Shown: in pieces, positions 1 through 64,000 of the stretch
How the letters are laid out: each line of letters starts with the position of its first letter
How positions within the stretch are numbered: the stretch's first letter is position 1
From: a virus
Virus record (IMG/VR): IMGVR_UViG_3300027736_000021
Reading direction: 5' to 3' (one strand)
DNA length: 64,000 nt
Notes under the pieces: generated by a model
Told to the model about the DNA's origin: nothing
Seen by the model: only the letters and a program-made list of their open reading frames with translations
Database searches by the model: none
Made by a program: the position numbers and the translations under genes

Positions 1-1
1 A

Positions 2-724
2 ATCATACTGATGGGTTCTATCCTTGAGATTGCAAAGCTAGTAACAGTATCTTGGCTATATAATAATTGGGCAGAAACAAATCGCCTGATGAAATATTAT
101 TTCTCAATTGCAATTATTCTTTTGATGTTGATTACCAGCATGGGTATCTTTGGTTACCTATCACGAGCTCACATTGAATCAAATGTGGTTGTTGGTGCTA
201 ATACAGTTCAATTAAAGACCATAGAAACACAAGAGAAGATTGCTCGTGATAAATTAGAATATCTTTTGAAACGAGCAGGTGACCCAACAACAGCAACTAA
301 TAAGATTGACAAAGAAATTCAAACCACACAAAATGAATTGAATCGTTTATCAAAAGAAAAGTTGCCGTTAATGAAAGAAGAAAACAAGTTGACGGCAGAG
401 ATTGGGCCAATTAAATACATCGCCGAAATATTCTATAACAAAGATGATCCTAGTTTCATAGATAAAGCTGTAAGGTTAGTTATCTTTACTATTATCATTG
501 TCTTTGATCCACTTGCCATTCTGTTATTAATTGCCGCAAATCAAACTTATAAACGAATAAGACAAAAACAAGATGGTGATATTATTCCTATGAAAAAGGC
601 AAAGAAGAAGAAAAAGGTTGACAACACAGCCTCAAATACATTAGAATCCTTTTATGTAGATGGCGAAATGCATGAAGTGATACCCAAATCCAAAATTACG
701 ACACTTGATGGAGGTCAGTTTTAA
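2..724 (+). CDS. Conserved T4-like membrane protein with coiled coil (5' end probably outside window)
   Basis: Frame open from window start; N-terminal TM helices, central coiled coil, C-terminal TM with FDPLAILLLIA. Confidence 0.6.
   Translation: MILMGSILEIAKLVTVSWLYNNWAETNRLMKYYFSIAIILLMLITSMGIFGYLSRAHIESNVVVGANTVQLKTIETQEKIARDKLEYLLKRAGDPTTATNKIDKEIQTTQNELNRLSKEKLPLMKEENKLTAEIGPIKYIAEIFYNKDDPSFIDKAVRLVIFTIIIVFDPLAILLLIAANQTYKRIRQKQDGDIIPMKKAKKKKKVDNTASNTLESFYVDGEMHEVIPKSKITTLDGGQF
618..647 (+). promoter_or_regulatory. Sigma70-type promoter upstream of uvsX
   Basis: TTGACA-N18-TAGAAT about 80 nt before the uvsX ATG. Confidence 0.45.
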
Positions 725-725
725 T

Positions 726-1790
726 ATGAGTTTACTTGAGAAGATTAAAAAGAATTCAACAATTAAAGATAGTGCAATTCTATCCAAATCTAAATTCTTT
801 ACAGACAAAGATATGGTACCAACCGATGTGCCAATGATTAATGTGGCATTAAGTGGTAAATTAGATGGTGGTATTATTCCAGGCTTAACAATGTGGGCCG
901 GGCCATCTAAACATTTTAAAACGGCATTTAGTTTATTAATGGCTAAAGCGTATATGGACAAATACAAAGATGCCGTTCTTTTATTCTATGATTCAGAGTT
1001 TGGTACACCTATCAAATACTTTGAAACATTTGAGATTGACATGGACAGAGTGTTGCATACTCCATTGACTGACATTGAACAGTTGAAGTTTGATATCATG
1101 CAACAACTTCAAGAAGTGAATCGTGGTGATAAACTGATTATTATCCTTGATTCTATTGGCAATCTGGCATCAAAGAAAGAAGTTGAAGATGCTCTTGAAG
1201 GTAAATCAGTTGCAGATATGAGCCGTGCTAAACAAGTTAAGAGTTTGTTCCGCATGGTCACACCACACTTAAATCTAAAAGATATTTCATTGGTTGTTGT
1301 GAATCATACTTACAAAGAGATTGGTATGTTCCCTAAAGATATCGTTGGTGGTGGTACAGGTTCTTATTACTCTGCTGATAACATTTATATTCTTGGTCGT
1401 CAACAAGAAAAAACTGGAACAGAAATTACTGGTTACAATTTTATTATCAATGTGGAGAAATCTCGTTATGTTAAAGAAAAGTCTAAGATTCCTATCAGCG
1501 TATCTTTTGATGGTGGTATCCAAAAGTATTCTGGCCTTGTGGATATTGCCATTGAAGGCGGGTTTCTTTCTAAACCATCTCCGGGTTGGTATGCAAAGGT
1601 TGACCAAAAAAGTGGAGAAATAGGTGACAAAGTAAGATTTGAAGCTACTCAAACGGATGACTTCATGTTGCCATTATTGAAAGATGAAAAGTTCAAAGAG
1701 TATGTAAATCAAAAATATGGAATCGCTTATGGAAACATTATGGGAGAAAGTAACCCAATTCTTTTACAAGAAGAAGAAGATGCCGCTTGA
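726..1790 (+). CDS. uvsX: RecA-like recombinase UvsX
   Basis: AGPSKHFKT Walker A, FYDSEFG, LDSIGNLASKKE, GGGTGSYYSAD motifs of T4 UvsX. Confidence 0.97.
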   Translation: MSLLEKIKKNSTIKDSAILSKSKFFTDKDMVPTDVPMINVALSGKLDGGIIPGLTMWAGPSKHFKTAFSLLMAKAYMDKYKDAVLLFYDSEFGTPIKYFETFEIDMDRVLHTPLTDIEQLKFDIMQQLQEVNRGDKLIIILDSIGNLASKKEVEDALEGKSVADMSRAKQVKSLFRMVTPHLNLKDISLVVVNHTYKEIGMFPKDIVGGGTGSYYSADNIYILGRQQEKTGTEITGYNFIINVEKSRYVKEKSKIPISVSFDGGIQKYSGLVDIAIEGGFLSKPSPGWYAKVDQKSGEIGDKVRFEATQTDDFMLPLLKDEKFKEYVNQKYGIAYGNIMGESNPILLQEEEDAA

Positions 1791-2091
1791 AGGTAAAGAT
1801 TTTAAGTTCATCGACTTTACTAACTCTGAAATCACCGGCCTACAAATCTTAGAAGGTGAGTATGCTGGTGTTGTTTACCATTATGGTAAAGTGAGAGTAG
1901 TACCTCAAGGAGAAATGGGTGTGTTGCAATTTGGATATACGATTGTGAATCCAGGTAAACACGACATTGATGACTTGACAAAAGATGAAAACTTCTCTAC
2001 AATGATGGGTGATATACTAACTGAAATCTTAACGAAACAACAATATGAAACGCTTAGAAAAGACGATAATCAAGAATTTGATATACAATGA
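1780..2091 (+). CDS. Small protein in the gp40 position (head vertex assembly chaperone-like)
   Basis: Synteny uvsX-40-41; about 103 aa, beta-rich. Confidence 0.5.
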   Translation: MPLEGKDFKFIDFTNSEITGLQILEGEYAGVVYHYGKVRVVPQGEMGVLQFGYTIVNPGKHDIDDLTKDENFSTMMGDILTEILTKQQYETLRKDDNQEFDIQ

Positions 2092-3445
2092 GGAGTATGC
2101 TCGTAAAGTTATTCCATTTATTAGACCAGAGTATTTCTCCGATATCAATGAAAGAAATGTATTCAAAGAAGTTCAAGATTTTGCCAACAAATACAAAACA
2201 CTACCCACACACGAAGCTCTTGTAATTAATTTCACAGAAAGTAAAAATCTTTCTGAATCTGAAGTTAAGACAGCAATTGACATTCTCAATGAAGTTCACG
2301 ATGACAAAGACCCATCTGAGCAACAATGGCTTGTAGAACACACAGAGAAGTTCTGCCAAGATAAAGCAATCTATAATGCCATCATGGAATCTGTTGGCAT
2401 CCTTGATGATAAATCTGGTAAGAAAGCCAAAGGTGAAATACCAAAACTCCTGAGTGATGCTCTTGGAGTTTCATTTGACAATTCTGTTGGTCACGATTAT
2501 CTAAATGATTATGATGACCGATATGATTTCTATCATCGTGTTGAATCTCGTATTCGCTTTGACCTTGATTTGTTCAACAAAATCACCAAAGGTGGTTTCC
2601 CAATCAAAACTCTAAACATCGCACTTGCTGGTACTGGTGTTGGTAAATCATTGTTCATGTGTCATTGTGCTGCCAGTTCTATCAGTCAAGGCCATAATGT
2701 GTTGTATATCACAATGGAAATGGCCGAAGAAAAAATTGCAGAGCGTATTGATGCAAACCTAATGAACATTGACCTAAATGAATTGCAAACCATTTCTAAG
2801 TCCGAGTATGAAAGAAAGTTTGAGATTCTTAAATCAAAGACACATGGTAAATTAATCATCAAAGAATACCCAACTGCAGCTGCTCATGCAGGCCACTTCC
2901 GTTCTTTGTTAAATGAATTGAAGTTAAAGAAAAACTTCACACCAGATATTGTCTTTATTGATTATCTAAACATCTGTTGTTCTTCTCGTATCAAAATGGG
3001 TGGTAGTGTGAACACCTATTCTTACATCAAATCTATTGCAGAAGAACTCCGTGGTCTGGCTGTTGAGTTTAATGTTCCTGTTGTAAGTGCAACACAAACA
3101 ACAAGGAGTGGCTTCACAAGTACCGATGTTGGTCTTGAAGATACTTCCGAATCGTTTGGTCTGCCTGCAACTGCTGACTTTATGTTTGCTTTGATTTCAA
3201 CTGAAGAACTTGAGCAACTTAATCAAATGATGGTTAAACAGTTGAAGAATCGTTATGGTGACCCTAATGTATATAAACGATTTGTGATTGGTGTTGATAG
3301 ATCCAAAATGAGATTGTATGATGCCGAGCAATCAGCACAAAATGATATCACTGATTCTGGCCAAGAAATTGAAGATAAACCGCTAAATACATTTGGTAAC
3401 CGTGAACGCAGGCTCAACAATAAGTTTGACAGTTTCAAGGTATGA
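2045..3445 (+). CDS. 41: Replicative DnaB-like helicase gp41
   Basis: AGTGVGKS Walker A, YITMEMAEE, IDYLNIC, SATQTTRSG, ESFGLPATADF, KQLKNRY. Confidence 0.97.
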   Translation: MKRLEKTIIKNLIYNEEYARKVIPFIRPEYFSDINERNVFKEVQDFANKYKTLPTHEALVINFTESKNLSESEVKTAIDILNEVHDDKDPSEQQWLVEHTEKFCQDKAIYNAIMESVGILDDKSGKKAKGEIPKLLSDALGVSFDNSVGHDYLNDYDDRYDFYHRVESRIRFDLDLFNKITKGGFPIKTLNIALAGTGVGKSLFMCHCAASSISQGHNVLYITMEMAEEKIAERIDANLMNIDLNELQTISKSEYERKFEILKSKTHGKLIIKEYPTAAAHAGHFRSLLNELKLKKNFTPDIVFIDYLNICCSSRIKMGGSVNTYSYIKSIAEELRGLAVEFNVPVVSATQTTRSGFTSTDVGLEDTSESFGLPATADFMFALISTEELEQLNQMMVKQLKNRYGDPNVYKRFVIGVDRSKMRLYDAEQSAQNDITDSGQEIEDKPLNTFGNRERRLNNKFDSFKV

Positions 3446-4038
3446 AACACAAAATACTTTACGACAAGTTACATTCTTATTCTCACCGATTCTGTGGTGA
3501 AAAAACTCTCAATCAAGTAATTTATTGGACTAGAAGAATGTTGGCTGAGCATAAAGTCAGAGTAAAAAAATATATTGATAAGACCAATACATCATATAGT
3601 ATTCTTTGTGTTGGTGGTTATTATGACCCAACAATTTATGATGGTAAAGATATTGAAATGTTTATTTCTTTTAATGAAAATGAAAAAGATGTATCATTTA
3701 AGCTTGAAGAACCAACTGTAAAGGTTTTTATTGATGAAGTATTCAAAACATTGGTGCATGAAAAAAGGCATCGTTATCAATTTCGCCAAAGAGGCAATAA
3801 CTTTGGTAAACAATACAGAAGTAATGTAGAGGATAAAACATTGAAGGTTCAACTAGAGTATTACGGTGACGATGATGAGATAGATGCCTATGCACAAGAG
3901 GCAGTAATAGAGATGCGGTTACATGGCAACTCCCACTCTAAGGAAATGTATCAGATTTTATTTGCAAAAACAGACCCGGTAGTGTATAATAGATTTTTAA
4001 AGAAATTCATTAAATACAATCAGAAAATTACACTATGA
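3442..4038 (+). CDS. Zincin-like (HExxH) metallopeptidase-fold protein
   Basis: LVHEKRH followed by YY..DEIDAYA third-ligand motif. Confidence 0.55.
   Translation: MKHKILYDKLHSYSHRFCGEKTLNQVIYWTRRMLAEHKVRVKKYIDKTNTSYSILCVGGYYDPTIYDGKDIEMFISFNENEKDVSFKLEEPTVKVFIDEVFKTLVHEKRHRYQFRQRGNNFGKQYRSNVEDKTLKVQLEYYGDDDEIDAYAQEAVIEMRLHGNSHSKEMYQILFAKTDPVVYNRFLKKFIKYNQKITL
3962..3990 (+). promoter_or_regulatory. Sigma70-type promoter upstream of DUF4338 gene
   Basis: TTGCAA-N17-TATAAT, 45 nt before ATG 4035. Confidence 0.45.
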
Positions 4039-5153
4039 AATTAAATAAAGAACAAGCCATATATTGTGCCAAATACATGGAAGATTATTACCATCATTTT
4101 GACCGCATTGATGATTATATGCGTAGTCAAAAAATGGGACAAATTGCAGAGATGCCTGTTTGTTTACCAGGATGTGGGCCTGAAGAAGATTTGTTCTCTG
4201 ATTTCACCATTCATCCAGACGATATGGAGTTTGAATTGGTTGATATTGGTTCTTCTCGTTGGTTAGATTATATCTCCGTTATTTCTTCTCACCTAATCTC
4301 TCGTAGTGTTCCCGGTCGCATAGTTCAGTTTGCTGTATTTGAAAAGAACACAAAGAAGATTGTTGGTTTCATTCGCCTTGGTTCTCCCGTCATCAATATG
4401 AAACCTCGTAATGAAATGCTTGGTCAAGTATTCACACAGAGCAAAGAAGCCGCAAGAAACTTTAATAACTCGGCTGCAATGGGTTTCACCATTGTTCCTG
4501 CTCAACCATTTGGTTTCAATTATCTTGGTGGTAAATTACTTGCCGCTATGTGTTGTTCTCATGAATTGCGTGGAGTTATGAACAAAAAGTATGGTATGAA
4601 TCTCTGCTTGTTTGAAACAACCAGTCTGTATGGTTCTTCAAAGACAGTATCACAGTATGATGGTATGAAACCATATCTCCGTTTCAAAGGTCTAACTGAT
4701 AGTAACTTTGTACCAATGCTTGACGGGGATGCCTACAAGAAACTTAAAGACTATGTTGAGGCTGCAACAGGTGAACAATTGGTTGATCCATCCGATTCAA
4801 GTAAGAAACTCAAAGCAACAATAAAAGTTATTAGTATGGTTAAGATGGCACTAAAAGGTGAACCTGAACTCACACGATTCAATGAAGTGATTGATAAGGC
4901 TAAAGGTCTTACTGAAAGAAAACGATACTATATCTCCAACTATGGTTTCAAAAACTTTATTGAAGTGGTTAATGGCACAGAAACAGAGTTGGTTCCTGAC
5001 CCCGAAAACTATGAAAAGTTTCACATGAAAAACATCGTGGAATGGTGGAAAAAGAAAGCATCCAATCGTTTTGAAACATTAAAGAACGATGGCCGTATCA
5101 GAACCGAGATGGAAGTATGGTCTGGCGATAAAGAGATTGACATTATCCGTTAG
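4035..5153 (+). CDS. DUF4338 / DruA-like protein (GNAT/Mom-related fold)
   Basis: GFIRLGSP, FNYLGGKLLA, ETTSLYG, SQYDG motifs recognised from T4-like DUF4338 proteins. Confidence 0.7.
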   Translation: MKLNKEQAIYCAKYMEDYYHHFDRIDDYMRSQKMGQIAEMPVCLPGCGPEEDLFSDFTIHPDDMEFELVDIGSSRWLDYISVISSHLISRSVPGRIVQFAVFEKNTKKIVGFIRLGSPVINMKPRNEMLGQVFTQSKEAARNFNNSAAMGFTIVPAQPFGFNYLGGKLLAAMCCSHELRGVMNKKYGMNLCLFETTSLYGSSKTVSQYDGMKPYLRFKGLTDSNFVPMLDGDAYKKLKDYVEAATGEQLVDPSDSSKKLKATIKVISMVKMALKGEPELTRFNEVIDKAKGLTERKRYYISNYGFKNFIEVVNGTETELVPDPENYEKFHMKNIVEWWKKKASNRFETLKNDGRIRTEMEVWSGDKEIDIIR

Positions 5154-5162
5154 TTGTGATAG

Positions 5163-5170
5163 GATAAATA
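5163..5170 (+). promoter_or_regulatory. T4-type late promoter variant
   Basis: GATAAATA in intergenic gap, 25 nt before ATG with GGAG SD. Confidence 0.55.
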
Positions 5171-5195
5171 CTCTAATAAACAAATGGAGTATTAG

Positions 5196-6674
5196 ATGTC
5201 GAAATTGACCGCAGATGAGTTTTTTAAATTGCCAAATGCAAAAAGACCAGACAGAAGAAAAATTCTTTTAGCTGCTATCAATTCAAATAAAGGACTAGAA
5301 GTTTATCTTAGTGGCAATAAAGAAACAGTAATGACATTTCCAAAAGCTAAGAATACTAATTCCATTAAACAAATTCAAAATCTTAAAATTGGAGATAAAA
5401 CAACATTTGGTATTATTAGATTGACGGGTTCTGATGGTAAACCATATAAGATATCAGATATTAAAAAGAGTAAAGAATTTGGTGGTGGTGGAGGTAGTCG
5501 AGGCGGTTCAGATTTAACAGCATTGACCGAAAGTGGCCAATGTTATGTTGCATCATTAGTTTTTAATGTTAAGAAAAAAGCAATTAAGTGGGAAGATTTA
5601 ACATATGAAGATTTAGTGACAGCTGCTAAATATGTTGATACTGGTAAAACTACATTAGATGATGTGTTAAATGAAAGTCCTTCTGAATGGGTGCAATCTT
5701 ATGTTAAAGTTGCAAATTATCTTTATGCAAACTATAAGATGAAATCAGGAAAAACAGTATATTTTCATAGAGATTCGGAGTTTCATAAAAAAATATTTGA
5801 ATATAAAAAAGAATGTTTAGCAGCAGATAAAGCAAGCAATACACCGCAAGCACCAGGTTCATTTGGTGATGATAAATGGAATCCTGGTGATATTTGGATG
5901 ACGACATTTGGAAAATCACAAACTTCATTACCAAAATTACCGTCAGATAGTTGGTCAGCACTCAATAAAGAAATTTATAATTTAGCGGGTAAAGGTTCTT
6001 CAACAAATAGAGAATTATTAGGTGTATCATTAAAGAAAATTGAAAGAGCTGTTAAATCTGATGAGTATAATATACCAGGAACAAAAAAGAGTACCTATAA
6101 ATTTAATGGCTTTGTTGTTAGTCCAGAAAGAATAAGTAAAGGACAATTACCATTCTTCTCATCAATAGATTGTTATCTTTATATTGGCGATGGCAGAGTC
6201 CAGTTTCGTGCAACAAGTGGTAGTGCAAGCAAACCATCATGGCAAGGTGAGATATCAGGTTCAACTGCCGCTGGTGGTAAAGTGGGCGGTGGTAATGTAA
6301 ACATTTATTTGAAAAATAATTATGGTGAAGGAATTTTTAGAGAGTCTGAATCAGAACTTGTAAACAAAGTTAATACGCCTGCTTTTTATACAGAGTTTTA
6401 CGGAATGTATAAGAAATTATTTAAAAATGCAAATTATATAACTTATAATAAATCTGATATGGGAGAAATGGTATCAGAAATAGATTTTAAAAAGATGGCA
6501 AAAGCTAGAGCAAAAGAAACGGAATCATTTATTATTTCAAAATATATGTGTATGAAGATGATTGATATAATGATGAGTGATATAACAAAATTAAATTCAT
6601 TTTCAACTGATGTTTTTCTATATGGCGCATCCAACACTAACCAGAGTTCATACTTTGTAAAAATATATGAGTAA
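5196..6674 (+). CDS. Hypothetical protein, possible PD-(D/E)xK-like nuclease domain
   Basis: TESGQC...DKWNPGDIW...GVSLKK pattern. Confidence 0.45.
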   Translation: MSKLTADEFFKLPNAKRPDRRKILLAAINSNKGLEVYLSGNKETVMTFPKAKNTNSIKQIQNLKIGDKTTFGIIRLTGSDGKPYKISDIKKSKEFGGGGGSRGGSDLTALTESGQCYVASLVFNVKKKAIKWEDLTYEDLVTAAKYVDTGKTTLDDVLNESPSEWVQSYVKVANYLYANYKMKSGKTVYFHRDSEFHKKIFEYKKECLAADKASNTPQAPGSFGDDKWNPGDIWMTTFGKSQTSLPKLPSDSWSALNKEIYNLAGKGSSTNRELLGVSLKKIERAVKSDEYNIPGTKKSTYKFNGFVVSPERISKGQLPFFSSIDCYLYIGDGRVQFRATSGSASKPSWQGEISGSTAAGGKVGGGNVNIYLKNNYGEGIFRESESELVNKVNTPAFYTEFYGMYKKLFKNANYITYNKSDMGEMVSEIDFKKMAKARAKETESFIISKYMCMKMIDIMMSDITKLNSFSTDVFLYGASNTNQSSYFVKIYE

Positions 6675-7896
6675 ATTTTTAGAGTTTATAACAGAAGGTA
6701 AAGAAGGCAAGAATGTTCACCTTGAGCATATTGAAGATGAATTGCTCAATCGTGGTGTAGCAGGTGGCCGAGAAGCAATTAATTTTCTCCGTTCTCTCCG
6801 TGATATGCTTGCTGGTCAATCACAATCTCATGTGAATGTAACAACAAAATGGGACGGTGCACCAGCAATATTTGTTGGTACCAATCCTGAGAATGGTAAA
6901 TTCTTTGTTGGTACTAAGGGTGTGTTTGCTAAAAATGCAAAACTAAATTATACAGATAAAGACATTGACAAAAATCACCCAGCCGAAGGTCTGAATGATA
7001 AGTTGAAAGTTGCATTACGTTATCTACCAAAACTTGGTATCAAAGGTGTATTGCAAGGCGATATGATGTTTTCAAAAAGTGATTTGAAAAAAGAAACCAT
7101 AGATGGTGAAAAATATATTACCTTTCAACCAAACACAATCGTCTATGCCATTCCTGCTGATTCAAAACTAGCACAGTCAATGATGGCTGCACAATTAGGC
7201 GTGGTGTTTCATACATCATACACAGGCAAAACCATATCTGATATGAAGGCATCATTCAATGTGGATATTGGTAAGTTATCTACAACCAAAGATGTTTGGT
7301 TTCGTGATGCTTCGTTTGTTGATGCTTCTGGTACTGCCACATTTACTGAAGATGAAACAAAAGAAATTACAAGAGTGTTATCACAGGCAGGTTCTTTATT
7401 TCAACAGATTAATCCATTGGCATTGAATCGCATTTCAGCCAATGAAACAATTCTAATGCAGATTAAAACATTCAATAATAGTAAGGTGCGTGAAGGTCAG
7501 GCAATTAAGAATACAACAGCACACACTAATGAATTGATTAAAACAATTGAAACAAAATTGAATCAATCTGTTCTTGAAGCCAAATTAGAAAAAACCAAAA
7601 AAGAAAGAATTGCAAAGAAGAATGAAATCATGCGGTTCTATCGTAGTAATGCTGCCGAACTTAAAAAGATATTTGATTTACAGAATTTATTTGTTGATGC
7701 TAAACTAATGATTGTTCGTAAATTGGAAACCATTCGTGATGTAGGCACATTCATTCGCACAGACAATGGATTTAGAATTACTGCACCAGAAGGTTTCGTA
7801 GCCGTTGACCGAATTAAAGGTAACGCTATGAAGTTAATAGATAGATTAGAATTCTCACAAGCAAATTTTACTGCTGCAAAAAATTGGAGTAAATAA
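6667..7896 (+). CDS. DUF6267-like ATP-dependent ligase-fold nucleotidyltransferase, probably head-packaged
   Basis: TTKWDG (motif I KxDG), LQGD, PEGFVAV (motif IV), MKL (motif V); N-terminal MSKFLEFITE capsid-targeting-like leader. Confidence 0.65.
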   Translation: MSKFLEFITEGKEGKNVHLEHIEDELLNRGVAGGREAINFLRSLRDMLAGQSQSHVNVTTKWDGAPAIFVGTNPENGKFFVGTKGVFAKNAKLNYTDKDIDKNHPAEGLNDKLKVALRYLPKLGIKGVLQGDMMFSKSDLKKETIDGEKYITFQPNTIVYAIPADSKLAQSMMAAQLGVVFHTSYTGKTISDMKASFNVDIGKLSTTKDVWFRDASFVDASGTATFTEDETKEITRVLSQAGSLFQQINPLALNRISANETILMQIKTFNNSKVREGQAIKNTTAHTNELIKTIETKLNQSVLEAKLEKTKKERIAKKNEIMRFYRSNAAELKKIFDLQNLFVDAKLMIVRKLETIRDVGTFIRTDNGFRITAPEGFVAVDRIKGNAMKLIDRLEFSQANFTAAKNWSK

Positions 7897-8177
7897 TGGC
7901 TGATATCAAATATGACCTCAACCTAATAATGAAAGAATATGGTGATGATGATTTTGGTTTCACCGCAATGGATGAAGAAGAATATACAGATGTTATTGCA
8001 GAGAAAGAAGAAACAGTAGAAGAATACAAGGCAAGATTACAACAGGTAGAAAAGTTAATTCTTCCATTTCTTACCAAACTATTACAGACGGCAGACCAAC
8101 CAATTATTAAATGGCCTAACCGTAAAGCAACACTAGAAACGCAGATTCAAAAGATTCTGAATCTTACCAGAGGTTAA
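7896..8177 (+). CDS. Conserved T4-like hypothetical protein
   Basis: DDFGFT...IKWPNR motif; coupled to neighbours. Confidence 0.6.
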   Translation: MADIKYDLNLIMKEYGDDDFGFTAMDEEEYTDVIAEKEETVEEYKARLQQVEKLILPFLTKLLQTADQPIIKWPNRKATLETQIQKILNLTRG

Positions 8178-8178
8178 T

Positions 8179-8535
8179 ATGTCGGTTCAAAGAGTATTTT
8201 GGATTAAACAAACACTAAAACAATTGGATGAAGCCGCATATTCAGGCAATATTGGTGTGATGGAACTATTTAAGTTTCACCAAAAGGCTTCACAAAAGCA
8301 AAAAGATGTGTTACAATCACATATTAAAAGTAAGAAACATAAAGAAGCATGGAAGTTGGTACAAGATGTAACTGGAGTGAAACTACATAAGAGTGTAAGT
8401 GAAGCAATTAGTCCAGACATTTTGCCTAAATCTGGTGCAGGTGCAGAAGGTACCAATAAATTGGCAAACACTTATAAGAAAGACACGCCAGGTCAAAACA
8501 TTACCAAGTTTAAGGACTACAAGCGATATAAGTAA
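8179..8535 (+). CDS. Hypothetical basic protein with prohead-protease-like sites
   Basis: LDE|A and VSE|A sites; GAGAEGT...YKKDTPGQ module. Confidence 0.55.
   Translation: MSVQRVFWIKQTLKQLDEAAYSGNIGVMELFKFHQKASQKQKDVLQSHIKSKKHKEAWKLVQDVTGVKLHKSVSEAISPDILPKSGAGAEGTNKLANTYKKDTPGQNITKFKDYKRYK
8527..8534 (+). promoter_or_regulatory. T4-type late promoter variant heading the glycan cluster
   Basis: TATAAGTA (one mismatch to TATAAATA), 24 nt before ATG 8559. Confidence 0.45.
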
Positions 8536-8558
8536 TATATTAACTGATTGGAAATATT

Positions 8559-9404
8559 ATGAAAGATTTGATTATAGGATGTACCACGAATTATGATTGG
8601 AGTAAACTGAAGTATTGGGTTAACTCTATCAACAAATCAGGTTATAAAGGCGAGAAAGTTATGGTCGCCTTTAACATTGATTATGAAACCATCAAACGGC
8701 TATCTGATGCCGGATTTCAGGTCATTTTGCCTGGAAAAGCAAACGACACCACACAACGATATGAATACCAATCATCGTTGCCTGTCCATGTAGAGCGCTT
8801 TGTTCACATCTACAATTACCTACAATCACATGATGCTTATCGGTTTGTTATTACTACCGATGTTAAAGATGTAATCTTTCAGGAAGACCCAACAAAATAC
8901 CTTGGCATGGAATTACCAGGTGCTAAGCTGATGTTTGCTTCCGAATCAATGAAATACAAAGATGAACCATGGGGTAACCAAAACTTAATTGAAACATTTG
9001 GTCCCTTCTTCCATGAAAGATTCAAAGACAATACAATCTACAATGTAGGCGTTTTGGCAGGTCGTGGTGAAGCGATGAGAGATTTGTGTGCGATGATATT
9101 TGTTATGTCAGTAAATCGACCTATACCAATTGTGGATCAATCCACATTTAACTTTATGATTTCACAAGAGCCATATAAATCTGTGGCAAGATACATGAAG
9201 TCAGAAGATGGATGGGCTGCACAATTAGGCACAACTGCCGACCCAAGTAAGATTAACGAATTCAAACCATTCTTGCTTGAACCATCACCAATTATGAAAG
9301 ACGGCAAAGTTGCAACTTCAACAGGAAAAGACTTTACAATTGTTCATCAATATGATAGAGTACCAGAATGGAAAAAGGTTATAGAGGAAAAATATAATGA
9401 CTAA
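8559..9404 (+). CDS. GT-A fold glycosyltransferase-like protein
   Basis: ITTDVKDVIFQ, YNVGVLAG, VDQSTFN, IVHQYDR. Confidence 0.7.
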   Translation: MKDLIIGCTTNYDWSKLKYWVNSINKSGYKGEKVMVAFNIDYETIKRLSDAGFQVILPGKANDTTQRYEYQSSLPVHVERFVHIYNYLQSHDAYRFVITTDVKDVIFQEDPTKYLGMELPGAKLMFASESMKYKDEPWGNQNLIETFGPFFHERFKDNTIYNVGVLAGRGEAMRDLCAMIFVMSVNRPIPIVDQSTFNFMISQEPYKSVARYMKSEDGWAAQLGTTADPSKINEFKPFLLEPSPIMKDGKVATSTGKDFTIVHQYDRVPEWKKVIEEKYND

Positions 9405-10425
9405 AAGAGTATTAATTACAGGTGGTGCAGGCTTCATTGCACATCACTTGATTGAAACAATCCTTGATACAACAGATTGGACAATCGTATCACTTGACCG
9501 ATTAGATTTCTCTGGCAATCTAAATCGCCTTGAAGATATTATGAAGAAGTATTCACCTGAGCAGAAGAAACGGGTTGAGATTGTGTTCCATGATTTGCGT
9601 GCTGAAATTAATCCACAGACTTCAGGTTTAATTGGTGATGTTCAATTAGTATTGCACCTTGCAGCTGGTTCTCATGTAGACCGCTCAATTGAATTTCCAA
9701 TGGAGTTTGTGCAAGACAATGTAATCGGTACAGTTAATCTATTAAACTATGCTCGCACATTAAAGAACTTAGAAAAGTTTGTTTACTTCAGCACAGATGA
9801 AGTGTTTGGTCCCGCACCAGAAGGCGTAGATTACAAAGAAAGAGACCGTTACAATGCTACGAATCCATATTCAGCATCTAAGGCGGCAGGTGAAGAAATG
9901 TGTGTTGCATTTGAGAACACATACAATATGCCAATCATTGTTACACATACAATGAATGTGTTTGGTGAACGCCAACATCCTGAGAAGTTTATTCCTAAGG
10001 CCATTCGGTATGCTCGTGATGGTGAAACACTTACTATTCACTCTGATAGAAGCAAAACAAAGGCAGGCTCACGCCACTATGTTCATGCTAAAGATGTTGC
10101 AGATGGTTTAATGTTTATTCTAAACCTGCCTGAAGATTATGCTCGTATTCCAGATTTTGGTGGTGCGAAGATTCCTAAGTTTAATATTGTGGGACCAGAT
10201 GAAGTAGATAACTTAGAATTGGCTAAATTAATTGCAGAAGCACAAAACAAGGAGTTAAAATATGAAATGGTTGACTTTCATTCATCCAGACCTGGCCACG
10301 ATTTACGCTACGCTTTGTCTGGTGATTATATGGAATCTTTAGGATGGAAACCAAAGATTTCTTTGCGTGACCGCATTAAAGGTATGGTTCAATGGTCGTT
10401 AGAAAATGATAAGTGGCTCAAATGA
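9397..10425 (+). CDS. rfbB: dTDP-glucose 4,6-dehydratase
   Basis: TGGAGFI, HLAAGSHVDRSI, STDEVFG, YSASK, RPGHDLRYA. Confidence 0.93.
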   Translation: MTKRVLITGGAGFIAHHLIETILDTTDWTIVSLDRLDFSGNLNRLEDIMKKYSPEQKKRVEIVFHDLRAEINPQTSGLIGDVQLVLHLAAGSHVDRSIEFPMEFVQDNVIGTVNLLNYARTLKNLEKFVYFSTDEVFGPAPEGVDYKERDRYNATNPYSASKAAGEEMCVAFENTYNMPIIVTHTMNVFGERQHPEKFIPKAIRYARDGETLTIHSDRSKTKAGSRHYVHAKDVADGLMFILNLPEDYARIPDFGGAKIPKFNIVGPDEVDNLELAKLIAEAQNKELKYEMVDFHSSRPGHDLRYALSGDYMESLGWKPKISLRDRIKGMVQWSLENDKWLK

Positions 10426-11129
10426 AGATTGCTCTTTGTTTATCAGGACAAGCTCGTAGCGTAAAACAAGGTTATGAGTTTGTTAAAAGAAACATACTAG
10501 ACGGTAATGATGTTACCGTTTTTTGTCATGTGTGGGAATCACCTGAAGTTGCAGATATTGAAATCTATAAACCTGAAGCATTTATGATTGAGAAGTCATT
10601 GACAAATGACCTATCAAAATACACCAGAGTTCCGCCACCACAACCAAATTGGAAAGTAAAAGACCCAGCTAGGTCAACTTATAACCAATTGTATGGCATT
10701 ATGAAATGTAATGAATTAAAAACGGTCTATGAAGAATCCAATAACATGAAATTTGATTGGGTAATTCGTTCTCGTTTTGATTTTGCCATTAATGCTAGAA
10801 TACCTTTTGCAGATTTAGATAATACAAAACTTCATATACCTAATTGTCGTATGACACCTCAAAGAGATTTCGGTAATGACCAATTTGCATTTTCATCTTC
10901 AGAAAATATGGACAAGTATGCAGACACTTTTAACCGTATTGATGAATTTTATGATGAAGATGGTGTGCAAATGATGTGTGAAGATATGATGAGTGAAAAC
11001 TGGAAAGCAAATAATTTAGTTGGAGAAAATTTGATATATTGTAATCTTGACCATCCATTTCCACCAGGCCAATATAACGGAACATGGCACAGTTTGATTC
11101 GTGAGGACTTTGAACAATGGCTTCGTTAG
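10422..11129 (+). CDS. Glycosyltransferase-like protein
   Basis: KIALCLSGQAR, FDWVIRSRFD, NDQFAF motifs typical of glycan-cluster proteins. Confidence 0.55.
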   Translation: MKIALCLSGQARSVKQGYEFVKRNILDGNDVTVFCHVWESPEVADIEIYKPEAFMIEKSLTNDLSKYTRVPPPQPNWKVKDPARSTYNQLYGIMKCNELKTVYEESNNMKFDWVIRSRFDFAINARIPFADLDNTKLHIPNCRMTPQRDFGNDQFAFSSSENMDKYADTFNRIDEFYDEDGVQMMCEDMMSENWKANNLVGENLIYCNLDHPFPPGQYNGTWHSLIREDFEQWLR

Positions 11130-11833
11130 TATTATGCATGGCTGGGTTAAACACCAGATTCCATGATGTTGGCTTTGACATACCAAAGTATCTGTTGCCT
11201 TGGGGTGATGAAACAATTATCCATGAAATCATTAAGCAACTTGGTACTTTTGATGAAACTATTCTTCTGGCGAATAAAAGAGATTCTTATTTTAAGACCA
11301 AGTTAGTTGATACAATTAAACCACTAGGTCTAACAGAGAATAATATTCAATACATTGGTGATACTGATGGTCAGGCACACACAGCATACATTGGTGCTTC
11401 ACTACTAAAGAATCAAACCAAACCATTCTTTGTTCACAATGCTGATACACTTTTAATTGGCAGAGATTTTGATAAGATTGAAAGTTTGATGGCTGATGGT
11501 TACATTGATGTGTTTGTTGCCAATAATCCAAAGTATTCTTATGTTCGTTCAAAAGATGGACTTGTAACAGAGATTGTAGAGAAATCTCCTATCTCTCCAT
11601 TTGCCAGTTCTGGTCTATATGGGTTTCAAAGCTCACAATTATACCAACAGATGTATGAGAGTTTATCTGCCACATTTGTTGGTAAGGAAATGTATATTGC
11701 AAATCTATTTACACATATGATTGAGAAGAATTGTTCTATTGGCTTGAATGGATTAAATAACAACTATGAAACTATTGTTCTTGGTTCACCACAAGAATAT
11801 GGTCTTGAACTAGCAAAGAAAAGTTTAAAATGA
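11117..11833 (+). CDS. Sugar/cyclitol-phosphate nucleotidyltransferase (GT-A NTP transferase)
   Basis: MAGLNTRF..IPKYLL, TDGQAHT, HNADT, EIVEK, SGLYGF, LGSPQE. Confidence 0.8.
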   Translation: MASLVLCMAGLNTRFHDVGFDIPKYLLPWGDETIIHEIIKQLGTFDETILLANKRDSYFKTKLVDTIKPLGLTENNIQYIGDTDGQAHTAYIGASLLKNQTKPFFVHNADTLLIGRDFDKIESLMADGYIDVFVANNPKYSYVRSKDGLVTEIVEKSPISPFASSGLYGFQSSQLYQQMYESLSATFVGKEMYIANLFTHMIEKNCSIGLNGLNNNYETIVLGSPQEYGLELAKKSLK

Positions 11834-12783
11834 AAGTTACACAATTAAAAGGCGGTTCTCTTAGTTCTACATCATTATATGAAGATGGTGATAGGAAGTT
11901 TATTCGCAAATCAATTAGCACAAAAGACAATCGTGAATATGGTTATGTTCGTTGGTATACACAGTTAAAGAAACTACAACGATTGGCTGAAACTGGTTTG
12001 TTTCCAAAAATATTAGATGTGAATTATTCAAATAACTCAGCCTATTTTGATATCGCTTATTTGGAAGGTTACAGAGATATTAAAACCATTTTATCAGAAG
12101 ATAAATTAACTGAAAATCAAATTGAAAGAATACATGATGCGATGATGTGGTCGTTTGATAACTTACACCGCAAAATGTATATACCAAATCCTGGTGGTCC
12201 CAAATTATATTTTAAAGAAGAAGTTACACAAAAACTTTCAGATGCTTTTAAGTATCCAACTTTCTATAATTTTTATGAACTTGGAACATTCAATACTTTT
12301 GAATACAATGGTCAAATAACACATGGCATTCAAAACTTTTTACCTGAGTTGAAGAACTTCTTTGATGAAATGGAATTGGTTACAGAAGAAAATATTCATG
12401 GTAATCCAACATTAGAAAATATGATGTATTCTTTTGAAGAAGATAAAGTCATATTCATTGACCCGTATGAAGAAAGCATTATAGATAGTAGGCTATTAGA
12501 TTATTCACAGGTGCTTCAATGTTCTCGTAGTCATTATGGCTTTATAAATGATAGGTTTGTTATCATAGAAGGTTCATCTGTATCACATAACTTAGAAATA
12601 CCAAATAATCTAAAAGTATTTAATAAAATCTTTGAATCACACCTTGAACATAAACAAATCATTGATGTATTAGAGGCAACTCAATTCATTCGTATGTTGC
12701 CATTTAAGTGTGCAGCTGGTGATTTTGAAAAGGCAAAATTCTTTTATGTTCATGCTTGCCACTTGTTAAGTAAGATATTCTAA
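11830..12783 (+). CDS. APH/choline-kinase-like phosphotransferase
   Basis: LKGGSLS N-terminus, FIRK, IHGNPTLENM (HGD-type loop with Asn), IFIDP. Confidence 0.7.
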   Translation: MKVTQLKGGSLSSTSLYEDGDRKFIRKSISTKDNREYGYVRWYTQLKKLQRLAETGLFPKILDVNYSNNSAYFDIAYLEGYRDIKTILSEDKLTENQIERIHDAMMWSFDNLHRKMYIPNPGGPKLYFKEEVTQKLSDAFKYPTFYNFYELGTFNTFEYNGQITHGIQNFLPELKNFFDEMELVTEENIHGNPTLENMMYSFEEDKVIFIDPYEESIIDSRLLDYSQVLQCSRSHYGFINDRFVIIEGSSVSHNLEIPNNLKVFNKIFESHLEHKQIIDVLEATQFIRMLPFKCAAGDFEKAKFFYVHACHLLSKIF

Positions 12784-13925
12784 TGGAAAATGTATTAACA
12801 AAATTTGATAATTATAAACGCACTTGGTCAGTTAAAGCTGAACTGCCGGTTGAATTTGTCTTAAAGTATTCTAGTGATGTATTTAATATTAACAATCACG
12901 ACCTGTTAAGTTTTGGTGAGTCCAATCGTAGAGTGGTTGTCATAGACCAGACTGTATATAAACTGTATGGTCAACAATTACAAGATTACTTCAACACATT
13001 CAAAATAGAATTAAAACTATTTGTTATTGATGCCACAGAACAAAACAAAGATTGGGAACACACAGACCAGATTTTAAGGTTCTTTGAAGATGTTGGTGTA
13101 TTGCGTAGAGAAGCAATCATTGTAATTGGTGGTGGTGTTCTGCTTGATTTGGTTGGATTCTGTTGTTCAATCTATCGCAGAGGCATTCCTTATGTTAAAG
13201 TTCCAACTACATTGTTGGCTATCGTAGATGCTTCTGTTGGTGTTAAAGTTGCAGCTAATCACTTTGGCCGCAGAAATCGTATTGGTGCATATTACCCACC
13301 AATTGCCACATTACTAGACAAGAAGTTTATTGCTACACAAGATGAAAGAAACATTGTCAATGGCATTGCAGAGATATTTAAACTTGCAGTAATCAAAGAC
13401 AAAGAATTATTTGAGTTACTTGAAGCAAGTGCAGAACAACTAATCACCGAGAAGTTTCAGTTTGGTGCAGTACCAGTTCGTGTAATCAATTCTGCCATTA
13501 CGGGCATGATTGAAGAATTGGCACCAAATTTATGGGAAAGAAAACTAGACCGATGTGTTGACTTTGGCCATTCGTTTAGTCCTATTATTGAAATGCAAAA
13601 TATGGACACACTACAACATGGCGAAGCAGTTGTATTAGATTGCTTGTTGAGTTCTTGTTTGGCTAATGTTCGTGGTTACATTGATACTGAAACACTAGAA
13701 AGAATCTTTAAGACAGCACACAGTTTAAAATTGCCTGTATTCCATAAAGATTTTTGTAAATTTGACTTGCTTAAAAAGTCTTTATCTGATACAATGAAGC
13801 ATAGAAACAGTAATCAATACTTACCTGTGCCAGTCGGCATTGGCAACTATAAAATATTAAATGATGTAACAGATGATGAGATAAAGAAAGCTTCAGATAT
13901 ATTTGAAGAAGTTAAATATGAATAA
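12783..13925 (+). CDS. Sedoheptulose 7-phosphate cyclase, 2-epi-5-epi-valiolone synthase (EEVS) type
   Basis: GGGVLLDLVG, YRRGIP, PTTLLAIVDASVG, RNRIG, AEIFK, MIEELAPNLWE, RCVDFGHSFSP, LQHGEAV. Confidence 0.85.
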   Translation: MENVLTKFDNYKRTWSVKAELPVEFVLKYSSDVFNINNHDLLSFGESNRRVVVIDQTVYKLYGQQLQDYFNTFKIELKLFVIDATEQNKDWEHTDQILRFFEDVGVLRREAIIVIGGGVLLDLVGFCCSIYRRGIPYVKVPTTLLAIVDASVGVKVAANHFGRRNRIGAYYPPIATLLDKKFIATQDERNIVNGIAEIFKLAVIKDKELFELLEASAEQLITEKFQFGAVPVRVINSAITGMIEELAPNLWERKLDRCVDFGHSFSPIIEMQNMDTLQHGEAVVLDCLLSSCLANVRGYIDTETLERIFKTAHSLKLPVFHKDFCKFDLLKKSLSDTMKHRNSNQYLPVPVGIGNYKILNDVTDDEIKKASDIFEEVKYE

Positions 13926-14589
13926 GACAATTCTAATTACTGGCACCACAAGTGGTGTTGGTGCAAAAATCGCATATGATTACATTGAGAAAGGTTGGAA
14001 TGTAATTGGTTTTGCTCGTGGTGAATCTATATTTCAATTTCCAAACTACAAACATTTTCAAGTTGATGTTACTAGCTGTTATGAGATGTATGATATATTT
14101 GAACAGATTGGTAATATTGACATTCTAGTTAATAATGCAGCTGTCTTTAAGATGAAATCATTTTCAGACACCACTTTAGATGAGATTGATGATATGATTG
14201 ATATCAATCTTAAAGGTGCCATGTATGTAACTAAGTTTGCATTACAGAAAATGGAAAAAGGCAGTCGTATATTCTTTATCAATTCAGTTGCAGGCCTTGA
14301 AGAACTAGAAAACCAATCCGCATATTGTGCCTCTAAACATGGTCTTACAGGATTTGCTGGTGTTCTTGGTGAAGAATTGCGTAGCAGAGGAATCAAAGTA
14401 ACAAGTATTCATCCAGGCGGTATTGATACACCATTGTGGAGTAGAGATATACCTTACCCATGCGGTGATGTAAGTAAGGCAATCTCACCAATAGAACTTG
14501 TAAAAGTTATTGATTTCGTGTATAATAGCCAATTCAATATTGAATATAAAACTATTAAAATGTTTCCTGATACCGAATGGCACAAATGA
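13918..14589 (+). CDS. Short-chain dehydrogenase/reductase
   Basis: TGTTSGVG, LVNNAA, S...YCASK, HPGGIDT. Confidence 0.92.
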   Translation: MNKTILITGTTSGVGAKIAYDYIEKGWNVIGFARGESIFQFPNYKHFQVDVTSCYEMYDIFEQIGNIDILVNNAAVFKMKSFSDTTLDEIDDMIDINLKGAMYVTKFALQKMEKGSRIFFINSVAGLEELENQSAYCASKHGLTGFAGVLGEELRSRGIKVTSIHPGGIDTPLWSRDIPYPCGDVSKAISPIELVKVIDFVYNSQFNIEYKTIKMFPDTEWHK

Positions 14590-15299
14590 TTATACCTAGT
14601 ACCGATTTGTTTATTGTAACCTCTGCTCTTAAAACGAGCATTGGTGTTATTGATGATGAAACAAGAACAAGGCAAACAATTGAAGGTCTGCAATCATTAC
14701 GCAAGGCTGCACCTGATGCTATTATCTTCTTAGTAGATGCTTCTTCTAGGATGGTTGATGAAGCAACAATGGTTACAGTAACACAATATTGTGATAGAAG
14801 TATTAGTTTTTTTGGTGATGAAGATTTAATGTCACTCGCAAATGCAGGCCTTAAATCACAAGCAGAAATTACTCTATTGTTTAAGACATTAAGTATTATT
14901 AAACAACATCCTGAATTACAGAAGATGATGGCTGGTGTTCGTAGGGTGTTTAAGTTATCTGCTAGAACCAATATGCTTGAAGGTTATGACCCTAAGGCAT
15001 ATGATAATCAATATGGTAAGTATGTGTTCAAGAAAGCAATGCCATCTTGGTTACCACCACAGAAACAATTGGAATCTGGTTGTGACCACTTATACATAAC
15101 TAGAATGTATTCATTCTGTATATCATTGTTTGATAATTATCTGAATACTTTACCAGCAATTTATCAAACAATAAATCAACATGGCGTTGACACAGAACAC
15201 GCACACTATGGTAATATTGATAAAGGTTTTTCAGTAGAATTTGAAAAGTTATATTGCCAAGGAGTATTGGCTGGAAATGGACAATTGGAAGCATATTAA
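14577..15299 (+). CDS. Hypothetical glycan-cluster protein (GT-like)
   Basis: FIVTSA, RTRQTIEG, VFKLSAR motifs; inside the sugar operon. Confidence 0.45.
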   Translation: MAQMIIPSTDLFIVTSALKTSIGVIDDETRTRQTIEGLQSLRKAAPDAIIFLVDASSRMVDEATMVTVTQYCDRSISFFGDEDLMSLANAGLKSQAEITLLFKTLSIIKQHPELQKMMAGVRRVFKLSARTNMLEGYDPKAYDNQYGKYVFKKAMPSWLPPQKQLESGCDHLYITRMYSFCISLFDNYLNTLPAIYQTINQHGVDTEHAHYGNIDKGFSVEFEKLYCQGVLAGNGQLEAY

Positions 15300-16582
15300 T
15301 GATTGATGATAAATTAATTGAAGAAATAGCCAAACAGGCTAAACCAAAGTATCAACAAGACTATTCTAACTTCAAACCTGGCGAAGATTATGTAATGTAT
15401 TCTGGCCAAATGTGGGACGAAAAAGAGTTTGCTGCTGGTCTAAAATCGTTTCTAACAGGTAAATGGTTACCAGCAGGTGAAAGAGTTGAGCAATTTCAAA
15501 TTAAGTTCTCAAAGAAATACAATGTAAAACAATCTCACATGGTTAATTCTGGTTCATCTGCCAATTTGGTGATGATGGCTGCTGTTAAGAAACATTTAAA
15601 TTGGCAAGATGGTGATGAAGTCATTGTATCACCAGTTGGATTTCCAACTACAATTGCACCACTCATGCAAAACAATCTTAAACCAGTATTCATTGATATT
15701 GAGTTTGATACATTGAACTTTGATGTGAATAAGATTGAAGAAAAGATTACAAAAAAGACCAAAGCAATTATTGTTTCTCCTGTATTGGCCAATCCGCCTG
15801 ACATGGATATAATCCATGATATTTGTTACAGAAATAACCTTGTATTGATTGGTGATAATTGTGATTCACTAGGCACCAAATGGGATGGAAAGTTGATTAC
15901 TGATTTATATTACTGCTGGTCAACATCATTCTATCCTGCACACCATATGTCAACAGGTGAAGGCGGTATGATTTCATCTAATGATGAAAAGTTAATTGAT
16001 ACTGCTCGTTCTATTTCTTGGTGGGGTCGTGATTGTTATTGTGTTGGTTCAAACAATATGTTACCATGTGGAACTTGTGGTAATAGATTTGATAAGTGGT
16101 TGCCAGATTATGATGGCATTATTGACCACAAATATATTTTTGCTTATGCAGGTTACAACCTGAAGCCTCTTGATATGCAAGGTGCCATTGGTATAGCACA
16201 ATTAGAAAAGGTTGATTACATTCACGAGAAAAGAAAAGAACATAAAGAACGGCTAACCAAACTATTGCTTAAATATTTGAATGTTCGTGTTGCTGACAAA
16301 CTAGATAAATCTGAACCATCATGGTTTGGTGTGCCAATTATTTGTGAAACACAAAAACAAAAAGAAGCTTTAGTTGCACACTTTGAAGCCAATAAGATTC
16401 AAACACGAAACTATTTTGCTGGTAATATTCTATTGCATCCAGGCTTTAAACACTTAGATGATGCGAGTAAATATCCATTGGCAAACAAAGCGTTATCTCA
16501 TGTATTTTTGTTAGGTTGTCCTCCATTTTGGAATGATGCAGTATTTGATTATATTGAAAAGGTGATTAAAAATGTTACTTAA
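15299..16582 (+). CDS. rfbH: CDP-4-keto-6-deoxyglucose 3-dehydrase (E1, RfbH/DdhC; DegT family)
   Basis: NSGSSAN, FYPAHHMSTGEGG (His instead of Schiff-base Lys), WGRDCYC...CG [2Fe-2S] ligands. Confidence 0.85.
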   Translation: MIDDKLIEEIAKQAKPKYQQDYSNFKPGEDYVMYSGQMWDEKEFAAGLKSFLTGKWLPAGERVEQFQIKFSKKYNVKQSHMVNSGSSANLVMMAAVKKHLNWQDGDEVIVSPVGFPTTIAPLMQNNLKPVFIDIEFDTLNFDVNKIEEKITKKTKAIIVSPVLANPPDMDIIHDICYRNNLVLIGDNCDSLGTKWDGKLITDLYYCWSTSFYPAHHMSTGEGGMISSNDEKLIDTARSISWWGRDCYCVGSNNMLPCGTCGNRFDKWLPDYDGIIDHKYIFAYAGYNLKPLDMQGAIGIAQLEKVDYIHEKRKEHKERLTKLLLKYLNVRVADKLDKSEPSWFGVPIICETQKQKEALVAHFEANKIQTRNYFAGNILLHPGFKHLDDASKYPLANKALSHVFLLGCPPFWNDAVFDYIEKVIKNVT

Positions 16583-16763
16583 AAATGTAAATGATTGTAA
16601 TTTAATTGTTGAAACACAATCGACTAGAAACCCATCTGATTTAACTAAAATTACATTTAGACGAGAAATTTTAGATTCAAAAACCAAAAAAGTAATTAGT
16701 TACAATAATTTTGATATGCATCTTACAAATGATGAAATCCAAAGGTTAAAACAAGCACTATGA
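16572..16763 (+). CDS. Small hypothetical protein
   Basis: Overlap-coupled to both neighbours. Confidence 0.5.
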   Translation: MLLKNVNDCNLIVETQSTRNPSDLTKITFRREILDSKTKKVISYNNFDMHLTNDEIQRLKQAL

Positions 16764-17575
16764 AAATTCAAGTATTTGGTGGCTCAGGCTTCGTTGGTTC
16801 TGAATTTACTAGACAGAATCCTGGTTGTATAGTAAATGCTCGTAATGATTATGAAATAAAAAGCCAAGATATTCTTTACATGATTTCTACTGTAACAAAT
16901 TACAATGTAAAGACTGACCCTTTTATTGACATTGATACAAATCTTACTATATTGATGAAAGTTTTACGACAATGTAAAAGTTCACCCGTAACATTTAACT
17001 TTATCAGTTCATGGTTTGTTTATGGTGAAACAGAGATGCCTGCAACCGAAGAATCAAATTGTTATCCAAATGGATTCTATTCTATTACTAAACGATGTGC
17101 AGAGCAATTACTAATCTCTTATTGTGAAACATTTGGTATCAAGTATCGTATTCTCCGTCTTGCTAATGTTGCAGGTTATGGCGATAAAAAGGCATCACCA
17201 CAAAAGAACGCACTTCAACATATGATTAATGAATTGAAGGCAGGCCGTGATGTGAATGTCTATGATGGCGGCAATCTTTACCGAGATTATATTCATGTGA
17301 ATGATGCCGCTAGAGCAATTAAACTCATCATGGAAAAAGGCGAAGTTAATACTACCTACAATGTGGGTAATGGGCAACCATTGTTATTCAAGGATATGAT
17401 TGAGTATGCCAAAGAATTAATTGGTGGGGAAGGCAAATTAGTGCCGATTGAAATTCCTGACTTCCATCGCACGGTACAAGTTCGTAGTATGTGGATGCTA
17501 TCTGATAAATTAAAATCATTAGGATACACTCCAAACTATGATATGAAGGCTATTATTGAGGACATGGTTAAATGA
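16760..17575 (+). CDS. NAD-dependent epimerase/dehydratase/reductase (extended SDR)
   Basis: FGGSGFVG, SSWFVYG, YSITK, RDYIHVND. Confidence 0.9.
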   Translation: MKIQVFGGSGFVGSEFTRQNPGCIVNARNDYEIKSQDILYMISTVTNYNVKTDPFIDIDTNLTILMKVLRQCKSSPVTFNFISSWFVYGETEMPATEESNCYPNGFYSITKRCAEQLLISYCETFGIKYRILRLANVAGYGDKKASPQKNALQHMINELKAGRDVNVYDGGNLYRDYIHVNDAARAIKLIMEKGEVNTTYNVGNGQPLLFKDMIEYAKELIGGEGKLVPIEIPDFHRTVQVRSMWMLSDKLKSLGYTPNYDMKAIIEDMVK

Positions 17576-18294
17576 ATTTAATTTTGTATCAGGCATACTA
17601 TGATAACAGTCAGTTGCCTATTTTAGACTCTACATTTACCCCGTATGATAATACAGAAAATGCCAAACCAGAATTGCGGGAATATCCCATGTGGAAAAAT
17701 CTATTAGAAAAACACAAAGATACCGATGTATATTGGGGTCTTTTATCGTGGCGTTGGATGCAAAAGACAGAGTTGCCTTCTTCTGAGTTTCGTGATTGGA
17801 TTTTGGCCAATCCTGATTACGATGTGTATCACATGGATCCAAGTTTAGAAGTTACAGCAAACTATATTAATCTTTGGGTGCAAGGTGACCAATGGCATCC
17901 CGGTATGCTGAAGTTTGCAAATCGTTTATTTCCAAAAATTGGTATCACCGAGAAGGCTGAAGAATTAGTTTATAAGTCTGATGATTTTGCTACTTGCAAT
18001 TATTATATTGGCAACTCAAAGTTTTGGACAGAATGGTTAACATTCCTTGATAACACATTAGAGATTTGTCGTGGAGATGGAGAACTATATAATTACCTCT
18101 ATCGTGATGGTAAAGGATATAACGGCTCATGGATCCCATTCTTTTCATTTGTAACGGAAAGATTGTTATCTATTTTCTTAATTCAAAATAGGCACATAAA
18201 AGTTAAGAAGTTTCCCATTGAACACTCATGTTATGCAAAACGATTTGGCTCACAATTTCACCAGTTTGTAGAAGAATATAATAAAAAGAAATGA
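17572..18294 (+). CDS. Hypothetical glycan-cluster protein (GT-like)
   Basis: PYDN..PELRE, WGLLSWR, FVTERL motifs. Confidence 0.45.
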   Translation: MNLILYQAYYDNSQLPILDSTFTPYDNTENAKPELREYPMWKNLLEKHKDTDVYWGLLSWRWMQKTELPSSEFRDWILANPDYDVYHMDPSLEVTANYINLWVQGDQWHPGMLKFANRLFPKIGITEKAEELVYKSDDFATCNYYIGNSKFWTEWLTFLDNTLEICRGDGELYNYLYRDGKGYNGSWIPFFSFVTERLLSIFLIQNRHIKVKKFPIEHSCYAKRFGSQFHQFVEEYNKKK

Positions 18295-19070
18295 TTAATC
18301 AATTTGATTACGAAAAACTCAATAAAGAGTATAATGAAGGCAAACCCTTTCGCCATGTAGTAATTGACAATTTCTTTGACGATGAAACAGCATTGAAATT
18401 ATCTTCTGAATTTCCTGACTTTAATGACCCAAACATTTGGTCTGTATATAAGAATCCCATTGAAAACAAAAAACTGACACCTAATTGGGACTTGTTTCCT
18501 AAAGAAACATACAAGGCCTTTTCTTTGATGAATACACCAGAGTTTGTGGATAAAGTCCGTAAAATTACTGGTATTGATAATTTAGAAGCAGATTATGGAC
18601 TACATGGTGGTGGATGGCACATGACTGCTCGTGGTGGTAAATTGAATATGCACAAAGATTATTCAATTCATCCAAAACTTGGTAAAGAAAGACGATTAAA
18701 TATCATTATCTACATGACACCAGATTGGCAAGAAGAATGGAATGGTGGTTTAGAATTCTGGTCACACGATGAAGAAAAGAATCTACCAAAAGAATGTGTA
18801 ACCAAATTATACAATAAGTTTAATCGTGCGGTTCTATTTGATACCGCAGACAATTCGTGGCATGGACTACCAACAGAACTCCAATGTCCAGATGGTGTGT
18901 ATCGTAAGTCATTGAATATCTACTATCTTTCAGAAGCTCGTGAACAAGCAGAAAAACACGATAGAGCCATGTTTGCACCTTATGGAGAGCAGGCAAACAA
19001 TCAAGAAATACTAGATTTGATTAAGAAAAGGTCTAGTTCCAAAACATCCTCAGAAGCATACAGAACATAA
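18291..19070 (+). CDS. 2OG-Fe(II) oxygenase (prolyl-hydroxylase-like)
   Basis: PFRHVVIDNF, HKD (HxD), GGLEFW, SWHG, RKSL. Confidence 0.9.
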   Translation: MINQFDYEKLNKEYNEGKPFRHVVIDNFFDDETALKLSSEFPDFNDPNIWSVYKNPIENKKLTPNWDLFPKETYKAFSLMNTPEFVDKVRKITGIDNLEADYGLHGGGWHMTARGGKLNMHKDYSIHPKLGKERRLNIIIYMTPDWQEEWNGGLEFWSHDEEKNLPKECVTKLYNKFNRAVLFDTADNSWHGLPTELQCPDGVYRKSLNIYYLSEAREQAEKHDRAMFAPYGEQANNQEILDLIKKRSSSKTSSEAYRT

Positions 19071-19074
19071 ATTG

Positions 19075-19082
19075 TATAAATA
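19075..19082 (+). promoter_or_regulatory. T4 late promoter
   Basis: Perfect TATAAATA in the intergenic gap before 19118. Confidence 0.75.
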
Positions 19083-19117
19083 GACTATAATCATAATTAA
19101 ACGCTGTAGAGGCGGAG

Positions 19118-21583
19118 ATGAAATTTAGAGAATTTATACAAGAAGCACCAGAGAAGCACGCCGTCCTTGCCTTTGGCAGGATGAATCCGCCTACAACCGG
19201 CCACGCCAAGTTGGTGGATAAGGTCAAAGAGGTTGCTAAGTCTGTTGGTGGTTCACACCATGTTGTTCTCTCTCACTCACAGGATCCTAAAAAGAATCCT
19301 CTCTCCGCAAAAGATAAACTCAAACACGCAAAACGGTTCTTTCCTGACACCAATCTGTCAACTTCAAATAAAGAATCTCCTACTTTTCTTGACCAAGCGG
19401 CTAAACTCCACAAATCTGGTGTAACGCATTTACACATGGTGGCGGGTTCTGACCGCAAAGAAGAATACAAAAAGAAACTGGCACAATACAATGGATCAGC
19501 CAAAGGCGCACTATTCAATTTTAAAAAGATTACTGTTCATTCTTCTGGTGAAAGAGATCCTGATGCTGAAGGCACAGAGGGAATGTCAGCATCAAAAATG
19601 AGAAGTCATGCTTCAACAGGCAACTTCAAAGAATTTAAGAAAGGCATTCCATCTCATGTTGAACCAAGCCATGCAAAAGAATTGTATAGTGATGTTCGTA
19701 AACACATGGGCATTAAAGAATCTGTTGATGAAGCATTTGAAGAATTATTGAATGAAGGTGTGCATGACAAAGGCATTTTCAAAGCAGTATTTCTAGCAGG
19801 TGGTCCTGGTTCTGGTAAAGATTATGTTTTAGATAACACACTTGCTGGTAATGGCATGGTTGAGATTAACTCTGATAAAGCTTTAGAGTTCTTGATGGAT
19901 AAAAAAAATCTAAGCAAGACGATGCCTGCATCTGAGAAGATTGAAAGAGATTTGGTTCGTGGTCGAGCCAAGAACATGACCGAGTTACGCCAGCGTTTAG
20001 CACTACAAGGTCGTAATGGTTTGATTATCAATGGCACAGGTGATGACCATGAAAAGATTAAAACAATTAAATCTCGCCTTGAAGAATTAGGCTATGATAC
20101 ATCAATGATTATGGTCAACACACGAGATGAAGTATCCGCTTCACGAAATGTTGAAAGAGGTTCTCGTGGTGGTCGTACCGTACCTGAAGATGTTCGCAAA
20201 CAAAAATGGGACGCCGTTCAAAAAGCAAGACCAGAGTTAGCAAAACTATTTGGTGACAAGTATGCTGAGTTTGATAACTCTGAAGATTTAAGAGTTGCAC
20301 GACCAGAAATAGTGCAAGCAAAAAAAGAAGAACTTTTGAACCTATACAAAGGTATTCAGAAGTTTATAAAAGCACCACCAAAAACAGACCAGTCTAAAGA
20401 ATGGGTAGCAAATGAGTTGCAGAAAAAAGATACGATGCCAATTGATAAGAAAACTGATGCAATACCACATCCTAATTCTGCTGCTTCTACTGAAGCACGA
20501 AAACTTGGTTTAGAATACTACGGCTTTGGTCGCTATGGTAAAGATAGAAAAACATTGTATCGCTCGGTACATGATAAACTAGTTAAGGTTTCTGATGCAG
20601 AACCATCACAACCAAATATTCCAATTTCAGGTTCATCTATGAAATCACAGAAAAAAATTAATGAAGAATTTGAAGAATTATTTGAGGCTAAGAAACCAAC
20701 AGCACTTGATAAGTTTCGTCAAGCTGCAGCTGAAAGAGAAAAGAAACATGATGAAATTGAAGCTAAACGCAAAGAAGCCGCAGCACAAGGCAAAGAAAAT
20801 ATGTCTGGTGCAATTGACCGTTTAGAGAAACAAGTTAACAAAGAAGAAGTTGAAAAAGTAAATGAAATTTCAGTTGATTCAGCATCCAATTATATTAAAA
20901 AAAGAACATTTGGTTATGTAAAAACAATGAAAGGCCAAGTTCAACCTTCTGATGTATATAACAAAATGTCAGATAAACACCAAGCAGGTATCAATCGTGC
21001 TATGGATAGAGTTGTTAAACCAGTTAAAGAAGAAGTTAAGTTAGACCATAAAAATTTATTAAAAGACTATAACGGCAAAGTAAAAACATTTATGCTTCGC
21101 CGTTCAGCAGCAAAAGAAGCCCACATCAATGGTGGTGTAGTCCACAAGATGGGCAATGGATATGTTATTAAAATTAAGGAGAATGAAGATGCTAAAAGCA
21201 CTAATCAATTATTTGAAAATCAAACCAACAGTATCGCCATGCGAGGACAAACCAGTAGAAGCTCCAAAGGCGGAAGAGCCAGCGAAGAAAGAAACTGTCA
21301 AGAAGGCTACAACACGGGCAAAATCACCCTCAGTCAAATCCGCTCCAAGAAAGAAAAAGTAAGCGAATCAATTGATAGAGGAATTGAACCAGGACTTTCA
21401 ATGGCCCAATCTGGTGAAAACTTTAGTAGACCTGCAGGTGAGAAATTGACCAAGAAAGGTCGAGTTGTTACTGAGTTAACTGGTGATGAAACAACAGCCA
21501 GTATTGGTGACCAAAAAGAAGATGAACTTAAAAAGAAAGGCATTAGTTTATTGTCATTCAGAAAAAGAAATTACGCACTATGA
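19118..21583 (+). CDS. Cytidylyltransferase-like (HxGH) plus Zeta/AAA_33-like P-loop kinase multidomain protein, probably head-packaged
   Basis: FGRMNPPTTGH, VAGSDR, MSASKMR; LAGGPGSGK, INSD, LIINGTG, RNVER; leader MKFREFIQE. Confidence 0.8.
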   Translation: MKFREFIQEAPEKHAVLAFGRMNPPTTGHAKLVDKVKEVAKSVGGSHHVVLSHSQDPKKNPLSAKDKLKHAKRFFPDTNLSTSNKESPTFLDQAAKLHKSGVTHLHMVAGSDRKEEYKKKLAQYNGSAKGALFNFKKITVHSSGERDPDAEGTEGMSASKMRSHASTGNFKEFKKGIPSHVEPSHAKELYSDVRKHMGIKESVDEAFEELLNEGVHDKGIFKAVFLAGGPGSGKDYVLDNTLAGNGMVEINSDKALEFLMDKKNLSKTMPASEKIERDLVRGRAKNMTELRQRLALQGRNGLIINGTGDDHEKIKTIKSRLEELGYDTSMIMVNTRDEVSASRNVERGSRGGRTVPEDVRKQKWDAVQKARPELAKLFGDKYAEFDNSEDLRVARPEIVQAKKEELLNLYKGIQKFIKAPPKTDQSKEWVANELQKKDTMPIDKKTDAIPHPNSAASTEARKLGLEYYGFGRYGKDRKTLYRSVHDKLVKVSDAEPSQPNIPISGSSMKSQKKINEEFEELFEAKKPTALDKFRQAAAEREKKHDEIEAKRKEAAAQGKENMSGAIDRLEKQVNKEEVEKVNEISVDSASNYIKKRTFGYVKTMKGQVQPSDVYNKMSDKHQAGINRAMDRVVKPVKEEVKLDHKNLLKDYNGKVKTFMLRRSAAKEAHINGGVVHKMGNGYVIKIKENEDAKSTNQLFENQTNSIAMRGQTSRSSKGGRASEERNCQEGYNTGKITLSQIRSKKEKVSESIDRGIEPGLSMAQSGENFSRPAGEKLTKKGRVVTELTGDETTASIGDQKEDELKKKGISLLSFRKRNYAL

Positions 21584-21885
21584 AAAGACTAAAAGATTTT
21601 TTAAATGAAGCTGCGCCTGCATGGCAACGCAAAGAAGGTAAAAATTCTGAGGGCGGTTTAAACCGCAAAGGAATTGAATCTTATCGCCGGGAGAATCCTG
21701 GTTCAAAACTTTCAATGGCAGTTACAACAAAGCCATCAAAATTAAAACCTGGCTCAAAGGCAGCCAATCGCCGCAAATCATTCTGTGCTAGAATGGGTGG
21801 CATGAAGAAGCGTTTGACTTCTGCTAAAACTGCCAATGATCCAGATAGCAGAATCAATAAAGCTTTAAGAAAATGGAATTGTTAA
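21580..21885 (+). CDS. DUF6321-like small basic protein
   Basis: AWQRKEGKN.EGGLN, RRKSFCARM, SRINKALRKWNC. Confidence 0.75.
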   Translation: MKRLKDFLNEAAPAWQRKEGKNSEGGLNRKGIESYRRENPGSKLSMAVTTKPSKLKPGSKAANRRKSFCARMGGMKKRLTSAKTANDPDSRINKALRKWNC

Positions 21886-21898
21886 AAAAGGAACTAAG

Positions 21899-23422
21899 AT
21901 GACTACAACAAATGAAAAATTAAGAAATGTAGCTGAAATTGCTGCTCGTATTATGATGGGCGAAAAGGCCTTGCATCCAAATCAACAGAAATTGGATGTG
22001 CATGAGCCAGAGAAAGATAAGTTAACAGCAAAAGACTTTGAAATGCTTCGTGCAGGTAAAAAAGCACCAGAAGTTAAAAAAGAAGAAGTTGAACTTACAA
22101 GAGAAGAAGCAGAGATGCTTGCTTCGTTGTCACAAGAAGAATTTAATTCTTTAACCGAAGAAGAACAAGACCTCTTTATTGAGTATTTTCAACCATTGGA
22201 TGAAATTTCAACTGGTGCCGCAAAAAATTATTTGAAGAAAGCAGTTCCTTCTTCATCCAAATTAAATCAAAAATCAGCAAAACCGGGTGAAGATAAAGCA
22301 TCAGAAACCAATTATATGGATATGGATGCTCCATATGAAACAAAAGAATTTCAAAAGTTTTCAAAACGGCGCACAGGTATTAGAAAAGCAATTACTAAAC
22401 TTGCGTCTGCTCATCCCGATAACAAAAAATTAGCAACAACAGCAAGACAAGCGTTTAACAAAATACACAATGCAAATTATAGAATTGGAATGGATGGTGC
22501 AAAGAACACACCAAATGATGTAAAACACGTTAAACAACAACACTCTATCATACACAAAGCCGTAAACTCTATGAAAGAAGCAGCTGAACAGATTGAAGAA
22601 ATGGAAATTGTAAAAACTGCAACAGGAATGAGAGTTTATGGTTCTTCATATGGTGATTCAGCCAAAGCACGCCGAGACCAAGTCAAGCGTCCTGTTGATG
22701 ATGTTAAGGGACCAAAGATGAAAGAACTCTCCGACATTGAAGCAGAAAAGAAAAAGAAAAAGAAAATGTCTGAGATGGTTGCATTGTATCAAGAGCAAGG
22801 CCTCAAAGGTTTGTTTGCATCATTGGTAAAAGAAGAACCAGATAATGAGCAATTCACTAAAGAATTGGAAGCACAAAAAGCAAAAAATGCTGGTCAAGGT
22901 AAAAAAGCAGAAGTTGCTAAGGCAGAAGTTTTAGCTGTTCAAGAAGAAGAATTTGAAGTTGTAATGGATGAACCAAATGGTTACGCAGAAGCAACTATTG
23001 AAGAGCGCTCAATGACAGAACCAGAGATGAAGAAAAAAGAAGAAATTGTTAAGTCAATGAAGAAAGGTATTTCTGGTTTCAAAGACCGTTACGGTGACCG
23101 TGCAAAGAATGTAATGTATGCAACGGCTACTAAGAGAGCAATGGGTGAAGAAGTTGAGCAAATTGAAGAAGGAACTCCTGAAGGCTATCAACGCCGTGAT
23201 GGAAAACTTATTCCTAAAATTCATCCAACAATGACTCCGCATGAGCATGGATATGATTATACAATGCAAAGTATTGAAGATGCTCCTTCAAAAGCTAAAA
23301 TTCATAGTCAGCATAAAGAAATTGTAAAAGATAATCCTCATCCACAAGGAAGTAAAGAGCATAAAGATTGGGAAGCAGGAACAAATAAAGCTAAAGCTGA
23401 CCATCTAAAAGATTTTTCTTAG
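21899..23422 (+). CDS. Modular internal-head protein with many (L/I/V)xE cleavage sites
   Basis: Short basic modules separated by LDE, IEE, VKE acidic linkers. Confidence 0.55.
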   Translation: MTTTNEKLRNVAEIAARIMMGEKALHPNQQKLDVHEPEKDKLTAKDFEMLRAGKKAPEVKKEEVELTREEAEMLASLSQEEFNSLTEEEQDLFIEYFQPLDEISTGAAKNYLKKAVPSSSKLNQKSAKPGEDKASETNYMDMDAPYETKEFQKFSKRRTGIRKAITKLASAHPDNKKLATTARQAFNKIHNANYRIGMDGAKNTPNDVKHVKQQHSIIHKAVNSMKEAAEQIEEMEIVKTATGMRVYGSSYGDSAKARRDQVKRPVDDVKGPKMKELSDIEAEKKKKKKMSEMVALYQEQGLKGLFASLVKEEPDNEQFTKELEAQKAKNAGQGKKAEVAKAEVLAVQEEEFEVVMDEPNGYAEATIEERSMTEPEMKKKEEIVKSMKKGISGFKDRYGDRAKNVMYATATKRAMGEEVEQIEEGTPEGYQRRDGKLIPKIHPTMTPHEHGYDYTMQSIEDAPSKAKIHSQHKEIVKDNPHPQGSKEHKDWEAGTNKAKADHLKDFS

Positions 23423-23430
23423 GATCTAAA

Positions 23431-25059
23431 ATGAAAAAGTTTTCTGAATTTCTTACTTTACGAGAGAGATGCTGGACTGGTTTTAAATCAGTACCAGGTA
23501 AAAAGCCTTACTCACCTGGTTCTTGCGTGAAAGAATCTGCTGCGACAGCAATAGCAGCGGCCACAGCTATTTCAAAAAAGAAATCAGGAAATTATGATGA
23601 GAAAGGTTTTAGAAAAACTTCGTATAAGAATCCAGACCATCCAAATCGCAAATCTAATACTGAAAGAGAAGCTGAACTTAAAGAAGATTTGCGTAAATGG
23701 TTTAGTAAAACTGATCCTTCTGGTGATTGGAAAAGAATCAACAGTAAGGGTGAAGCAATTGGCCCATGTGCAAGAGAACCTGGTGAGCCTAAACCAAAAT
23801 GTATGTCTAAAGCAAAAAGAGCATCATTATCAAAGAAAGAACGAGCATCTGCTGTAGCAGCAAAAAGAAAACATGATCCAAATCCTGAAAGACAGGGCAA
23901 ACCTATTAATGTATCTAATTTTGGAAAAGGAAAGATAAGCGAAAATATGGAAAACTTAGACGAAAAAAATGTACCAACGAGTCCAGAGAAATGGGCTCAA
24001 GCAAAGGCACAAGCCAAAGCCAAGTTTGATGTTTATCCATCAGCTTATGCAAATGGTTGGGCTGCAAAGAAATACAAAGCCATGGGTGGTAGTTGGAAAT
24101 CAGTATCGGAAGAAACTGAAATTGATGAAGGTGCAGTACCAGCTAAAGAGAAAACTGTTACTGTTCGCCACAAAACTTCTGGCAAAGAATTAGTTGTTAC
24201 TGCTGAGAAAGCAAAACAGTTAAAACAACAAGATTATCACCCAATCAAAGAAGCTATTAAAGATAAATTTGATATTGGTGAGTATGACCAAGAAGGTGAT
24301 ATGGCCAAATCTGACTTGCGTTCTATTATTGCTAATGCAAAGAAAATGCATGACATGATTAAAGATGATGATAATCTTCCAGAGTGGGTTCAATCTAAGA
24401 TTACTAAAGCTGAAGATTACATTTCAACTGTTGCAAATTATATGGCCGCAGAAATGAGCGAAGAAGTTAAACAGATTGATGAACTGTCCAATAAAACTCT
24501 TTATTCTTATCTGCGAAAAACTGGAGGTGTAAAAAGTTCCACAGAAGTTCATCCAAGAAATACAAGCAATGTTCCTCACGATTTGCAATATCAAGCACAA
24601 GACAACGCAAAAAGTAGAATAAATGCAAGAAAAGGACATGGTTCTGTTGCTCCAAAAGGTTATGCAAAAGAAGAAGTGCAAATGGAAGATGCCGTTGGTT
24701 TAGCTAAACCAAAAACTGGTTTAACTGCAGCTGCAAAAACATTAGCACCTCAAACTCGTGTTGCAGAAGCATCTAAACCTCCTTTTGATAAGCCATACAC
24801 CACAATCAAAGGAACTGTAACAGATAAATCTGGTGCAAAACACACACCAATGAGTCGTGCTCGTGATATTGCTCGCATGGCTATGAAGAAGCAAATAGAG
24901 AAAATGAAGCAACCAGTAAAAGAATCTTTAGATGAATCTCGCAGAATGGAGATTGTTCGTGAAGCAATGAAGGTTGCAAAGAAGAAAAAAGAAACCATGG
25001 CAGCAGATGACAAGTATCAGCCTGATCCAATGTTATCAAGTCAAATAACCAAGACATAA
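23431..25059 (+). CDS. Modular internal-head polyprotein (includes DUF5872-like module)
   Basis: CWTG..C, EDLRKWF, KFDVYPSAYANGW, EGDMAK..LPEWVQSKI modules; leader MKKFSEFLTLRE. Confidence 0.6.
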   Translation: MKKFSEFLTLRERCWTGFKSVPGKKPYSPGSCVKESAATAIAAATAISKKKSGNYDEKGFRKTSYKNPDHPNRKSNTEREAELKEDLRKWFSKTDPSGDWKRINSKGEAIGPCAREPGEPKPKCMSKAKRASLSKKERASAVAAKRKHDPNPERQGKPINVSNFGKGKISENMENLDEKNVPTSPEKWAQAKAQAKAKFDVYPSAYANGWAAKKYKAMGGSWKSVSEETEIDEGAVPAKEKTVTVRHKTSGKELVVTAEKAKQLKQQDYHPIKEAIKDKFDIGEYDQEGDMAKSDLRSIIANAKKMHDMIKDDDNLPEWVQSKITKAEDYISTVANYMAAEMSEEVKQIDELSNKTLYSYLRKTGGVKSSTEVHPRNTSNVPHDLQYQAQDNAKSRINARKGHGSVAPKGYAKEEVQMEDAVGLAKPKTGLTAAAKTLAPQTRVAEASKPPFDKPYTTIKGTVTDKSGAKHTPMSRARDIARMAMKKQIEKMKQPVKESLDESRRMEIVREAMKVAKKKKETMAADDKYQPDPMLSSQITKT

Positions 25060-25062
25060 ATA
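25055..25062 (+). promoter_or_regulatory. T4-type late promoter variant
   Basis: CATAAATA about 30 nt before ATG 25094 with AGGAG SD. Confidence 0.6.
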
Positions 25063-25093
25063 GACAATAAACCGATTTTTTAGGAGAAACAAA

Positions 25094-25678
25094 ATGAGTT
25101 TATGGGGAAACCTAGATGCCGCTAACAATGCACCAGTATCAAGTGCAATGGCTGGCTACGGTGGTAATACACCACAAGTAACAGCAAACGCAGAAGTATA
25201 TTACGCTAATACAAAACTTGGCTCGTTTAGCGACAACCAAGCAATTGGTATTTTTGGCGTAACTGCTGCTGAACAAGCTAATTCATCAACAGTAGCATCA
25301 ACTGGTGTTCCAACACACGCTGGTTGGGTAACTCGCCGTGTTGGTATGGGACCTGTTGCTACAATTACTGCTAACGCTGGTTGCGTGGCTGTAAATAGCA
25401 CAATCACTATTGTTGCAAATAGTGGATTTGGTAACACAGGTTCAAACGGCCGTTCAACAATTATTCCAGTTGTTGCAACTATTTCTGTAAATACTGCTGG
25501 TTATATCAGCACAATTACAATTGTAAATCCAGGACTGTATGCTAACACACCAATTTTGCGTCCAAATACAGGTAATGCTGTGTTTACCGTATCAATGGGT
25601 GGCCGTGCAAACCGCATTTCAACTGAAACTTTAGTTGCTATGGGTTCAATGACTGGCGACAACGAAAACGTATTCTAA
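25094..25678 (+). CDS. Putative virion structural protein
   Basis: MSLWG start, THAGWV, ETLVAMG; Thr/Asn/Gly-rich; late promoter. Confidence 0.6.
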   Translation: MSLWGNLDAANNAPVSSAMAGYGGNTPQVTANAEVYYANTKLGSFSDNQAIGIFGVTAAEQANSSTVASTGVPTHAGWVTRRVGMGPVATITANAGCVAVNSTITIVANSGFGNTGSNGRSTIIPVVATISVNTAGYISTITIVNPGLYANTPILRPNTGNAVFTVSMGGRANRISTETLVAMGSMTGDNENVF

Positions 25679-25679
25679 C

Positions 25680-26051
25680 ATGAAGTTTAAAGAGTTTCTA
25701 ACAGAATTGGCGATGCCTGAAGTATCTTCAATGGCAAGAGATGTTGCTGTTGAAGAAGAAATCAATCGTCAATTGGAAATGGGACTCAAAGATGTAATAT
25801 TATCTCCACAAATCGGTTTGTATAAAGTGCGTAAGGTGTTGAACAGGTTTGGTTATGACCTGCCAACATCTTATGTACCTGACCAAGATGGTGATGAGGT
25901 AGTATTAGATATACATGGTAGTGATTCACTATTATATGTTTTATATTATCAAACCGATGATGGTAATTATGATTTTTATGCTCTTATTGACGATGACGAA
26001 GGCATAGAGGAAATACTATCAAAGGATGAAGAGCTAGAAAAAGAAGAATAA
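25680..26051 (+). CDS. Acidic hypothetical protein with capsid-targeting-like leader
   Basis: MKFKEFLTE leader. Confidence 0.55.
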   Translation: MKFKEFLTELAMPEVSSMARDVAVEEEINRQLEMGLKDVILSPQIGLYKVRKVLNRFGYDLPTSYVPDQDGDEVVLDIHGSDSLLYVLYYQTDDGNYDFYALIDDDEGIEEILSKDEELEKEE

Positions 26052-26443
26052 TGTCCTTTGATGATTTGAGTAGTGAAAATATAATGTTATATGCAACTAA
26101 GGCTTACGATAAGCCCAATTGTATTATGTCTGAATTTAAAGAGGACATGAAGCGCTTTAACTATTTGAAGCGTTTGTTTTACCGACACCGTAAAATTGGT
26201 GAGATAAAAGAAAGATTGGTTTTAAATCATTTAGTGGTTCTATATAATGTTTTTGGTGTTGAAGCTGCTACAAGATTATTATTCTATAAGATTGCAAAAG
26301 AAGATTACTCGGCATTAAAAACATATTTGGTTTTTCTGAGTTGTATGCCAGAAAGAGTTAAAGGTATTAAAGGACACGATATAGTATCTTCTGATATTCC
26401 AGTTGATATGAAAATTGCAGATATACTAAGAGAAATTAAATGA
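26051..26443 (+). CDS. Conserved T4-like hypothetical protein
   Basis: YDKPNC..EFKED.KRF.YLKRL, RLVLNH..LYNVFG motifs. Confidence 0.7.
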   Translation: MSFDDLSSENIMLYATKAYDKPNCIMSEFKEDMKRFNYLKRLFYRHRKIGEIKERLVLNHLVVLYNVFGVEAATRLLFYKIAKEDYSALKTYLVFLSCMPERVKGIKGHDIVSSDIPVDMKIADILREIK

Positions 26444-27177
26444 TAATTGGTTCAGGTATCACAATTGGTTCAGGTATTAAAATGCTTGAAGAAAATAATC
26501 CAACAATAAATTTAACTAGTTTAATTGTTTGGTTAGATTCTAGTAACACATCAAGTTATCCTGGTTCTGGAACAACTTGGACCGATTTAAGTGGTAATGC
26601 TAAAAACATGACTTTGGTGAATGGTCCAACATTTGAATCAGCAAATGCTAACTCAATTGTGTTTGATGGTACAAATGATTATGCAATAAGTGCCTCTAAT
26701 TTATATACTATGTCATCGTTTCCAACTATATCAACATTTATTTGGTGGTACCCACAGGCTGCAGGACAAATTGTTAGTGAATTGGGACAAGGAACAATTA
26801 ATAGTGGTTGGCATGACAGCCAGATTGAAATAAATTCTGGCGGCCAAATAAGTTTTTCTGTGTGGGATAATTATACTGTTAAGATTGTATCTTCCGCAAA
26901 AAGTTTTAACACTTGGTATAACTTAGGGTTTACATATGATGATTCAACTTCAACAACAACTGCGTATATTAATGGCGTAAGTATAGGATCAGCAGTTAAA
27001 TCAAGGTCAACCGGTTCTGCAATTTATTATACAATTGCCGCTATTGATGGTACAAATATGGGAACCAATGCATATGGTAAAGGTAAGTGTGGTGCGTTCT
27101 ATCATTACACTAGAGCATTGAGTGCAACTGAAGTTTTAAATAATTACAATTCAAATAAAGCAAGGTTTGGTCTATAA
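26440..27177 (+). CDS. LamG/Concanavalin-A-like lectin domain virion protein
   Basis: SYPGSGTTWTDLSGN, FDGTNDY, WYNLGFTYD, YTRALSATEV..NY. Confidence 0.85.
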   Translation: MIIGSGITIGSGIKMLEENNPTINLTSLIVWLDSSNTSSYPGSGTTWTDLSGNAKNMTLVNGPTFESANANSIVFDGTNDYAISASNLYTMSSFPTISTFIWWYPQAAGQIVSELGQGTINSGWHDSQIEINSGGQISFSVWDNYTVKIVSSAKSFNTWYNLGFTYDDSTSTTTAYINGVSIGSAVKSRSTGSAIYYTIAAIDGTNMGTNAYGKGKCGAFYHYTRALSATEVLNNYNSNKARFGL

Positions 27178-27668
27178 TGGCAAACGAATTTAAAAAAGAA
27201 TGTGGATTAGGAATGTATTGGTGTAACACCGATAACAAATGTAAACCTATACAAGAAGATGCAAGAATACCAAGAAAGCCTGGTCAGCCTGCAAATTCAG
27301 ATAAACATTCCGATTTATACACAGATGAGAATCCAAAAGGCACAATACAGGGTCTTAAATTTGCTACACCTGAAGATGCCAAAGCAAGTGTAAGTAAAAT
27401 TAAATCAAGTGGTCGTTCACACGCACATAAAATACAAGCAGCAATCGCTATGGAACAAAGAGCAAAAGTAATGGGTAAAGCAGGAGCTGCGGCCGTGTAT
27501 CGTAGTTTTATTAATTCAATGAAAGAAGATGCACCAGTCAATGCAGTTGGTGGTGGTCAAATTGCAGGTTTAGGTGTTGGCCCACAAGGTGAGCCAGGAG
27601 TTACAAAGAAAAAGAAACCAATGTTGTTTAGCTCTTTTTTGCGTAGGAAACTACCAGGAGTTAAATAA
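27177..27668 (+). CDS. Modular hypothetical protein (C-terminal gp61.1-like EDAPVNAVG module)
   Basis: HSDLYTDENP module; MKE|DAPVNAVGGG. Confidence 0.5.
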   Translation: MANEFKKECGLGMYWCNTDNKCKPIQEDARIPRKPGQPANSDKHSDLYTDENPKGTIQGLKFATPEDAKASVSKIKSSGRSHAHKIQAAIAMEQRAKVMGKAGAAAVYRSFINSMKEDAPVNAVGGGQIAGLGVGPQGEPGVTKKKKPMLFSSFLRRKLPGVK

Positions 27669-28174
27669 TGTGGCAGTTGTCTTGGATACTGAGTTTAATA
27701 CCAGAATGGATTCTGGTCACTCTTATTCACGGAACAGTTGTAGTAGGATTAGTTTTAACATTTTGTGGTGGTTTATTAAAGTTTATACCAGTTATAAATC
27801 CTTATACAGCCATTGCTAAACAAATTGGTATAGTGCTTCTTGTAATTGGTGTATTCTTTGAAGGCGGTCTGGCAGTTGAACAGTCTTACCGTGCAAGAAT
27901 TGCTGAAATGCAGGCCAAGATAAAAGAAGCAGAAATACAATCTGTTAAACTTAATGAAAAATTGACAGTTGAAGTTAGTAAGAATAAAGAATTGATTAAA
28001 GAGAAGGTGAATAGAAATGCTAAAGACATTGAAGCAAAGAGGGAAGCTATTAATGCTGAGTGCAAGCTGTCTGATGATGCTTGGGTGCTCTACAACCGTG
28101 CCGTTGAGCCAAAAGTTTCCAGAGGCCCCTCAAGTGCTAATGGAGCCCGCTCCGGTTCTAAAGCCTCTAAATGA
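27668..28174 (+). CDS. i-spanin (Rz-like)
   Basis: N-terminal TMs, periplasmic coiled coil, C-terminal Cys; overlaps lipoprotein gene. Confidence 0.7.
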   Translation: MWQLSWILSLIPEWILVTLIHGTVVVGLVLTFCGGLLKFIPVINPYTAIAKQIGIVLLVIGVFFEGGLAVEQSYRARIAEMQAKIKEAEIQSVKLNEKLTVEVSKNKELIKEKVNRNAKDIEAKREAINAECKLSDDAWVLYNRAVEPKVSRGPSSANGARSGSKASK

Positions 28175-28310
28175 AGATAAAAAAACATTAGCAGACCTAT
28201 TACAAAATGCTAATGATAATTATGGACTTTACTATGAGTTGCAAGATAGATACAATGCATGGCAGTTATGGTATAAACAACAGAAACAAATATTTGATAG
28301 TGTAAAATGA
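28017..28310 (+). CDS. o-spanin (Rz1-like lipoprotein)
   Basis: Lipobox MLGC, Pro-rich linker, overlapping Rz in another frame. Confidence 0.75.
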   Translation: MLKTLKQRGKLLMLSASCLMMLGCSTTVPLSQKFPEAPQVLMEPAPVLKPLNEDKKTLADLLQNANDNYGLYYELQDRYNAWQLWYKQQKQIFDSVK

Positions 28311-28711
28311 AAAGAATACTTATAGTTCTATTTGCGTTTAGTTTGTCTGGCTGTGCCTTATTTGATGCCTATTTTATGGCCAAGTATGACACCAATGAAT
28401 ACTTTATTGTTAATGATATCAAAACAAAGGCACAGGTAGCAAAAGAAAATTGTGGCAACCATATACTGGTTGTTACACAGGTAAACGAATTGTATATCAA
28501 AGCGTTGGAGTTTAAGAACTTTACAACTCACATACCACGAAACAAAGATACTGATAATATGTCAACCAAGTTATTGACATTGACAAAAGATACAAGAGAT
28601 TATTTTAATAAAGCAGAAAAGATATCACCAATCTTCTGTAAAGCAAAATTGCAACAGGTTGTTAAGTCGGCCGATACCATTCAACACGTTTTAGGGAGCA
28701 AACCAAGATGA
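28307..28711 (+). CDS. Lipoprotein
   Basis: Signal peptide with LSGC lipobox. Confidence 0.75.
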   Translation: MKRILIVLFAFSLSGCALFDAYFMAKYDTNEYFIVNDIKTKAQVAKENCGNHILVVTQVNELYIKALEFKNFTTHIPRNKDTDNMSTKLLTLTKDTRDYFNKAEKISPIFCKAKLQQVVKSADTIQHVLGSKPR

Positions 28712-28914
28712 CACCAGAACAATTAAATGCTTACATTATTGAATACAATAAAATGTTGGCAGACGGACTAGTTACAAAAGAAGAATATGTGGAGTTGTTG
28801 AAAGGTATTAATATTATGGAAGGTATTGCTGATGATGCAGAGGGACTTGCATTGAAAGAACAATTAAATTTAATTATCAATGCTGCTATTAGTGCAGCTT
28901 CTTTAATGGCGTAA
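28708..28914 (+). CDS. Small hypothetical protein
   Basis: ATGA-coupled ORF in lysis cassette. Confidence 0.55.
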   Translation: MTPEQLNAYIIEYNKMLADGLVTKEEYVELLKGINIMEGIADDAEGLALKEQLNLIINAAISAASLMA

Positions 28915-28916
28915 AA

Positions 28917-29540
28917 ATGGAACTGACAAAAGACCAACTGAAGCAATTGCTTCCAAAGAATCCCTATATTGACCAATGGCACAATGCATTGGCACAATTA
29001 TTACCCGACTATGGTATCAATACACCACAGCGTATTGCAGCCTTCATAGCACAATGCGCTCACGAATCTGGTAATTTTGTATTTCTTAAAGAGAACCTAA
29101 ATTACAAAGCAGCCACATTACGCAAACTGTTTGCAAAGTATTTTCCAACAGATGAACTAGCAAACGAGTATGCAAGCAAACCAAACAAACAAGAAGCAAT
29201 TGCAAATCGTATCTATGCTAATCGTATGGGTAATGGCGATGAGGCCTCTGGTGATGGTTTTAGATATTGTGGTCGTGGTCTAATTCAATTGACAGGTAAA
29301 GAAAACTATTCTTGGTTTGCTGCTTCAATTGAAATACCTGTTGAACAAGCATCTGAATATCTACAAACATTTGAAGGTGCAGCTCAATCTGCTTGTTGGT
29401 TTTGGGAAACAAACAACCTAAACCAATGGGCAGATAAAGGCGACATTCTCACATTAACAAAGCGTATCAATGGTGGTACCATTGGACTTGAAGATAGAAT
29501 TAAACATTATGAACACGCACTTCATATACTAGGAGTTTAA
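28917..29540 (+). CDS. Glycoside hydrolase family 19 endolysin
   Basis: AAFIAQCAHES, ENLNY, YCGRGLIQLTGKENY, SACWFW, TKRINGG. Confidence 0.93.
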   Translation: MELTKDQLKQLLPKNPYIDQWHNALAQLLPDYGINTPQRIAAFIAQCAHESGNFVFLKENLNYKAATLRKLFAKYFPTDELANEYASKPNKQEAIANRIYANRMGNGDEASGDGFRYCGRGLIQLTGKENYSWFAASIEIPVEQASEYLQTFEGAAQSACWFWETNNLNQWADKGDILTLTKRINGGTIGLEDRIKHYEHALHILGV

Positions 29541-29541
29541 A

Positions 29542-29862
29542 ATGGCAGACCAGAATGAAAAAGGTGCATTTATTGAGAAGTTGTTATTTGCACTTCTTCC
29601 CCTACTAATCGGTTGCACAGGTTATTTGATTAGTGCATTAGGCGCACTACAACATGATGTTACTATACTAAATGCAAAAGTAAGTTTGGTAGTAACAAGC
29701 GACAACAAGCAGGCAAGCAATACAGGTGCTGAACTTGCTCGTGAAAAACTACGCCAAGATTTAACTGAAGCCGTTCAACGTAATCGTGATAGTATTCAGC
29801 AGAATAAAGAACATATTGCTATTCTTGAAGAAAAAGTAAAACGATTAGAGCGGAGCAAATAA
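29542..29862 (+). CDS. Single-TM coiled-coil protein
   Basis: N-terminal hydrophobic helix then coiled coil. Confidence 0.6.
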   Translation: MADQNEKGAFIEKLLFALLPLLIGCTGYLISALGALQHDVTILNAKVSLVVTSDNKQASNTGAELAREKLRQDLTEAVQRNRDSIQQNKEHIAILEEKVKRLERSK

Positions 29863-29863
29863 T

Positions 29864-30142
29864 ATGAATGATAAAAGATTAGCCAAAGGCCTAATTATTT
29901 TATTATTATTTCCATTAACATTGGCATATTTTAGTGGCGATAAGTTTCGTTACCCGTGCCAAGACCCAGCAAATTGGGACAAAGATATGTGCAAGTTGCC
30001 ATATTGTGATGTAACAAGAACTTGTCCTTCTCACATTTTTAAGGGTCAAAATGATCCACGCTTGGGACCAGATGGAACTAAACCGATTGCACAAAATACA
30101 CCAACACCAATAATGCCAACAACTGGAGCGAATTGCAAATGA
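29864..30142 (+). CDS. Exported Cys-rich small protein
   Basis: Signal/TM then FRYPCQDPANW...C...C. Confidence 0.6.
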   Translation: MNDKRLAKGLIILLLFPLTLAYFSGDKFRYPCQDPANWDKDMCKLPYCDVTRTCPSHIFKGQNDPRLGPDGTKPIAQNTPTPIMPTTGANCK

Positions 30143-30624
30143 ACTTGAATATTTTTAATAAAGAAGAAAAGAAATCAGAAGATAACTTCATGTATACCGA
30201 AGAGCAGTTGATGGCTCGTCTGAAGTTCTTCATTGGTATTTGTTTGGCACTTACATTATTTGGTATTGTATTTGTCGTATTGTATTCATTAATCTTTGTA
30301 ACACAACCACTTAATGCTATCTCACCTATCGACCAAAAATTCTTTGAGTTGATTATTCCTATTGCTACATTCTTAACCGGCACATTGTCTGGTATCATGT
30401 TGGCAGGTGGTGATAAAGATGCACAAAAGATGGCACTACAAGCTGCAACACGGCCTACAACAGTAAGTCCTGCACCAACAACACCATCTACGCCAAGTTT
30501 TAGTGGTGTAACAACGCCTGCTTTTGTTGCATCGGCACCTGCACCATCGCCATTTGCACCAGCAGTTACAACAGGATTTGGTGGTAAACCAGCACCACTT
30601 CAACCACCTCAACCAGAGATTTAA
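30139..30624 (+). CDS. Two-TM membrane protein (holin/antiholin candidate)
   Basis: Two TM helices and Pro/Thr-rich tail. Confidence 0.55.
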   Translation: MNLNIFNKEEKKSEDNFMYTEEQLMARLKFFIGICLALTLFGIVFVVLYSLIFVTQPLNAISPIDQKFFELIIPIATFLTGTLSGIMLAGGDKDAQKMALQAATRPTTVSPAPTTPSTPSFSGVTTPAFVASAPAPSPFAPAVTTGFGGKPAPLQPPQPEI

Positions 30625-30627
30625 TAA

Positions 30628-30852
30628 ATGAATTGGTTGAATAGTATGTTATCCGATGGACACAATGGGTCTATCAGTAGTAAAAGAGTTATAACCCTTT
30701 TATCATTTTTAATTTGTGCTTTTGCACTTGTCGCTGACATATTTGGTTACAAGGTAACACCATCATTGTTTGATTCAATGATATACCTTGTAATCGCAGG
30801 ATTAGGATTTACCGCCTCAGAAAAATTTGCTAAAAAGGAAGAACAGAAATGA
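30628..30852 (+). CDS. Small two-TM holin-like protein
   Basis: SSKRVIT, two TMs, charged C-terminus. Confidence 0.55.
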   Translation: MNWLNSMLSDGHNGSISSKRVITLLSFLICAFALVADIFGYKVTPSLFDSMIYLVIAGLGFTASEKFAKKEEQK

Positions 30853-31040
30853 AAAAGTTTTTAATCGCAATTAATATTGTAGCATGGTCTCTTGTTGGTT
30901 ACCAAGTTGCCCATGCAGCCGAAACTAAAAAGGCTTGTGTCATGCAGAAAGACCAGAAAACAGGTAAAGAAAAAGAAGTTTGTAAAGAGATTAAAGTCCA
31001 CAAAAAATTAGAGGGCACAGCTGTGCCGGAGAAGAAATAA
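30849..31040 (+). CDS. Small secreted protein
   Basis: Signal peptide AHA|AE, two Cys. Confidence 0.55.
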   Translation: MKKFLIAINIVAWSLVGYQVAHAAETKKACVMQKDQKTGKEKEVCKEIKVHKKLEGTAVPEKK

Positions 31041-31041
31041 A

Positions 31042-31347
31042 ATGGCAACCACAGCAGAACGCCTTGGTATTGTTGAAACCAAGGTACATACCCTTGATGA
31101 GAAATTAGACGACCTGAAAATTGATGTAAAGGATGTGCATGATTGCCTTGATAAAACACGAGATGACTTGACAGAGCAGCTGAAAACCATGTATGATGCT
31201 TCATGCACTCAACATTCAGCTTTGGCAAAAGAAATCAATGCACTTAAATCTCAGAGAGATAAGTGGGTATGGTTGTCAGCAGGTGCACTTGCCGCTTTTG
31301 GTTGGTTATCTGGCCACATGGAAATCATTACAAAAATATTTCAATAG
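31042..31347 (+). CDS. Coiled-coil protein with C-terminal TM
   Basis: Heptad pattern then hydrophobic tail. Confidence 0.6.
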   Translation: MATTAERLGIVETKVHTLDEKLDDLKIDVKDVHDCLDKTRDDLTEQLKTMYDASCTQHSALAKEINALKSQRDKWVWLSAGALAAFGWLSGHMEIITKIFQ

Positions 31348-31349
31348 TG

Positions 31350-31378
31350 TTGACAATTCAGTAGTATTTTGTTATAAT
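31350..31378 (+). promoter_or_regulatory. Consensus sigma70 promoter for primase (near-leaderless)
   Basis: TTGACA-N17-TATAAT ending 8 nt before ATG 31387. Confidence 0.8.
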
Positions 31379-31386
31379 CCTATATT

Positions 31387-32418
31387 ATGAGTTTAAGTGT
31401 AGAGTCCAAATATATTGGACTAATTTCCCATCGTCTGAGAAACTTCAAGCGTAAGCAAGATTACCTTTGGAATTTCTCATGCCCGATTTGCGGTGATTCT
31501 AAGAAGAATCTCCTCAAGGCTCGTGGGTATGTGTATAAGAAAGGCAACAATCTATTCTATTCATGCAAAAATTGTGGAATAGGTACAAGTCTAGGTAAAT
31601 TATTGGAGAATGTAGATGGTAGTTTATACAAGGAATATGTCCTTGAACGGTATAAATCAGGTGAATCCGGTTTCTCCAATTTTAAGGAGCCAACATTCAA
31701 CGTACCCTCGCCAAGATTTGATAAACTTGACAAACCAAAAATCTTTGAGCACGCCGAGTTCTGTTCTAACCTATCAAGTGAGCATTTTTGTTTAGCTTAT
31801 CTAAAGAATAGGCAGATACCTAAAGAGTTCTACAGCCAATTATTATTTACTTCTCACTATAATAAGTTTATAGATGCCTTGGTACCTAATCATGGCAAGA
31901 AGTTGATTGATGATGCTAGAGTTATTATACCGTTCTATGATGTGTATAATAACCTGATTGCAGTATCAGGCCGTGCATTAGAAACCTCCGATAAAACACT
32001 AAGATATATAACCATTCGCACTACCGATAGTGAAGAAAAATTAGTGTTCGGTATGGATAGAGTGAGTGTTCACGAACCTGTCCGTGTTGTTGAAGGTCCC
32101 CTTGATAGTCTGTTTATAAAGAATTGTGTTGCAAGTGCTGATGCTAATCTTGCTATTGTTGCAGAAAATATTTCAGCAGGTAAGAAAGTTTTAATATTTG
32201 ATAATGAACCACGCAACAAAGAAATCGTCAAATTAATGCAAGAAAGCATTAAATCCAATCACAATATCGTCATTTGGCCTAATACTATACAAGCAAAAGA
32301 TGTCAATGAAATGATAATGAGTGGCATATCAGTTGGTGAGATTGAAAGTATTATAAGTAGTAACACATTTAACGGTTTACAAGCACAGACCAAATTTGTT
32401 TTTTGGAAGAAAGTATAA
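31387..32418 (+). CDS. 61: DNA primase gp61
   Basis: CPICGDS..KARG, CKNCG zinc finger, VEGPLDSLF, FDNEPRN, KDVNEM TOPRIM. Confidence 0.95.
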   Translation: MSLSVESKYIGLISHRLRNFKRKQDYLWNFSCPICGDSKKNLLKARGYVYKKGNNLFYSCKNCGIGTSLGKLLENVDGSLYKEYVLERYKSGESGFSNFKEPTFNVPSPRFDKLDKPKIFEHAEFCSNLSSEHFCLAYLKNRQIPKEFYSQLLFTSHYNKFIDALVPNHGKKLIDDARVIIPFYDVYNNLIAVSGRALETSDKTLRYITIRTTDSEEKLVFGMDRVSVHEPVRVVEGPLDSLFIKNCVASADANLAIVAENISAGKKVLIFDNEPRNKEIVKLMQESIKSNHNIVIWPNTIQAKDVNEMIMSGISVGEIESIISSNTFNGLQAQTKFVFWKKV

Positions 32419-32437
32419 TAATAAGATTGGAGTTTTA

Positions 32438-34228
32438 ATGAGTGATATCGTTCACGGTATTAAAGTAGATTATTCTCGTGATTCATTGTTTGATGAATTG
32501 GGAATTAAAAGATTGAAAGAGTCCTACATGAAAGAGGACGAAACATCACCGCAAGAGAGGTTTGCATATGTTTCAAAAGCGTTTGGCTCTAACGAAGAGC
32601 ATTCACAGAGGTTGTATGAGTATAGTTCCAATCATTGGCTTTCTTATAGCACTCCCATTCTTAGCTTTGGCCGCAGTAAGCGTGGTCTTCCTATATCATG
32701 TTTTCTCCCTTATCTACATGATTCGGCAGAAGGATTAGTAGATTGCTTAGCTGAAGTAAACTGGTTATCAATGCTAGGCGGTGGTGTAGGCATCGGCATT
32801 GGCATTCGTAGTGCTGATGATAAATCAACTGGTGTAATGCCACACTTGCGTACCTATGACGCCTCATCACTAGCCTATCGTCAAGGTCGCACACGCAGAG
32901 GGTCATATGCAGCCTATCTTGATATCAGTCATCCTGATGTATTAATGTTCCTTGAGATTCGTAAACCAACAGGCGACCAGAATATGCGTTGCCTGAATTT
33001 ACATCACGGCATCAATATCACCGATGAGTTTATGCACCTTGTTGAGCAATCAATGCTTGACCCAAACCTTGATGATACATGGCAACTAAAAGACCCAGCA
33101 TCAGGCGAAGTAAGAGATACTATTTCTGCTCGTGAACTATGGCAGAGAATTTTAGAAACAAGAATGTTAACTGGTGAACCATATATTCATTTCATTGACA
33201 CTAGTAATCGGCTCATGCCAAAATTTCAGAAAGATTTAGGTCTAAAAATTCAACAATCAAACCTATGCTCTGAGATTATTCTACCAACTGATAAGGACAG
33301 AACAGCAGTATGTTGCTTATCGTCAGTTAATTTGGAGTATTACGATGAATGGAGAACTAACGAATTATTTCTTAAAGATATTGCCGAGATGCTTGATAAT
33401 GTCCTTGATTATTTCATTACTAATGCTCCTGATGCTGTTCATCGTGCAAAGTTTAGTGCCACAAGAGAGCGTTCTATTGGTGTTGGTGCTCTTGGGTTCC
33501 ATGCTTATCTACAGCGTAATGGTATTGCTTTTGAAGGTGTCATGGCTAAAGTAGCCAATAACAAAATGTTCAAACATATTAGAGGTAAATTAAATGAAGC
33601 CAACTTACAATTGGGTAGTGAGAGGGGCTCTCCTAGTGACTGTGCCGGCACCGGCCTACGCTTCGCTCACGTTATGGCTGTGGCCCCAAATGCTTCCAGT
33701 TCTATTCTTATGGGTAACACCAGTCCTTCTATTGAGCCATATCGTGCTAATGCTTACAGACAAGATACCTTATCAGGATCACATCTGAATAAGAATAAAT
33801 TTCTTGATGCCATACTAAGAGCAAAAGGTCTTACTGAAGAACAAATGCAAGACACATGGTCATCTATTATTGCTAATGATGGTTCATGCCAACATTTGAC
33901 CATATTAGATGATACACAAAAAGATATATTTAAAACTGGAATGGAAATTGACCAACGCTGGGTGATTGAACACGCAGCTGACCGCCAAGTGTATATTGAC
34001 CAAGCACAATCATTGAATTTATTCTTCAGGCCTGATGTGAATGTTAAGTATCTTCATGCTTGTCATTTCTTGGCATGGAAAAAAGGATTGAAAACACTAT
34101 ACTATTGCCGTTCAGAGAAGTTGGCTAAGGCTGATAAGGTATCTAAGCGTATTGAAAGAGAAGTTATTAAAGAGTTAGACATGACTGCTATCGCACAAGG
34201 TAACGAATGTTTGGCGTGTGAGGGTTAA
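32438..34228 (+). CDS. nrdA: Class Ia ribonucleotide reductase alpha subunit (short, no ATP cone)
   Basis: PISCF, SNLCSEI, VAPNASSS, LKTLYYCR, C-terminal CLACEG. Confidence 0.96.
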   Translation: MSDIVHGIKVDYSRDSLFDELGIKRLKESYMKEDETSPQERFAYVSKAFGSNEEHSQRLYEYSSNHWLSYSTPILSFGRSKRGLPISCFLPYLHDSAEGLVDCLAEVNWLSMLGGGVGIGIGIRSADDKSTGVMPHLRTYDASSLAYRQGRTRRGSYAAYLDISHPDVLMFLEIRKPTGDQNMRCLNLHHGINITDEFMHLVEQSMLDPNLDDTWQLKDPASGEVRDTISARELWQRILETRMLTGEPYIHFIDTSNRLMPKFQKDLGLKIQQSNLCSEIILPTDKDRTAVCCLSSVNLEYYDEWRTNELFLKDIAEMLDNVLDYFITNAPDAVHRAKFSATRERSIGVGALGFHAYLQRNGIAFEGVMAKVANNKMFKHIRGKLNEANLQLGSERGSPSDCAGTGLRFAHVMAVAPNASSSILMGNTSPSIEPYRANAYRQDTLSGSHLNKNKFLDAILRAKGLTEEQMQDTWSSIIANDGSCQHLTILDDTQKDIFKTGMEIDQRWVIEHAADRQVYIDQAQSLNLFFRPDVNVKYLHACHFLAWKKGLKTLYYCRSEKLAKADKVSKRIEREVIKELDMTAIAQGNECLACEG

Positions 34229-34615
34229 ATGGCCTACTCAGATAAAGTATTAGACCATTACGAAAATCCACGCAATGTGGGTAAAATGGACTCAACTGAT
34301 GAAACTGTTGGCACAGGTATGGTAGGAGCTCCTGCCTGTGGTGATGTAATGAAACTCCAAATCAAAGTGCAGAATGGAATAATTACTGATGCAAAATTTA
34401 AGACATATGGGTGCGGATCGGCTATCGCTAGCTCAAGCCTTGTTACCGAGTGGGTCAAAGGCAAAACACTTGAGCAAGCAGGATCAATTAAGAACTCTCA
34501 GATTGCGGAAGAACTTTCTCTACCACCAGTCAAAATCCACTGCTCAATACTTGCTGAAGATGCAATTAAAGCAGCAATAAAAGATTACGAACTTAAATGT
34601 TCATGTAAGGAATAA
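34229..34615 (+). CDS. iscU: Fe-S cluster scaffold IscU
   Basis: MAYSDKVLDHYENPRNVG, APACGD, GCGSAIASSS, LPPVKIHCS. Confidence 0.97.
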   Translation: MAYSDKVLDHYENPRNVGKMDSTDETVGTGMVGAPACGDVMKLQIKVQNGIITDAKFKTYGCGSAIASSSLVTEWVKGKTLEQAGSIKNSQIAEELSLPPVKIHCSILAEDAIKAAIKDYELKCSCKE

Positions 34616-34617
34616 AA

Positions 34618-34944
34618 ATGGTTAATGTAACGGATAAAGCTTTTAATAAAATTAGAGATTTAATTGTTGAAGAAAAAGACAATGATAATTTGGCATTAAG
34701 AATGTCAGTAAGAGGCGGAGGATGTTCAGGTTTTCAATATGAATTTACCTTTGATGACAAACAAGAAGAAGATGATTTTGTAATTGAAAAAGATTCCATT
34801 AAAGTGTTTGTTGATTCAATGTCAGCACAATATTTAATGGGAGCTACTTTAGATTATAAAGATGAAAAATTCAATTCACAATTTACTATAACTAATCCGG
34901 AAGTTAAATCAACTTGTGGTTGTGGTTCATCAGTAGGATTTTAA
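34618..34944 (+). CDS. A-type Fe-S carrier (ErpA/IscA family)
   Basis: GGGCSGFQY, NP...TCGCGSS. Confidence 0.93.
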   Translation: MVNVTDKAFNKIRDLIVEEKDNDNLALRMSVRGGGCSGFQYEFTFDDKQEEDDFVIEKDSIKVFVDSMSAQYLMGATLDYKDEKFNSQFTITNPEVKSTCGCGSSVGF

Positions 34945-35582
34945 TGGCATTTATTGTTGCAAACTTACCACCAGTTAAGTGTTTTGTTCGTAAAGAATTT
35001 CTCTATGACTTTGAAAAAGGTCATGGTGAACTAGAGCCTTGTTGGTGGGTAAGTATCAAATCGTTACGAGGCCAAGCGTTTCGCATTGAGGCCTATTTAA
35101 ATGAATATGGTGCATTGTATGACAAACTACCACTACACGCATTTTGTTGGAAACCAATTGAAGGTAATCCTCAACCACTAGATAGTTTACAGTTATGGGA
35201 TTGTTTATCATATGATATTACTGTTCTAAAGAAAGCACAGTTACAATCCATGAAATGTAAGTTTAAGTTGAAAAATGGAGATTGGATGTATGGGGTATAC
35301 CTTTTTACAGTTGATAGTGCCCATCCTGATTTTAATACTCTTGATACTGGCTTTTCCGAAGATGTTGAGGATCACAAGTCTTATAATTTTGTTATGTGTG
35401 ATAACGGGCAGTTTGCTGCTCAACCAAATAATAGGTTGATTATATTAGAACCAAGTAGTAACCCAAAAGAATTAAAGATGCCAGATTTTAAAGTAGCAAC
35501 TAAGAGATGGTCAGTAGAAACCGAGGCCAAATGGGCACTAGGAAACACCAACACAGTAATGTATGAGAGAAAAGATGATTAA
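34944..35582 (+). CDS. Conserved phage hypothetical protein
   Basis: ANLPP, YDKLPLHAF, LQLWDC, NGQFAAQPNNR. Confidence 0.7.
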   Translation: MAFIVANLPPVKCFVRKEFLYDFEKGHGELEPCWWVSIKSLRGQAFRIEAYLNEYGALYDKLPLHAFCWKPIEGNPQPLDSLQLWDCLSYDITVLKKAQLQSMKCKFKLKNGDWMYGVYLFTVDSAHPDFNTLDTGFSEDVEDHKSYNFVMCDNGQFAAQPNNRLIILEPSSNPKELKMPDFKVATKRWSVETEAKWALGNTNTVMYERKDD

Positions 35583-36567
35583 GAAAACAGAAAGTAAATT
35601 AACAGATACACGCAACAGTTTTAAACCGTTCAATTATCCATGGGCATATGAGGCGTGGTTGAAGCATGAGCAATCACATTGGTTACACACAGAAGTGCCA
35701 ATGCTTGAAGATGTGAAAGATTGGAAAAAGAAACTTACACCAGCTGAGAAACACTTTTTAACCAATATTTTCCGTTTCTTCACACAAGGCGACATTGATG
35801 TGGCAGGTGGTTATGTAAAGAACTATCTGCCATATTTTCCACAACCAGAAGTGCGTATGATGCTGATGGGCTTTGCAGCTCGTGAAGCATTACATATTGC
35901 GGCATATTCACACCTGATTGAAACATTGGGTCTGCCTGACACAACCTATAATGATTTTATGGAGTATCAGGAGATGAAAGACAAGCATGATTATGTGCTT
36001 GATATTTCAGATAAGAATGGCACCAAAGAAAACACAGCACGACATATTGCAGTATTTTCAGCCTTTACAGAAGGTATGCAGTTGTTTAGCTCATTCATTA
36101 TGTTACTAAACTTTCCACGCCAAGGTAAAATGAAAGGCATGGGTCAAATCATTACATGGTCAATCGTTGATGAAACAATGCACGCTGAGTCCATGATGAA
36201 ACTATTTAAGACCTATGTGCATGAGAACACCGAAATATGGAATGATGAATTAAAACAATCTATCTATGCCATTGCAGAAAAAATGGTTGAATTGGAAGAT
36301 AAATTCATTGACCTTGCTTTTAGTATGGGTGAAATGGAAAGTCTAACACCTGCTGATGTTAAACAATATATTCGTTATATTGCTGACCGCAGATTAATTG
36401 GCCTAGGCATGAAAGGCATTTTCAAAGTCAAACGCAATCCATTGCCATGGGTTGAAGAAATGATTAATGCTCCAACACACACTAACTTTTTTGAAAACCG
36501 TTCAACAGATTATTCTAAGGGTGCATTGAGTGGTACATGGGACGATGTTTGGGGTAAAGCCGCCTAA
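35575..36567 (+). CDS. nrdB: Ribonucleotide reductase beta subunit
   Basis: FFTQGD, REALHIAAY, FTEG, DETMH di-iron ligands, NFFE..TDY. Confidence 0.96.
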   Translation: MIKKTESKLTDTRNSFKPFNYPWAYEAWLKHEQSHWLHTEVPMLEDVKDWKKKLTPAEKHFLTNIFRFFTQGDIDVAGGYVKNYLPYFPQPEVRMMLMGFAAREALHIAAYSHLIETLGLPDTTYNDFMEYQEMKDKHDYVLDISDKNGTKENTARHIAVFSAFTEGMQLFSSFIMLLNFPRQGKMKGMGQIITWSIVDETMHAESMMKLFKTYVHENTEIWNDELKQSIYAIAEKMVELEDKFIDLAFSMGEMESLTPADVKQYIRYIADRRLIGLGMKGIFKVKRNPLPWVEEMINAPTHTNFFENRSTDYSKGALSGTWDDVWGKAA

Positions 36568-37271
36568 TGTTAATTCTCTACACATTGGTGATGACCCACA
36601 TCACCATTCTTTGTGTTACAATGTATCTCCATCGCAGTCAAGCACATCGAGCAGTAACATTTAATCCTGTATTAGAACATCTCATACGATTTTGGCTATG
36701 GCTTACAACAGGCATGGTCACCAAGCAATGGGTTGCTATACACCGTAAACACCATCAGATGACCGACCAAAAAGGTGACCCACACTCACCAAAAATATTT
36801 GGCATTTGGCGTGTATTATTTGGTGGTGCATTTCTATATCACGAAGCATCAAAAGATAAATTAATGGTTGAAGCATACGGCAAAGGAACACCTGACGATT
36901 GGGTTGAGAAGAATATATATAGCAAACATTCTCGTCTAGGAATTACTTTGTTATTACTAATAAATTTACTTTGTTTTTCTTGGTGGGGTTTACTTGTATG
37001 GGGTATTCAAATGATATGGATCCCATTTTGGGCTGCAGGTGTGGTCAATGGTATTGGCCATTATTGGGGTTATCGTAATACAGAAACAAACGACACATCT
37101 AAAAACATTATACCAATTGGTTTAATTATTGGTGGTGAAGAACTACATAACAACCATCATAATAAACCAGCAAGTGCAAAACTATCCAAGAAATGGTTTG
37201 AATTTGACATGGGTTGGTTTTGGATTAAAACACTAAGTTATTTGAAATTAGCAAAAATTAATAGGAAATAA
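36567..37271 (+). CDS. Delta-9 fatty-acid (acyl-CoA) desaturase, DesA-like
   Basis: Three His boxes HRSQAH, HRKHH, HNNHH. Confidence 0.93.
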   Translation: MLILYTLVMTHITILCVTMYLHRSQAHRAVTFNPVLEHLIRFWLWLTTGMVTKQWVAIHRKHHQMTDQKGDPHSPKIFGIWRVLFGGAFLYHEASKDKLMVEAYGKGTPDDWVEKNIYSKHSRLGITLLLLINLLCFSWWGLLVWGIQMIWIPFWAAGVVNGIGHYWGYRNTETNDTSKNIIPIGLIIGGEELHNNHHNKPASAKLSKKWFEFDMGWFWIKTLSYLKLAKINRK

Positions 37272-37272
37272 A

Positions 37273-37707
37273 ATGAAAAAATTATTACTTGTATTATTAG
37301 CAATGCCGTTGTTAGCATTTGCACAAAAAACTCCAAAGGGAGTTACATACGATGCACAGATTGTCCGTGTAAGTGATGGTGATACAATTGTTATCTCAGC
37401 ACCATTTTTGCCTGCACCATTGAAACCAGAATTAGCGGTTCGTATTTTTGGTGTTGATACTCCTGAGAAAGGTCATAGAGCACAATGCCCACAGGAAGAC
37501 CAAAGAGCTCAATTAGCCAGTAAATACACATCACAACTTATTTCACAAGGCGGAAAAATACAAGTAACATTGTATGCATGGGATAAATTTGGTGGTCGTG
37601 TATTAGGTGATATCATTGTTAATGGTCAAAGTGTTCGTGCAGGTTTAATTCAAAATGGTTTAGCTCGTGAGTATTATGGCGATGCAAAACAATCATGGTG
37701 TAATTAA
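37273..37707 (+). CDS. Secreted thermonuclease (SNase family)
   Basis: Signal peptide; DGDT, RIFGVDTPE, DKFGGRVLG. Confidence 0.9.
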   Translation: MKKLLLVLLAMPLLAFAQKTPKGVTYDAQIVRVSDGDTIVISAPFLPAPLKPELAVRIFGVDTPEKGHRAQCPQEDQRAQLASKYTSQLISQGGKIQVTLYAWDKFGGRVLGDIIVNGQSVRAGLIQNGLAREYYGDAKQSWCN

Positions 37708-37856
37708 TGACCGTGTTAAAGCACCAATGTTCTGAGTGTGATTCAAAGTTTAAGATTGAATATGATGAAAGAGTAGTAGAAGATAATCCTCAATACTGTC
37801 CGTTCTGTTCCACATATATAATGGAAGATGAACTGGAACAGGATGATGATTATTGA
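37707..37856 (+). CDS. 49-aa zinc-ribbon protein (not in ORF track)
   Basis: CSEC...CPFC with acidic tail; overlap-coupled both sides. Confidence 0.7.
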   Translation: MTVLKHQCSECDSKFKIEYDERVVEDNPQYCPFCSTYIMEDELEQDDDY

Positions 37857-38314
37857 TGTGGTTTCATTATAATACAGCAGAACAATTCAAAAAAGAAGAT
37901 ATACAAGACCATTACGGTTTTGTGTATCTTATCACACACATTTCAACAGGCCGAAAGTATATCGGTAAGAAATTTTTTACTAAATCTAAAACGAGGCAAG
38001 TAAAAGGCAAAAAGAAAAAGAGCAGAGTATCAAGTGATTGGTTAACCTATTGGGGTTCCAACGAAGTATTAAAAGAAGAAGTCAAACAAAATGGGGAGGA
38101 TGCATACACAAGAGAAATTCTACATTTATGCAAATCTAGGTCAGAGTGTTCGTATTGGGAAACATTTGAGATATTCTATCACCATGCTCTATTAAGTGAA
38201 CAATACTATAACTCATGGGTGACCTGTAAAATTCACAAATCTCATGTATTAGGAAAAATAAATGGCTCGCAACAAAGCTCTAATCGACAATGTAACAGAA
38301 CTGAAACCAGTTAA
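37856..38314 (+). CDS. GIY-YIG endonuclease, EndoII (DenA)-like
   Basis: YGFVYLIT..TGRKYIGKK, SDW.TYWGS, REILHLC, YYN. Confidence 0.85.
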   Translation: MWFHYNTAEQFKKEDIQDHYGFVYLITHISTGRKYIGKKFFTKSKTRQVKGKKKKSRVSSDWLTYWGSNEVLKEEVKQNGEDAYTREILHLCKSRSECSYWETFEIFYHHALLSEQYYNSWVTCKIHKSHVLGKINGSQQSSNRQCNRTETS

Positions 38315-39008
38315 CAAATCCAATCAATTACGCATACGAATTGATGACCTCAAAACCTTTCAACCACTCACAGAAAACCAAAGATTATTTTTTGAAGCAT
38401 ACAAACGCCAAGATTATTTTGTAGCACTACATGGTGTTGCAGGCACAGGTAAAACATTTTGTGCCTTATACAAAGCACTTGAAGAAGTTTTAGACAAATC
38501 AAACCCATTTACCAAAATTATTGTAGTAAGGTCAGCGGTGCAAAGCCGTGAGATTGGTCATTTACCCGGCGATGTAAATGAAAAGATGGACATCTATCAG
38601 CAGCCGTATCGCCAGATATGTGAAACACTATTTGGTCGCAAAGATGCATGGGATAGACTAGAGGAACAAGGCCACATTGAGTTTATATCTACATCATTCA
38701 TTCGTGGTATGTCATTTGATAATGCCATTATTATTGTAGATGAAATGCAGAACCTTACCTTTGAAGAAATTGATACAGTAATGACCCGTGTTGGCCATAT
38801 GTCAAAGATTATTTGGTGTGGTGATTACCGACAAACTGATTTGAATAAGAAAAAAAATGATATGTCAGGCATATTGAAGTTTTTTGATATTGCCATGCAT
38901 ATGAAGGCATTTACCAAAATTGAATTTACCGCTGATGACATTGTTCGGTCAAGTTTAGTGAAGGATTATATTTTGGCGAAAATTCAACACGAAGATAATA
39001 TCACTTGA
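38262..39008 (+). CDS. phoH: PhoH-like ATPase
   Basis: GVAGTGKT, GHLPG, FIRGMSF, DEMQN, GDYRQTD, DIVRS. Confidence 0.95.
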   Translation: MARNKALIDNVTELKPVNKSNQLRIRIDDLKTFQPLTENQRLFFEAYKRQDYFVALHGVAGTGKTFCALYKALEEVLDKSNPFTKIIVVRSAVQSREIGHLPGDVNEKMDIYQQPYRQICETLFGRKDAWDRLEEQGHIEFISTSFIRGMSFDNAIIIVDEMQNLTFEEIDTVMTRVGHMSKIIWCGDYRQTDLNKKKNDMSGILKFFDIAMHMKAFTKIEFTADDIVRSSLVKDYILAKIQHEDNIT

Positions 39009-39299
39009 TTATTTTTTATATTTGTCTTGATTAATTTGTAAGGGTGATTTGGTTTCTTTAATCAATTCACCCTCAAATTTATAAGCATCTTTTTTGTGAT
39101 AAAATTCAGCAATAATTTGCCAATCAAATTTATCAAAATTTTTCATTACATATTTGTTTGAAGTAAAATACCTATTACCAAAATCTTGTTCAGCTGGTAA
39201 ATAGTTTTTGAATCGGTAACCTATGTAAAATCTACCTGTATTCCTTTCGGTACACATATAGACATAGGGCTTATTTTTCTTTGAGTGATAAATATTCAC
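39009..39299 (-). CDS. Minimal GIY-YIG (Seg-like) endonuclease
   Basis: PYVY...TGRFYIGYR, YFTS, E..LI..N; GTG start with AAGGA SD. Confidence 0.7.
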   Translation of the reverse strand: MNIYHSKKNKPYVYMCTERNTGRFYIGYRFKNYLPAEQDFGNRYFTSNKYVMKNFDKFDWQIIAEFYHKKDAYKFEGELIKETKSPLQINQDKYKK

Positions 39300-39365
39300 G
39301 CTGGCATTCCTTTACAATGTTAGAGTAGGTGCGAGTTACCGCTCGGCGACCTACACTTATTTATG
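39300..39365 (-). promoter_or_regulatory. Late promoter and structured 5' leader of the GIY-YIG gene
   Basis: CATAAATA then GTAGGT/ACCTAC stem with inner CGAG/CTCG, then CATT/AATG hairpin around SD. Confidence 0.6.
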
Positions 39366-39393
39366 GTAATAGTGGTTTCATATGGTGAGAAAA

Positions 39394-39428
39394 TGTGCGG
39401 TTGCAACAATTTTTGTGCGGTTGCAACA
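39394..39428. repeat. 15-bp direct repeat TGTGCGGTTGCAACA x2 (PhaR-box-like operator)
   Basis: Copies at 39394-39408 and 39414-39428, 20-bp period, TGC-N4-GCA core. Confidence 0.75.
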
Positions 39429-39474
39429 TATATACTCCATATAGATGCTCATTAAGAGGTCTACGGAGAAAAAA

Positions 39475-39618
39475 ATGCTTAATAAAATTTTATCACTATT
39501 CACCATTGACAGGCGATCCATACTAGAAAGTTATATTGCCAGTCGGCAGCCTTTATCTCATGCTGATGTTGAAAGAATGATTAAAGAATTTGAGCGTCAT
39601 AATTCATTCAACTATTAA
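39475..39618 (+). CDS. 47-aa DUF3563-like protein (not in ORF track)
   Basis: LESYIASRQP..ADVERMIKEFER; GGAG SD. Confidence 0.5.
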   Translation: MLNKILSLFTIDRRSILESYIASRQPLSHADVERMIKEFERHNSFNY

Positions 39619-39635
39619 TCACTAAGGATATTACC

Positions 39636-39941
39636 ATGTTTAACCTAAACACCATTCAAGAAACCACCAAGTATTTTGCTGACCAATTTGCTACATACGC
39701 TGTTGCAAAAGATGTGAAAGAATATACCAAGAAAAGCCAAGACTTTACTGTAGCCTTAATTGACGCACAGTATAAGGCAACAGTAGCAACCTTTGATGCG
39801 ATTGGTTCATTTGCAGGTAAAGAATCCACTACATACCTAGATAAAGCAAAGGAAGTAGTAGATACAGTAACAGAAAATGCAAAAGAAATCATTCAAACTG
39901 GCACCCTCAAGAGTTTTGCTAATGTTGGATATAAGAAATAA
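39636..39941 (+). CDS. Phasin-like amphipathic helical protein
   Basis: Ala/Thr/Lys-rich all-helical 101 aa, no Cys, Trp, Pro or Arg; downstream of TGC-N4-GCA boxes. Confidence 0.4.
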   Translation: MFNLNTIQETTKYFADQFATYAVAKDVKEYTKKSQDFTVALIDAQYKATVATFDAIGSFAGKESTTYLDKAKEVVDTVTENAKEIIQTGTLKSFANVGYKK

Positions 39942-40140
39942 CTCACGGAGTTTTAGCCCGGTTGTTCGTAATGGATGGGCAATAAAGTTCTCAGTTTATC
40001 GTGAGGACAATATATTGCTCATCTTTACATCCTGCTTCACAGGCCAAACAATTGTTCGTTATTTCACTAGTGAAGAAGATGCTGTGGAATACATCAATTT
40101 TGTGTGTGAACAAAACCCACAGATGCCGATTGAAGCCTAA
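39922..40140 (+). CDS. Hypothetical protein
   Basis: ORF ending at terminator. Confidence 0.5.
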   Translation: MLDIRNNSRSFSPVVRNGWAIKFSVYREDNILLIFTSCFTGQTIVRYFTSEEDAVEYINFVCEQNPQMPIEA

Positions 40141-40142
40141 CT

Positions 40143-40169
40143 AACCCACCCTCAGGTGGGTTTTTTATT
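40143..40169 (+). terminator. Rho-independent terminator
   Basis: AACCCACC-ctca-GGTGGGTT followed by T run. Confidence 0.85.
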
Positions 40170-40220
40170 GCCTCTAAATAATTATTGTTATTGTATAATG
40201 GTTGATAAAGGAGATATATT

Positions 40221-40448
40221 ATGGTTACCGATGAAGAATTACTTACAATATCAAAAAAAGTAGATGAGTTCCTTTCAACCCTTGCCGTTGAATACCAAAT
40301 CCCTGCACTTGAATTATCGGCAGTTATTCTTGCCCGTTTAATTCTTCTCAATAACGAATTACAAACTCAAAAAGACTTTCGCAATTTGCTTAATGCAATT
40401 GCCGATAAGCCATATCTTGCTGACCCACCAAAGGTAAATGTTCACTAA
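40221..40448 (+). CDS. Hypothetical protein
   Basis: AAGGAG SD, upstream TATAAT. Confidence 0.6.
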   Translation: MVTDEELLTISKKVDEFLSTLAVEYQIPALELSAVILARLILLNNELQTQKDFRNLLNAIADKPYLADPPKVNVH

Positions 40449-40626
40449 TGATTGATCCAATTCTTGCAAATAAAATAAAGGTATGGTATAATGGCCTGTA
40501 TCGTGGTGAAAAATATCTGGTGCTACTAGGCACATTTTTATTCATACTTGCAACTTTACTATGGGTAACAAAAGACTTCACTACACGAGAAACACCTAAG
40601 CCAATCATTCTACAAGGAAAATATTA

Positions 40627-40845
40627 ATGGATGCGAAGAATGTAATTAACCGCATTAAGAACCTAAAAGAGTTTGAGGTGGTTATAGATATACCACCTGA
40701 AGTAATGTTTGATGGCAGTCCAGTACCATTTAATCTACGGGTTGATAGAAACCAAGTAGCAAGTGTAAAGTTATTGGCAGAATCACAACAAGAGGCAGAA
40801 AAGAAAGTAAAAGATTTTTTTGTATCAAAAGGATATTACGAATGA
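40627..40845 (+). CDS. Hypothetical protein
   Basis: Coupled ORF with AGGA SD. Confidence 0.55.
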   Translation: MDAKNVINRIKNLKEFEVVIDIPPEVMFDGSPVPFNLRVDRNQVASVKLLAESQQEAEKKVKDFFVSKGYYE

Positions 40846-41120
40846 CAACATTTACATCTGACGATAGAAAGTCCGCTTATGATCCGGGCCTTAGTTGTGT
40901 TACACCTTCAAGTGCAACAGGCCTAGAAGAAGATTTGGTTGCAGAGGCACCATACCATCCAGGTTATGAAGATGCTGCTATGGCACCACAGAATGATTTT
41001 ACCGTAGTGAATACTAACGAATATCATAAACTATTACAGGAGGTTGCAGAGTTTAGAAAGGCAAATGCCCGTATCATGGCATTTACTAAAACTATTGTTC
41101 AGTCATTTAGAAAAGGTTAA
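40842..41120 (+). CDS. Hypothetical protein
   Basis: ATGA overlap; MTTFTSDDR start. Confidence 0.55.
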   Translation: MTTFTSDDRKSAYDPGLSCVTPSSATGLEEDLVAEAPYHPGYEDAAMAPQNDFTVVNTNEYHKLLQEVAEFRKANARIMAFTKTIVQSFRKG

Positions 41121-41122
41121 AC

Positions 41123-41362
41123 ATGAGCCACGAAGAAGCGAAGTTTAAGCATAGTAAAAGGTTGTTGAAGGATTCAAACGCAATACAGAAGCAGGTGAAG
41201 ATAGCAAAGTCCCATGGTGTGCCGGTTGACAATCCACATATGTTCGCCAAGCACCACGCATTAGATTGTGGGCAACCAAATTGTGTTATGTGTGCTTCAC
41301 CTCGTAAAATATGGGGTGAAGAAACCATCCAAGAAAAGAGGGCAAAACAAAATGACGATTGA
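41123..41362 (+). CDS. Small Cys/His protein
   Basis: HHALDCGQPNCVMC motif. Confidence 0.6.
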   Translation: MSHEEAKFKHSKRLLKDSNAIQKQVKIAKSHGVPVDNPHMFAKHHALDCGQPNCVMCASPRKIWGEETIQEKRAKQNDD

Positions 41363-42146
41363 TAAATCCTACTATTACTCTGCTGAAGAATGGTCACGGT
41401 CAATAGGCTACGGTGAAGTACCAACAGACAGGTCACAACCAATGATCCAATTAGAACTATTTCCTGAATTAAAACCTTCTCAACCCAACCTTTGGACAGA
41501 TATAAAGAATAATATAGAATGAACTGGATTGTATACCTATTAATATTTTGCTTTGCTTATGCATTTGGCTTTGATGCAGGTCGTGACCATGCTCATGTTG
41601 AAGTGATAACAAAACAATGTGAAAAATATGAACCATAACTTTTGGGGTGAACCTGATGATATTGAACCATTGCCCGATTGGATGAGACCTAATCAATCCA
41701 TCCGTAGACCAAGTAAATCTATCACCGATATTATTAATGAAACAATAAGAAAACCTCCGATACCACAGATACCTGATGAACCCATTAACACTCCTGAATA
41801 GTGCCATTGATAGCCTTTGGTACTGGACATACGGCCTTATCGTAGGGTGGGGTGCTTCATTCACCATTGTCCTTGCCCTATTAATCCTTTGCTTCATTAA
41901 AATAATCCGCCTGAATAAACGCTTGACCGACCTCTCCAATCGTGTAGTGGTCAATGAGCGAGAAATGAATTTTCATATCAATGATACTAGAAAAAACAAT
42001 TGAACGCACAGCACAATGGAATAAAGAGACCAATGCATGGCAAATAGAAGAAGCAATGGTCTACCAATGGTATACAAACCAAAACAATCCCAAATCACCC
42101 ATATATAAAAGTTTAACCGATGCATTACAATGGATTATAGCCCACG

Positions 42147-42962
42147 ATGAACACCTATCGTAGTATCTTCATCTCCGATGTCCACCTTGGCACCCGTGAT
42201 TGCCAGGCCGAGAAACTGAATAACTTTCTCAAGCACCACACCTGCGATACTCTATACCTTGTGGGAGATATTATTGATGCATGGAAGATACAACAAAACA
42301 AGTGGCGCTGGAAACAATCTCATTCTAATGTAGTGCGAAGAATCCTTGGCCATGCTAAAAGAGGCACCAGAGTAGTTTATGTTGCAGGTAATCACGATGA
42401 ATTCCTACGACCCATGATACCCTATGGCCTAAGCTTCGGTGCCATACAGATATGTAACCAGACCGAACATATAGATGCCAATGGTAAACGATTACTGGTC
42501 ACTCATGGTGATTTATTTGATGGTATCTCCAAACTTGCACCATGGTTGACCTTCCTCGGTGATAAGTTATATGACATGGTGCTCAATTGGAATTCTACCT
42601 TTAATGCCTTTCGCCGTAAATTTGGCCTAGGTTATTGGTCACTCTCTCGCTACCTCAAATATAAAGTAAAGAGAGCCTCTGATTTTCTACTAGGGTTTGA
42701 AAAGAATATTTCCGAGTATTGTAAAAAGAAAGGCTATGATGGTGTCATTTGTGGGCATATACACCATGCCGAGATAAAAGAAATAGATGGCATATTGTAT
42801 ATGAACGATGGCGATTGGGTAGAATCCTGTACCGCATTAGTAGAAACCCACGAAGGTATATGGAAAATAATACATTGGACAAAGGAAAAGGATGAGAATG
42901 AAGTAACCACCCATGAGAAACAGCAAGAGTGGCTAAAGAATGTCCGAAAGACAGAGTATTAA
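42147..42962 (+). CDS. Metallophosphoesterase, UDP-2,3-diacylglucosamine hydrolase-like (COG2908)
   Basis: FISDVHLG, LVGDIID, GNHD, HGDLFD, CGHIH, NDGDWVES. Confidence 0.88.
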   Translation: MNTYRSIFISDVHLGTRDCQAEKLNNFLKHHTCDTLYLVGDIIDAWKIQQNKWRWKQSHSNVVRRILGHAKRGTRVVYVAGNHDEFLRPMIPYGLSFGAIQICNQTEHIDANGKRLLVTHGDLFDGISKLAPWLTFLGDKLYDMVLNWNSTFNAFRRKFGLGYWSLSRYLKYKVKRASDFLLGFEKNISEYCKKKGYDGVICGHIHHAEIKEIDGILYMNDGDWVESCTALVETHEGIWKIIHWTKEKDENEVTTHEKQQEWLKNVRKTEY

Positions 42963-43185
42963 TATGAATAAAGACCATATTGCAAGACGATCCACCAAGA
43001 TGGCATGGGGTAAGTTTAAAGGAAGAATGATGTCCGAATTGCCAGACTATTACATTGAATGGGCTTGTGTTAATTACTTAGATAGAGGGCAACAAGTAAT
43101 ATTTAAGGAAGAATTAGAGTACCGAAACAATTATTTGAATAAGACACTAAGTCCAAAGTATATGAATAGTAGAAAAAAGTGGTAA
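42940..43185 (+). CDS. Small protein with exonuclease-X C-terminal-like motif
   Basis: MAWGKFKG..MSELPDYYIEW. Confidence 0.55.
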   Translation: MSERQSINMNKDHIARRSTKMAWGKFKGRMMSELPDYYIEWACVNYLDRGQQVIFKEELEYRNNYLNKTLSPKYMNSRKKW

Positions 43186-43204
43186 AAAGTAGCAAAAAGT
43201 GGTA
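43165..43204. repeat. 10-bp-period tandem repeat (AAAAAGT-RGY), phased A-tracts
   Basis: agaaaaaagt ggtaaaaagt agcaaaaagt ggtag. Confidence 0.7.
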
Positions 43205-43227
43205 GAGAACCAACATAGATATCCACC

Positions 43228-43524
43228 ATGCCAGGCGTATATAAAGAGAAACAATGTCCCCAATGTAAAAAACTACACAGAGGGCGAGGGAATTTCTGCT
43301 CGATTTCCTGTGCCAATACTGGTCAAACTAAATCTCCCGAAACTAAACAGAAGCTTGCAGAGAAATCCAGAGAGTATCGCAGAACACCCGAAGGCATTGC
43401 GACCACTAAGGTTATTGCGAGAGTTACAGAGAAACGCCACGCAGGAGTTACTGTATTACCTGATGACGATTGGATAGTAGAAGTCCCCGTAGATAACGAG
43501 GACGATGATGGGTTTAGGCTTTAA
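43228..43524 (+). CDS. Zn-finger plus NUMOD3-like DNA-binding protein
   Basis: CPQC...FCSISC, KSPETKQKL. Confidence 0.6.
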   Translation: MPGVYKEKQCPQCKKLHRGRGNFCSISCANTGQTKSPETKQKLAEKSREYRRTPEGIATTKVIARVTEKRHAGVTVLPDDDWIVEVPVDNEDDDGFRL

Positions 43525-43664
43525 TGCTCTATATTACTAAGTTTCAGAATTTTCATCATAGCATCAATACACTTATATTGCACATCAAAATCCATTGGTG
43601 ATTCTTCAATATGTTTTTTGATTATTCGGATTTGTTCTAATATCTGATACTCGGTCTGATTCAT
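43521..43664 (-). CDS. 47-aa hypothetical protein (not in ORF track)
   Basis: AAGGA SD and its own minus-strand TTGACA-N17-TAGGAT promoter near 43691-43719. Confidence 0.5.
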   Translation of the reverse strand: MNQTEYQILEQIRIIKKHIEESPMDFDVQYKCIDAMMKILKLSNIEH

Positions 43665-43760
43665 AAATTTTCCTTATTCAATATCCAACCATCCTATCAT
43701 AATGGGCAATGGTTGTCAAGCGTATAGTCTACCATTCCGGTCAAGTATTATCCTCAATGG

Positions 43761-43809
43761 AATCAATGACTTAGCGAGGGCTTGACATTTGCCTTGGATC
43801 GTGTATAAT
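43761..43809 (+). promoter_or_regulatory. Early promoter cassette (IHF box plus sigma70)
   Basis: AATCAATGACTTA; TTGACA-N16-TATAAT. Confidence 0.8.
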
Positions 43810-43911
43810 GGTTTACATGATGACAAATAAAGATTTAATTTCTCTCCTCCTGACGGGTACTATGTTGTTCTCGTTTTCTCTTGTAATTTACTTTGTATTG
43901 GTGATAGCTTA

Positions 43912-44199
43912 ATGTTTAATGGTAAAATTCTAGTTAAGACCCGTACCATGGTGCCAGGTTCACATCGTATGGAATCGTATCAGGACACCTGGCAGGACTC
44001 TATTGATATCGCCTATGATGGTGAGTTAACCCCCGAGGTTTGCACCGCTATCATTGAGGCATTCAAAAAGTCCCGCTTTATGGGCAAAGCTCAGAGTGGT
44101 TACGGTGCTTTGCGTTGGAGTAATGGTGACACTATCATTGGTGTAGATAGGGTTAAACGTCAACTAATTTTGGGCTCATCAATGAGCTTGTGTGATTAA
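43912..44199 (+). CDS. Early hypothetical protein
   Basis: Coupled ORF downstream of promoter. Confidence 0.55.
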   Translation: MFNGKILVKTRTMVPGSHRMESYQDTWQDSIDIAYDGELTPEVCTAIIEAFKKSRFMGKAQSGYGALRWSNGDTIIGVDRVKRQLILGSSMSLCD

Positions 44200-44343
44200 T
44201 GAGTGGAATGAAACATTTTTTGGATCAAGTCCAAGAGTTATTAGAGGCTGGCTGTAATGCGGATGTTATCTCGCAGAAGCTGGGTTGTTCATTAGAGATG
44301 GCTGAGCAGGCCATAGAATTTTGGAGTGATTATGCAGAGTAAT

Positions 44344-44670
44344 ATGGATTCAGCGTTACAGGCCTATGCAGAGTACCTAAAGGAATGTTATATGAGCCGT
44401 GGTGCTTCATGGGCAAAAAGTGGCTTTGACCGCCAGTTGGTGGTTGAATTTGATAAGGGCTCGAAGTTTATTAAGGTCATCATTGGCTACAGTACCGATG
44501 GGATTCGTGATACTTCCCGCAGTAGCCATAGCTTTATTGTGCTGAAGTCGGATAAATTCCAGTTTGGCGATATATTGAAGTCCGCCAGTTGGAGGGCGCC
44601 CGCTAAGAATTTTGCCCGTGGTAATGTGCTAGAAAAGTCTTATGGATCAATCAGTTGGTGTGGTGCCTAA
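44344..44670 (+). CDS. Conserved large-phage early protein
   Basis: KFIKV, SHSFIV, GDILKSASWRAPAK.ARGN. Confidence 0.7.
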   Translation: MDSALQAYAEYLKECYMSRGASWAKSGFDRQLVVEFDKGSKFIKVIIGYSTDGIRDTSRSSHSFIVLKSDKFQFGDILKSASWRAPAKNFARGNVLEKSYGSISWCGA

Positions 44671-44672
44671 CC

Positions 44673-44724
44673 TGTTGTTTTTAGGCAACAAAGTGCTTGA
44701 CTTTTACCGTGGTTCGTGTATAAT
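44673..44724 (+). promoter_or_regulatory. Early promoter cassette (palindrome plus sigma70)
   Basis: TGTTG-N8-CAACA; TTGACT-N16-TATAAT. Confidence 0.85.
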
Positions 44725-44760
44725 GGATTTTGTTGAGTTGATAAAAGAAAAGGAATTATT

Positions 44761-45054
44761 ATGACTACATTTAGTATTGTGAATGAATTAAACCTCGCTG
44801 ATAAACGTGCCTTAATTGTTGAATTGAAGGACGCTATCCGAGTTGATTTGATGGCTGCTCGTGTCGCTAAGGCTAAGGCTAAAGAAATTAAAAAGATTGC
44901 TCGTGAAAACAAAGCGTTTGACCGTGCTGCCAAGAAAGCTGCTCGTATTGCTAAGTTGGAAGCTAAACTTGCTTCATTAAAGAGTCCAGTTGGTATCAAA
45001 GCTGTCAAGGCCAATAAGAAACCTTCCAATGTTACCGTTTTGAAGGCTGCTTAA
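44761..45054 (+). CDS. Lys/Ala-rich basic protein (histone-like composition)
   Basis: AKAKAKEIKK, AAKKAARIAK; strong SD; many GCT/CGT codons. Confidence 0.7.
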   Translation: MTTFSIVNELNLADKRALIVELKDAIRVDLMAARVAKAKAKEIKKIARENKAFDRAAKKAARIAKLEAKLASLKSPVGIKAVKANKKPSNVTVLKAA

Positions 45055-45533
45055 TATGGTTACCTATAAAATTTACCTTAGACCTACCAGTGAGCTCTAT
45101 TACACTACCACGAGCCTTATTGACCTTGAGGGCGCTTGCCAACGGCTCGATGCTCTTACTGTTTCCTACTATGTGGTGAGTTAATGAAAATCACCACGGC
45201 TATTCGACAGCTACAGAAGGAGTGCGAATTCCTTGGGCTGTCATTCAATAAGCTTCTAACCGAGCTAGAGAAAGCACCGCTGTCTTTTCCGCTGAGAACC
45301 ATTGAGGCTTATAAAGTGTATAGAATGGAGTTTCCAATTGCGTAAATTAATCAGTACCGAATTTGGTCGCCGAATGAGCACCAATAACGCTCTAGCGGCC
45401 ATGCACCAAGGCGCTAGTATGGGTTTGACCAAGTGGGTCAATAAAGATATACGCAAGGCTGCGGCCACTGGTGACTGGTCAGAATTAGAAGCAAAGGCTA
45501 TGAAACAGCTGACCAAATTTAGGAATGATTTTT

Positions 45534-45833
45534 ATGCGTAGAAAGCGCTCAGACCGTAACCATGTATTGTATCAGCTGACAATCGGTGAGCAGACCTATA
45601 TTGGCCTCACCGCAGCAATTGGTCAGGCTTATCTCCGTTCAGTAAAGGTGAGAGTCCAAAAGCATATGAGTAGAGCCAGAAAAGAGTCCAAGGATTGGGC
45701 AATTTGTGAGGCTCTAAGGTCGGATGAAGCGGTGCAGTATGAGGTCATAGAGGTGGTTCGTGGTCGCAAGGCAGCTCATAGTAGAGAGCGAGAGCTCATA
45801 GCATCGCTGAGTCCTTCTCTCAATACTTTCTAA
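45534..45833 (+). CDS. Small GIY-YIG domain protein
   Basis: VLYQL...TYIGLT, R..KH, ERELI..LN. Confidence 0.7.
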   Translation: MRRKRSDRNHVLYQLTIGEQTYIGLTAAIGQAYLRSVKVRVQKHMSRARKESKDWAICEALRSDEAVQYEVIEVVRGRKAAHSRERELIASLSPSLNTF

Positions 45834-46094
45834 GCTAAAAGCTAAAATCGAATTGAAAACCAATGTAAGGATCCTTAGTATTTGGCTGAGTGCAGTAAGG
45901 GTACCACATGACTTATTTTCGCTGTTTGTTTCAAAGAGTTTCTATTAGTTCCAGCGATAAAACTTTTGGGTTCTGACGCTTCAAAAAAATCCGCGGCCAG
46001 GAAATTTGCCGTGGAAGTCGTTTGCCATTATATACATTTACCTGTGTTTTTGTCTATAATGTGTTACAATGGTTTATTATTAGAGGAGTATTAT

Positions 46095-46319
46095 ATGTTT
46101 ATTCAGTTAAGTAGGTTTGGTAATACCTTTGGAGATACAGAGCCAGTCTTTGTGAATCCTAATACAATTGAGTGTTTTTATCCATTCAAAGATACCTATG
46201 GCGGTCGTGAAGTTGAGGTTACAAAGATTCAGTTTAACCAAGGTCATCTAGTGGTCAAAGAGGATATCGGTACTATTCAGAGTTATATCATCACGGCTCT
46301 TGCTGCTCGTTGGGGTTAA
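46095..46319 (+). CDS. FlbD-like small beta protein
   Basis: MFIQLSR...VFVNPNTIE...TKI...VVKE; GAGGAG SD. Confidence 0.5.
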   Translation: MFIQLSRFGNTFGDTEPVFVNPNTIECFYPFKDTYGGREVEVTKIQFNQGHLVVKEDIGTIQSYIITALAARWG

Positions 46320-46931
46320 CATGACTGAATTTCTACATGAGCTTTATGTGTGGTGGTTAATGTTTATCAACATGGTACAGAATTGGTTCAGATAATGGCA
46401 TACGAAGATAAACGCAGAGGATGGATTCTGGTGGTCTGTGGCCTTCTGATAATATTTGCATTGGTGGTATTATGATAGATAAACAACAGTTAATTGCCAC
46501 CATTATTTGTGGCATACTCATAATCATTGGTATCTCTATCTAATGGAAACCTTTCTAATATCTCTACAAGTAGCCTTTGTGTTTATTATGTGGAAATGGG
46601 CAGAAGAAGCATTTGAAAAAGAACTGAATCATATGGGTTGGTTATACATTGTGGCATCAGCGGGTAATGCGGCCTCTGTGGCGGTTGCACTTGGATTATA
46701 AGGAAAATATGAATACTAAATTACAGAAAATATTGGCGGATGCCAAGATAGGCAAAGCAGAGTTTGATGCAGGAAGTTACTATGTCTGCTCAGAGGGCAC
46801 ACTAGAAACCATTATTAAGTCCGTTGTGGATGCCTGTGCGGATGAAGCACGGAGATATACTTTCAGGAGTAATGGTATATCAGAGGATTATAATGGTACT
46901 ACGAATGTTGAAATTGAAATAAGGAAACTCT

Positions 46932-47273
46932 ATGAAAGTAGTAATTAATTCGGATTACGGTGGGTTTAGTTTGTCGGATGAAGCGATTGAGGCCTATGCG
47001 GAGAGGAAAGGAATTACCCTACGCAAAGAAGAGCGGAACTCGGATTCGGTTCTCTCGAGCGATTATTACCTTGACAATAATGAATGGTTTAATTGCCGTG
47101 AGATTCCAAGGAATGATCCGACATTGGTAGCGGTGATTGAGAAGCTTGGTGTGAAAGCGGATGGCTTCTGTGCTACTCTGAAAGTGGTAGAGATTCCAGA
47201 GGATGTGGATTGGGAAATTGGAGAATACGATGGTAATGAGTGGGTCGCCGAGAAACATAGGACTTGGAGTTAG
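46932..47273 (+). CDS. Conserved phage hypothetical protein
   Basis: KVVIN..YGGFSLS, RNDPTLV, EYDG.EWVAE.HRTW. Confidence 0.75.
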   Translation: MKVVINSDYGGFSLSDEAIEAYAERKGITLRKEERNSDSVLSSDYYLDNNEWFNCREIPRNDPTLVAVIEKLGVKADGFCATLKVVEIPEDVDWEIGEYDGNEWVAEKHRTWS

Positions 47274-47486
47274 GAAACGCCGTGGAAAACCCTGAGAAAA
47301 TAGTAGGTACGAGTGATAGGTTTGATTTAGAGCAAGAAATTTTGCGATGCTGGTCTATCCTTGAAGATATTGAATTGGTGCGAGATAAACCAGAACTAAT
47401 TGATTCTCTAAAGGAAATCTATGAGGCGAAGTTCCAGAGGTGCTTTGATACCTTTACGGAATACTGGCAGGCAGAAAAGTCAAGAA

Positions 47487-47556
47487 AATCAAGAGCTTAG
47501 CGGTGTTGTATGGAAGCAACAGGTGGGCTTGACTTTAGGCATGGTTCGTGTATAAT
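47487..47556 (+). promoter_or_regulatory. Early promoter cassette (IHF box, palindrome, sigma70)
   Basis: AATCAAGAGCTTA; TGTTG-N8-CAACA; TTGACT-N16-TATAAT. Confidence 0.85.
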
Positions 47557-47585
47557 GGATGCATAAATTGAGAAAAGGTTATATT

Positions 47586-47867
47586 ATGTTGAAATTTGAA
47601 AAAGTTGCAAAAGTTGGTGATGTGATTCGTGCTTATGATTTCAAGCCATGTGCTGGTCGTGATGATGCTTTCATTGAAGGAATTGTCGAGCAAACCAATT
47701 GCACCGAGCCTGGTTTTATGTCGTATAAAATTACGGTCACGGCTGATAAGTTTGTGAAGTTTGAAACCAAAGCCAATAAAAAGAATCGGATTGGCAAAAT
47801 CGTATTTGTTCCATATCAGACTAGTTTTATGGAATTTGATTTCCGTGTAATTAATTTATCGGAGTAA
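47586..47867 (+). CDS. Early hypothetical protein (SH3-like)
   Basis: VGDVIRAYDF...FIEG. Confidence 0.6.
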   Translation: MLKFEKVAKVGDVIRAYDFKPCAGRDDAFIEGIVEQTNCTEPGFMSYKITVTADKFVKFETKANKKNRIGKIVFVPYQTSFMEFDFRVINLSE

Positions 47868-48054
47868 TTATGCAAATCGAGCAAGCTATTCAAATTATTC
47901 GGCAGTACCAAGACCAATGGGGTATCAAAGGTCTTTTAGAAACCTTAGAGGAAATGAATTTATGCTTCGATGATTTAAGTTACCAAGAAGCCACGGCATT
48001 TCGTACCTTCATGGCCATGGGTCGTGAATTTTTTGCACCGATAAAGGAAACTGT

Positions 48055-48408
48055 ATGATGTATTCCAAATATTCCGTTGATGAATTACAAGGCTACTATA
48101 GCGATTTTCATAAAGATTTTTATGGGTACCGCCCTCGTGGCTTTGGTACCGAAGAAGATTGGAATAACCGTGATTGGTTAATCTCCAACATTGAAAAAAT
48201 CCATGATGCCATGGATAAAATGAAAGAGACCTTTTCTGGTCGGGAAGAGCTTCGCACCAATGGTTGGGTTATTGAAGAAACCGACCCAGAGTTGGCAAAG
48301 CAAGCGAAGTGGTTGGCTGATGAACGCAAGCGGGAGTATGAAGCGTGGGTTGCCAGCATTGAAAGAAATTATACCGAGGAAAATTCAAGTGTATATTCTG
48401 CCGATTGA
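48055..48408 (+). CDS. Early hypothetical protein
   Basis: YSDFHKDFYGYRPR motif. Confidence 0.65.
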   Translation: MMYSKYSVDELQGYYSDFHKDFYGYRPRGFGTEEDWNNRDWLISNIEKIHDAMDKMKETFSGREELRTNGWVIEETDPELAKQAKWLADERKREYEAWVASIERNYTEENSSVYSAD

Positions 48409-48557
48409 GCATGGACATTTTTATTATCACCTCTCCGTAGAGGAGGAAGATGATAACATTAAGTATTATCATTATGCGGTCAATAAAGAGAACCGCAATA
48501 GAATATTGTTAGATTATAGTCCGTATGATACAATGACACGGATGGCTTTTAGAGAAT

Positions 48558-48788
48558 GTGTGGAAAAAATTGAGTAAAGTAAATATATTAAAATGGGTCG
48601 CCACCTTTGTAACACTAGGTGGTGCATTAGCAACAGCATTAATGATTGACCCATTGAATATCTGGTTGTTGAATACTGGCGCCCTATTGTTTTTGATATG
48701 GGGTTTTCTGATTAAAGAAAAAGCCATGATTGCTGTAAACTTTGGCCTTCTGGCCATTTATGTGTTTGGTTTAATTTATAGGATATAA
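48558..48788 (+). CDS. Small three-TM membrane protein
   Basis: LKWVAT, three hydrophobic helices. Confidence 0.6.
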   Translation: MWKKLSKVNILKWVATFVTLGGALATALMIDPLNIWLLNTGALLFLIWGFLIKEKAMIAVNFGLLAIYVFGLIYRI

Positions 48789-48968
48789 AATGGAAATGAT
48801 TACCCGTAAGCAGTATGTTGCTGTCTTGGAAGATGCCAAGAAAAGAATTGAATCTAATTATAAACCACAAGAAGAAGGAACTGGTCATTTCAATACCGCA
48901 TCCTTTGTGGTGAAAGAATTAATCTTTGAAGTTAATCAAGGAAACCCACAAGAATTTGTATTATAAGT

Positions 48969-49376
48969 ATGGAAATTATCTTTGGAGGTATTTCCATGCC
49001 AGATGCAAAAGACTTTGATGGCTTTTATATATTGCCACATAGGGAAGATGACGGCTTAAGACTTTCTTATTTTGATTTCAATGATGATTTTGAAAAAGGA
49101 AAGAAGATTGACCATACCAGCCTTGGTGATATGTACCATGTGGTCTTTTTAACACAAGGCGAAGATGGTAATCCTGAGTTGGATGACCACTTTGAGGCAA
49201 TTTTTGCCGATCCTGAAGTGTATGTTAAGGGTTTACTTGGTGCAAATATCTACGGATGCATGGTACGAAAGACGGAAAACAGTTGGAAATGGGTTGAAGA
49301 ATACCTCAAAAGACTGCTCGGTCGTGTTATGATAAACAAAATGAAAAATTATGCAGGCTCTATTGCCAAAAATTAA
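48969..49376 (+). CDS. Acidic hypothetical protein
   Basis: ORF with GGAGG SD before internal Met. Confidence 0.55.
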   Translation: MEIIFGGISMPDAKDFDGFYILPHREDDGLRLSYFDFNDDFEKGKKIDHTSLGDMYHVVFLTQGEDGNPELDDHFEAIFADPEVYVKGLLGANIYGCMVRKTENSWKWVEEYLKRLLGRVMINKMKNYAGSIAKN

Positions 49377-49391
49377 GAAAGGGAAATAAAA

Positions 49392-50240
49392 ATGCCTAAT
49401 TGGTGTGCTAATAATGCTGAGTTTCACAATGATGATGTTGCCGAAGTTGCAAAACTAGAAGCACACTTGAAATTCCTTGATGAAAATAAGAGTAATAATA
49501 ACATTGAATCTGGTCTATTTGCCTTTTTTAGACCAAGACCAGCTGAAGAAGAAGAAAATTGGTATGATTGGAACATTTCTAATTGGGGTACCAAGTGGGA
49601 AGCAAGCATTTATTCGTGGGAAAAGGTCAATGACAATTGTATCACACTAAATTTTGATACAGCATGGGCACCGCCAACGATATTTTACGATTTCGTAGCA
49701 CAAAATACTGAATGGTATGTTACTGCTACCTATTGGGAACCTGGCATGGGCTTCGTTGGCAGTAATTGTGCAGGTCAAGATGACTGCTATGAGTATTCCA
49801 ATGCTGAAGATGTTGAAAATATACCTGAAGAATTGATTGATGAGTATAATTTGCGTGACCAATTTGAAGATGAAGAAGAAAGTGAAGAAGATGATATGGT
49901 TGAAGCGCTAGAAGAATTGAAAAAAGAGTTTGATACACTCATGGCACAAGACGAACCTGCAAAAAATGCGTTTGATGATGAAGTTGGTCGTGAATGGTTG
50001 AAAGGATTGTTGCGTGAACGAGTAGTTGGTGTTACTTTTATCAAAAAAGACGGCACGGAACGAGTGATGCAAGCTACTTTGAGTGAAGATTTCATTCCTG
50101 AAGCGACAAATTCTGAAAATTCTGCTACTACACGTAAAAAATCAGACGAAGCACTAGCAGTTTGGGATACAGAAGCACAAGCTTGGCGTAGTTTTCGCTG
50201 GGATTCTGTAAAACAGATTAATTTTTCGCTTGGAGAGTAA
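49392..50240 (+). CDS. DUF1281/YubB-like domain fused to WYL_2-like SH3 barrel
   Basis: MPNWC.N, WYDW..NWGTKW, FDTAWAPP, EPGMGFVG; C-terminal VTFIKKDGTERVM.ATL...WD.E..AWRSFR. Confidence 0.75.
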   Translation: MPNWCANNAEFHNDDVAEVAKLEAHLKFLDENKSNNNIESGLFAFFRPRPAEEEENWYDWNISNWGTKWEASIYSWEKVNDNCITLNFDTAWAPPTIFYDFVAQNTEWYVTATYWEPGMGFVGSNCAGQDDCYEYSNAEDVENIPEELIDEYNLRDQFEDEEESEEDDMVEALEELKKEFDTLMAQDEPAKNAFDDEVGREWLKGLLRERVVGVTFIKKDGTERVMQATLSEDFIPEATNSENSATTRKKSDEALAVWDTEAQAWRSFRWDSVKQINFSLGE

Positions 50241-50243
50241 AAA

Positions 50244-50510
50244 ATGGCAAAATATATTGTAGAATCTATTGGAATGTTCCGCCAAGTTCATGTTGTCGAA
50301 GCGGAAAATGAAGATACAGCCATGGAAATTGCTAGGACTGCTGATGACAATTGGCAACAGTATCTTGGTGAAATGAAAGTTGATATTTCCGAGTTTACAC
50401 CTGAAAGAATCAAGCATTTTCAGGAAAAAGAGTTTTTTTGGGAAGGAATTTCATTTAAAGACGAAAATGGTGTTGTTCGCTACAAGCATAAAAACGGACA
50501 AGTAGTATAA
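50244..50510 (+). CDS. Hypothetical protein
   Basis: GGAG SD; VEAENED.A motif. Confidence 0.6.
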   Translation: MAKYIVESIGMFRQVHVVEAENEDTAMEIARTADDNWQQYLGEMKVDISEFTPERIKHFQEKEFFWEGISFKDENGVVRYKHKNGQVV

Positions 50511-50515
50511 TAATC

Positions 50516-50589
50516 GCCCTTTTAGTTAAATGCTATAACACTTGATTTGTAATCATGGATTGGTGGTTGGATTCCATCAAGGGGCACCA
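50516..50589 (+). tRNA. tRNA-Thr(UGU) with non-canonical D and T loops
   Basis: Acceptor GCCCTTT/AAGGGGC, D-arm GTTA/TAAC, anticodon loop TT-TGT-AA, T-arm GGTGG/CCATC, encoded ACCA. Confidence 0.8.
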
Positions 50590-50819
50590 TTGTTGAGAAT
50601 GTGAGAGAAAGAGTAAGCAATCCTGACTGTTAAGGAAAACACTATCTTAGAAACCGCATCCGCAAAAAGGAGATTATCTAACAATGCAAAAGTTAGATTG
50701 AAAGCGCAAAGCTAAGAGAACAACTGACGATTGTGGTAACGCATAAAGATAGGCGCCTATACTTTTTGATAAATCCACCCACGAGTTCTTAAACACGAAA
50801 CAGTATTCTCAACAATGGT
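50586..50819 (+). ncRNA. Candidate structured ncRNA closed by a 15-bp perfect inverted repeat
   Basis: ACCATTGTTGAGAAT / ATTCTCAACAATGGT; inner stems CTATCTT/AAGATAG, TCTAAC/GTTAGA, TGTG-GTAA-CGCA; no ORF. Confidence 0.5.
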
Positions 50820-50820
50820 A

Positions 50821-50886
50821 ATCAATTTTTTCAATGATGATTATCAAAAAATATCATTAGACAAAACCTCATTATTGTGATATTCT
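50821..50886 (+). promoter_or_regulatory. OxyR-like four-tetramer box abutting a sigma70 promoter
   Basis: ATCA-N7-CAAT-N7-ATCA-N7-TCAT, then TAGACA-N17-TATTCT. Confidence 0.5.
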
Positions 50887-50931
50887 ATGACTAAGTATTA
50901 ATACTTAGATTTTAACTATTGGAAGGAAATT

Positions 50932-51381
50932 ATGTCTGTTACAATTAAAAACCTTGAAAGTGCATTGGCAGGCGAAAGTCAAGCACACATTAAGTACCGT
51001 TATTTCGCCAAGATTGCTCGTGAAGAAGGCTTTGAAGAAGTGGCAAAACACTTTGAACATACCGCTGACCAAGAATTACTTCATGCATGGGGACACCTAG
51101 AATTATTGATTGGTAAACCATCTACCAAAGAATGTTTACAGAAGGCCATTGATGGCGAGACCTATGAATTCACTACAATGTATCCGCAGTTTAAGAATCA
51201 GGCTTTTGGTGAAGGATTATCTTTTGCAAGTAAAGAGTTTGATGAACAGATTGAAGAATCTAAACAACACGCAGAAGAATTCAAACAAGTTCTACTCAAA
51301 GCAGAAAAACGATTTGCGGCCTTACAAAAAGTAGAAGAGCGCCATGCAAATGCTTATAAACAAGTTTTGGAGGCACTATAA
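50932..51381 (+). CDS. Rubrerythrin
   Basis: ALAGESQAH..Y, QELLHA, GETYE...MY, VEERHA. Confidence 0.93.
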   Translation: MSVTIKNLESALAGESQAHIKYRYFAKIAREEGFEEVAKHFEHTADQELLHAWGHLELLIGKPSTKECLQKAIDGETYEFTTMYPQFKNQAFGEGLSFASKEFDEQIEESKQHAEEFKQVLLKAEKRFAALQKVEERHANAYKQVLEAL

Positions 51382-51512
51382 TGAATAGCTATTATCGTTG
51401 TATCGTATGCGGTCACATTCTATCAGTAGAAGATTACAATTCATTACCTGATGATGTACCTTGCCCTGAGTGTGGCGTATCTAAATCGGATTACGAATTA
51501 GTTACCGAATAA
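51381..51512 (+). CDS. Rubredoxin-like protein, 43 aa (not in ORF track)
   Basis: CIVCGH...LPDD..CPECGVSKSDY; TAATG overlap. Confidence 0.85.
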   Translation: MNSYYRCIVCGHILSVEDYNSLPDDVPCPECGVSKSDYELVTE

Positions 51513-51539
51513 AAAAAGGCGGATTAACCGCCTTTTTTT
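51511..51539. terminator. Bidirectional rho-independent terminator
   Basis: AAAAAAAGGCGG-atta-a-CCGCCTTTTTTT between convergent genes. Confidence 0.9.
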
Positions 51540-51624
51540 ACATTTTAACTATAATTTCTAAAGCCATAAGAGTCAAACTACCAATCAAAACAATCGCAAA
51601 TATTAATTGCGGTAATTTATTCAT
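51538..51624 (-). CDS. 28-aa hydrophobic peptide
   Basis: GGAGGT SD; single TM. Confidence 0.5.
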   Translation of the reverse strand: MNKLPQLIFAIVLIGSLTLMALEIIVKM

Positions 51625-51644
51625 AATACCTCCATTTCAGTTTA

Positions 51645-51728
51645 TTATTTGAACACTCCTGATTCAATCACCATCAAAGAAAGACAAAATATAAGAACAA
51701 GCATGAAAACTATTGGTTGCATATTCAT
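51645..51728 (-). CDS. 27-aa hydrophobic peptide
   Basis: Starts immediately after upstream stop; single TM. Confidence 0.45.
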   Translation of the reverse strand: MNMQPIVFMLVLIFCLSLMVIESGVFK

Positions 51729-52172
51729 TTATAATTTATACAACTTAAAAAAGTATGTTACTAAAGCAGCTGCCGTCATACACCACCAGAAAACTTGAAC
51801 TTGTTTCTGCCTGTCTTTATCCATAAATTTTAATTCATCGGCTCTTTCTTTTTCCATTTTTGCTTTTGTGGCTTCAACTTCTGCCCAAGCAGCTTTACCA
51901 TATTTTTTAATAGCTTCTAGTTTTAACTGTTCAATTTTTAGTTGGTGAGCTTTTTCTTTTTGATATTTTTCGTAAGCCTTAAACTCAGCCAATGTGGCTA
52001 AGTATTCTTGTTCGGCTTTGGCCTTCATTCTGTTGATATGTTGTTGTTGAACCGCTTTTTCCATATCAGCCTGTTGGTCGGTAACCACAGAGCTTAATTG
52101 TTTGCTTGCTCCTTGAGCAGCTTTGAGAGTATTAACGGCACCTTGAGCGCCGGCAACGATAGGGTCAGCCAT
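51729..52172 (-). CDS. Coiled-coil protein with C-terminal TM
   Basis: 147 aa; late-type ACTAAATA on minus strand near 52264-52271. Confidence 0.7.
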   Translation of the reverse strand: MADPIVAGAQGAVNTLKAAQGASKQLSSVVTDQQADMEKAVQQQHINRMKAKAEQEYLATLAEFKAYEKYQKEKAHQLKIEQLKLEAIKKYGKAAWAEVEATKAKMEKERADELKFMDKDRQKQVQVFWWCMTAAALVTYFFKLYKL

Positions 52173-52277
52173 TTTTGGTTTCTTTTAGTTATATTAATGA
52201 AGATAATAAAGAATACCACAAGAGCTTGTGGAATATAGTGTAATGCCAAATCAATACTACTACTATTTAGTTAAAAA

Positions 52278-52347
52278 AAACAAGAGCTTAGCGGTGTTGC
52301 TTCCATGCAACAAAAGGGCTTGACTTTCGGTATGGTTCGTGTATAAT
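52278..52347 (+). promoter_or_regulatory. Early promoter cassette (IHF-like box, palindrome, sigma70)
   Basis: AAACAAGAGCTTA; TGTTG-N8-CAACA; TTGACT-N16-TATAAT. Confidence 0.85.
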
Positions 52348-52375
52348 GGTTATATTGACTAAGAAAGGCATTACT

Positions 52376-52783
52376 ATGGCATATATGAATCAACAAAAAA
52401 AGGCGATTATCGCTTCTAAATTGAAACCAGTATTAAAAAAGTATGGAGTTAAGGGTTCACTAAAAGTTAGCAACCATTCTACCATTGTTTTGAATGTAAA
52501 ATCTGGTAAAATTGATTTTATCAAAAATTACAATTCCACGGTCGGTAATCAACCTGGTGGTTTTCGTAACGGTTCGGCTGCCGAGAAAAGTATAAGTGTT
52601 AATCCCTACTGGTTTCAGGAACACTTTTCTGGACAGTCCAAAGAATTTTTGACTGAAGCCATGGCAGCATTAAAAGGTGCTGACTGGTACGATGAGTCGG
52701 ATGCTCAAGTTGATTATTTTAATACCGCTTACTATGTTGATATTAACATTGGTAAATGGAATAAACCTTATACTGTGGAGTAA
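52376..52783 (+). CDS. Conserved large-phage early protein
   Basis: MAYM.Q.KK, VNPYW, YDESDAQVDYF.TAYY, IGKWNKPY. Confidence 0.75.
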   Translation: MAYMNQQKKAIIASKLKPVLKKYGVKGSLKVSNHSTIVLNVKSGKIDFIKNYNSTVGNQPGGFRNGSAAEKSISVNPYWFQEHFSGQSKEFLTEAMAALKGADWYDESDAQVDYFNTAYYVDINIGKWNKPYTVE

Positions 52784-53039
52784 TTTTGAGAAAAAGAGAA
52801 ATTATGGATAAATTTAATTACGGAAAATATATTTCCTCTGGTGGTAAAACAAGGTATGGTAAAATCTATCCTTTACCACAAGAAAATATTAGAATTCAAT
52901 TAGGTCGTGCTGACATTCCAAAATTTGTATCAATGTTGCATGAAACCCAATTCAATCTAATTGAGGCTGCTGTTGAGAGCCGTGAAAAACAGGGATTTCC
53001 TGAAGCTAATGCTATTATCAAATATATTATGGAGAAAAA

Positions 53040-53252
53040 ATGATTGTTGATAAAATTGACCGCCCTTTGGTTATTGATTTAACTGGTCCCCAAGGTAATG
53101 CTTTTTATCTAATGGGTTTTGCTCAGAAAAATGCAAGAAAATTTGGGCTTGATAGCTCTGCGATTCTGGCAGAGATGAAGTCTGGTGATTATGAAAATCT
53201 GGTACAGGTTTTTGATAAGTATTTTGGTGAATATGTGATACTGGAAACATGA
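53040..53252 (+). CDS. Conserved small phage protein
   Basis: IDLTGPQGNAFYLMG...SGDYENL. Confidence 0.7.
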   Translation: MIVDKIDRPLVIDLTGPQGNAFYLMGFAQKNARKFGLDSSAILAEMKSGDYENLVQVFDKYFGEYVILET

Positions 53253-53560
53253 TGAGTGGAATTTATGTGATGGTAACCAAAGACGGTTATCGGGTTTCAG
53301 CCTCTGACCAATTTGTTTACCTCTTTGGCAGCTATAATGATGATAACATGAATTATAATCTGGAAACTGAGGTTTTACAGAAAATATTCGGCAATTGTGC
53401 CGTGTTGGAAACGGCAAAAGATGCGATTGAATCGGCTAAGTGTATAAGTAAGACATTAAATGAAACCGAAGATGGTATTATGTTCATTGATTCTTACGGT
53501 AAATACACATTTGAGGAACTATTAGATGGCAGGGCAAATAAGAAAGGCAGCAATAGTTAG
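53249..53560 (+). CDS. Hypothetical protein
   Basis: GIYV..TKDGYRV, ETEDGI. Confidence 0.6.
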   Translation: MMSGIYVMVTKDGYRVSASDQFVYLFGSYNDDNMNYNLETEVLQKIFGNCAVLETAKDAIESAKCISKTLNETEDGIMFIDSYGKYTFEELLDGRANKKGSNS

Positions 53561-54236
53561 TTCTATACTAGGAAATGCTACCGAACCAAATTATGTAAAA
53601 ATTGAATCTCAAAGCGATATTGCTTCTGTATTGAATTGGTATAACGCCAATAAAGATGCCAAAGCCTCAGCAAAATATATTGCCGAGTATGCTAAGAAGA
53701 ATAAGATTAAAGGCAAGCTTGATACAAGCAAGAGTTTTCAGGTAACTGGTTTTCTTTGCCGAGTTATTAGTAGAGGAACAATTGTTAGTGATGAGTTAGC
53801 TCAACAGACCAGAGAAAAGGTCATTGAGTTGATGTCAAAGGACGATAAGGATGAAGTCGAGGACGATTTAGATGTTTACATAGTATCCATTCAAGACCGC
53901 ATGAAAGAAAAAGTCTCCGAGATTGCAGGAGACCTTGAGGGTGCGATTGATGATTATATACTATCTAAGTTTGCCAAGATTCCATCTCCTTACGGTGTAA
54001 TGCATGGTCGTGTTAAAGGTAAACACGCAAAAATGTTGGTACCAATCTTTGAGAGAAGGCGAAATGAATTCCAAGAAGTTTTGGATACCGATGATAAAGA
54101 ATTAAAAGAAGGTTATTCTAATTTTTCAAGGGTAGAATTAAAAAAGTTGGTTTCATTCTGTAATCTAATTATTGAAGATGCGATGAAACTTGGTAATGAA
54201 GCAAAAGCGGTGAAAAAACCAAAAAGAAGGAAGTAA
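53526..54236 (+). CDS. Conserved T4-like hypothetical protein near rnh
   Basis: LNWYN, SIQDRM, LKEGYS motifs. Confidence 0.65.
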   Translation: MAGQIRKAAIVSSILGNATEPNYVKIESQSDIASVLNWYNANKDAKASAKYIAEYAKKNKIKGKLDTSKSFQVTGFLCRVISRGTIVSDELAQQTREKVIELMSKDDKDEVEDDLDVYIVSIQDRMKEKVSEIAGDLEGAIDDYILSKFAKIPSPYGVMHGRVKGKHAKMLVPIFERRRNEFQEVLDTDDKELKEGYSNFSRVELKKLVSFCNLIIEDAMKLGNEAKAVKKPKRRK

Positions 54237-54238
54237 TT

Positions 54239-54763
54239 ATGCCTTATGATTATGAACGATTTGAAGAATTATTAAAACACCATTTGGATGCGATGTACCA
54301 CGATTCTGATGAAGGATCGGAGATTGGTGAAAACATTTCAAGTGTTGAAGAAGTGAAAATTATCTTTGATGGTTATGGTGACCTTGAAACAGGCGAGGGT
54401 GCGCTTTACCAATATGTTGAAGGTGGTAATAAAAACATGGAATCATTTGCTGTCTTTATTCACAAAGATGCATTGACCGAAGGCTTTGTATTTCCCGAAC
54501 ACGAGTTCACACCATGGGCATTAATTCACCGACCAAAAGAAGAAGTCTGCATTTGGGTATGGCATGATTTAGAAAACGATGAATGGGAAATCCTAGATTT
54601 AGAAGAACGCTTAGAAGATACAGAATTAAATACTGAGCAAGTGATGACTATTATGGAAGAATTGCACAATAGATATTTTCAACATTGGGATAAACCTGTA
54701 TTTGAGGTTGATCCAACAACAGGTATGGCCGCATGGCCATTTCCAACGAAAGACAGTAAATGA
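54239..54763 (+). CDS. Highly acidic hypothetical protein
   Basis: Strong Asp/Glu excess. Confidence 0.6.
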   Translation: MPYDYERFEELLKHHLDAMYHDSDEGSEIGENISSVEEVKIIFDGYGDLETGEGALYQYVEGGNKNMESFAVFIHKDALTEGFVFPEHEFTPWALIHRPKEEVCIWVWHDLENDEWEILDLEERLEDTELNTEQVMTIMEELHNRYFQHWDKPVFEVDPTTGMAAWPFPTKDSK

Positions 54764-54927
54764 CCGAAGAACGGCAAAAAATAGCATGGGCAGTATTGCA
54801 AGGTGAATTGCCTGCCGAAGAATTAACCTATGCCGAGATTGAAGAAATAGAGGATTTAATCTTTGATGCCGTGGCAACTAAGCTAAGTTCGCCTCTTTTT
54901 AGTAACAAAATACATTAGAATGGTTAC

Positions 54928-55776
54928 ATGATATTATTTGACTTTAATCAGGTGGCAATTGCCAACTTGATGGAACAGATTGGTTCTTCTAAAACTCCCG
55001 TTGATGAGAGTTTGGTTCGCCACATGATTTTGAACACGATTCGTACCTATGTGAAGAAATTCAAAGAATCACATGGTCCCGAAGTTGTGATTGCTTGCGA
55101 CAATAAAAAGTATTGGCGCCGTGATGTGTTTCCAAACTACAAATCCAATCGTAAGAAAGCAAGACAATCTTCTGGTCACGATTGGAGTTCAATCTTTGAA
55201 GTATTGAATAAAATCCGTGATGAGTTAAAGAACCATTCACCATACAAAGTATTGGATGTTGATACTGCTGAAGCTGACGATGTGATTGCTGTGTTGGCAA
55301 CAAGATATGCAGCTTCACAAAAGGTAATGATTCTTTCCTCTGATAAAGACTTTGCACAATTGCAAAAGTTCCCTAATGTTGAGCAATACTCACCGATCCT
55401 AAAGAAGATGCTCAAAGAACCATTGCCTGCACTACAATTGAAACAGTTGATTATTCGTGGTGATAAAGGTGATGGCATTCCAAACATTCTAACCAAAGAT
55501 GATGTATTTGTTGAGGGCGGTAGGCAGAAACCTATTACTGAAGCGAAGATTATCAATTGGTTGAACCAAGACCCTAGTGAATTTTGTAATGATGAAATGC
55601 TACGGAACTTTAAGCGGAATGAAATGTTAATTGATTTAACACAGATTCCAGAAACTCTTAAACAAAGTATCATAGATACCTATGAAAATGCGAAAGGCCA
55701 TACTCGGCAAGAGTTTATGAATTACATGATTGCTAATCGTTTGAAAAATTTAATTGAGGTCATAGATGAGTTCTGA
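54928..55776 (+). CDS. rnh: T4-type RNase H (5'-3' flap exonuclease)
   Basis: DFNQ, YWRR..YK..RK, EADDVIA, SSDKDFAQL, GDKGDGIPN. Confidence 0.95.
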   Translation: MILFDFNQVAIANLMEQIGSSKTPVDESLVRHMILNTIRTYVKKFKESHGPEVVIACDNKKYWRRDVFPNYKSNRKKARQSSGHDWSSIFEVLNKIRDELKNHSPYKVLDVDTAEADDVIAVLATRYAASQKVMILSSDKDFAQLQKFPNVEQYSPILKKMLKEPLPALQLKQLIIRGDKGDGIPNILTKDDVFVEGGRQKPITEAKIINWLNQDPSEFCNDEMLRNFKRNEMLIDLTQIPETLKQSIIDTYENAKGHTRQEFMNYMIANRLKNLIEVIDEF

Positions 55777-56206
55777 GTTATTATATTCTGAGATAATGGA
55801 TAAGTTTGAAAAGGCACAAACTAAAGAAGAACGCCTTCAAATATTGCGTAGGAACGGGGACGAGAGGTTTAAGCAATTCTTAATTATGGCTTTTAATCCT
55901 CATGTTAAATTTGATGTTCAGATTCCAAACTATCGACCTGCGGTTGAACCTGCTGGGTTAAATTTTGTTTATTTGGATACTGAAATACCAAAAATGTATA
56001 GATTCATTGAGAACCATAAATTGCGACCAGCAGAATTAACGGGTAAAAAACAATCGTCTTTACTATTGGTCATTTTAGAATCACTACATAAAGATGAATC
56101 GTTTTTGTTGGTTAGGATGTTGAGAAAAGACCTTGCTATTAAATTTCTTACACCTAAATTAATTAAAGAAGCATTTCCTGATATTGATATTCCTATTAAG
56201 GACTGA
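55766..56206 (+). CDS. Conserved T4-like protein downstream of rnh
   Basis: LESLHKDE, LIKEAFP. Confidence 0.65.
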   Translation: MSSELLYSEIMDKFEKAQTKEERLQILRRNGDERFKQFLIMAFNPHVKFDVQIPNYRPAVEPAGLNFVYLDTEIPKMYRFIENHKLRPAELTGKKQSSLLLVILESLHKDESFLLVRMLRKDLAIKFLTPKLIKEAFPDIDIPIKD

Positions 56207-56208
56207 TT

Positions 56209-56985
56209 ATGAAAGTAGCAGTAGTTACGCCAACAATTGGCAATTCAAAATTAGCCGATTGCTTGGCTTCTGTTGATAAACAAACCTATAAAGATTTAAC
56301 ACATTACATTTTTATTGACGGCAATCAATATAAACCTGCCGTTGATACAATGCTTGAAGGTGCAACAAAGGTTAAAGTTGTTGAGCTAGAAGAAAATGTT
56401 GGAAAAGGATGGTATGGGCACCGAGTATTTGCTGCCTGTTCTTTTCTTGTTGACGCTGACATTATTTGTTATTTGGATGAAGATAATTGGTTTGAACCAT
56501 GCCATATAGAAAAATTGGTAAAGAAAATTGAGGAAGGTAATGATTGGGCATATTCTCTTAGAAAAATTTATGACAAAGATGGAAACTATATTTGCGATGA
56601 TAACTGCGAATCGCTGGGCAAATGGCCTGTTTACTTTAATGATAGCGTGTTTCATATTGACACCAGTTGTTTTGCTGTTAGGCGGGATATCGCTGTTCGT
56701 GTCGGTCATTCTTGGTACGGCCAATGGGGTGCCGACCGCCAGTTTTTTTCTGCGATAAGTAAGGCATTTCCAAAATTTGATTGTACCAATGCTCATACAG
56801 CGTGTTATCGTTTAGATGGCAATCCTAATTCGGTCAATAAAGACTTCTTTGGCCAAGGTAACGCTGCTAATGAGAAAAAATACCATGGTCAATTTCCATG
56901 GAAAATTGGTAAAAAATTGGTAACGATTGCAAAACAACCTACGCAAGAACTTGAAGTGGGACCAGGAATAAAGATTTTAGTATAA
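56209..56985 (+). CDS. Glycosyltransferase family 2
   Basis: VVTPT, SVDKQTY, YLDEDN (DxD), GADR. Confidence 0.85.
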   Translation: MKVAVVTPTIGNSKLADCLASVDKQTYKDLTHYIFIDGNQYKPAVDTMLEGATKVKVVELEENVGKGWYGHRVFAACSFLVDADIICYLDEDNWFEPCHIEKLVKKIEEGNDWAYSLRKIYDKDGNYICDDNCESLGKWPVYFNDSVFHIDTSCFAVRRDIAVRVGHSWYGQWGADRQFFSAISKAFPKFDCTNAHTACYRLDGNPNSVNKDFFGQGNAANEKKYHGQFPWKIGKKLVTIAKQPTQELEVGPGIKILV

Positions 56986-57944
56986 TGAAAACTGCGTTAG
57001 TTACTGGTAGCTCTGGCTATCTTGGTAGTCATTTGTGTAAATATCTCAAGCAATCTGGATGGAATGTCGTTGCGATTGATATTGTCAGGCCAAAGCATTC
57101 TTACTATGATGTTTTTCAATATATTGATGTTCGTAACCACGAAGTAATCAATTATCTATTTCTCAAAACTAAAATTGATGCTGTCTTTCACATGGCTGGT
57201 CGAATTGAGATTGGAGAATCAATAAAGAATCCAACCGAGTTTTGGGAAGTAAATACTGGCGGAACTTGCACTATACTCAATGCCATGAAAAAGCATGGAG
57301 TGAAATATTTTGTGTATTCTTCTACTGCTGGTGTTTACAAGCCAGACAGAATCAATAAGTTATTTGACATTCCAATTTCAGAGATGGATAATGTTACATT
57401 TGACCACAATCCATACTCAGCAAGTAAACTGGCTTCTGAAAATGCAATAAAACAATCTGGTATCAATTATATGATATTCCGATACTTCAATTTGGCAGGT
57501 GCCGATGAAGAATTGGATATTGGTGAAAACCATGAACCAGAAACACATCTAATTCCTAGAATTCTTCAGAATCTAAATAACTTTGAATTATATGGTGACG
57601 ATTATGACACCGAGGATGGCTCTTGTATCCGAGATTATGTTCATGTTACCGATGTTGCAAAGGCACACATTACGGGGTTAGAATACCTCATGGGTGGCGG
57701 GCAATCGGTATTAATGAATTTAGGAACAGGCAAAGGTCACTCTAACCTAGAAATTATTAACTTAATAAAAGACAAACTTAACCTACCTGTAAAGTATACC
57801 GTAGTATCTCGCCGCCAAGGTGACCCTAATTCTCTGGTTGCCGATATCAATCTTGCTCAAAAAGTATTGCAATTCAAGCCTCGGTATGATATAATGGATA
57901 TATTACAAACAGCATATGATTGGCATCTAAAAAATGACAAATAA
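56985..57944 (+). CDS. galE: UDP-glucose 4-epimerase
   Basis: TGSSGYLGSH, SSTAGVY, YSASK, RYFN.AGA, ETHLIP, DGSCIRDYVHV, RRQGDP. Confidence 0.92.
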   Translation: MKTALVTGSSGYLGSHLCKYLKQSGWNVVAIDIVRPKHSYYDVFQYIDVRNHEVINYLFLKTKIDAVFHMAGRIEIGESIKNPTEFWEVNTGGTCTILNAMKKHGVKYFVYSSTAGVYKPDRINKLFDIPISEMDNVTFDHNPYSASKLASENAIKQSGINYMIFRYFNLAGADEELDIGENHEPETHLIPRILQNLNNFELYGDDYDTEDGSCIRDYVHVTDVAKAHITGLEYLMGGGQSVLMNLGTGKGHSNLEIINLIKDKLNLPVKYTVVSRRQGDPNSLVADINLAQKVLQFKPRYDIMDILQTAYDWHLKNDK

Positions 57945-58509
57945 AAAACTTGACGATTCGGTAATTGACGCTGAAGATATCATTGGTCTTGGTTTACTTA
58001 AAAATCATACTCATTTTCTAATGGGTGAAATTGATGATGAAAATGTTGAGAAGGCTATCCGTTGGTTGCTCTATGAAAACATGGACAATTCCAATCCAGA
58101 AAAAATACTAACAATCTATATCAATTCAACTGGCGGTAGTTTAACCGATGCTTTTGGTTTAATTGATGTAATGCAAAATTCTAATTTCGTGGTTCGCACT
58201 ATTGCAATTGGTAATGTAATGAGTGCAGCCTTTCTAATATTCGCTGCTGGTGATAAAGGTGAACGCTATGTCGCAAAAAACACCAGTATTATGTGTCACC
58301 AATTTACCGATTCTATGGATGACAAATATCATAACATCAAAGCTGCGATGAAAGAAACCGAACATTTGAATAAGCGTATGGTTGATATTTTAACAGAAGC
58401 AACAGGTCTAGTACCAAGTAAAGTAAAAGCCAAACTTCTACCAGCGAGTGATGTTTACTTGACGGCTGAAGAATTGGTTGAATTCGGTGTAGCAGACCAT
58501 ATTTTGTAA
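57934..58509 (+). CDS. clpP: ClpP-like protease
   Basis: IYINSTGGS, MSAA (catalytic Ser), MCHQ, D.YLTAEE..FG.AD. Confidence 0.88.
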   Translation: MTNKKLDDSVIDAEDIIGLGLLKNHTHFLMGEIDDENVEKAIRWLLYENMDNSNPEKILTIYINSTGGSLTDAFGLIDVMQNSNFVVRTIAIGNVMSAAFLIFAAGDKGERYVAKNTSIMCHQFTDSMDDKYHNIKAAMKETEHLNKRMVDILTEATGLVPSKVKAKLLPASDVYLTAEELVEFGVADHIL

Positions 58510-58844
58510 CAGGTAATAAGATGATAGGCGGCGGGCAGAAATTTCTAAAACCAAAGAAATCCAAATTTAGAAAAAACTCTGATAAGGATACTCTTAAAGA
58601 GTTTAGGCAAAAAAACACGAAGCACCATGATAAGGCAACTTATCGCTTATTGAAGAAAGAGGAAGAAGATGTCAGTTAAACAATTTATGGATCAAATTGT
58701 TGAAATACAAAAGCGTATTGACCAACAATCTGGTGACATTGAAAGCTTAAAGAAGGAACTTGACCGCTTGAAGATAATGGCATTTGAAGAAGAAATGCGG
58801 GAAGAAAACGACCAGCAGCTCCTGAAGGGATAAGACTTGGACGC

Positions 58845-58897
58845 TGTTGTTTTTAAGCAACACTAGGGCTTGACTTTCCCACCAGTTATGTTACAAT
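58845..58897 (+). promoter_or_regulatory. Early promoter cassette (palindrome plus sigma70), leaderless
   Basis: TGTTG-N8-CAACA; TTGACT-N16-TACAAT. Confidence 0.75.
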
Positions 58898-58904
58898 GGT
58901 GGGT

Positions 58905-59291
58905 ATGAGTGAAATACTAAAAGAAATTACTGTATGGCAGTCGGACTTTTCAGTTCCAAACCATACTTACTTACTTGATTCTAAGGGCAACATTATCGCC
59001 CATGCTCGTGCTAGTGATGGCAAAGTAATAGAATCAAAATCAAAAACGATTAAATTAGATAAGCGGTATCGTAAGTTTATCAAGGTTAATCATTCTGAAT
59101 TATCCAAACTAATACCAAAAGATGATGGACACGATTATAGTCCAAAAGTCGGTATTCGCATTTTCAAAGTGAAATCTGGCAATCACGATTATAAGATTGA
59201 AGTGGCAGGTTCTAGTATTACCTGTTCTTGTATTGGTTTTGGTTATCGTGGTAAATGTAAACACGCTGAAGCGGTGAGGGCTAAATTATGA
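58905..59291 (+). CDS. SWIM zinc-finger protein
   Basis: CSC.GF..RGKCKH. Confidence 0.8.
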   Translation: MSEILKEITVWQSDFSVPNHTYLLDSKGNIIAHARASDGKVIESKSKTIKLDKRYRKFIKVNHSELSKLIPKDDGHDYSPKVGIRIFKVKSGNHDYKIEVAGSSITCSCIGFGYRGKCKHAEAVRAKL

Positions 59292-59644
59292 TGATTTATG
59301 TAAACAATCGGTCGCCTAAAAAATTGCGTATGCAAAGAAAAAAACAATTGGCAAAAAAACAAGAACAGTACCAAGAATGGCTTACCAGTTTAGAAAAACT
59401 AAAACCTAATTTTGGTAAACCTGGCACTAAAAATATTGTGGCTTTGCAAAGTGGTAAAAGATTTGTCCGTGAAACACCACATTACGATTCGTTGGAAACG
59501 ATTGGAGGTGTCGCAACAAAGCCAATACATGGCAATGTCTATACTGGCGATAAGATGAAAGGGATTGGTACCTTACACAAGTCCAATGCTGTGCCAATAT
59601 TCACGGATGAAGAAGCAAAAGACCAAGCCAATATGCGGAGATAA
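59288..59644 (+). CDS. Conserved basic T4-like protein
   Basis: YTG..MKGIGTLHKSNAVP. Confidence 0.7.
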   Translation: MMIYVNNRSPKKLRMQRKKQLAKKQEQYQEWLTSLEKLKPNFGKPGTKNIVALQSGKRFVRETPHYDSLETIGGVATKPIHGNVYTGDKMKGIGTLHKSNAVPIFTDEEAKDQANMRR

Positions 59645-59697
59645 AAAAGTCAATGGAATCAAGAGCTTACAAAAAGTCAATGGAATCAAGAGCTTAC
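59644..59697. repeat. Perfect 27-bp tandem duplication, each copy carrying an IHF box
   Basis: AAAAAGTCAATGGAATCAAGAGCTTAC x2. Confidence 0.95.
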
Positions 59698-59700
59698 GCC

Positions 59701-59771
59701 TGTTGTTTCCATGCAACAAACCCAAAAATAGTTGCCAAAGCCCTTGACTCCTGCCGTGGTTCGTGTATAAT
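59701..59771 (+). promoter_or_regulatory. Early promoter cassette (palindrome plus sigma70)
   Basis: TGTTG-N8-CAACA; TTGACT-N16-TATAAT. Confidence 0.85.
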
Positions 59772-59804
59772 GGATTTTGTTGAGTTGATAAAGAAAGCAA
59801 ATTT

Positions 59805-60593
59805 ATGAAATTATTAAGCACTGGTAACCCAAAAGTATTAAAAGGTTTATCGCAAGGTTATAACACCTACATTCTACATTTGGCACCAGCTGACTTATCT
59901 GGTTATAACACCTGTCCTAAAGCGACAGCAGGTTGCAAGGCAGCTTGCTTGAATACCGCTGGTCGTGGCGGTATGTTCAAAAAAGGTGAAACCACCAACA
60001 CTATTCAAAAAGCTCGTATTCGCAAAACCAAAATGTTTTATGAAAACCGATTAGCTTTTATGGAATCATTAGTTGCTGATATTGAGTTAGCAATTAAACA
60101 ATCTGCTAAAAAAGGTTTAATTCCTGTTTTCAGATTAAACGGTACAAGTGATTTATCTTGGGAAAAATATGAGGTTATTCGTGATGGAAAATTATATCGT
60201 AACATTTTTACTGCCTTTCCTAATGTCCAGTTTTATGATTATACCAAGGTTCTTGGTCGTAAAATTGCGGACTTCAAAAATTACCATTTAACATTTTCAA
60301 TGGCTGATGGTAATTACTTTGATTGTAAAGAAGCAGTAAAGCAAGGCATGAATATTGCTGTCGTGTTTGGTATTAAAAAAGGTTCACCAATGCCTAACAA
60401 ATTCTTTAATTACAATATGTCCGTTTTCAATGGTGATGAAAGTGATTTACGGTTTTTGGATCCAAAGAATTCAATTATTGGTTTGTATGCTAAAGGTAAA
60501 GCGAAAAAAGATACCTCTGGCTTTGTGAAGTTTCCAATTGGTGAAGGTATGCAATATCTTCCTATTATTAATGTAATGAAAGAGGCGGCTTAA
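59805..60593 (+). CDS. Phage Gp88-family protein (Cys-cluster, radical-SAM-like fold)
   Basis: LHLAPA, CPKAT.GC..ACL..AGRG, RLNGTSD, QFYDYTK, GDESDLRFLD. Confidence 0.7.
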   Translation: MKLLSTGNPKVLKGLSQGYNTYILHLAPADLSGYNTCPKATAGCKAACLNTAGRGGMFKKGETTNTIQKARIRKTKMFYENRLAFMESLVADIELAIKQSAKKGLIPVFRLNGTSDLSWEKYEVIRDGKLYRNIFTAFPNVQFYDYTKVLGRKIADFKNYHLTFSMADGNYFDCKEAVKQGMNIAVVFGIKKGSPMPNKFFNYNMSVFNGDESDLRFLDPKNSIIGLYAKGKAKKDTSGFVKFPIGEGMQYLPIINVMKEAA

Positions 60594-60763
60594 TATGCAA
60601 GTAGTTTATATTGTAAAATCATTCGGTCCCGAAAATGGGTATATGAATTTGAAAGCGTTTGCTGATATTGAAGATGCTGAAGCTTATCGTGCGGTTGTTG
60701 CAAAACAAATCCCTGATGGTATTGAAGATGAATGGGTTGAAATTGAAGATATGATGGTGGATT

Positions 60764-60997
60764 ATGGTTAATTTTGAACAGTTTAAAAAATCTGGTGTTT
60801 GTGCAATTTATCACCGAGTGCCAATTGAATATCTTGCTGAATTCCGTAAAGTGATGGCTCATCAAGGTAAGTTTTTTAAGATTAGATATCGTGGTCCCCG
60901 TTTTAATGTTCCTTCTGCTCGTTTTCGTGGTTGGAATAGTAAACAGTCCACTTGTTTGAAAGAAGATGCAATAGCATTTTCAGTTTATAATTATTAG
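60764..60997 (+). CDS. Small basic hypothetical protein
   Basis: IRYRGPR motif. Confidence 0.55.
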   Translation: MVNFEQFKKSGVCAIYHRVPIEYLAEFRKVMAHQGKFFKIRYRGPRFNVPSARFRGWNSKQSTCLKEDAIAFSVYNY

Positions 60998-61005
60998 GAG
61001 TTATT

Positions 61006-61455
61006 ATGGGTACCAGAAGTTTAACATTCGTGTATAGTGAATCGGTAAAAGGCGAAAGAGCCGAACCAATTGTGAATATGTACCGCCAGTTTGATGGTTA
61101 TCCATCTGGCCACGGTGCAGAGTTGGCCGAGTTTTTATCTGGTGGTAAAATTGTCAATGGCTTACGCTTTGGCGAAGAAGGCAAATTCTTTAATGGCATG
61201 GGCGATTTGGCTGCACAATTAGTTGCTAATTTCAAAAAAGAATCTGGTGGATTTTATTTGTATCCTGTAACCGCAGAAGATTGTGGTCAAGATTATGAAT
61301 ACCACATTTTGAATGTTGATGGTCAATTCAAAATTGAAGTGTATTATTGTGGTTGTAATTTTTTCGGTATAAGTGGTGATTATGAGAGTGAAGTGGTATT
61401 CTCTGGATCATTACCCGAATTTGTAGATTTCTGTAATGTTGCCGAAACAGCTTAA
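61006..61455 (+). CDS. Conserved phage hypothetical protein
   Basis: MGTRS, YRQFDGYP.GHG, DYEY. Confidence 0.7.
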   Translation: MGTRSLTFVYSESVKGERAEPIVNMYRQFDGYPSGHGAELAEFLSGGKIVNGLRFGEEGKFFNGMGDLAAQLVANFKKESGGFYLYPVTAEDCGQDYEYHILNVDGQFKIEVYYCGCNFFGISGDYESEVVFSGSLPEFVDFCNVAETA

Positions 61456-61472
61456 CATTACCGAAAAAGCGC

Positions 61473-61501
61473 TTGACTTTCAGGCATATTTGTAGTATAA
61501 T
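61473..61501 (+). promoter_or_regulatory. Sigma70 early promoter
   Basis: TTGACT-N17-TATAAT. Confidence 0.75.
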
Positions 61502-61534
61502 GGTTGTTCCTTTAATTGATAATGGAGTTATGTG

Positions 61535-61927
61535 ATGGCAAAACCTGCTAAAAAAATGAAGTTGAAACCTTTCCAAAAATTATTGACAGTAATGATTTCT
61601 GGCAAGCCTGTAACAAAAGACGAGATTAATACTCTCCTTGGGCATGAGATTTTCATGTATCGTATTTCCACTTATATGTGGCATATCAAGACCCAAGCCA
61701 ATGGTACTGTTAAAGTAATCAAAGATGGCCGTAAAGTTTCTGGTTATCAGTTGATGAATGTTGACCAAGTTAAGGACTACATGAAGCGTGCTGGTGTGTT
61801 AGACGCTGGGTATGTTCCTTCTGCTAAACAAGTTGGCAAGTTGAAAGACTTGAAAGCAACCGAAGTTGCCAAAGAAGTTAAGGCACCAGTTGCTGAAGAA
61901 ATGACAGTAACCGAAGTTACTGAGTAA
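61535..61927 (+). CDS. Putative winged-HTH protein
   Basis: Helix-helix-beta-hairpin pattern: LL..M.SGKPVT..EI, RISTYMW.IK, GRKVSGYQL. Confidence 0.5.
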   Translation: MAKPAKKMKLKPFQKLLTVMISGKPVTKDEINTLLGHEIFMYRISTYMWHIKTQANGTVKVIKDGRKVSGYQLMNVDQVKDYMKRAGVLDAGYVPSAKQVGKLKDLKATEVAKEVKAPVAEEMTVTEVTE

Positions 61928-61933
61928 CCAGTT

Positions 61934-62108
61934 TGCTAATGGGAGAGTTGCGGAAATTCATGCGAGCTTGTAAGTCGGAGATGCCGAGTATCTATGATAC
62001 TGTAAAAATGGATCGTCCGCATTTAAAGTGCTCATACAGGCGAATTTCGCTCACCCTTAAACAACAGCACGATAGCTCGCTGTGAAGCGCCTTGAGTGTC
62101 CCTTAGCA
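61934..62108 (+). ncRNA. Candidate pseudoknotted ncRNA
   Basis: TGCTAA.GGGA/TCCC.TTAGCA closing stem; GCGAGCT/AGCTCGC crossing GAAATTC/GAATTTC; GC-rich, no ORF. Confidence 0.55.
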
Positions 62109-62138
62109 TTTTTCTAACATTTACAAAGTGAAATTATT

Positions 62139-62366
62139 ATGAGTTTATTAAGTTTAAGTTTACGGCCTCTGATGGTATTTGATGCTTCAAATAATGAACA
62201 TAGAAAATACTATGCTGACTTTGTAAAGCGTAAAACATGGGGATATTGTCCAGTTAGATTTGTAATTGAAGGCAATGCCCAAACGGATTTAATTACACAC
62301 ATAGAACGGTGTTTGGTTGATTACTACACCATGAAAGAATTCAAAGTAAAGAATACATTAAGATGA
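62139..62366 (+). CDS. Conserved small phage protein
   Basis: FDASN.EHR....F...TWG.CP.RF. Confidence 0.65.
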   Translation: MSLLSLSLRPLMVFDASNNEHRKYYADFVKRKTWGYCPVRFVIEGNAQTDLITHIERCLVDYYTMKEFKVKNTLR

Positions 62367-62632
62367 ACAATAAAGAAAAAGAAATATTATTAATTGCTCA
62401 AGAGGAGTGTGCAGAAGTTACTCAAGCAATTAGTAAAATCTTTCGTTTTGGTTTTGAATCTCGGTGGCCAGAAGATGGCATTAACAATCGTAGCAGACTA
62501 GTTGAAGAAGTTGGTGATTTAGTTGCGATGATTAAATTGATGGGTGATAATAATATTATTGACATTGACGAGGTAGCAAAAGCTGCTGAACGAAAAATAA
62601 CCAAATTGAAAACTTGGTCGAGTATATTATGA
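62363..62632 (+). CDS. MazG-like NTP pyrophosphohydrolase
   Basis: QEECAEV.QAISK..RFG...EEVGDL. Confidence 0.8.
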   Translation: MNNKEKEILLIAQEECAEVTQAISKIFRFGFESRWPEDGINNRSRLVEEVGDLVAMIKLMGDNNIIDIDEVAKAAERKITKLKTWSSIL

Positions 62633-62708
62633 ACACATGGGCATTAGTATTATGGTTGGGTATGCCAACAAATTACAATGTGCATGACCAATTTGTGAAT
62701 AAAGAAAA

Positions 62709-63491
62709 ATGTATAGAATCTCAAATCAGAATGACAAAGGCATTGAAACAAGTAAATTCAAAGCTTCATGCCGTTTGCAGACCTATACAGCGATAATTGG
62801 TTTAATGTTAGCATTTAATGCTAATGCGATAATAGGTGTCGGTGAACATCGTTTTGGTCCCGAGACCGCAGAGAATGTTGCTTGTGAATTTGCAGAAGAA
62901 AATGCTAAACAAAATGCTTTAATCAAATTTAATGGTGAGTATGTGGATGCCATGATTGAAGAAAATTGTCAAAGTGAAAATTGCAAGTTTAATCGGCAAA
63001 CCTTTAACAAAATTGAAGGCCATATAAAATCAATATCGGATGTCAAAAGAGATATCGTAGTAGAGCGTGGTTATAAAGTTTGTGTGGTAACGATAAACGC
63101 TGATGTTCAAAAATTGAACAATGACATAAAGTTTATCATTGGTGGTAGTTTTAATTTGAAAGATGGTGCAGATATTACCTTTAACGGTTCGGTAAACAAA
63201 CAAGGCAATCTGTATTTGTATAATTATTATGACGGCAATTACAATAGAGTATTGAATACATGGATTGCCACACCAAACAGTAATTTTGTGTTACCATCCG
63301 AACCATATAGAATGAAAGCACAAGTTCCTCAAGGGCAAGTGCAATCAAAAGAGTTGTTGTTGTTTTTGTTTGTGACCAATGATGTGAATTTGAAAGATAG
63401 TTATACCGAAAATGAAATGAAGTTTGTTATCTCTCAAATACCAAGTAGTCAACGAAAAGTGATTACAAGGCACATCAATATTTTAAGGTAA
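62709..63491 (+). CDS. Exported hypothetical protein (start uncertain)
   Basis: Signal-like IIGLMLAFNANA; Cys pairs; precedes lipoprotein. Confidence 0.55.
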   Translation: MYRISNQNDKGIETSKFKASCRLQTYTAIIGLMLAFNANAIIGVGEHRFGPETAENVACEFAEENAKQNALIKFNGEYVDAMIEENCQSENCKFNRQTFNKIEGHIKSISDVKRDIVVERGYKVCVVTINADVQKLNNDIKFIIGGSFNLKDGADITFNGSVNKQGNLYLYNYYDGNYNRVLNTWIATPNSNFVLPSEPYRMKAQVPQGQVQSKELLLFLFVTNDVNLKDSYTENEMKFVISQIPSSQRKVITRHINILR

Positions 63492-63497
63492 TATATT

Positions 63498-64000
63498 ATG
63501 AAAAAGAAGTTATTAGTAGCATTAGTTCCGTTAGTGATGTTGTCGGCTTGTGGTTCAAATCCACCTAAGACTGCTATGGATTCTAGCTCACTATTTGGTA
63601 AGGGTGCTAAGACTGGCGATTTTGTTCGTATGCCAGACTGGTACATGGAAAAACCAAAAGAAGATGCCTTGTATTCCGTTGCAAGTGAATACTCTGCTGA
63701 CCTCCAATTCTCGGTTGACAAAGCGATGTTATCGGCAAAGCGTGAGTTAGCCGCCAAATATTCATCTTATGTATCAGCAATGATGAAAGACTTTACCGCA
63801 GAGATTGGTAGTGCAGATGGTGTCAACCGTGATATTGAACGAACCACTAAACTGCTGGTTGCACAAGTGAATTTGGTTGGTATTCAACGACCAAACTTTG
63901 AAATTCGCCATGAAGGCCGTGGGTTCAGAACATTCGTGCAATTACGCTATTCATTAGATGATTCTAATCGGTTACTGATTGAGAAAATTCAAAATGACAA
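63498..64000 (+). CDS. LPP20-like lipoprotein (runs off window)
   Basis: MKKKLLVALVPLVMLSAC lipobox, PDWY, DKAMLSAKRELA. Confidence 0.7.
   Translation, partial: MKKKLLVALVPLVMLSACGSNPPKTAMDSSSLFGKGAKTGDFVRMPDWYMEKPKEDALYSVASEYSADLQFSVDKAMLSAKRELAAKYSSYVSAMMKDFTAEIGSADGVNRDIERTTKLLVAQVNLVGIQRPNFEIRHEGRGFRTFVQLRYSLDDSNRLLIEKIQND

Follow-up and report, generated by a model that had tools for sequence, protein, structure and literature searches.

The stretch of DNA analysed here (the window; 64,000 nucleotides) derives from a T4-like phage replicon encoding UvsX, gp41 helicase, gp61 primase, RNR, PhoH and T4 RNase H. Its helicase is 62-65% identical to cyanomyovirus helicases. Positions 11117-14589 of the plus strand carry four overlap-coupled genes for a nucleotidyltransferase, a kinase-fold protein, an EEVS-type sedoheptulose-7-phosphate cyclase and a classical SDR (Table 1), in agreement with an earlier note on this DNA. 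The first three ORFs encode proteins of 238, 317 and 380 aa, respectively. The nucleotidyltransferase and kinase-like genes overlap in ATGA, and the kinase-like and cyclase genes in TAATG; an SDR start at ATG 13918 (MNKTILITG) instead of TTG 13903 would give an 8-nt overlap of the cyclase and SDR genes. Compared with diverged phage homologues, all genes are under purifying selection (dN/dS 0.05-0.19), which indicates that the cassette genes are real.

Table 1. Genes of the glycosylation island and of the cyclase cassette located within it.
Position	Strand	Assignment	Basis or remarks
8559..9404	+	Candidate nucleotide-diphospho-sugar transferase	First island gene; kept in all related phage islands
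9397..10425	+	NDP-hexose 4,6-dehydratase (RmlB-like)	GDP_Man_Dehyd and Epimerase, 1e-47 to 1e-50; TIGR01181, 239 bits
10413..11129	+	DUF7796-like protein, probably GT-A-like fold	Left border of exchangeable slot
11117..11833	+	Short sugar-phosphate-type nucleotidyltransferase	PF00483; putative role: cyclitol phosphate + NTP -> NDP-cyclitol
11830..12783	+	Protein-kinase-like (APH/choline-kinase fold) small-molecule kinase homologue	Predicted fold; putative role: cyclitol kinase
12783..13925	+	EEVS-type sedoheptulose-7-phosphate cyclase	ValA structure match, motifs, metal ligands
13918..14589	+	Classical SDR	adh_short; putative role: ketoreductase acting on the cyclase product
14577..15299	+	GT-A fold transferase	Right border of exchangeable slot; kept in all related islands
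15299..16582	+	E1/RfbH-type PMP-dependent NDP-4-keto-6-deoxyhexose 3-dehydrase	PRK15407, 366 bits; 3bcx, 6e-67
16760..17575	+	Extended-SDR epimerase/reductase, accessory	Epimerase, 3e-32; nearer loci only
17572-18294	+	Accessory protein without known family	Present in part of the loci only
18291-19070	+	2OG-Fe(II) oxygenase, accessory	PF13640, 2e-14; present in part of the loci only

Among solved structures, the cyclase best matched ValA (4p53; E 9e-89, 301 bits), followed by DDGS (5tpr; 2e-65), DHQS (1e-38, 136 bits) and DOIS (1e-21). Pfam assigned DHQ_synthase and DHQS_C domains, a GGGVLLD motif is located at residue 116, and the metal ligands are matched in the alignment by E197, H263 and H279. 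The motifs MIEELAPNLWE and RCVDFGH, on which the earlier note had based its assignment, are present at residues 242 and 257, and their EEL, PNLW and DFGH elements agree with ValA. DxGH was found in 155 out of 156 aligned sequences, a set made up of the 150 nearest library representatives, the cyclase of this window and cyclases from related loci (five phage, four bacterial-cassette). Both the ValA match and this motif support classification as EEVS-type and not as AroB or DDGS. A tblastn search of 50,697 phage records with the cyclase yielded only AroB-like matches of at most 30% identity, mostly on host-like contigs.

The nucleotidyltransferase exceeded the cut-off of PF00483 NTP_transferase (32.3 versus 21.2 bits) and matched the NDP-sugar pyrophosphorylase 4evw (2e-18) and RmlA (6e-3) in the PDB. 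It accompanies the cyclase in phages and bacteria. The SDR (adh_short, 1e-41) has the residues TGTTSGVG, NNAAV, S128 and Y141xxxK145. The kinase-like protein matched no Pfam family, and its label as a kinase derives from a predicted fold. The structure model (pLDDT 85) retrieved LicA and NahK as top Foldseek matches, along with fructosamine-3-kinase, MTR kinase, APH and maltokinase (E 3e-7 to 1e-5). LicA, NahK, MTR kinase and maltokinase phosphorylate anomeric or small alcohol groups. K27, H190, N192, E196, N197 and D211 are invariant among the homologues. The catalytic loop reads HGNPTLEN, with HGN invariant in 18 homologues, and Asn192 takes the place of the catalytic Asp found in the APH family and in the kinase occupying the same slot in sister phages (HGD). 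The best sequence-profile match among solved structures was the JAK2 pseudokinase, with the loop IHGN (E 0.008). The kinase of the earlier note is retained at the level of the fold, but the canonical catalytic Asp is missing.

The earlier note had also proposed flanking GT-like proteins. This applies best to the gene at 14577, whose product was modelled with a pLDDT of 84 and matched GT6 and GT8 structures in Foldseek (E 2e-7); VIA-align gave Z scores of 12.5-12.1 to GnT-I, SpsA, PBCV-1 A64R (12.3) and glycogenin. Its conserved motifs are VD(A/G)S and DTEHAH. The label transferase applies at fold level only, because nucleotidyltransferases share the GT-A fold. The gene at 10413, which probably starts at ATG 10422, was kept in all loci compared. 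Its product matched PF25072 below the cut-off (E 7e-6) and Atlas DUF7796 clusters at 0.98, and a structural similarity of one DUF7796 cluster to the 14577 model was found (TM 0.67). For the gene at 8559 there is a weak glycosyltransferase lead (PHROG 1579, E 1e-7); the Atlas feature search returned viral clusters only, with a PF03407 lead in 10% of one cluster. The dehydratase at 9397 is accessory, since part of the EEVS-bearing phages (L009-L012, L017-L021) are devoid of it. The gene at 15299 is accessory as well and belongs to a 3,6-dideoxyhexose branch. An assignment of this RfbH-like gene as aminotransferase was rejected in favor of a 3-dehydrase; its SFYPAHH motif, with His and not Lys, is conserved together with a Cys cluster.

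Co-conservation of the four genes had been named beforehand as a check of the module, and it was found in related phages and in bacteria. The order nucleotidyltransferase-kinase-cyclase-SDR occurred in every informative viral locus among 26 contigs (EEVS identity 63-100%) and in further contigs retrieved via a backbone gene. All four genes were present in 13 out of 17 bacterial or archaeal loci from genomes and MAGs, either in this order or with the nucleotidyltransferase gene last. They are the most widely shared families across these loci and are matched by no neighbouring family; no transferase family travelled with the cassette among the bacterial loci compared. In a Polynucleobacter isolate the cassette lies within an O-antigen-type cluster next to ManC, GT2, a Wzz-like gene, an ABC-like ATPase, a GT9-like gene, Gmd and DegT, and in another locus (L029) it adjoins GT2, GT47 and methyltransferases. 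Thus, the cassette is not phage-specific but widespread in bacterial glycan loci. Two natural fusions were found, a metagenomic protein that joins the kinase-like protein to the cyclase (P0126) and one of the cyclase with an NTP_transferase (P0157). Sister phages with the same backbone have kept the genes at 8559, 10413 and 14577, and the EEVS cassette is replaced by an APH kinase with HGD, a HAD-like protein and an NAD-epimerase between 10413 and 14577. The glycosylation island is variable, and its EEVS cassette fills an exchangeable slot with GT-A-type transferases on either side.

With moderate confidence, we regard conversion of sedoheptulose 7-phosphate to an NDP-activated, saturated C7 cyclitol serving as glycan donor as the most likely function of the cassette. 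We infer each chemical step, the step order, the nucleotide used and the acceptor. The cyclase would form 2-epi-5-epi-valiolone or a close stereoisomer, the SDR would reduce the ring ketone, giving a saturated C7 cyclitol, the kinase-fold protein would add a phosphate, in the simplest case to the new pseudo-anomeric hydroxyl, and the short nucleotidyltransferase would form the NDP-cyclitol. Since conserved GT-A-type transferases (10413 and 14577, plus 8559) flank the slot in a glycosylation island, this product may be the donor for decoration of a glycoconjugate, with the virion, the host surface or DNA as candidate acceptors. The cassette may then be a self-contained precursor module with a role comparable to rmlABCD. 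No dehydratase, 2-epimerase or GT-B pseudoglycosyltransferase for the cyclitol route was found among the cluster ORFs searched, and the ROK 7-kinase of the acarbose and validamycin routes is absent from the cluster, so that a saturated product is expected. Direct pseudoglycosyl transfer of the VldE/AcbS type normally uses an allylic substrate, which would be missing because there is no dehydratase. Transfer may occur either as a pseudoglycosyl unit or as cyclitol phosphate via a phosphodiester, and the latter would be chemically easier for a saturated carbocycle. Of the transferred, NDP-activated carbasugar suggested previously, the EEVS-type entry enzyme and the cassette are supported, but glycosyl transfer of a saturated cyclitol is chemically doubtful.

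Other explanations concern the enzymes themselves. Close homologues of the cyclase carry the JGI label 3-dehydroquinate synthase, and TIGR01357 aroB scored 218 bits; an ordinary AroB acquired from a host, as in these public annotations, is nevertheless highly improbable, because this score does not reach the aroB cut-off (305), DHQS structures match far less well than ValA, DFGH stands in the position of the DHQS motif NxGH, and no other shikimate-pathway genes were seen among the window ORFs scanned. A less remote, though unlikely, explanation accepts the cyclase family and not the chemistry: the kinase-like protein would act as a scaffold, as a binding protein or as some other kind of transferase, the nucleotidyltransferase would use a different phosphate ester, and the product would not be an NDP-C7-cyclitol. 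This would fit the invariant HGN loop, its alignment to HGD of the related phage kinase, its resemblance to JAK2 and a locus (L036) with the kinase-like gene and nucleotidyltransferase in which the cyclase is lacking. Arguments for a kinase are the invariance of the ATP/Mg positions K27, N197 and D211 and of the nearby acidic E196, strong purifying selection and the fusion to the cyclase in P0126. Moreover, the cyclase product would have no phosphate, so the cassette nucleotidyltransferase would require a kinase, for which this protein is the sole candidate.

The fate of the product can also be read differently. The cassette might yield a soluble cyclitol in free or phosphorylated form, or the island transferases might build a small pseudo-oligosaccharide; such a product could act during infection as a glycosidase or trehalase inhibitor, osmolyte or signal. 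Characterised EEVS pathways all yield soluble natural products, namely acarbose, validamycin, kirkamide and gadusol (PMC9200736; PMC12904256), and their NDP-valienol goes into a small molecule (PMC9200736). Still, we consider a soluble product improbable for the phage, where conserved GT-A proteins flank the slot and other donor cassettes can take the place of this one; bacterial copies reside in loci of the O-antigen or capsule type, together with Wzz-like, ABC-type and GT genes, and neither methyltransferase-oxidase (gadusol) nor ATP-grasp/O-MT (MAA) partners were present among the cluster ORFs searched. The island is surrounded by genes for replication and nucleotide metabolism (UvsX, gp41, gp61, RNR) in a T4-like phage, which would suit hypermodification of the phage's own DNA to evade restriction, similar to T4-type glucosylation of hydroxymethylcytosine. 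This is very unlikely given the cassette copies in bacterial surface-glycan loci; a non-exhaustive scan of the window ORFs revealed no dCMP/dUMP hydroxymethylase-like gene, and T4 DNA glucosyltransferases are GT-B and not GT-A enzymes.

The proposed glycan-donor pathway resembles the GDP-valienol branch of acarbose and validamycin biosynthesis (EEVS AcbC/ValA, reductase AcbN, 1-kinase AcbU, nucleotidyltransferase AcbR/ValB), in which AcbU and AcbR make GDP-valienol. Like this branch, it would start from sedoheptulose 7-phosphate with an EEVS-type cyclase and lead through ketoreduction of the SDR type, phosphorylation by a kinase and nucleotidylation to an NDP-activated C7 cyclitol donor (PMC9200736). 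Unlike the acarbose and validamycin clusters, that of the phage also lacks a phosphatase, its kinase-like protein has the APH/choline-kinase fold with the HGN loop, its nucleotidyltransferase is short (238 aa), and the cassette belongs to a glycosylation island in phages or to an O-antigen-type locus in bacteria instead of an actinomycete antibiotic cluster. The LicA/LicC (CDP-choline) and NahK/GlmU-type salvage systems likewise combine an APH-fold kinase with a short NTP_transferase-fold enzyme. In LicA/LicC systems the activated head group is moved as a phosphodiester onto surface glycans. No sequence-level relation of the cassette proteins to LicA or LicC was detected and no LicD-type transferase was found in the cluster; in contrast to both systems, the substrate would be made de novo by the cyclase. 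ROK-kinase/EEVS fusions of uncultured bacteria also couple an EEVS-type domain with DxGH physically to a kinase, but of a different superfamily, and the stand-alone cyclases of the cassettes fall into a clade of their own (FastTree topology only).

Variable sugar-nucleotide and glycosyltransferase islands are shared with T4-like cyanophages such as P-SSM2, which carry nucleotide-sugar and LPS genes, and PBCV-1 capsid glycosylation is comparable; these systems make ordinary sugars. The earlier statement that no phage pathway of this kind had been described agrees with our literature search, which found no paper on an EEVS cassette in a phage or virus. If our interpretation is correct, the phage would use sedoheptulose 7-phosphate, a common metabolite, to make a seven-carbon pseudo-sugar activated with a nucleotide.

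The window comes from the genome of a T4-like myovirus and has a GC content of about 35%. It encodes UvsX, a gp41-type helicase that is 62-65% identical to cyanomyovirus helicases, a gp61-type primase, both RNR subunits, PhoH and T4 RNase H. The cassette and the first 9 kb had no megablast match among GenBank phages. Between 8559 and 19070 every gene lies on the + strand, and neighbours mostly overlap by 1-13 nt. The four overlap-coupled genes claimed in the earlier note are present exactly as described: the nucleotidyltransferase (NT) and kinase-like genes share ATGA, the kinase-like and cyclase genes share TAATG, and the cyclase and SDR genes overlap by 8 nt, given an SDR start at ATG 13918. 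A reading of the cluster as a late-type operon was ruled out, as the single exact copy of the T4 late-promoter consensus in the window is located just upstream of the fusion gene starting at 19118 and not upstream of the cluster.

Coordinates of the cassette, its surroundings and related loci (in the window unless a contig is named)
Feature	Location	Strand	Assignment or remark
NT	11117-11833	+	Predicted short NTP_transferase
Kinase-like	11830-12783	+	Predicted APH/choline-kinase-type fold
Cyclase	12783-13925	+	Putative EEVS-type S7P cyclase
SDR	13918-14589	+	Predicted classical SDR
10413	10413-11129	+	DUF7796
14577	14577-15299	+	Probable GT-A-fold transferase
9397	9397-10425	+	RmlB-like 4,6-dehydratase, 3,6-dideoxyhexose branch
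15299	15299-16582	+	E1/RfbH-type 3-dehydrase, 3,6-dideoxyhexose branch
16760	16760-17575	+	Extended SDR, 3,6-dideoxyhexose branch
DUF6267 gene	6667-7896		Backbone gene bracketing the island
Fusion gene	19118-21583		821 aa; cytidylyltransferase-like domain, Zeta-toxin/AAA_33 kinase domain, C-terminal part without assigned family
T4 late-promoter consensus	19075		TATAAATA
DruA-like gene	4035-5153		PF14236, E 8.5e-13; PHROG 19197; between helicase and island
Second small sugar island	56209-58509		GT2 glycosyltransferase and NAD-epimerase/dehydratase, then ClpP-like protease
Desaturase gene	36567-37271		Fatty-acid desaturase family (PF00487, 3e-16), directly after RNR small subunit
AT-skewed region	20001-24000		3' part of 19118 and next two large ORFs
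Alternative slot cassette	L073:6025-8779		Backbone-sharing phage contig
Alternative slot cassette	L104:5591-7395		Backbone-sharing phage contig
Alternative slot cassette	L120:14087-15516		Backbone-sharing phage contig
Kinase-like/NT pair	L036:9851-11742		Rhodovibrionaceae isolate

Several features outside the cassette were recorded as well. The island is bracketed by the DUF6267 gene and the fusion gene; since PHROG 455 spans both DUF6267 and the cytidylyltransferase part, these are fused in other phages. The AT-skewed region reaches values of 0.27-0.30, against 0.03-0.14 elsewhere. Apart from the DruA-like gene, no Druantia genes were seen.

The cyclase contains both DHQS domains (PF01761 at 1.5e-33 and PF24621 at 1e-20) and a Gly-rich NAD+ site, GGGVLLD at residue 116, in keeping with the two-domain DHQS-like fold. 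Its metal ligands E197 (NGIAEIFK), H263 (VDFGH) and H279 (LQHGEAV) are identical in the alignments with ValA, DDGS and DHQS. For these cyclase classes 14 fingerprint residues are reportedly given by Kean et al. 2014, and those compared here were the Asp in RxxDxGH and the EEL...PNLW segment. Fingerprint sites that tell EEVS apart from DDGS have been described (PMC4426668). The cyclase carries RCVDFGH and MIEELAPNLWE, where ValA has RLVDFGH and MLEELQPNLWE, DDGS has RVIAYGH and MLELEVPNLHE, and DHQS has LLNLGH. Both segments agree with ValA and differ from DDGS and DHQS; the NAD+ loop and all three metal ligands agree with ValA as well. In a comparison with all solved structures, in which the classes EEVS, DDGS, DHQS and DOIS were represented, ValA, the EEVS of validamycin biosynthesis, scored highest (301 bits, E 9e-89), followed by Anabaena DDGS (224 bits, E 2e-65), the dehydroquinate synthases (136 bits or less, best E 1e-38) and DOIS (80 bits, E 1e-21). 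The AroB cut-off was not reached (218 vs 305 bits). DxGH was found in 155 of 156 aligned sequences, which were the 150 nearest cluster representatives from a library of 1.8 billion proteins, the cyclase of the window, five phage cyclases and four from bacterial cassettes. Based on the structure scores, the ValA-like motifs and the conservation of DxGH, the protein is accepted as a putative EEVS-type S7P cyclase, and the EEVS signature proposed from the two segments in the earlier note was borne out.

Metagenomic EEVS-type domains (proteins P0124, P0132, P0135, P0157, P0196 and P0131) are in many cases fused to ROK kinases; other fusion partners are NTP_transferase with hexapeptide repeats, aldo-keto reductase and AMP-binding enzyme. 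Such domains also occur, together with ROK and Zn-ADH domains, inside proteins longer than 2,600 aa.

The kinase-like protein gave no family match in family searches, and a single-sequence search of the PDB found nothing. A structural model (pLDDT 85) showed a protein-kinase-like fold of small-molecule kinases, with LicA, NahK, fructosamine-3-kinase, MTR kinase, APH (APH(4)-Ia) and maltokinase as best Foldseek matches; for LicA, NahK, APH(4)-Ia and MTR kinase the probability was 1.00, with E-values of 3e-7 to 1e-5 and TM scores of 0.45-0.61. The model thus predicts a bilobal APH/choline-kinase-type fold. Several of the matched kinases phosphorylate an anomeric hydroxyl and thereby feed a pyrophosphorylase. 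The designation as a kinase in the earlier note holds for the predicted fold, but not for the catalytic Asp. The canonical HxDxxxxN is absent, and the loop reads H190-G-N192-P-T-L-E-N197 (HGNPTLEN). Asn192 is invariant in 18 phage and bacterial homologues; its aligned counterpart in P0279, a related phage kinase with a Pfam APH match, is the Asp of HGDFTLDN. Glu196 is likewise invariant, as are K27, N197 and D211, which by motif position would correspond to the beta3 Lys, the loop Asn and the DFG-like Asp of an ATP/Mg site. In a profile search of solved structures the only match was a weak one to the JAK2 pseudokinase loop IHGN. Purifying selection acts on the gene (dN/dS 0.05-0.17), and its product is clearly functional.

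The NT matched PF00483 at 32.3 bits, above the cut-off of 21.2, and its N-terminal G-x-G-T-R-type loop is present as the variant MAGLNTRF. Its nearest solved structure is 4evw, an uncharacterised Vibrio NDP-sugar pyrophosphorylase (2e-18), with RmlA a distant second, and it is classed as a putative short NTP_transferase of the sugar-phosphate nucleotidyltransferase family. The SDR matched adh_short at 1e-41 with complete catalytic motifs (TGTTSGVG, NNAAV, S128 and Y141CASK145), as expected of a classical short-chain dehydrogenase/reductase.

The four genes form one unit. The cyclase is carried at 63-100% identity by 26 IMG/VR contigs, and the order 8559 - 10413 - NT - kinase-like - cyclase - SDR - 14577 is kept in every sufficiently long one; a 4,6-dehydratase, an RfbH-like gene, an epimerase, gene 17572 and a 2OG oxygenase are confined to a subset. 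A search of prokaryotes with a kinase-based profile and one genome per species yielded 17 loci, 13 of them with all four genes as NT-KIN-EEVS-SDR or KIN-EEVS-SDR-NT (KIN, kinase-like gene; EEVS, cyclase gene). Co-conservation of the four genes, on which the earlier proposal depended, hence extends from the informative viral contigs to most of the prokaryotic loci. Cyclases 70% identical to the phage enzyme were found in two MAGs, one from Gammaproteobacteria and the other alphaproteobacterial and from Lake Mendota. The other organisms include Candidatus Actinomarina, Balneolaceae, Fibrobacteria, a Polynucleobacter isolate, Myxococcales, Desulfobulbaceae and a Woesearchaeota MAG. In two Saccharibacteria loci, no SDR was detectable beside the kinase-like gene, the cyclase and a diverged NT. 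Gene fusions were found in metagenomic proteins: the kinase-like protein is fused to the cyclase in P0126, on a contig of 66% GC where an NT precedes, and the cyclase is fused to NTP_transferase in P0157. No gene family neighbouring the 17 loci was as widely common as the four genes themselves, and no conserved transferase adjoining the bacterial cassettes was found. Because no neighbouring family is shared this widely, the genes show the pattern of a precursor cassette. The Polynucleobacter cassette is surrounded by genes for ManC, GT2, Wzz-like, ABC-like ATPase, GT9-like, GDP-mannose dehydratase and DegT aminotransferase proteins, and that of locus L029 lies beside GT2, GT47 and methyltransferase genes; both are surface-polysaccharide settings. 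The Rhodovibrionaceae isolate has a cassette-type kinase-like gene and NT without cyclase or SDR, so this pair can serve another substrate.

Phage contigs fetched through the DUF6267 backbone gene revealed that the island up to 19118 is variable, while 8559, 10413 and 14577 are kept in many of them. In these, the slot between 10413 and 14577 has no EEVS cassette and instead holds genes for an APH kinase whose HGD loop is canonical, a protein that is HAD-like at its C-terminus, and an NAD-epimerase; this set looks like an alternative donor pathway. Other backbone-sharing phages have a radical SAM gene or additional dehydratases in the island. Since these relatives combine the same three genes with other genes in the slot, the EEVS cassette is one of several interchangeable donor modules within a fixed transferase frame. 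The dS values of adjacent island genes differ up to 50-fold in one genome pair. Between the window and the related contig L013, 8559 had a dS of 0.012 and the cyclase one of 0.65, and in comparison with contig L025 it was 0.43 for the cyclase and 1.1-1.4 for its neighbours. This unevenness from gene to gene points to frequent recombination that probably shuffles island alleles.

As to the transferases, the 14577 model resembles GnT-I, SpsA, the PBCV-1 capsid glycosyltransferase A64R, glycogenin and LgtC (Z 12.5-11; Foldseek E 2e-7 to GT-A folds), and the likeness to A64R is one of shared fold only. A conserved VD(A/G)S after strand 2 is a candidate for the DxD metal/nucleotide motif, and nucleotidyltransferases have the same fold; by its model, 14577 is probably a GT-A-fold transferase of this shared architecture. 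A DUF7796 cluster, the family of 10413, matches the 14577 model at TM 0.67, and 8559 gave a weak glycosyltransferase lead.

Three neighbouring genes probably constitute a 3,6-dideoxyhexose branch rather than a pseudo-oligosaccharide amino-sugar arm. In the RfbH-like gene a His replaces the Schiff-base Lys (SFYPAHH), and the Cys cluster of E1 3-dehydrases is present. The His-His and Cys cluster are of the E1 3-dehydrase and not the aminotransferase type, which ruled out this DegT-family gene as an acarbose amino-sugar arm. The branch is limited to part of the EEVS-bearing phages, and neither an E3 reductase nor a hexose-1-phosphate nucleotidyltransferase dedicated to it was recognised.

The most likely route is as follows. 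The cyclase would convert S7P to a valiolone-type ketocyclitol, the ring ketone would be reduced by the SDR, the kinase-fold protein would phosphorylate the cyclitol, the NT would form an NDP-cyclitol, and island transferases would use it. The AcbU/AcbR route to GDP-valienol provides a precedent (PMC9200736). The acarbose/validamycin pathway involves a ROK 7-kinase, an epimerase, a dehydratase, a phosphatase and a GT-B pseudoglycosyltransferase, whereas the phage cassette lacks all of these and is shorter; family searches of every gene in 8559-19070 turned up neither a ROK nor a VOC-type epimerase, Zn-ADH or GT-B family. With no dehydratase or other extra enzymes in the cluster, the cyclitol product should be saturated.

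This bears on the linkage. The earlier note implied a pseudoglycosidic bond, yet nucleotide-activated carbasugars that are saturated make poor glycosyl donors. For this reason, a serious alternative is that the cyclitol phosphate is transferred, resulting in a phosphodiester, with analogues in CDP-choline, CDP-glycerol and CDP-ribitol. As acceptors, surface glycans are favoured by the bacterial context, and DNA modification is the least supported use of the cyclitol. We tentatively propose, as a possibility somewhat short of an even chance, that an NDP-activated saturated C7 carbasugar is a genuine glycan monomer. A portable cassette of four genes, swapped among phages and many bacteria, would make it through a kinase step without the canonical catalytic Asp, and it would be attached to glycoconjugates of the virion or host surface by a linkage that ordinary glycosidases do not cleave.

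The known roles of C7 cyclitols are those of antibiotics, enzyme inhibitors and sunscreens; to our knowledge, they have been reported neither as parts of glycans nor from viruses. The earlier statement that no phage pathway of this kind had been described was upheld, as our literature search found no paper linking EEVS to phages, and tblastn of the cyclase against 50,697 phage records gave no EEVS and AroB-like matches only, at 30% identity or less. Phages and viruses go unmentioned in a 2026 cyclitol review (PMC12904256). The enzymes are of known kinds, and no earlier description is known of the cassette, of its kinase or of its setting. Close homologues of the cyclase are abundant in metagenomes, and because hundreds of them are labelled '3-dehydroquinate synthase', the finding matters for annotation. 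The short four-enzyme route with its HGN kinase is also of interest for the enzymatic making of NDP-carbasugars. If the cassette acts as its parts imply, carbasugars would be added to the monomers from which microbial surface glycans are built, and in abundant aquatic T4-like phages they would be one option of a swappable donor slot, with a bearing on phage-host recognition, superinfection exclusion and the resistance of glycans to hydrolases.
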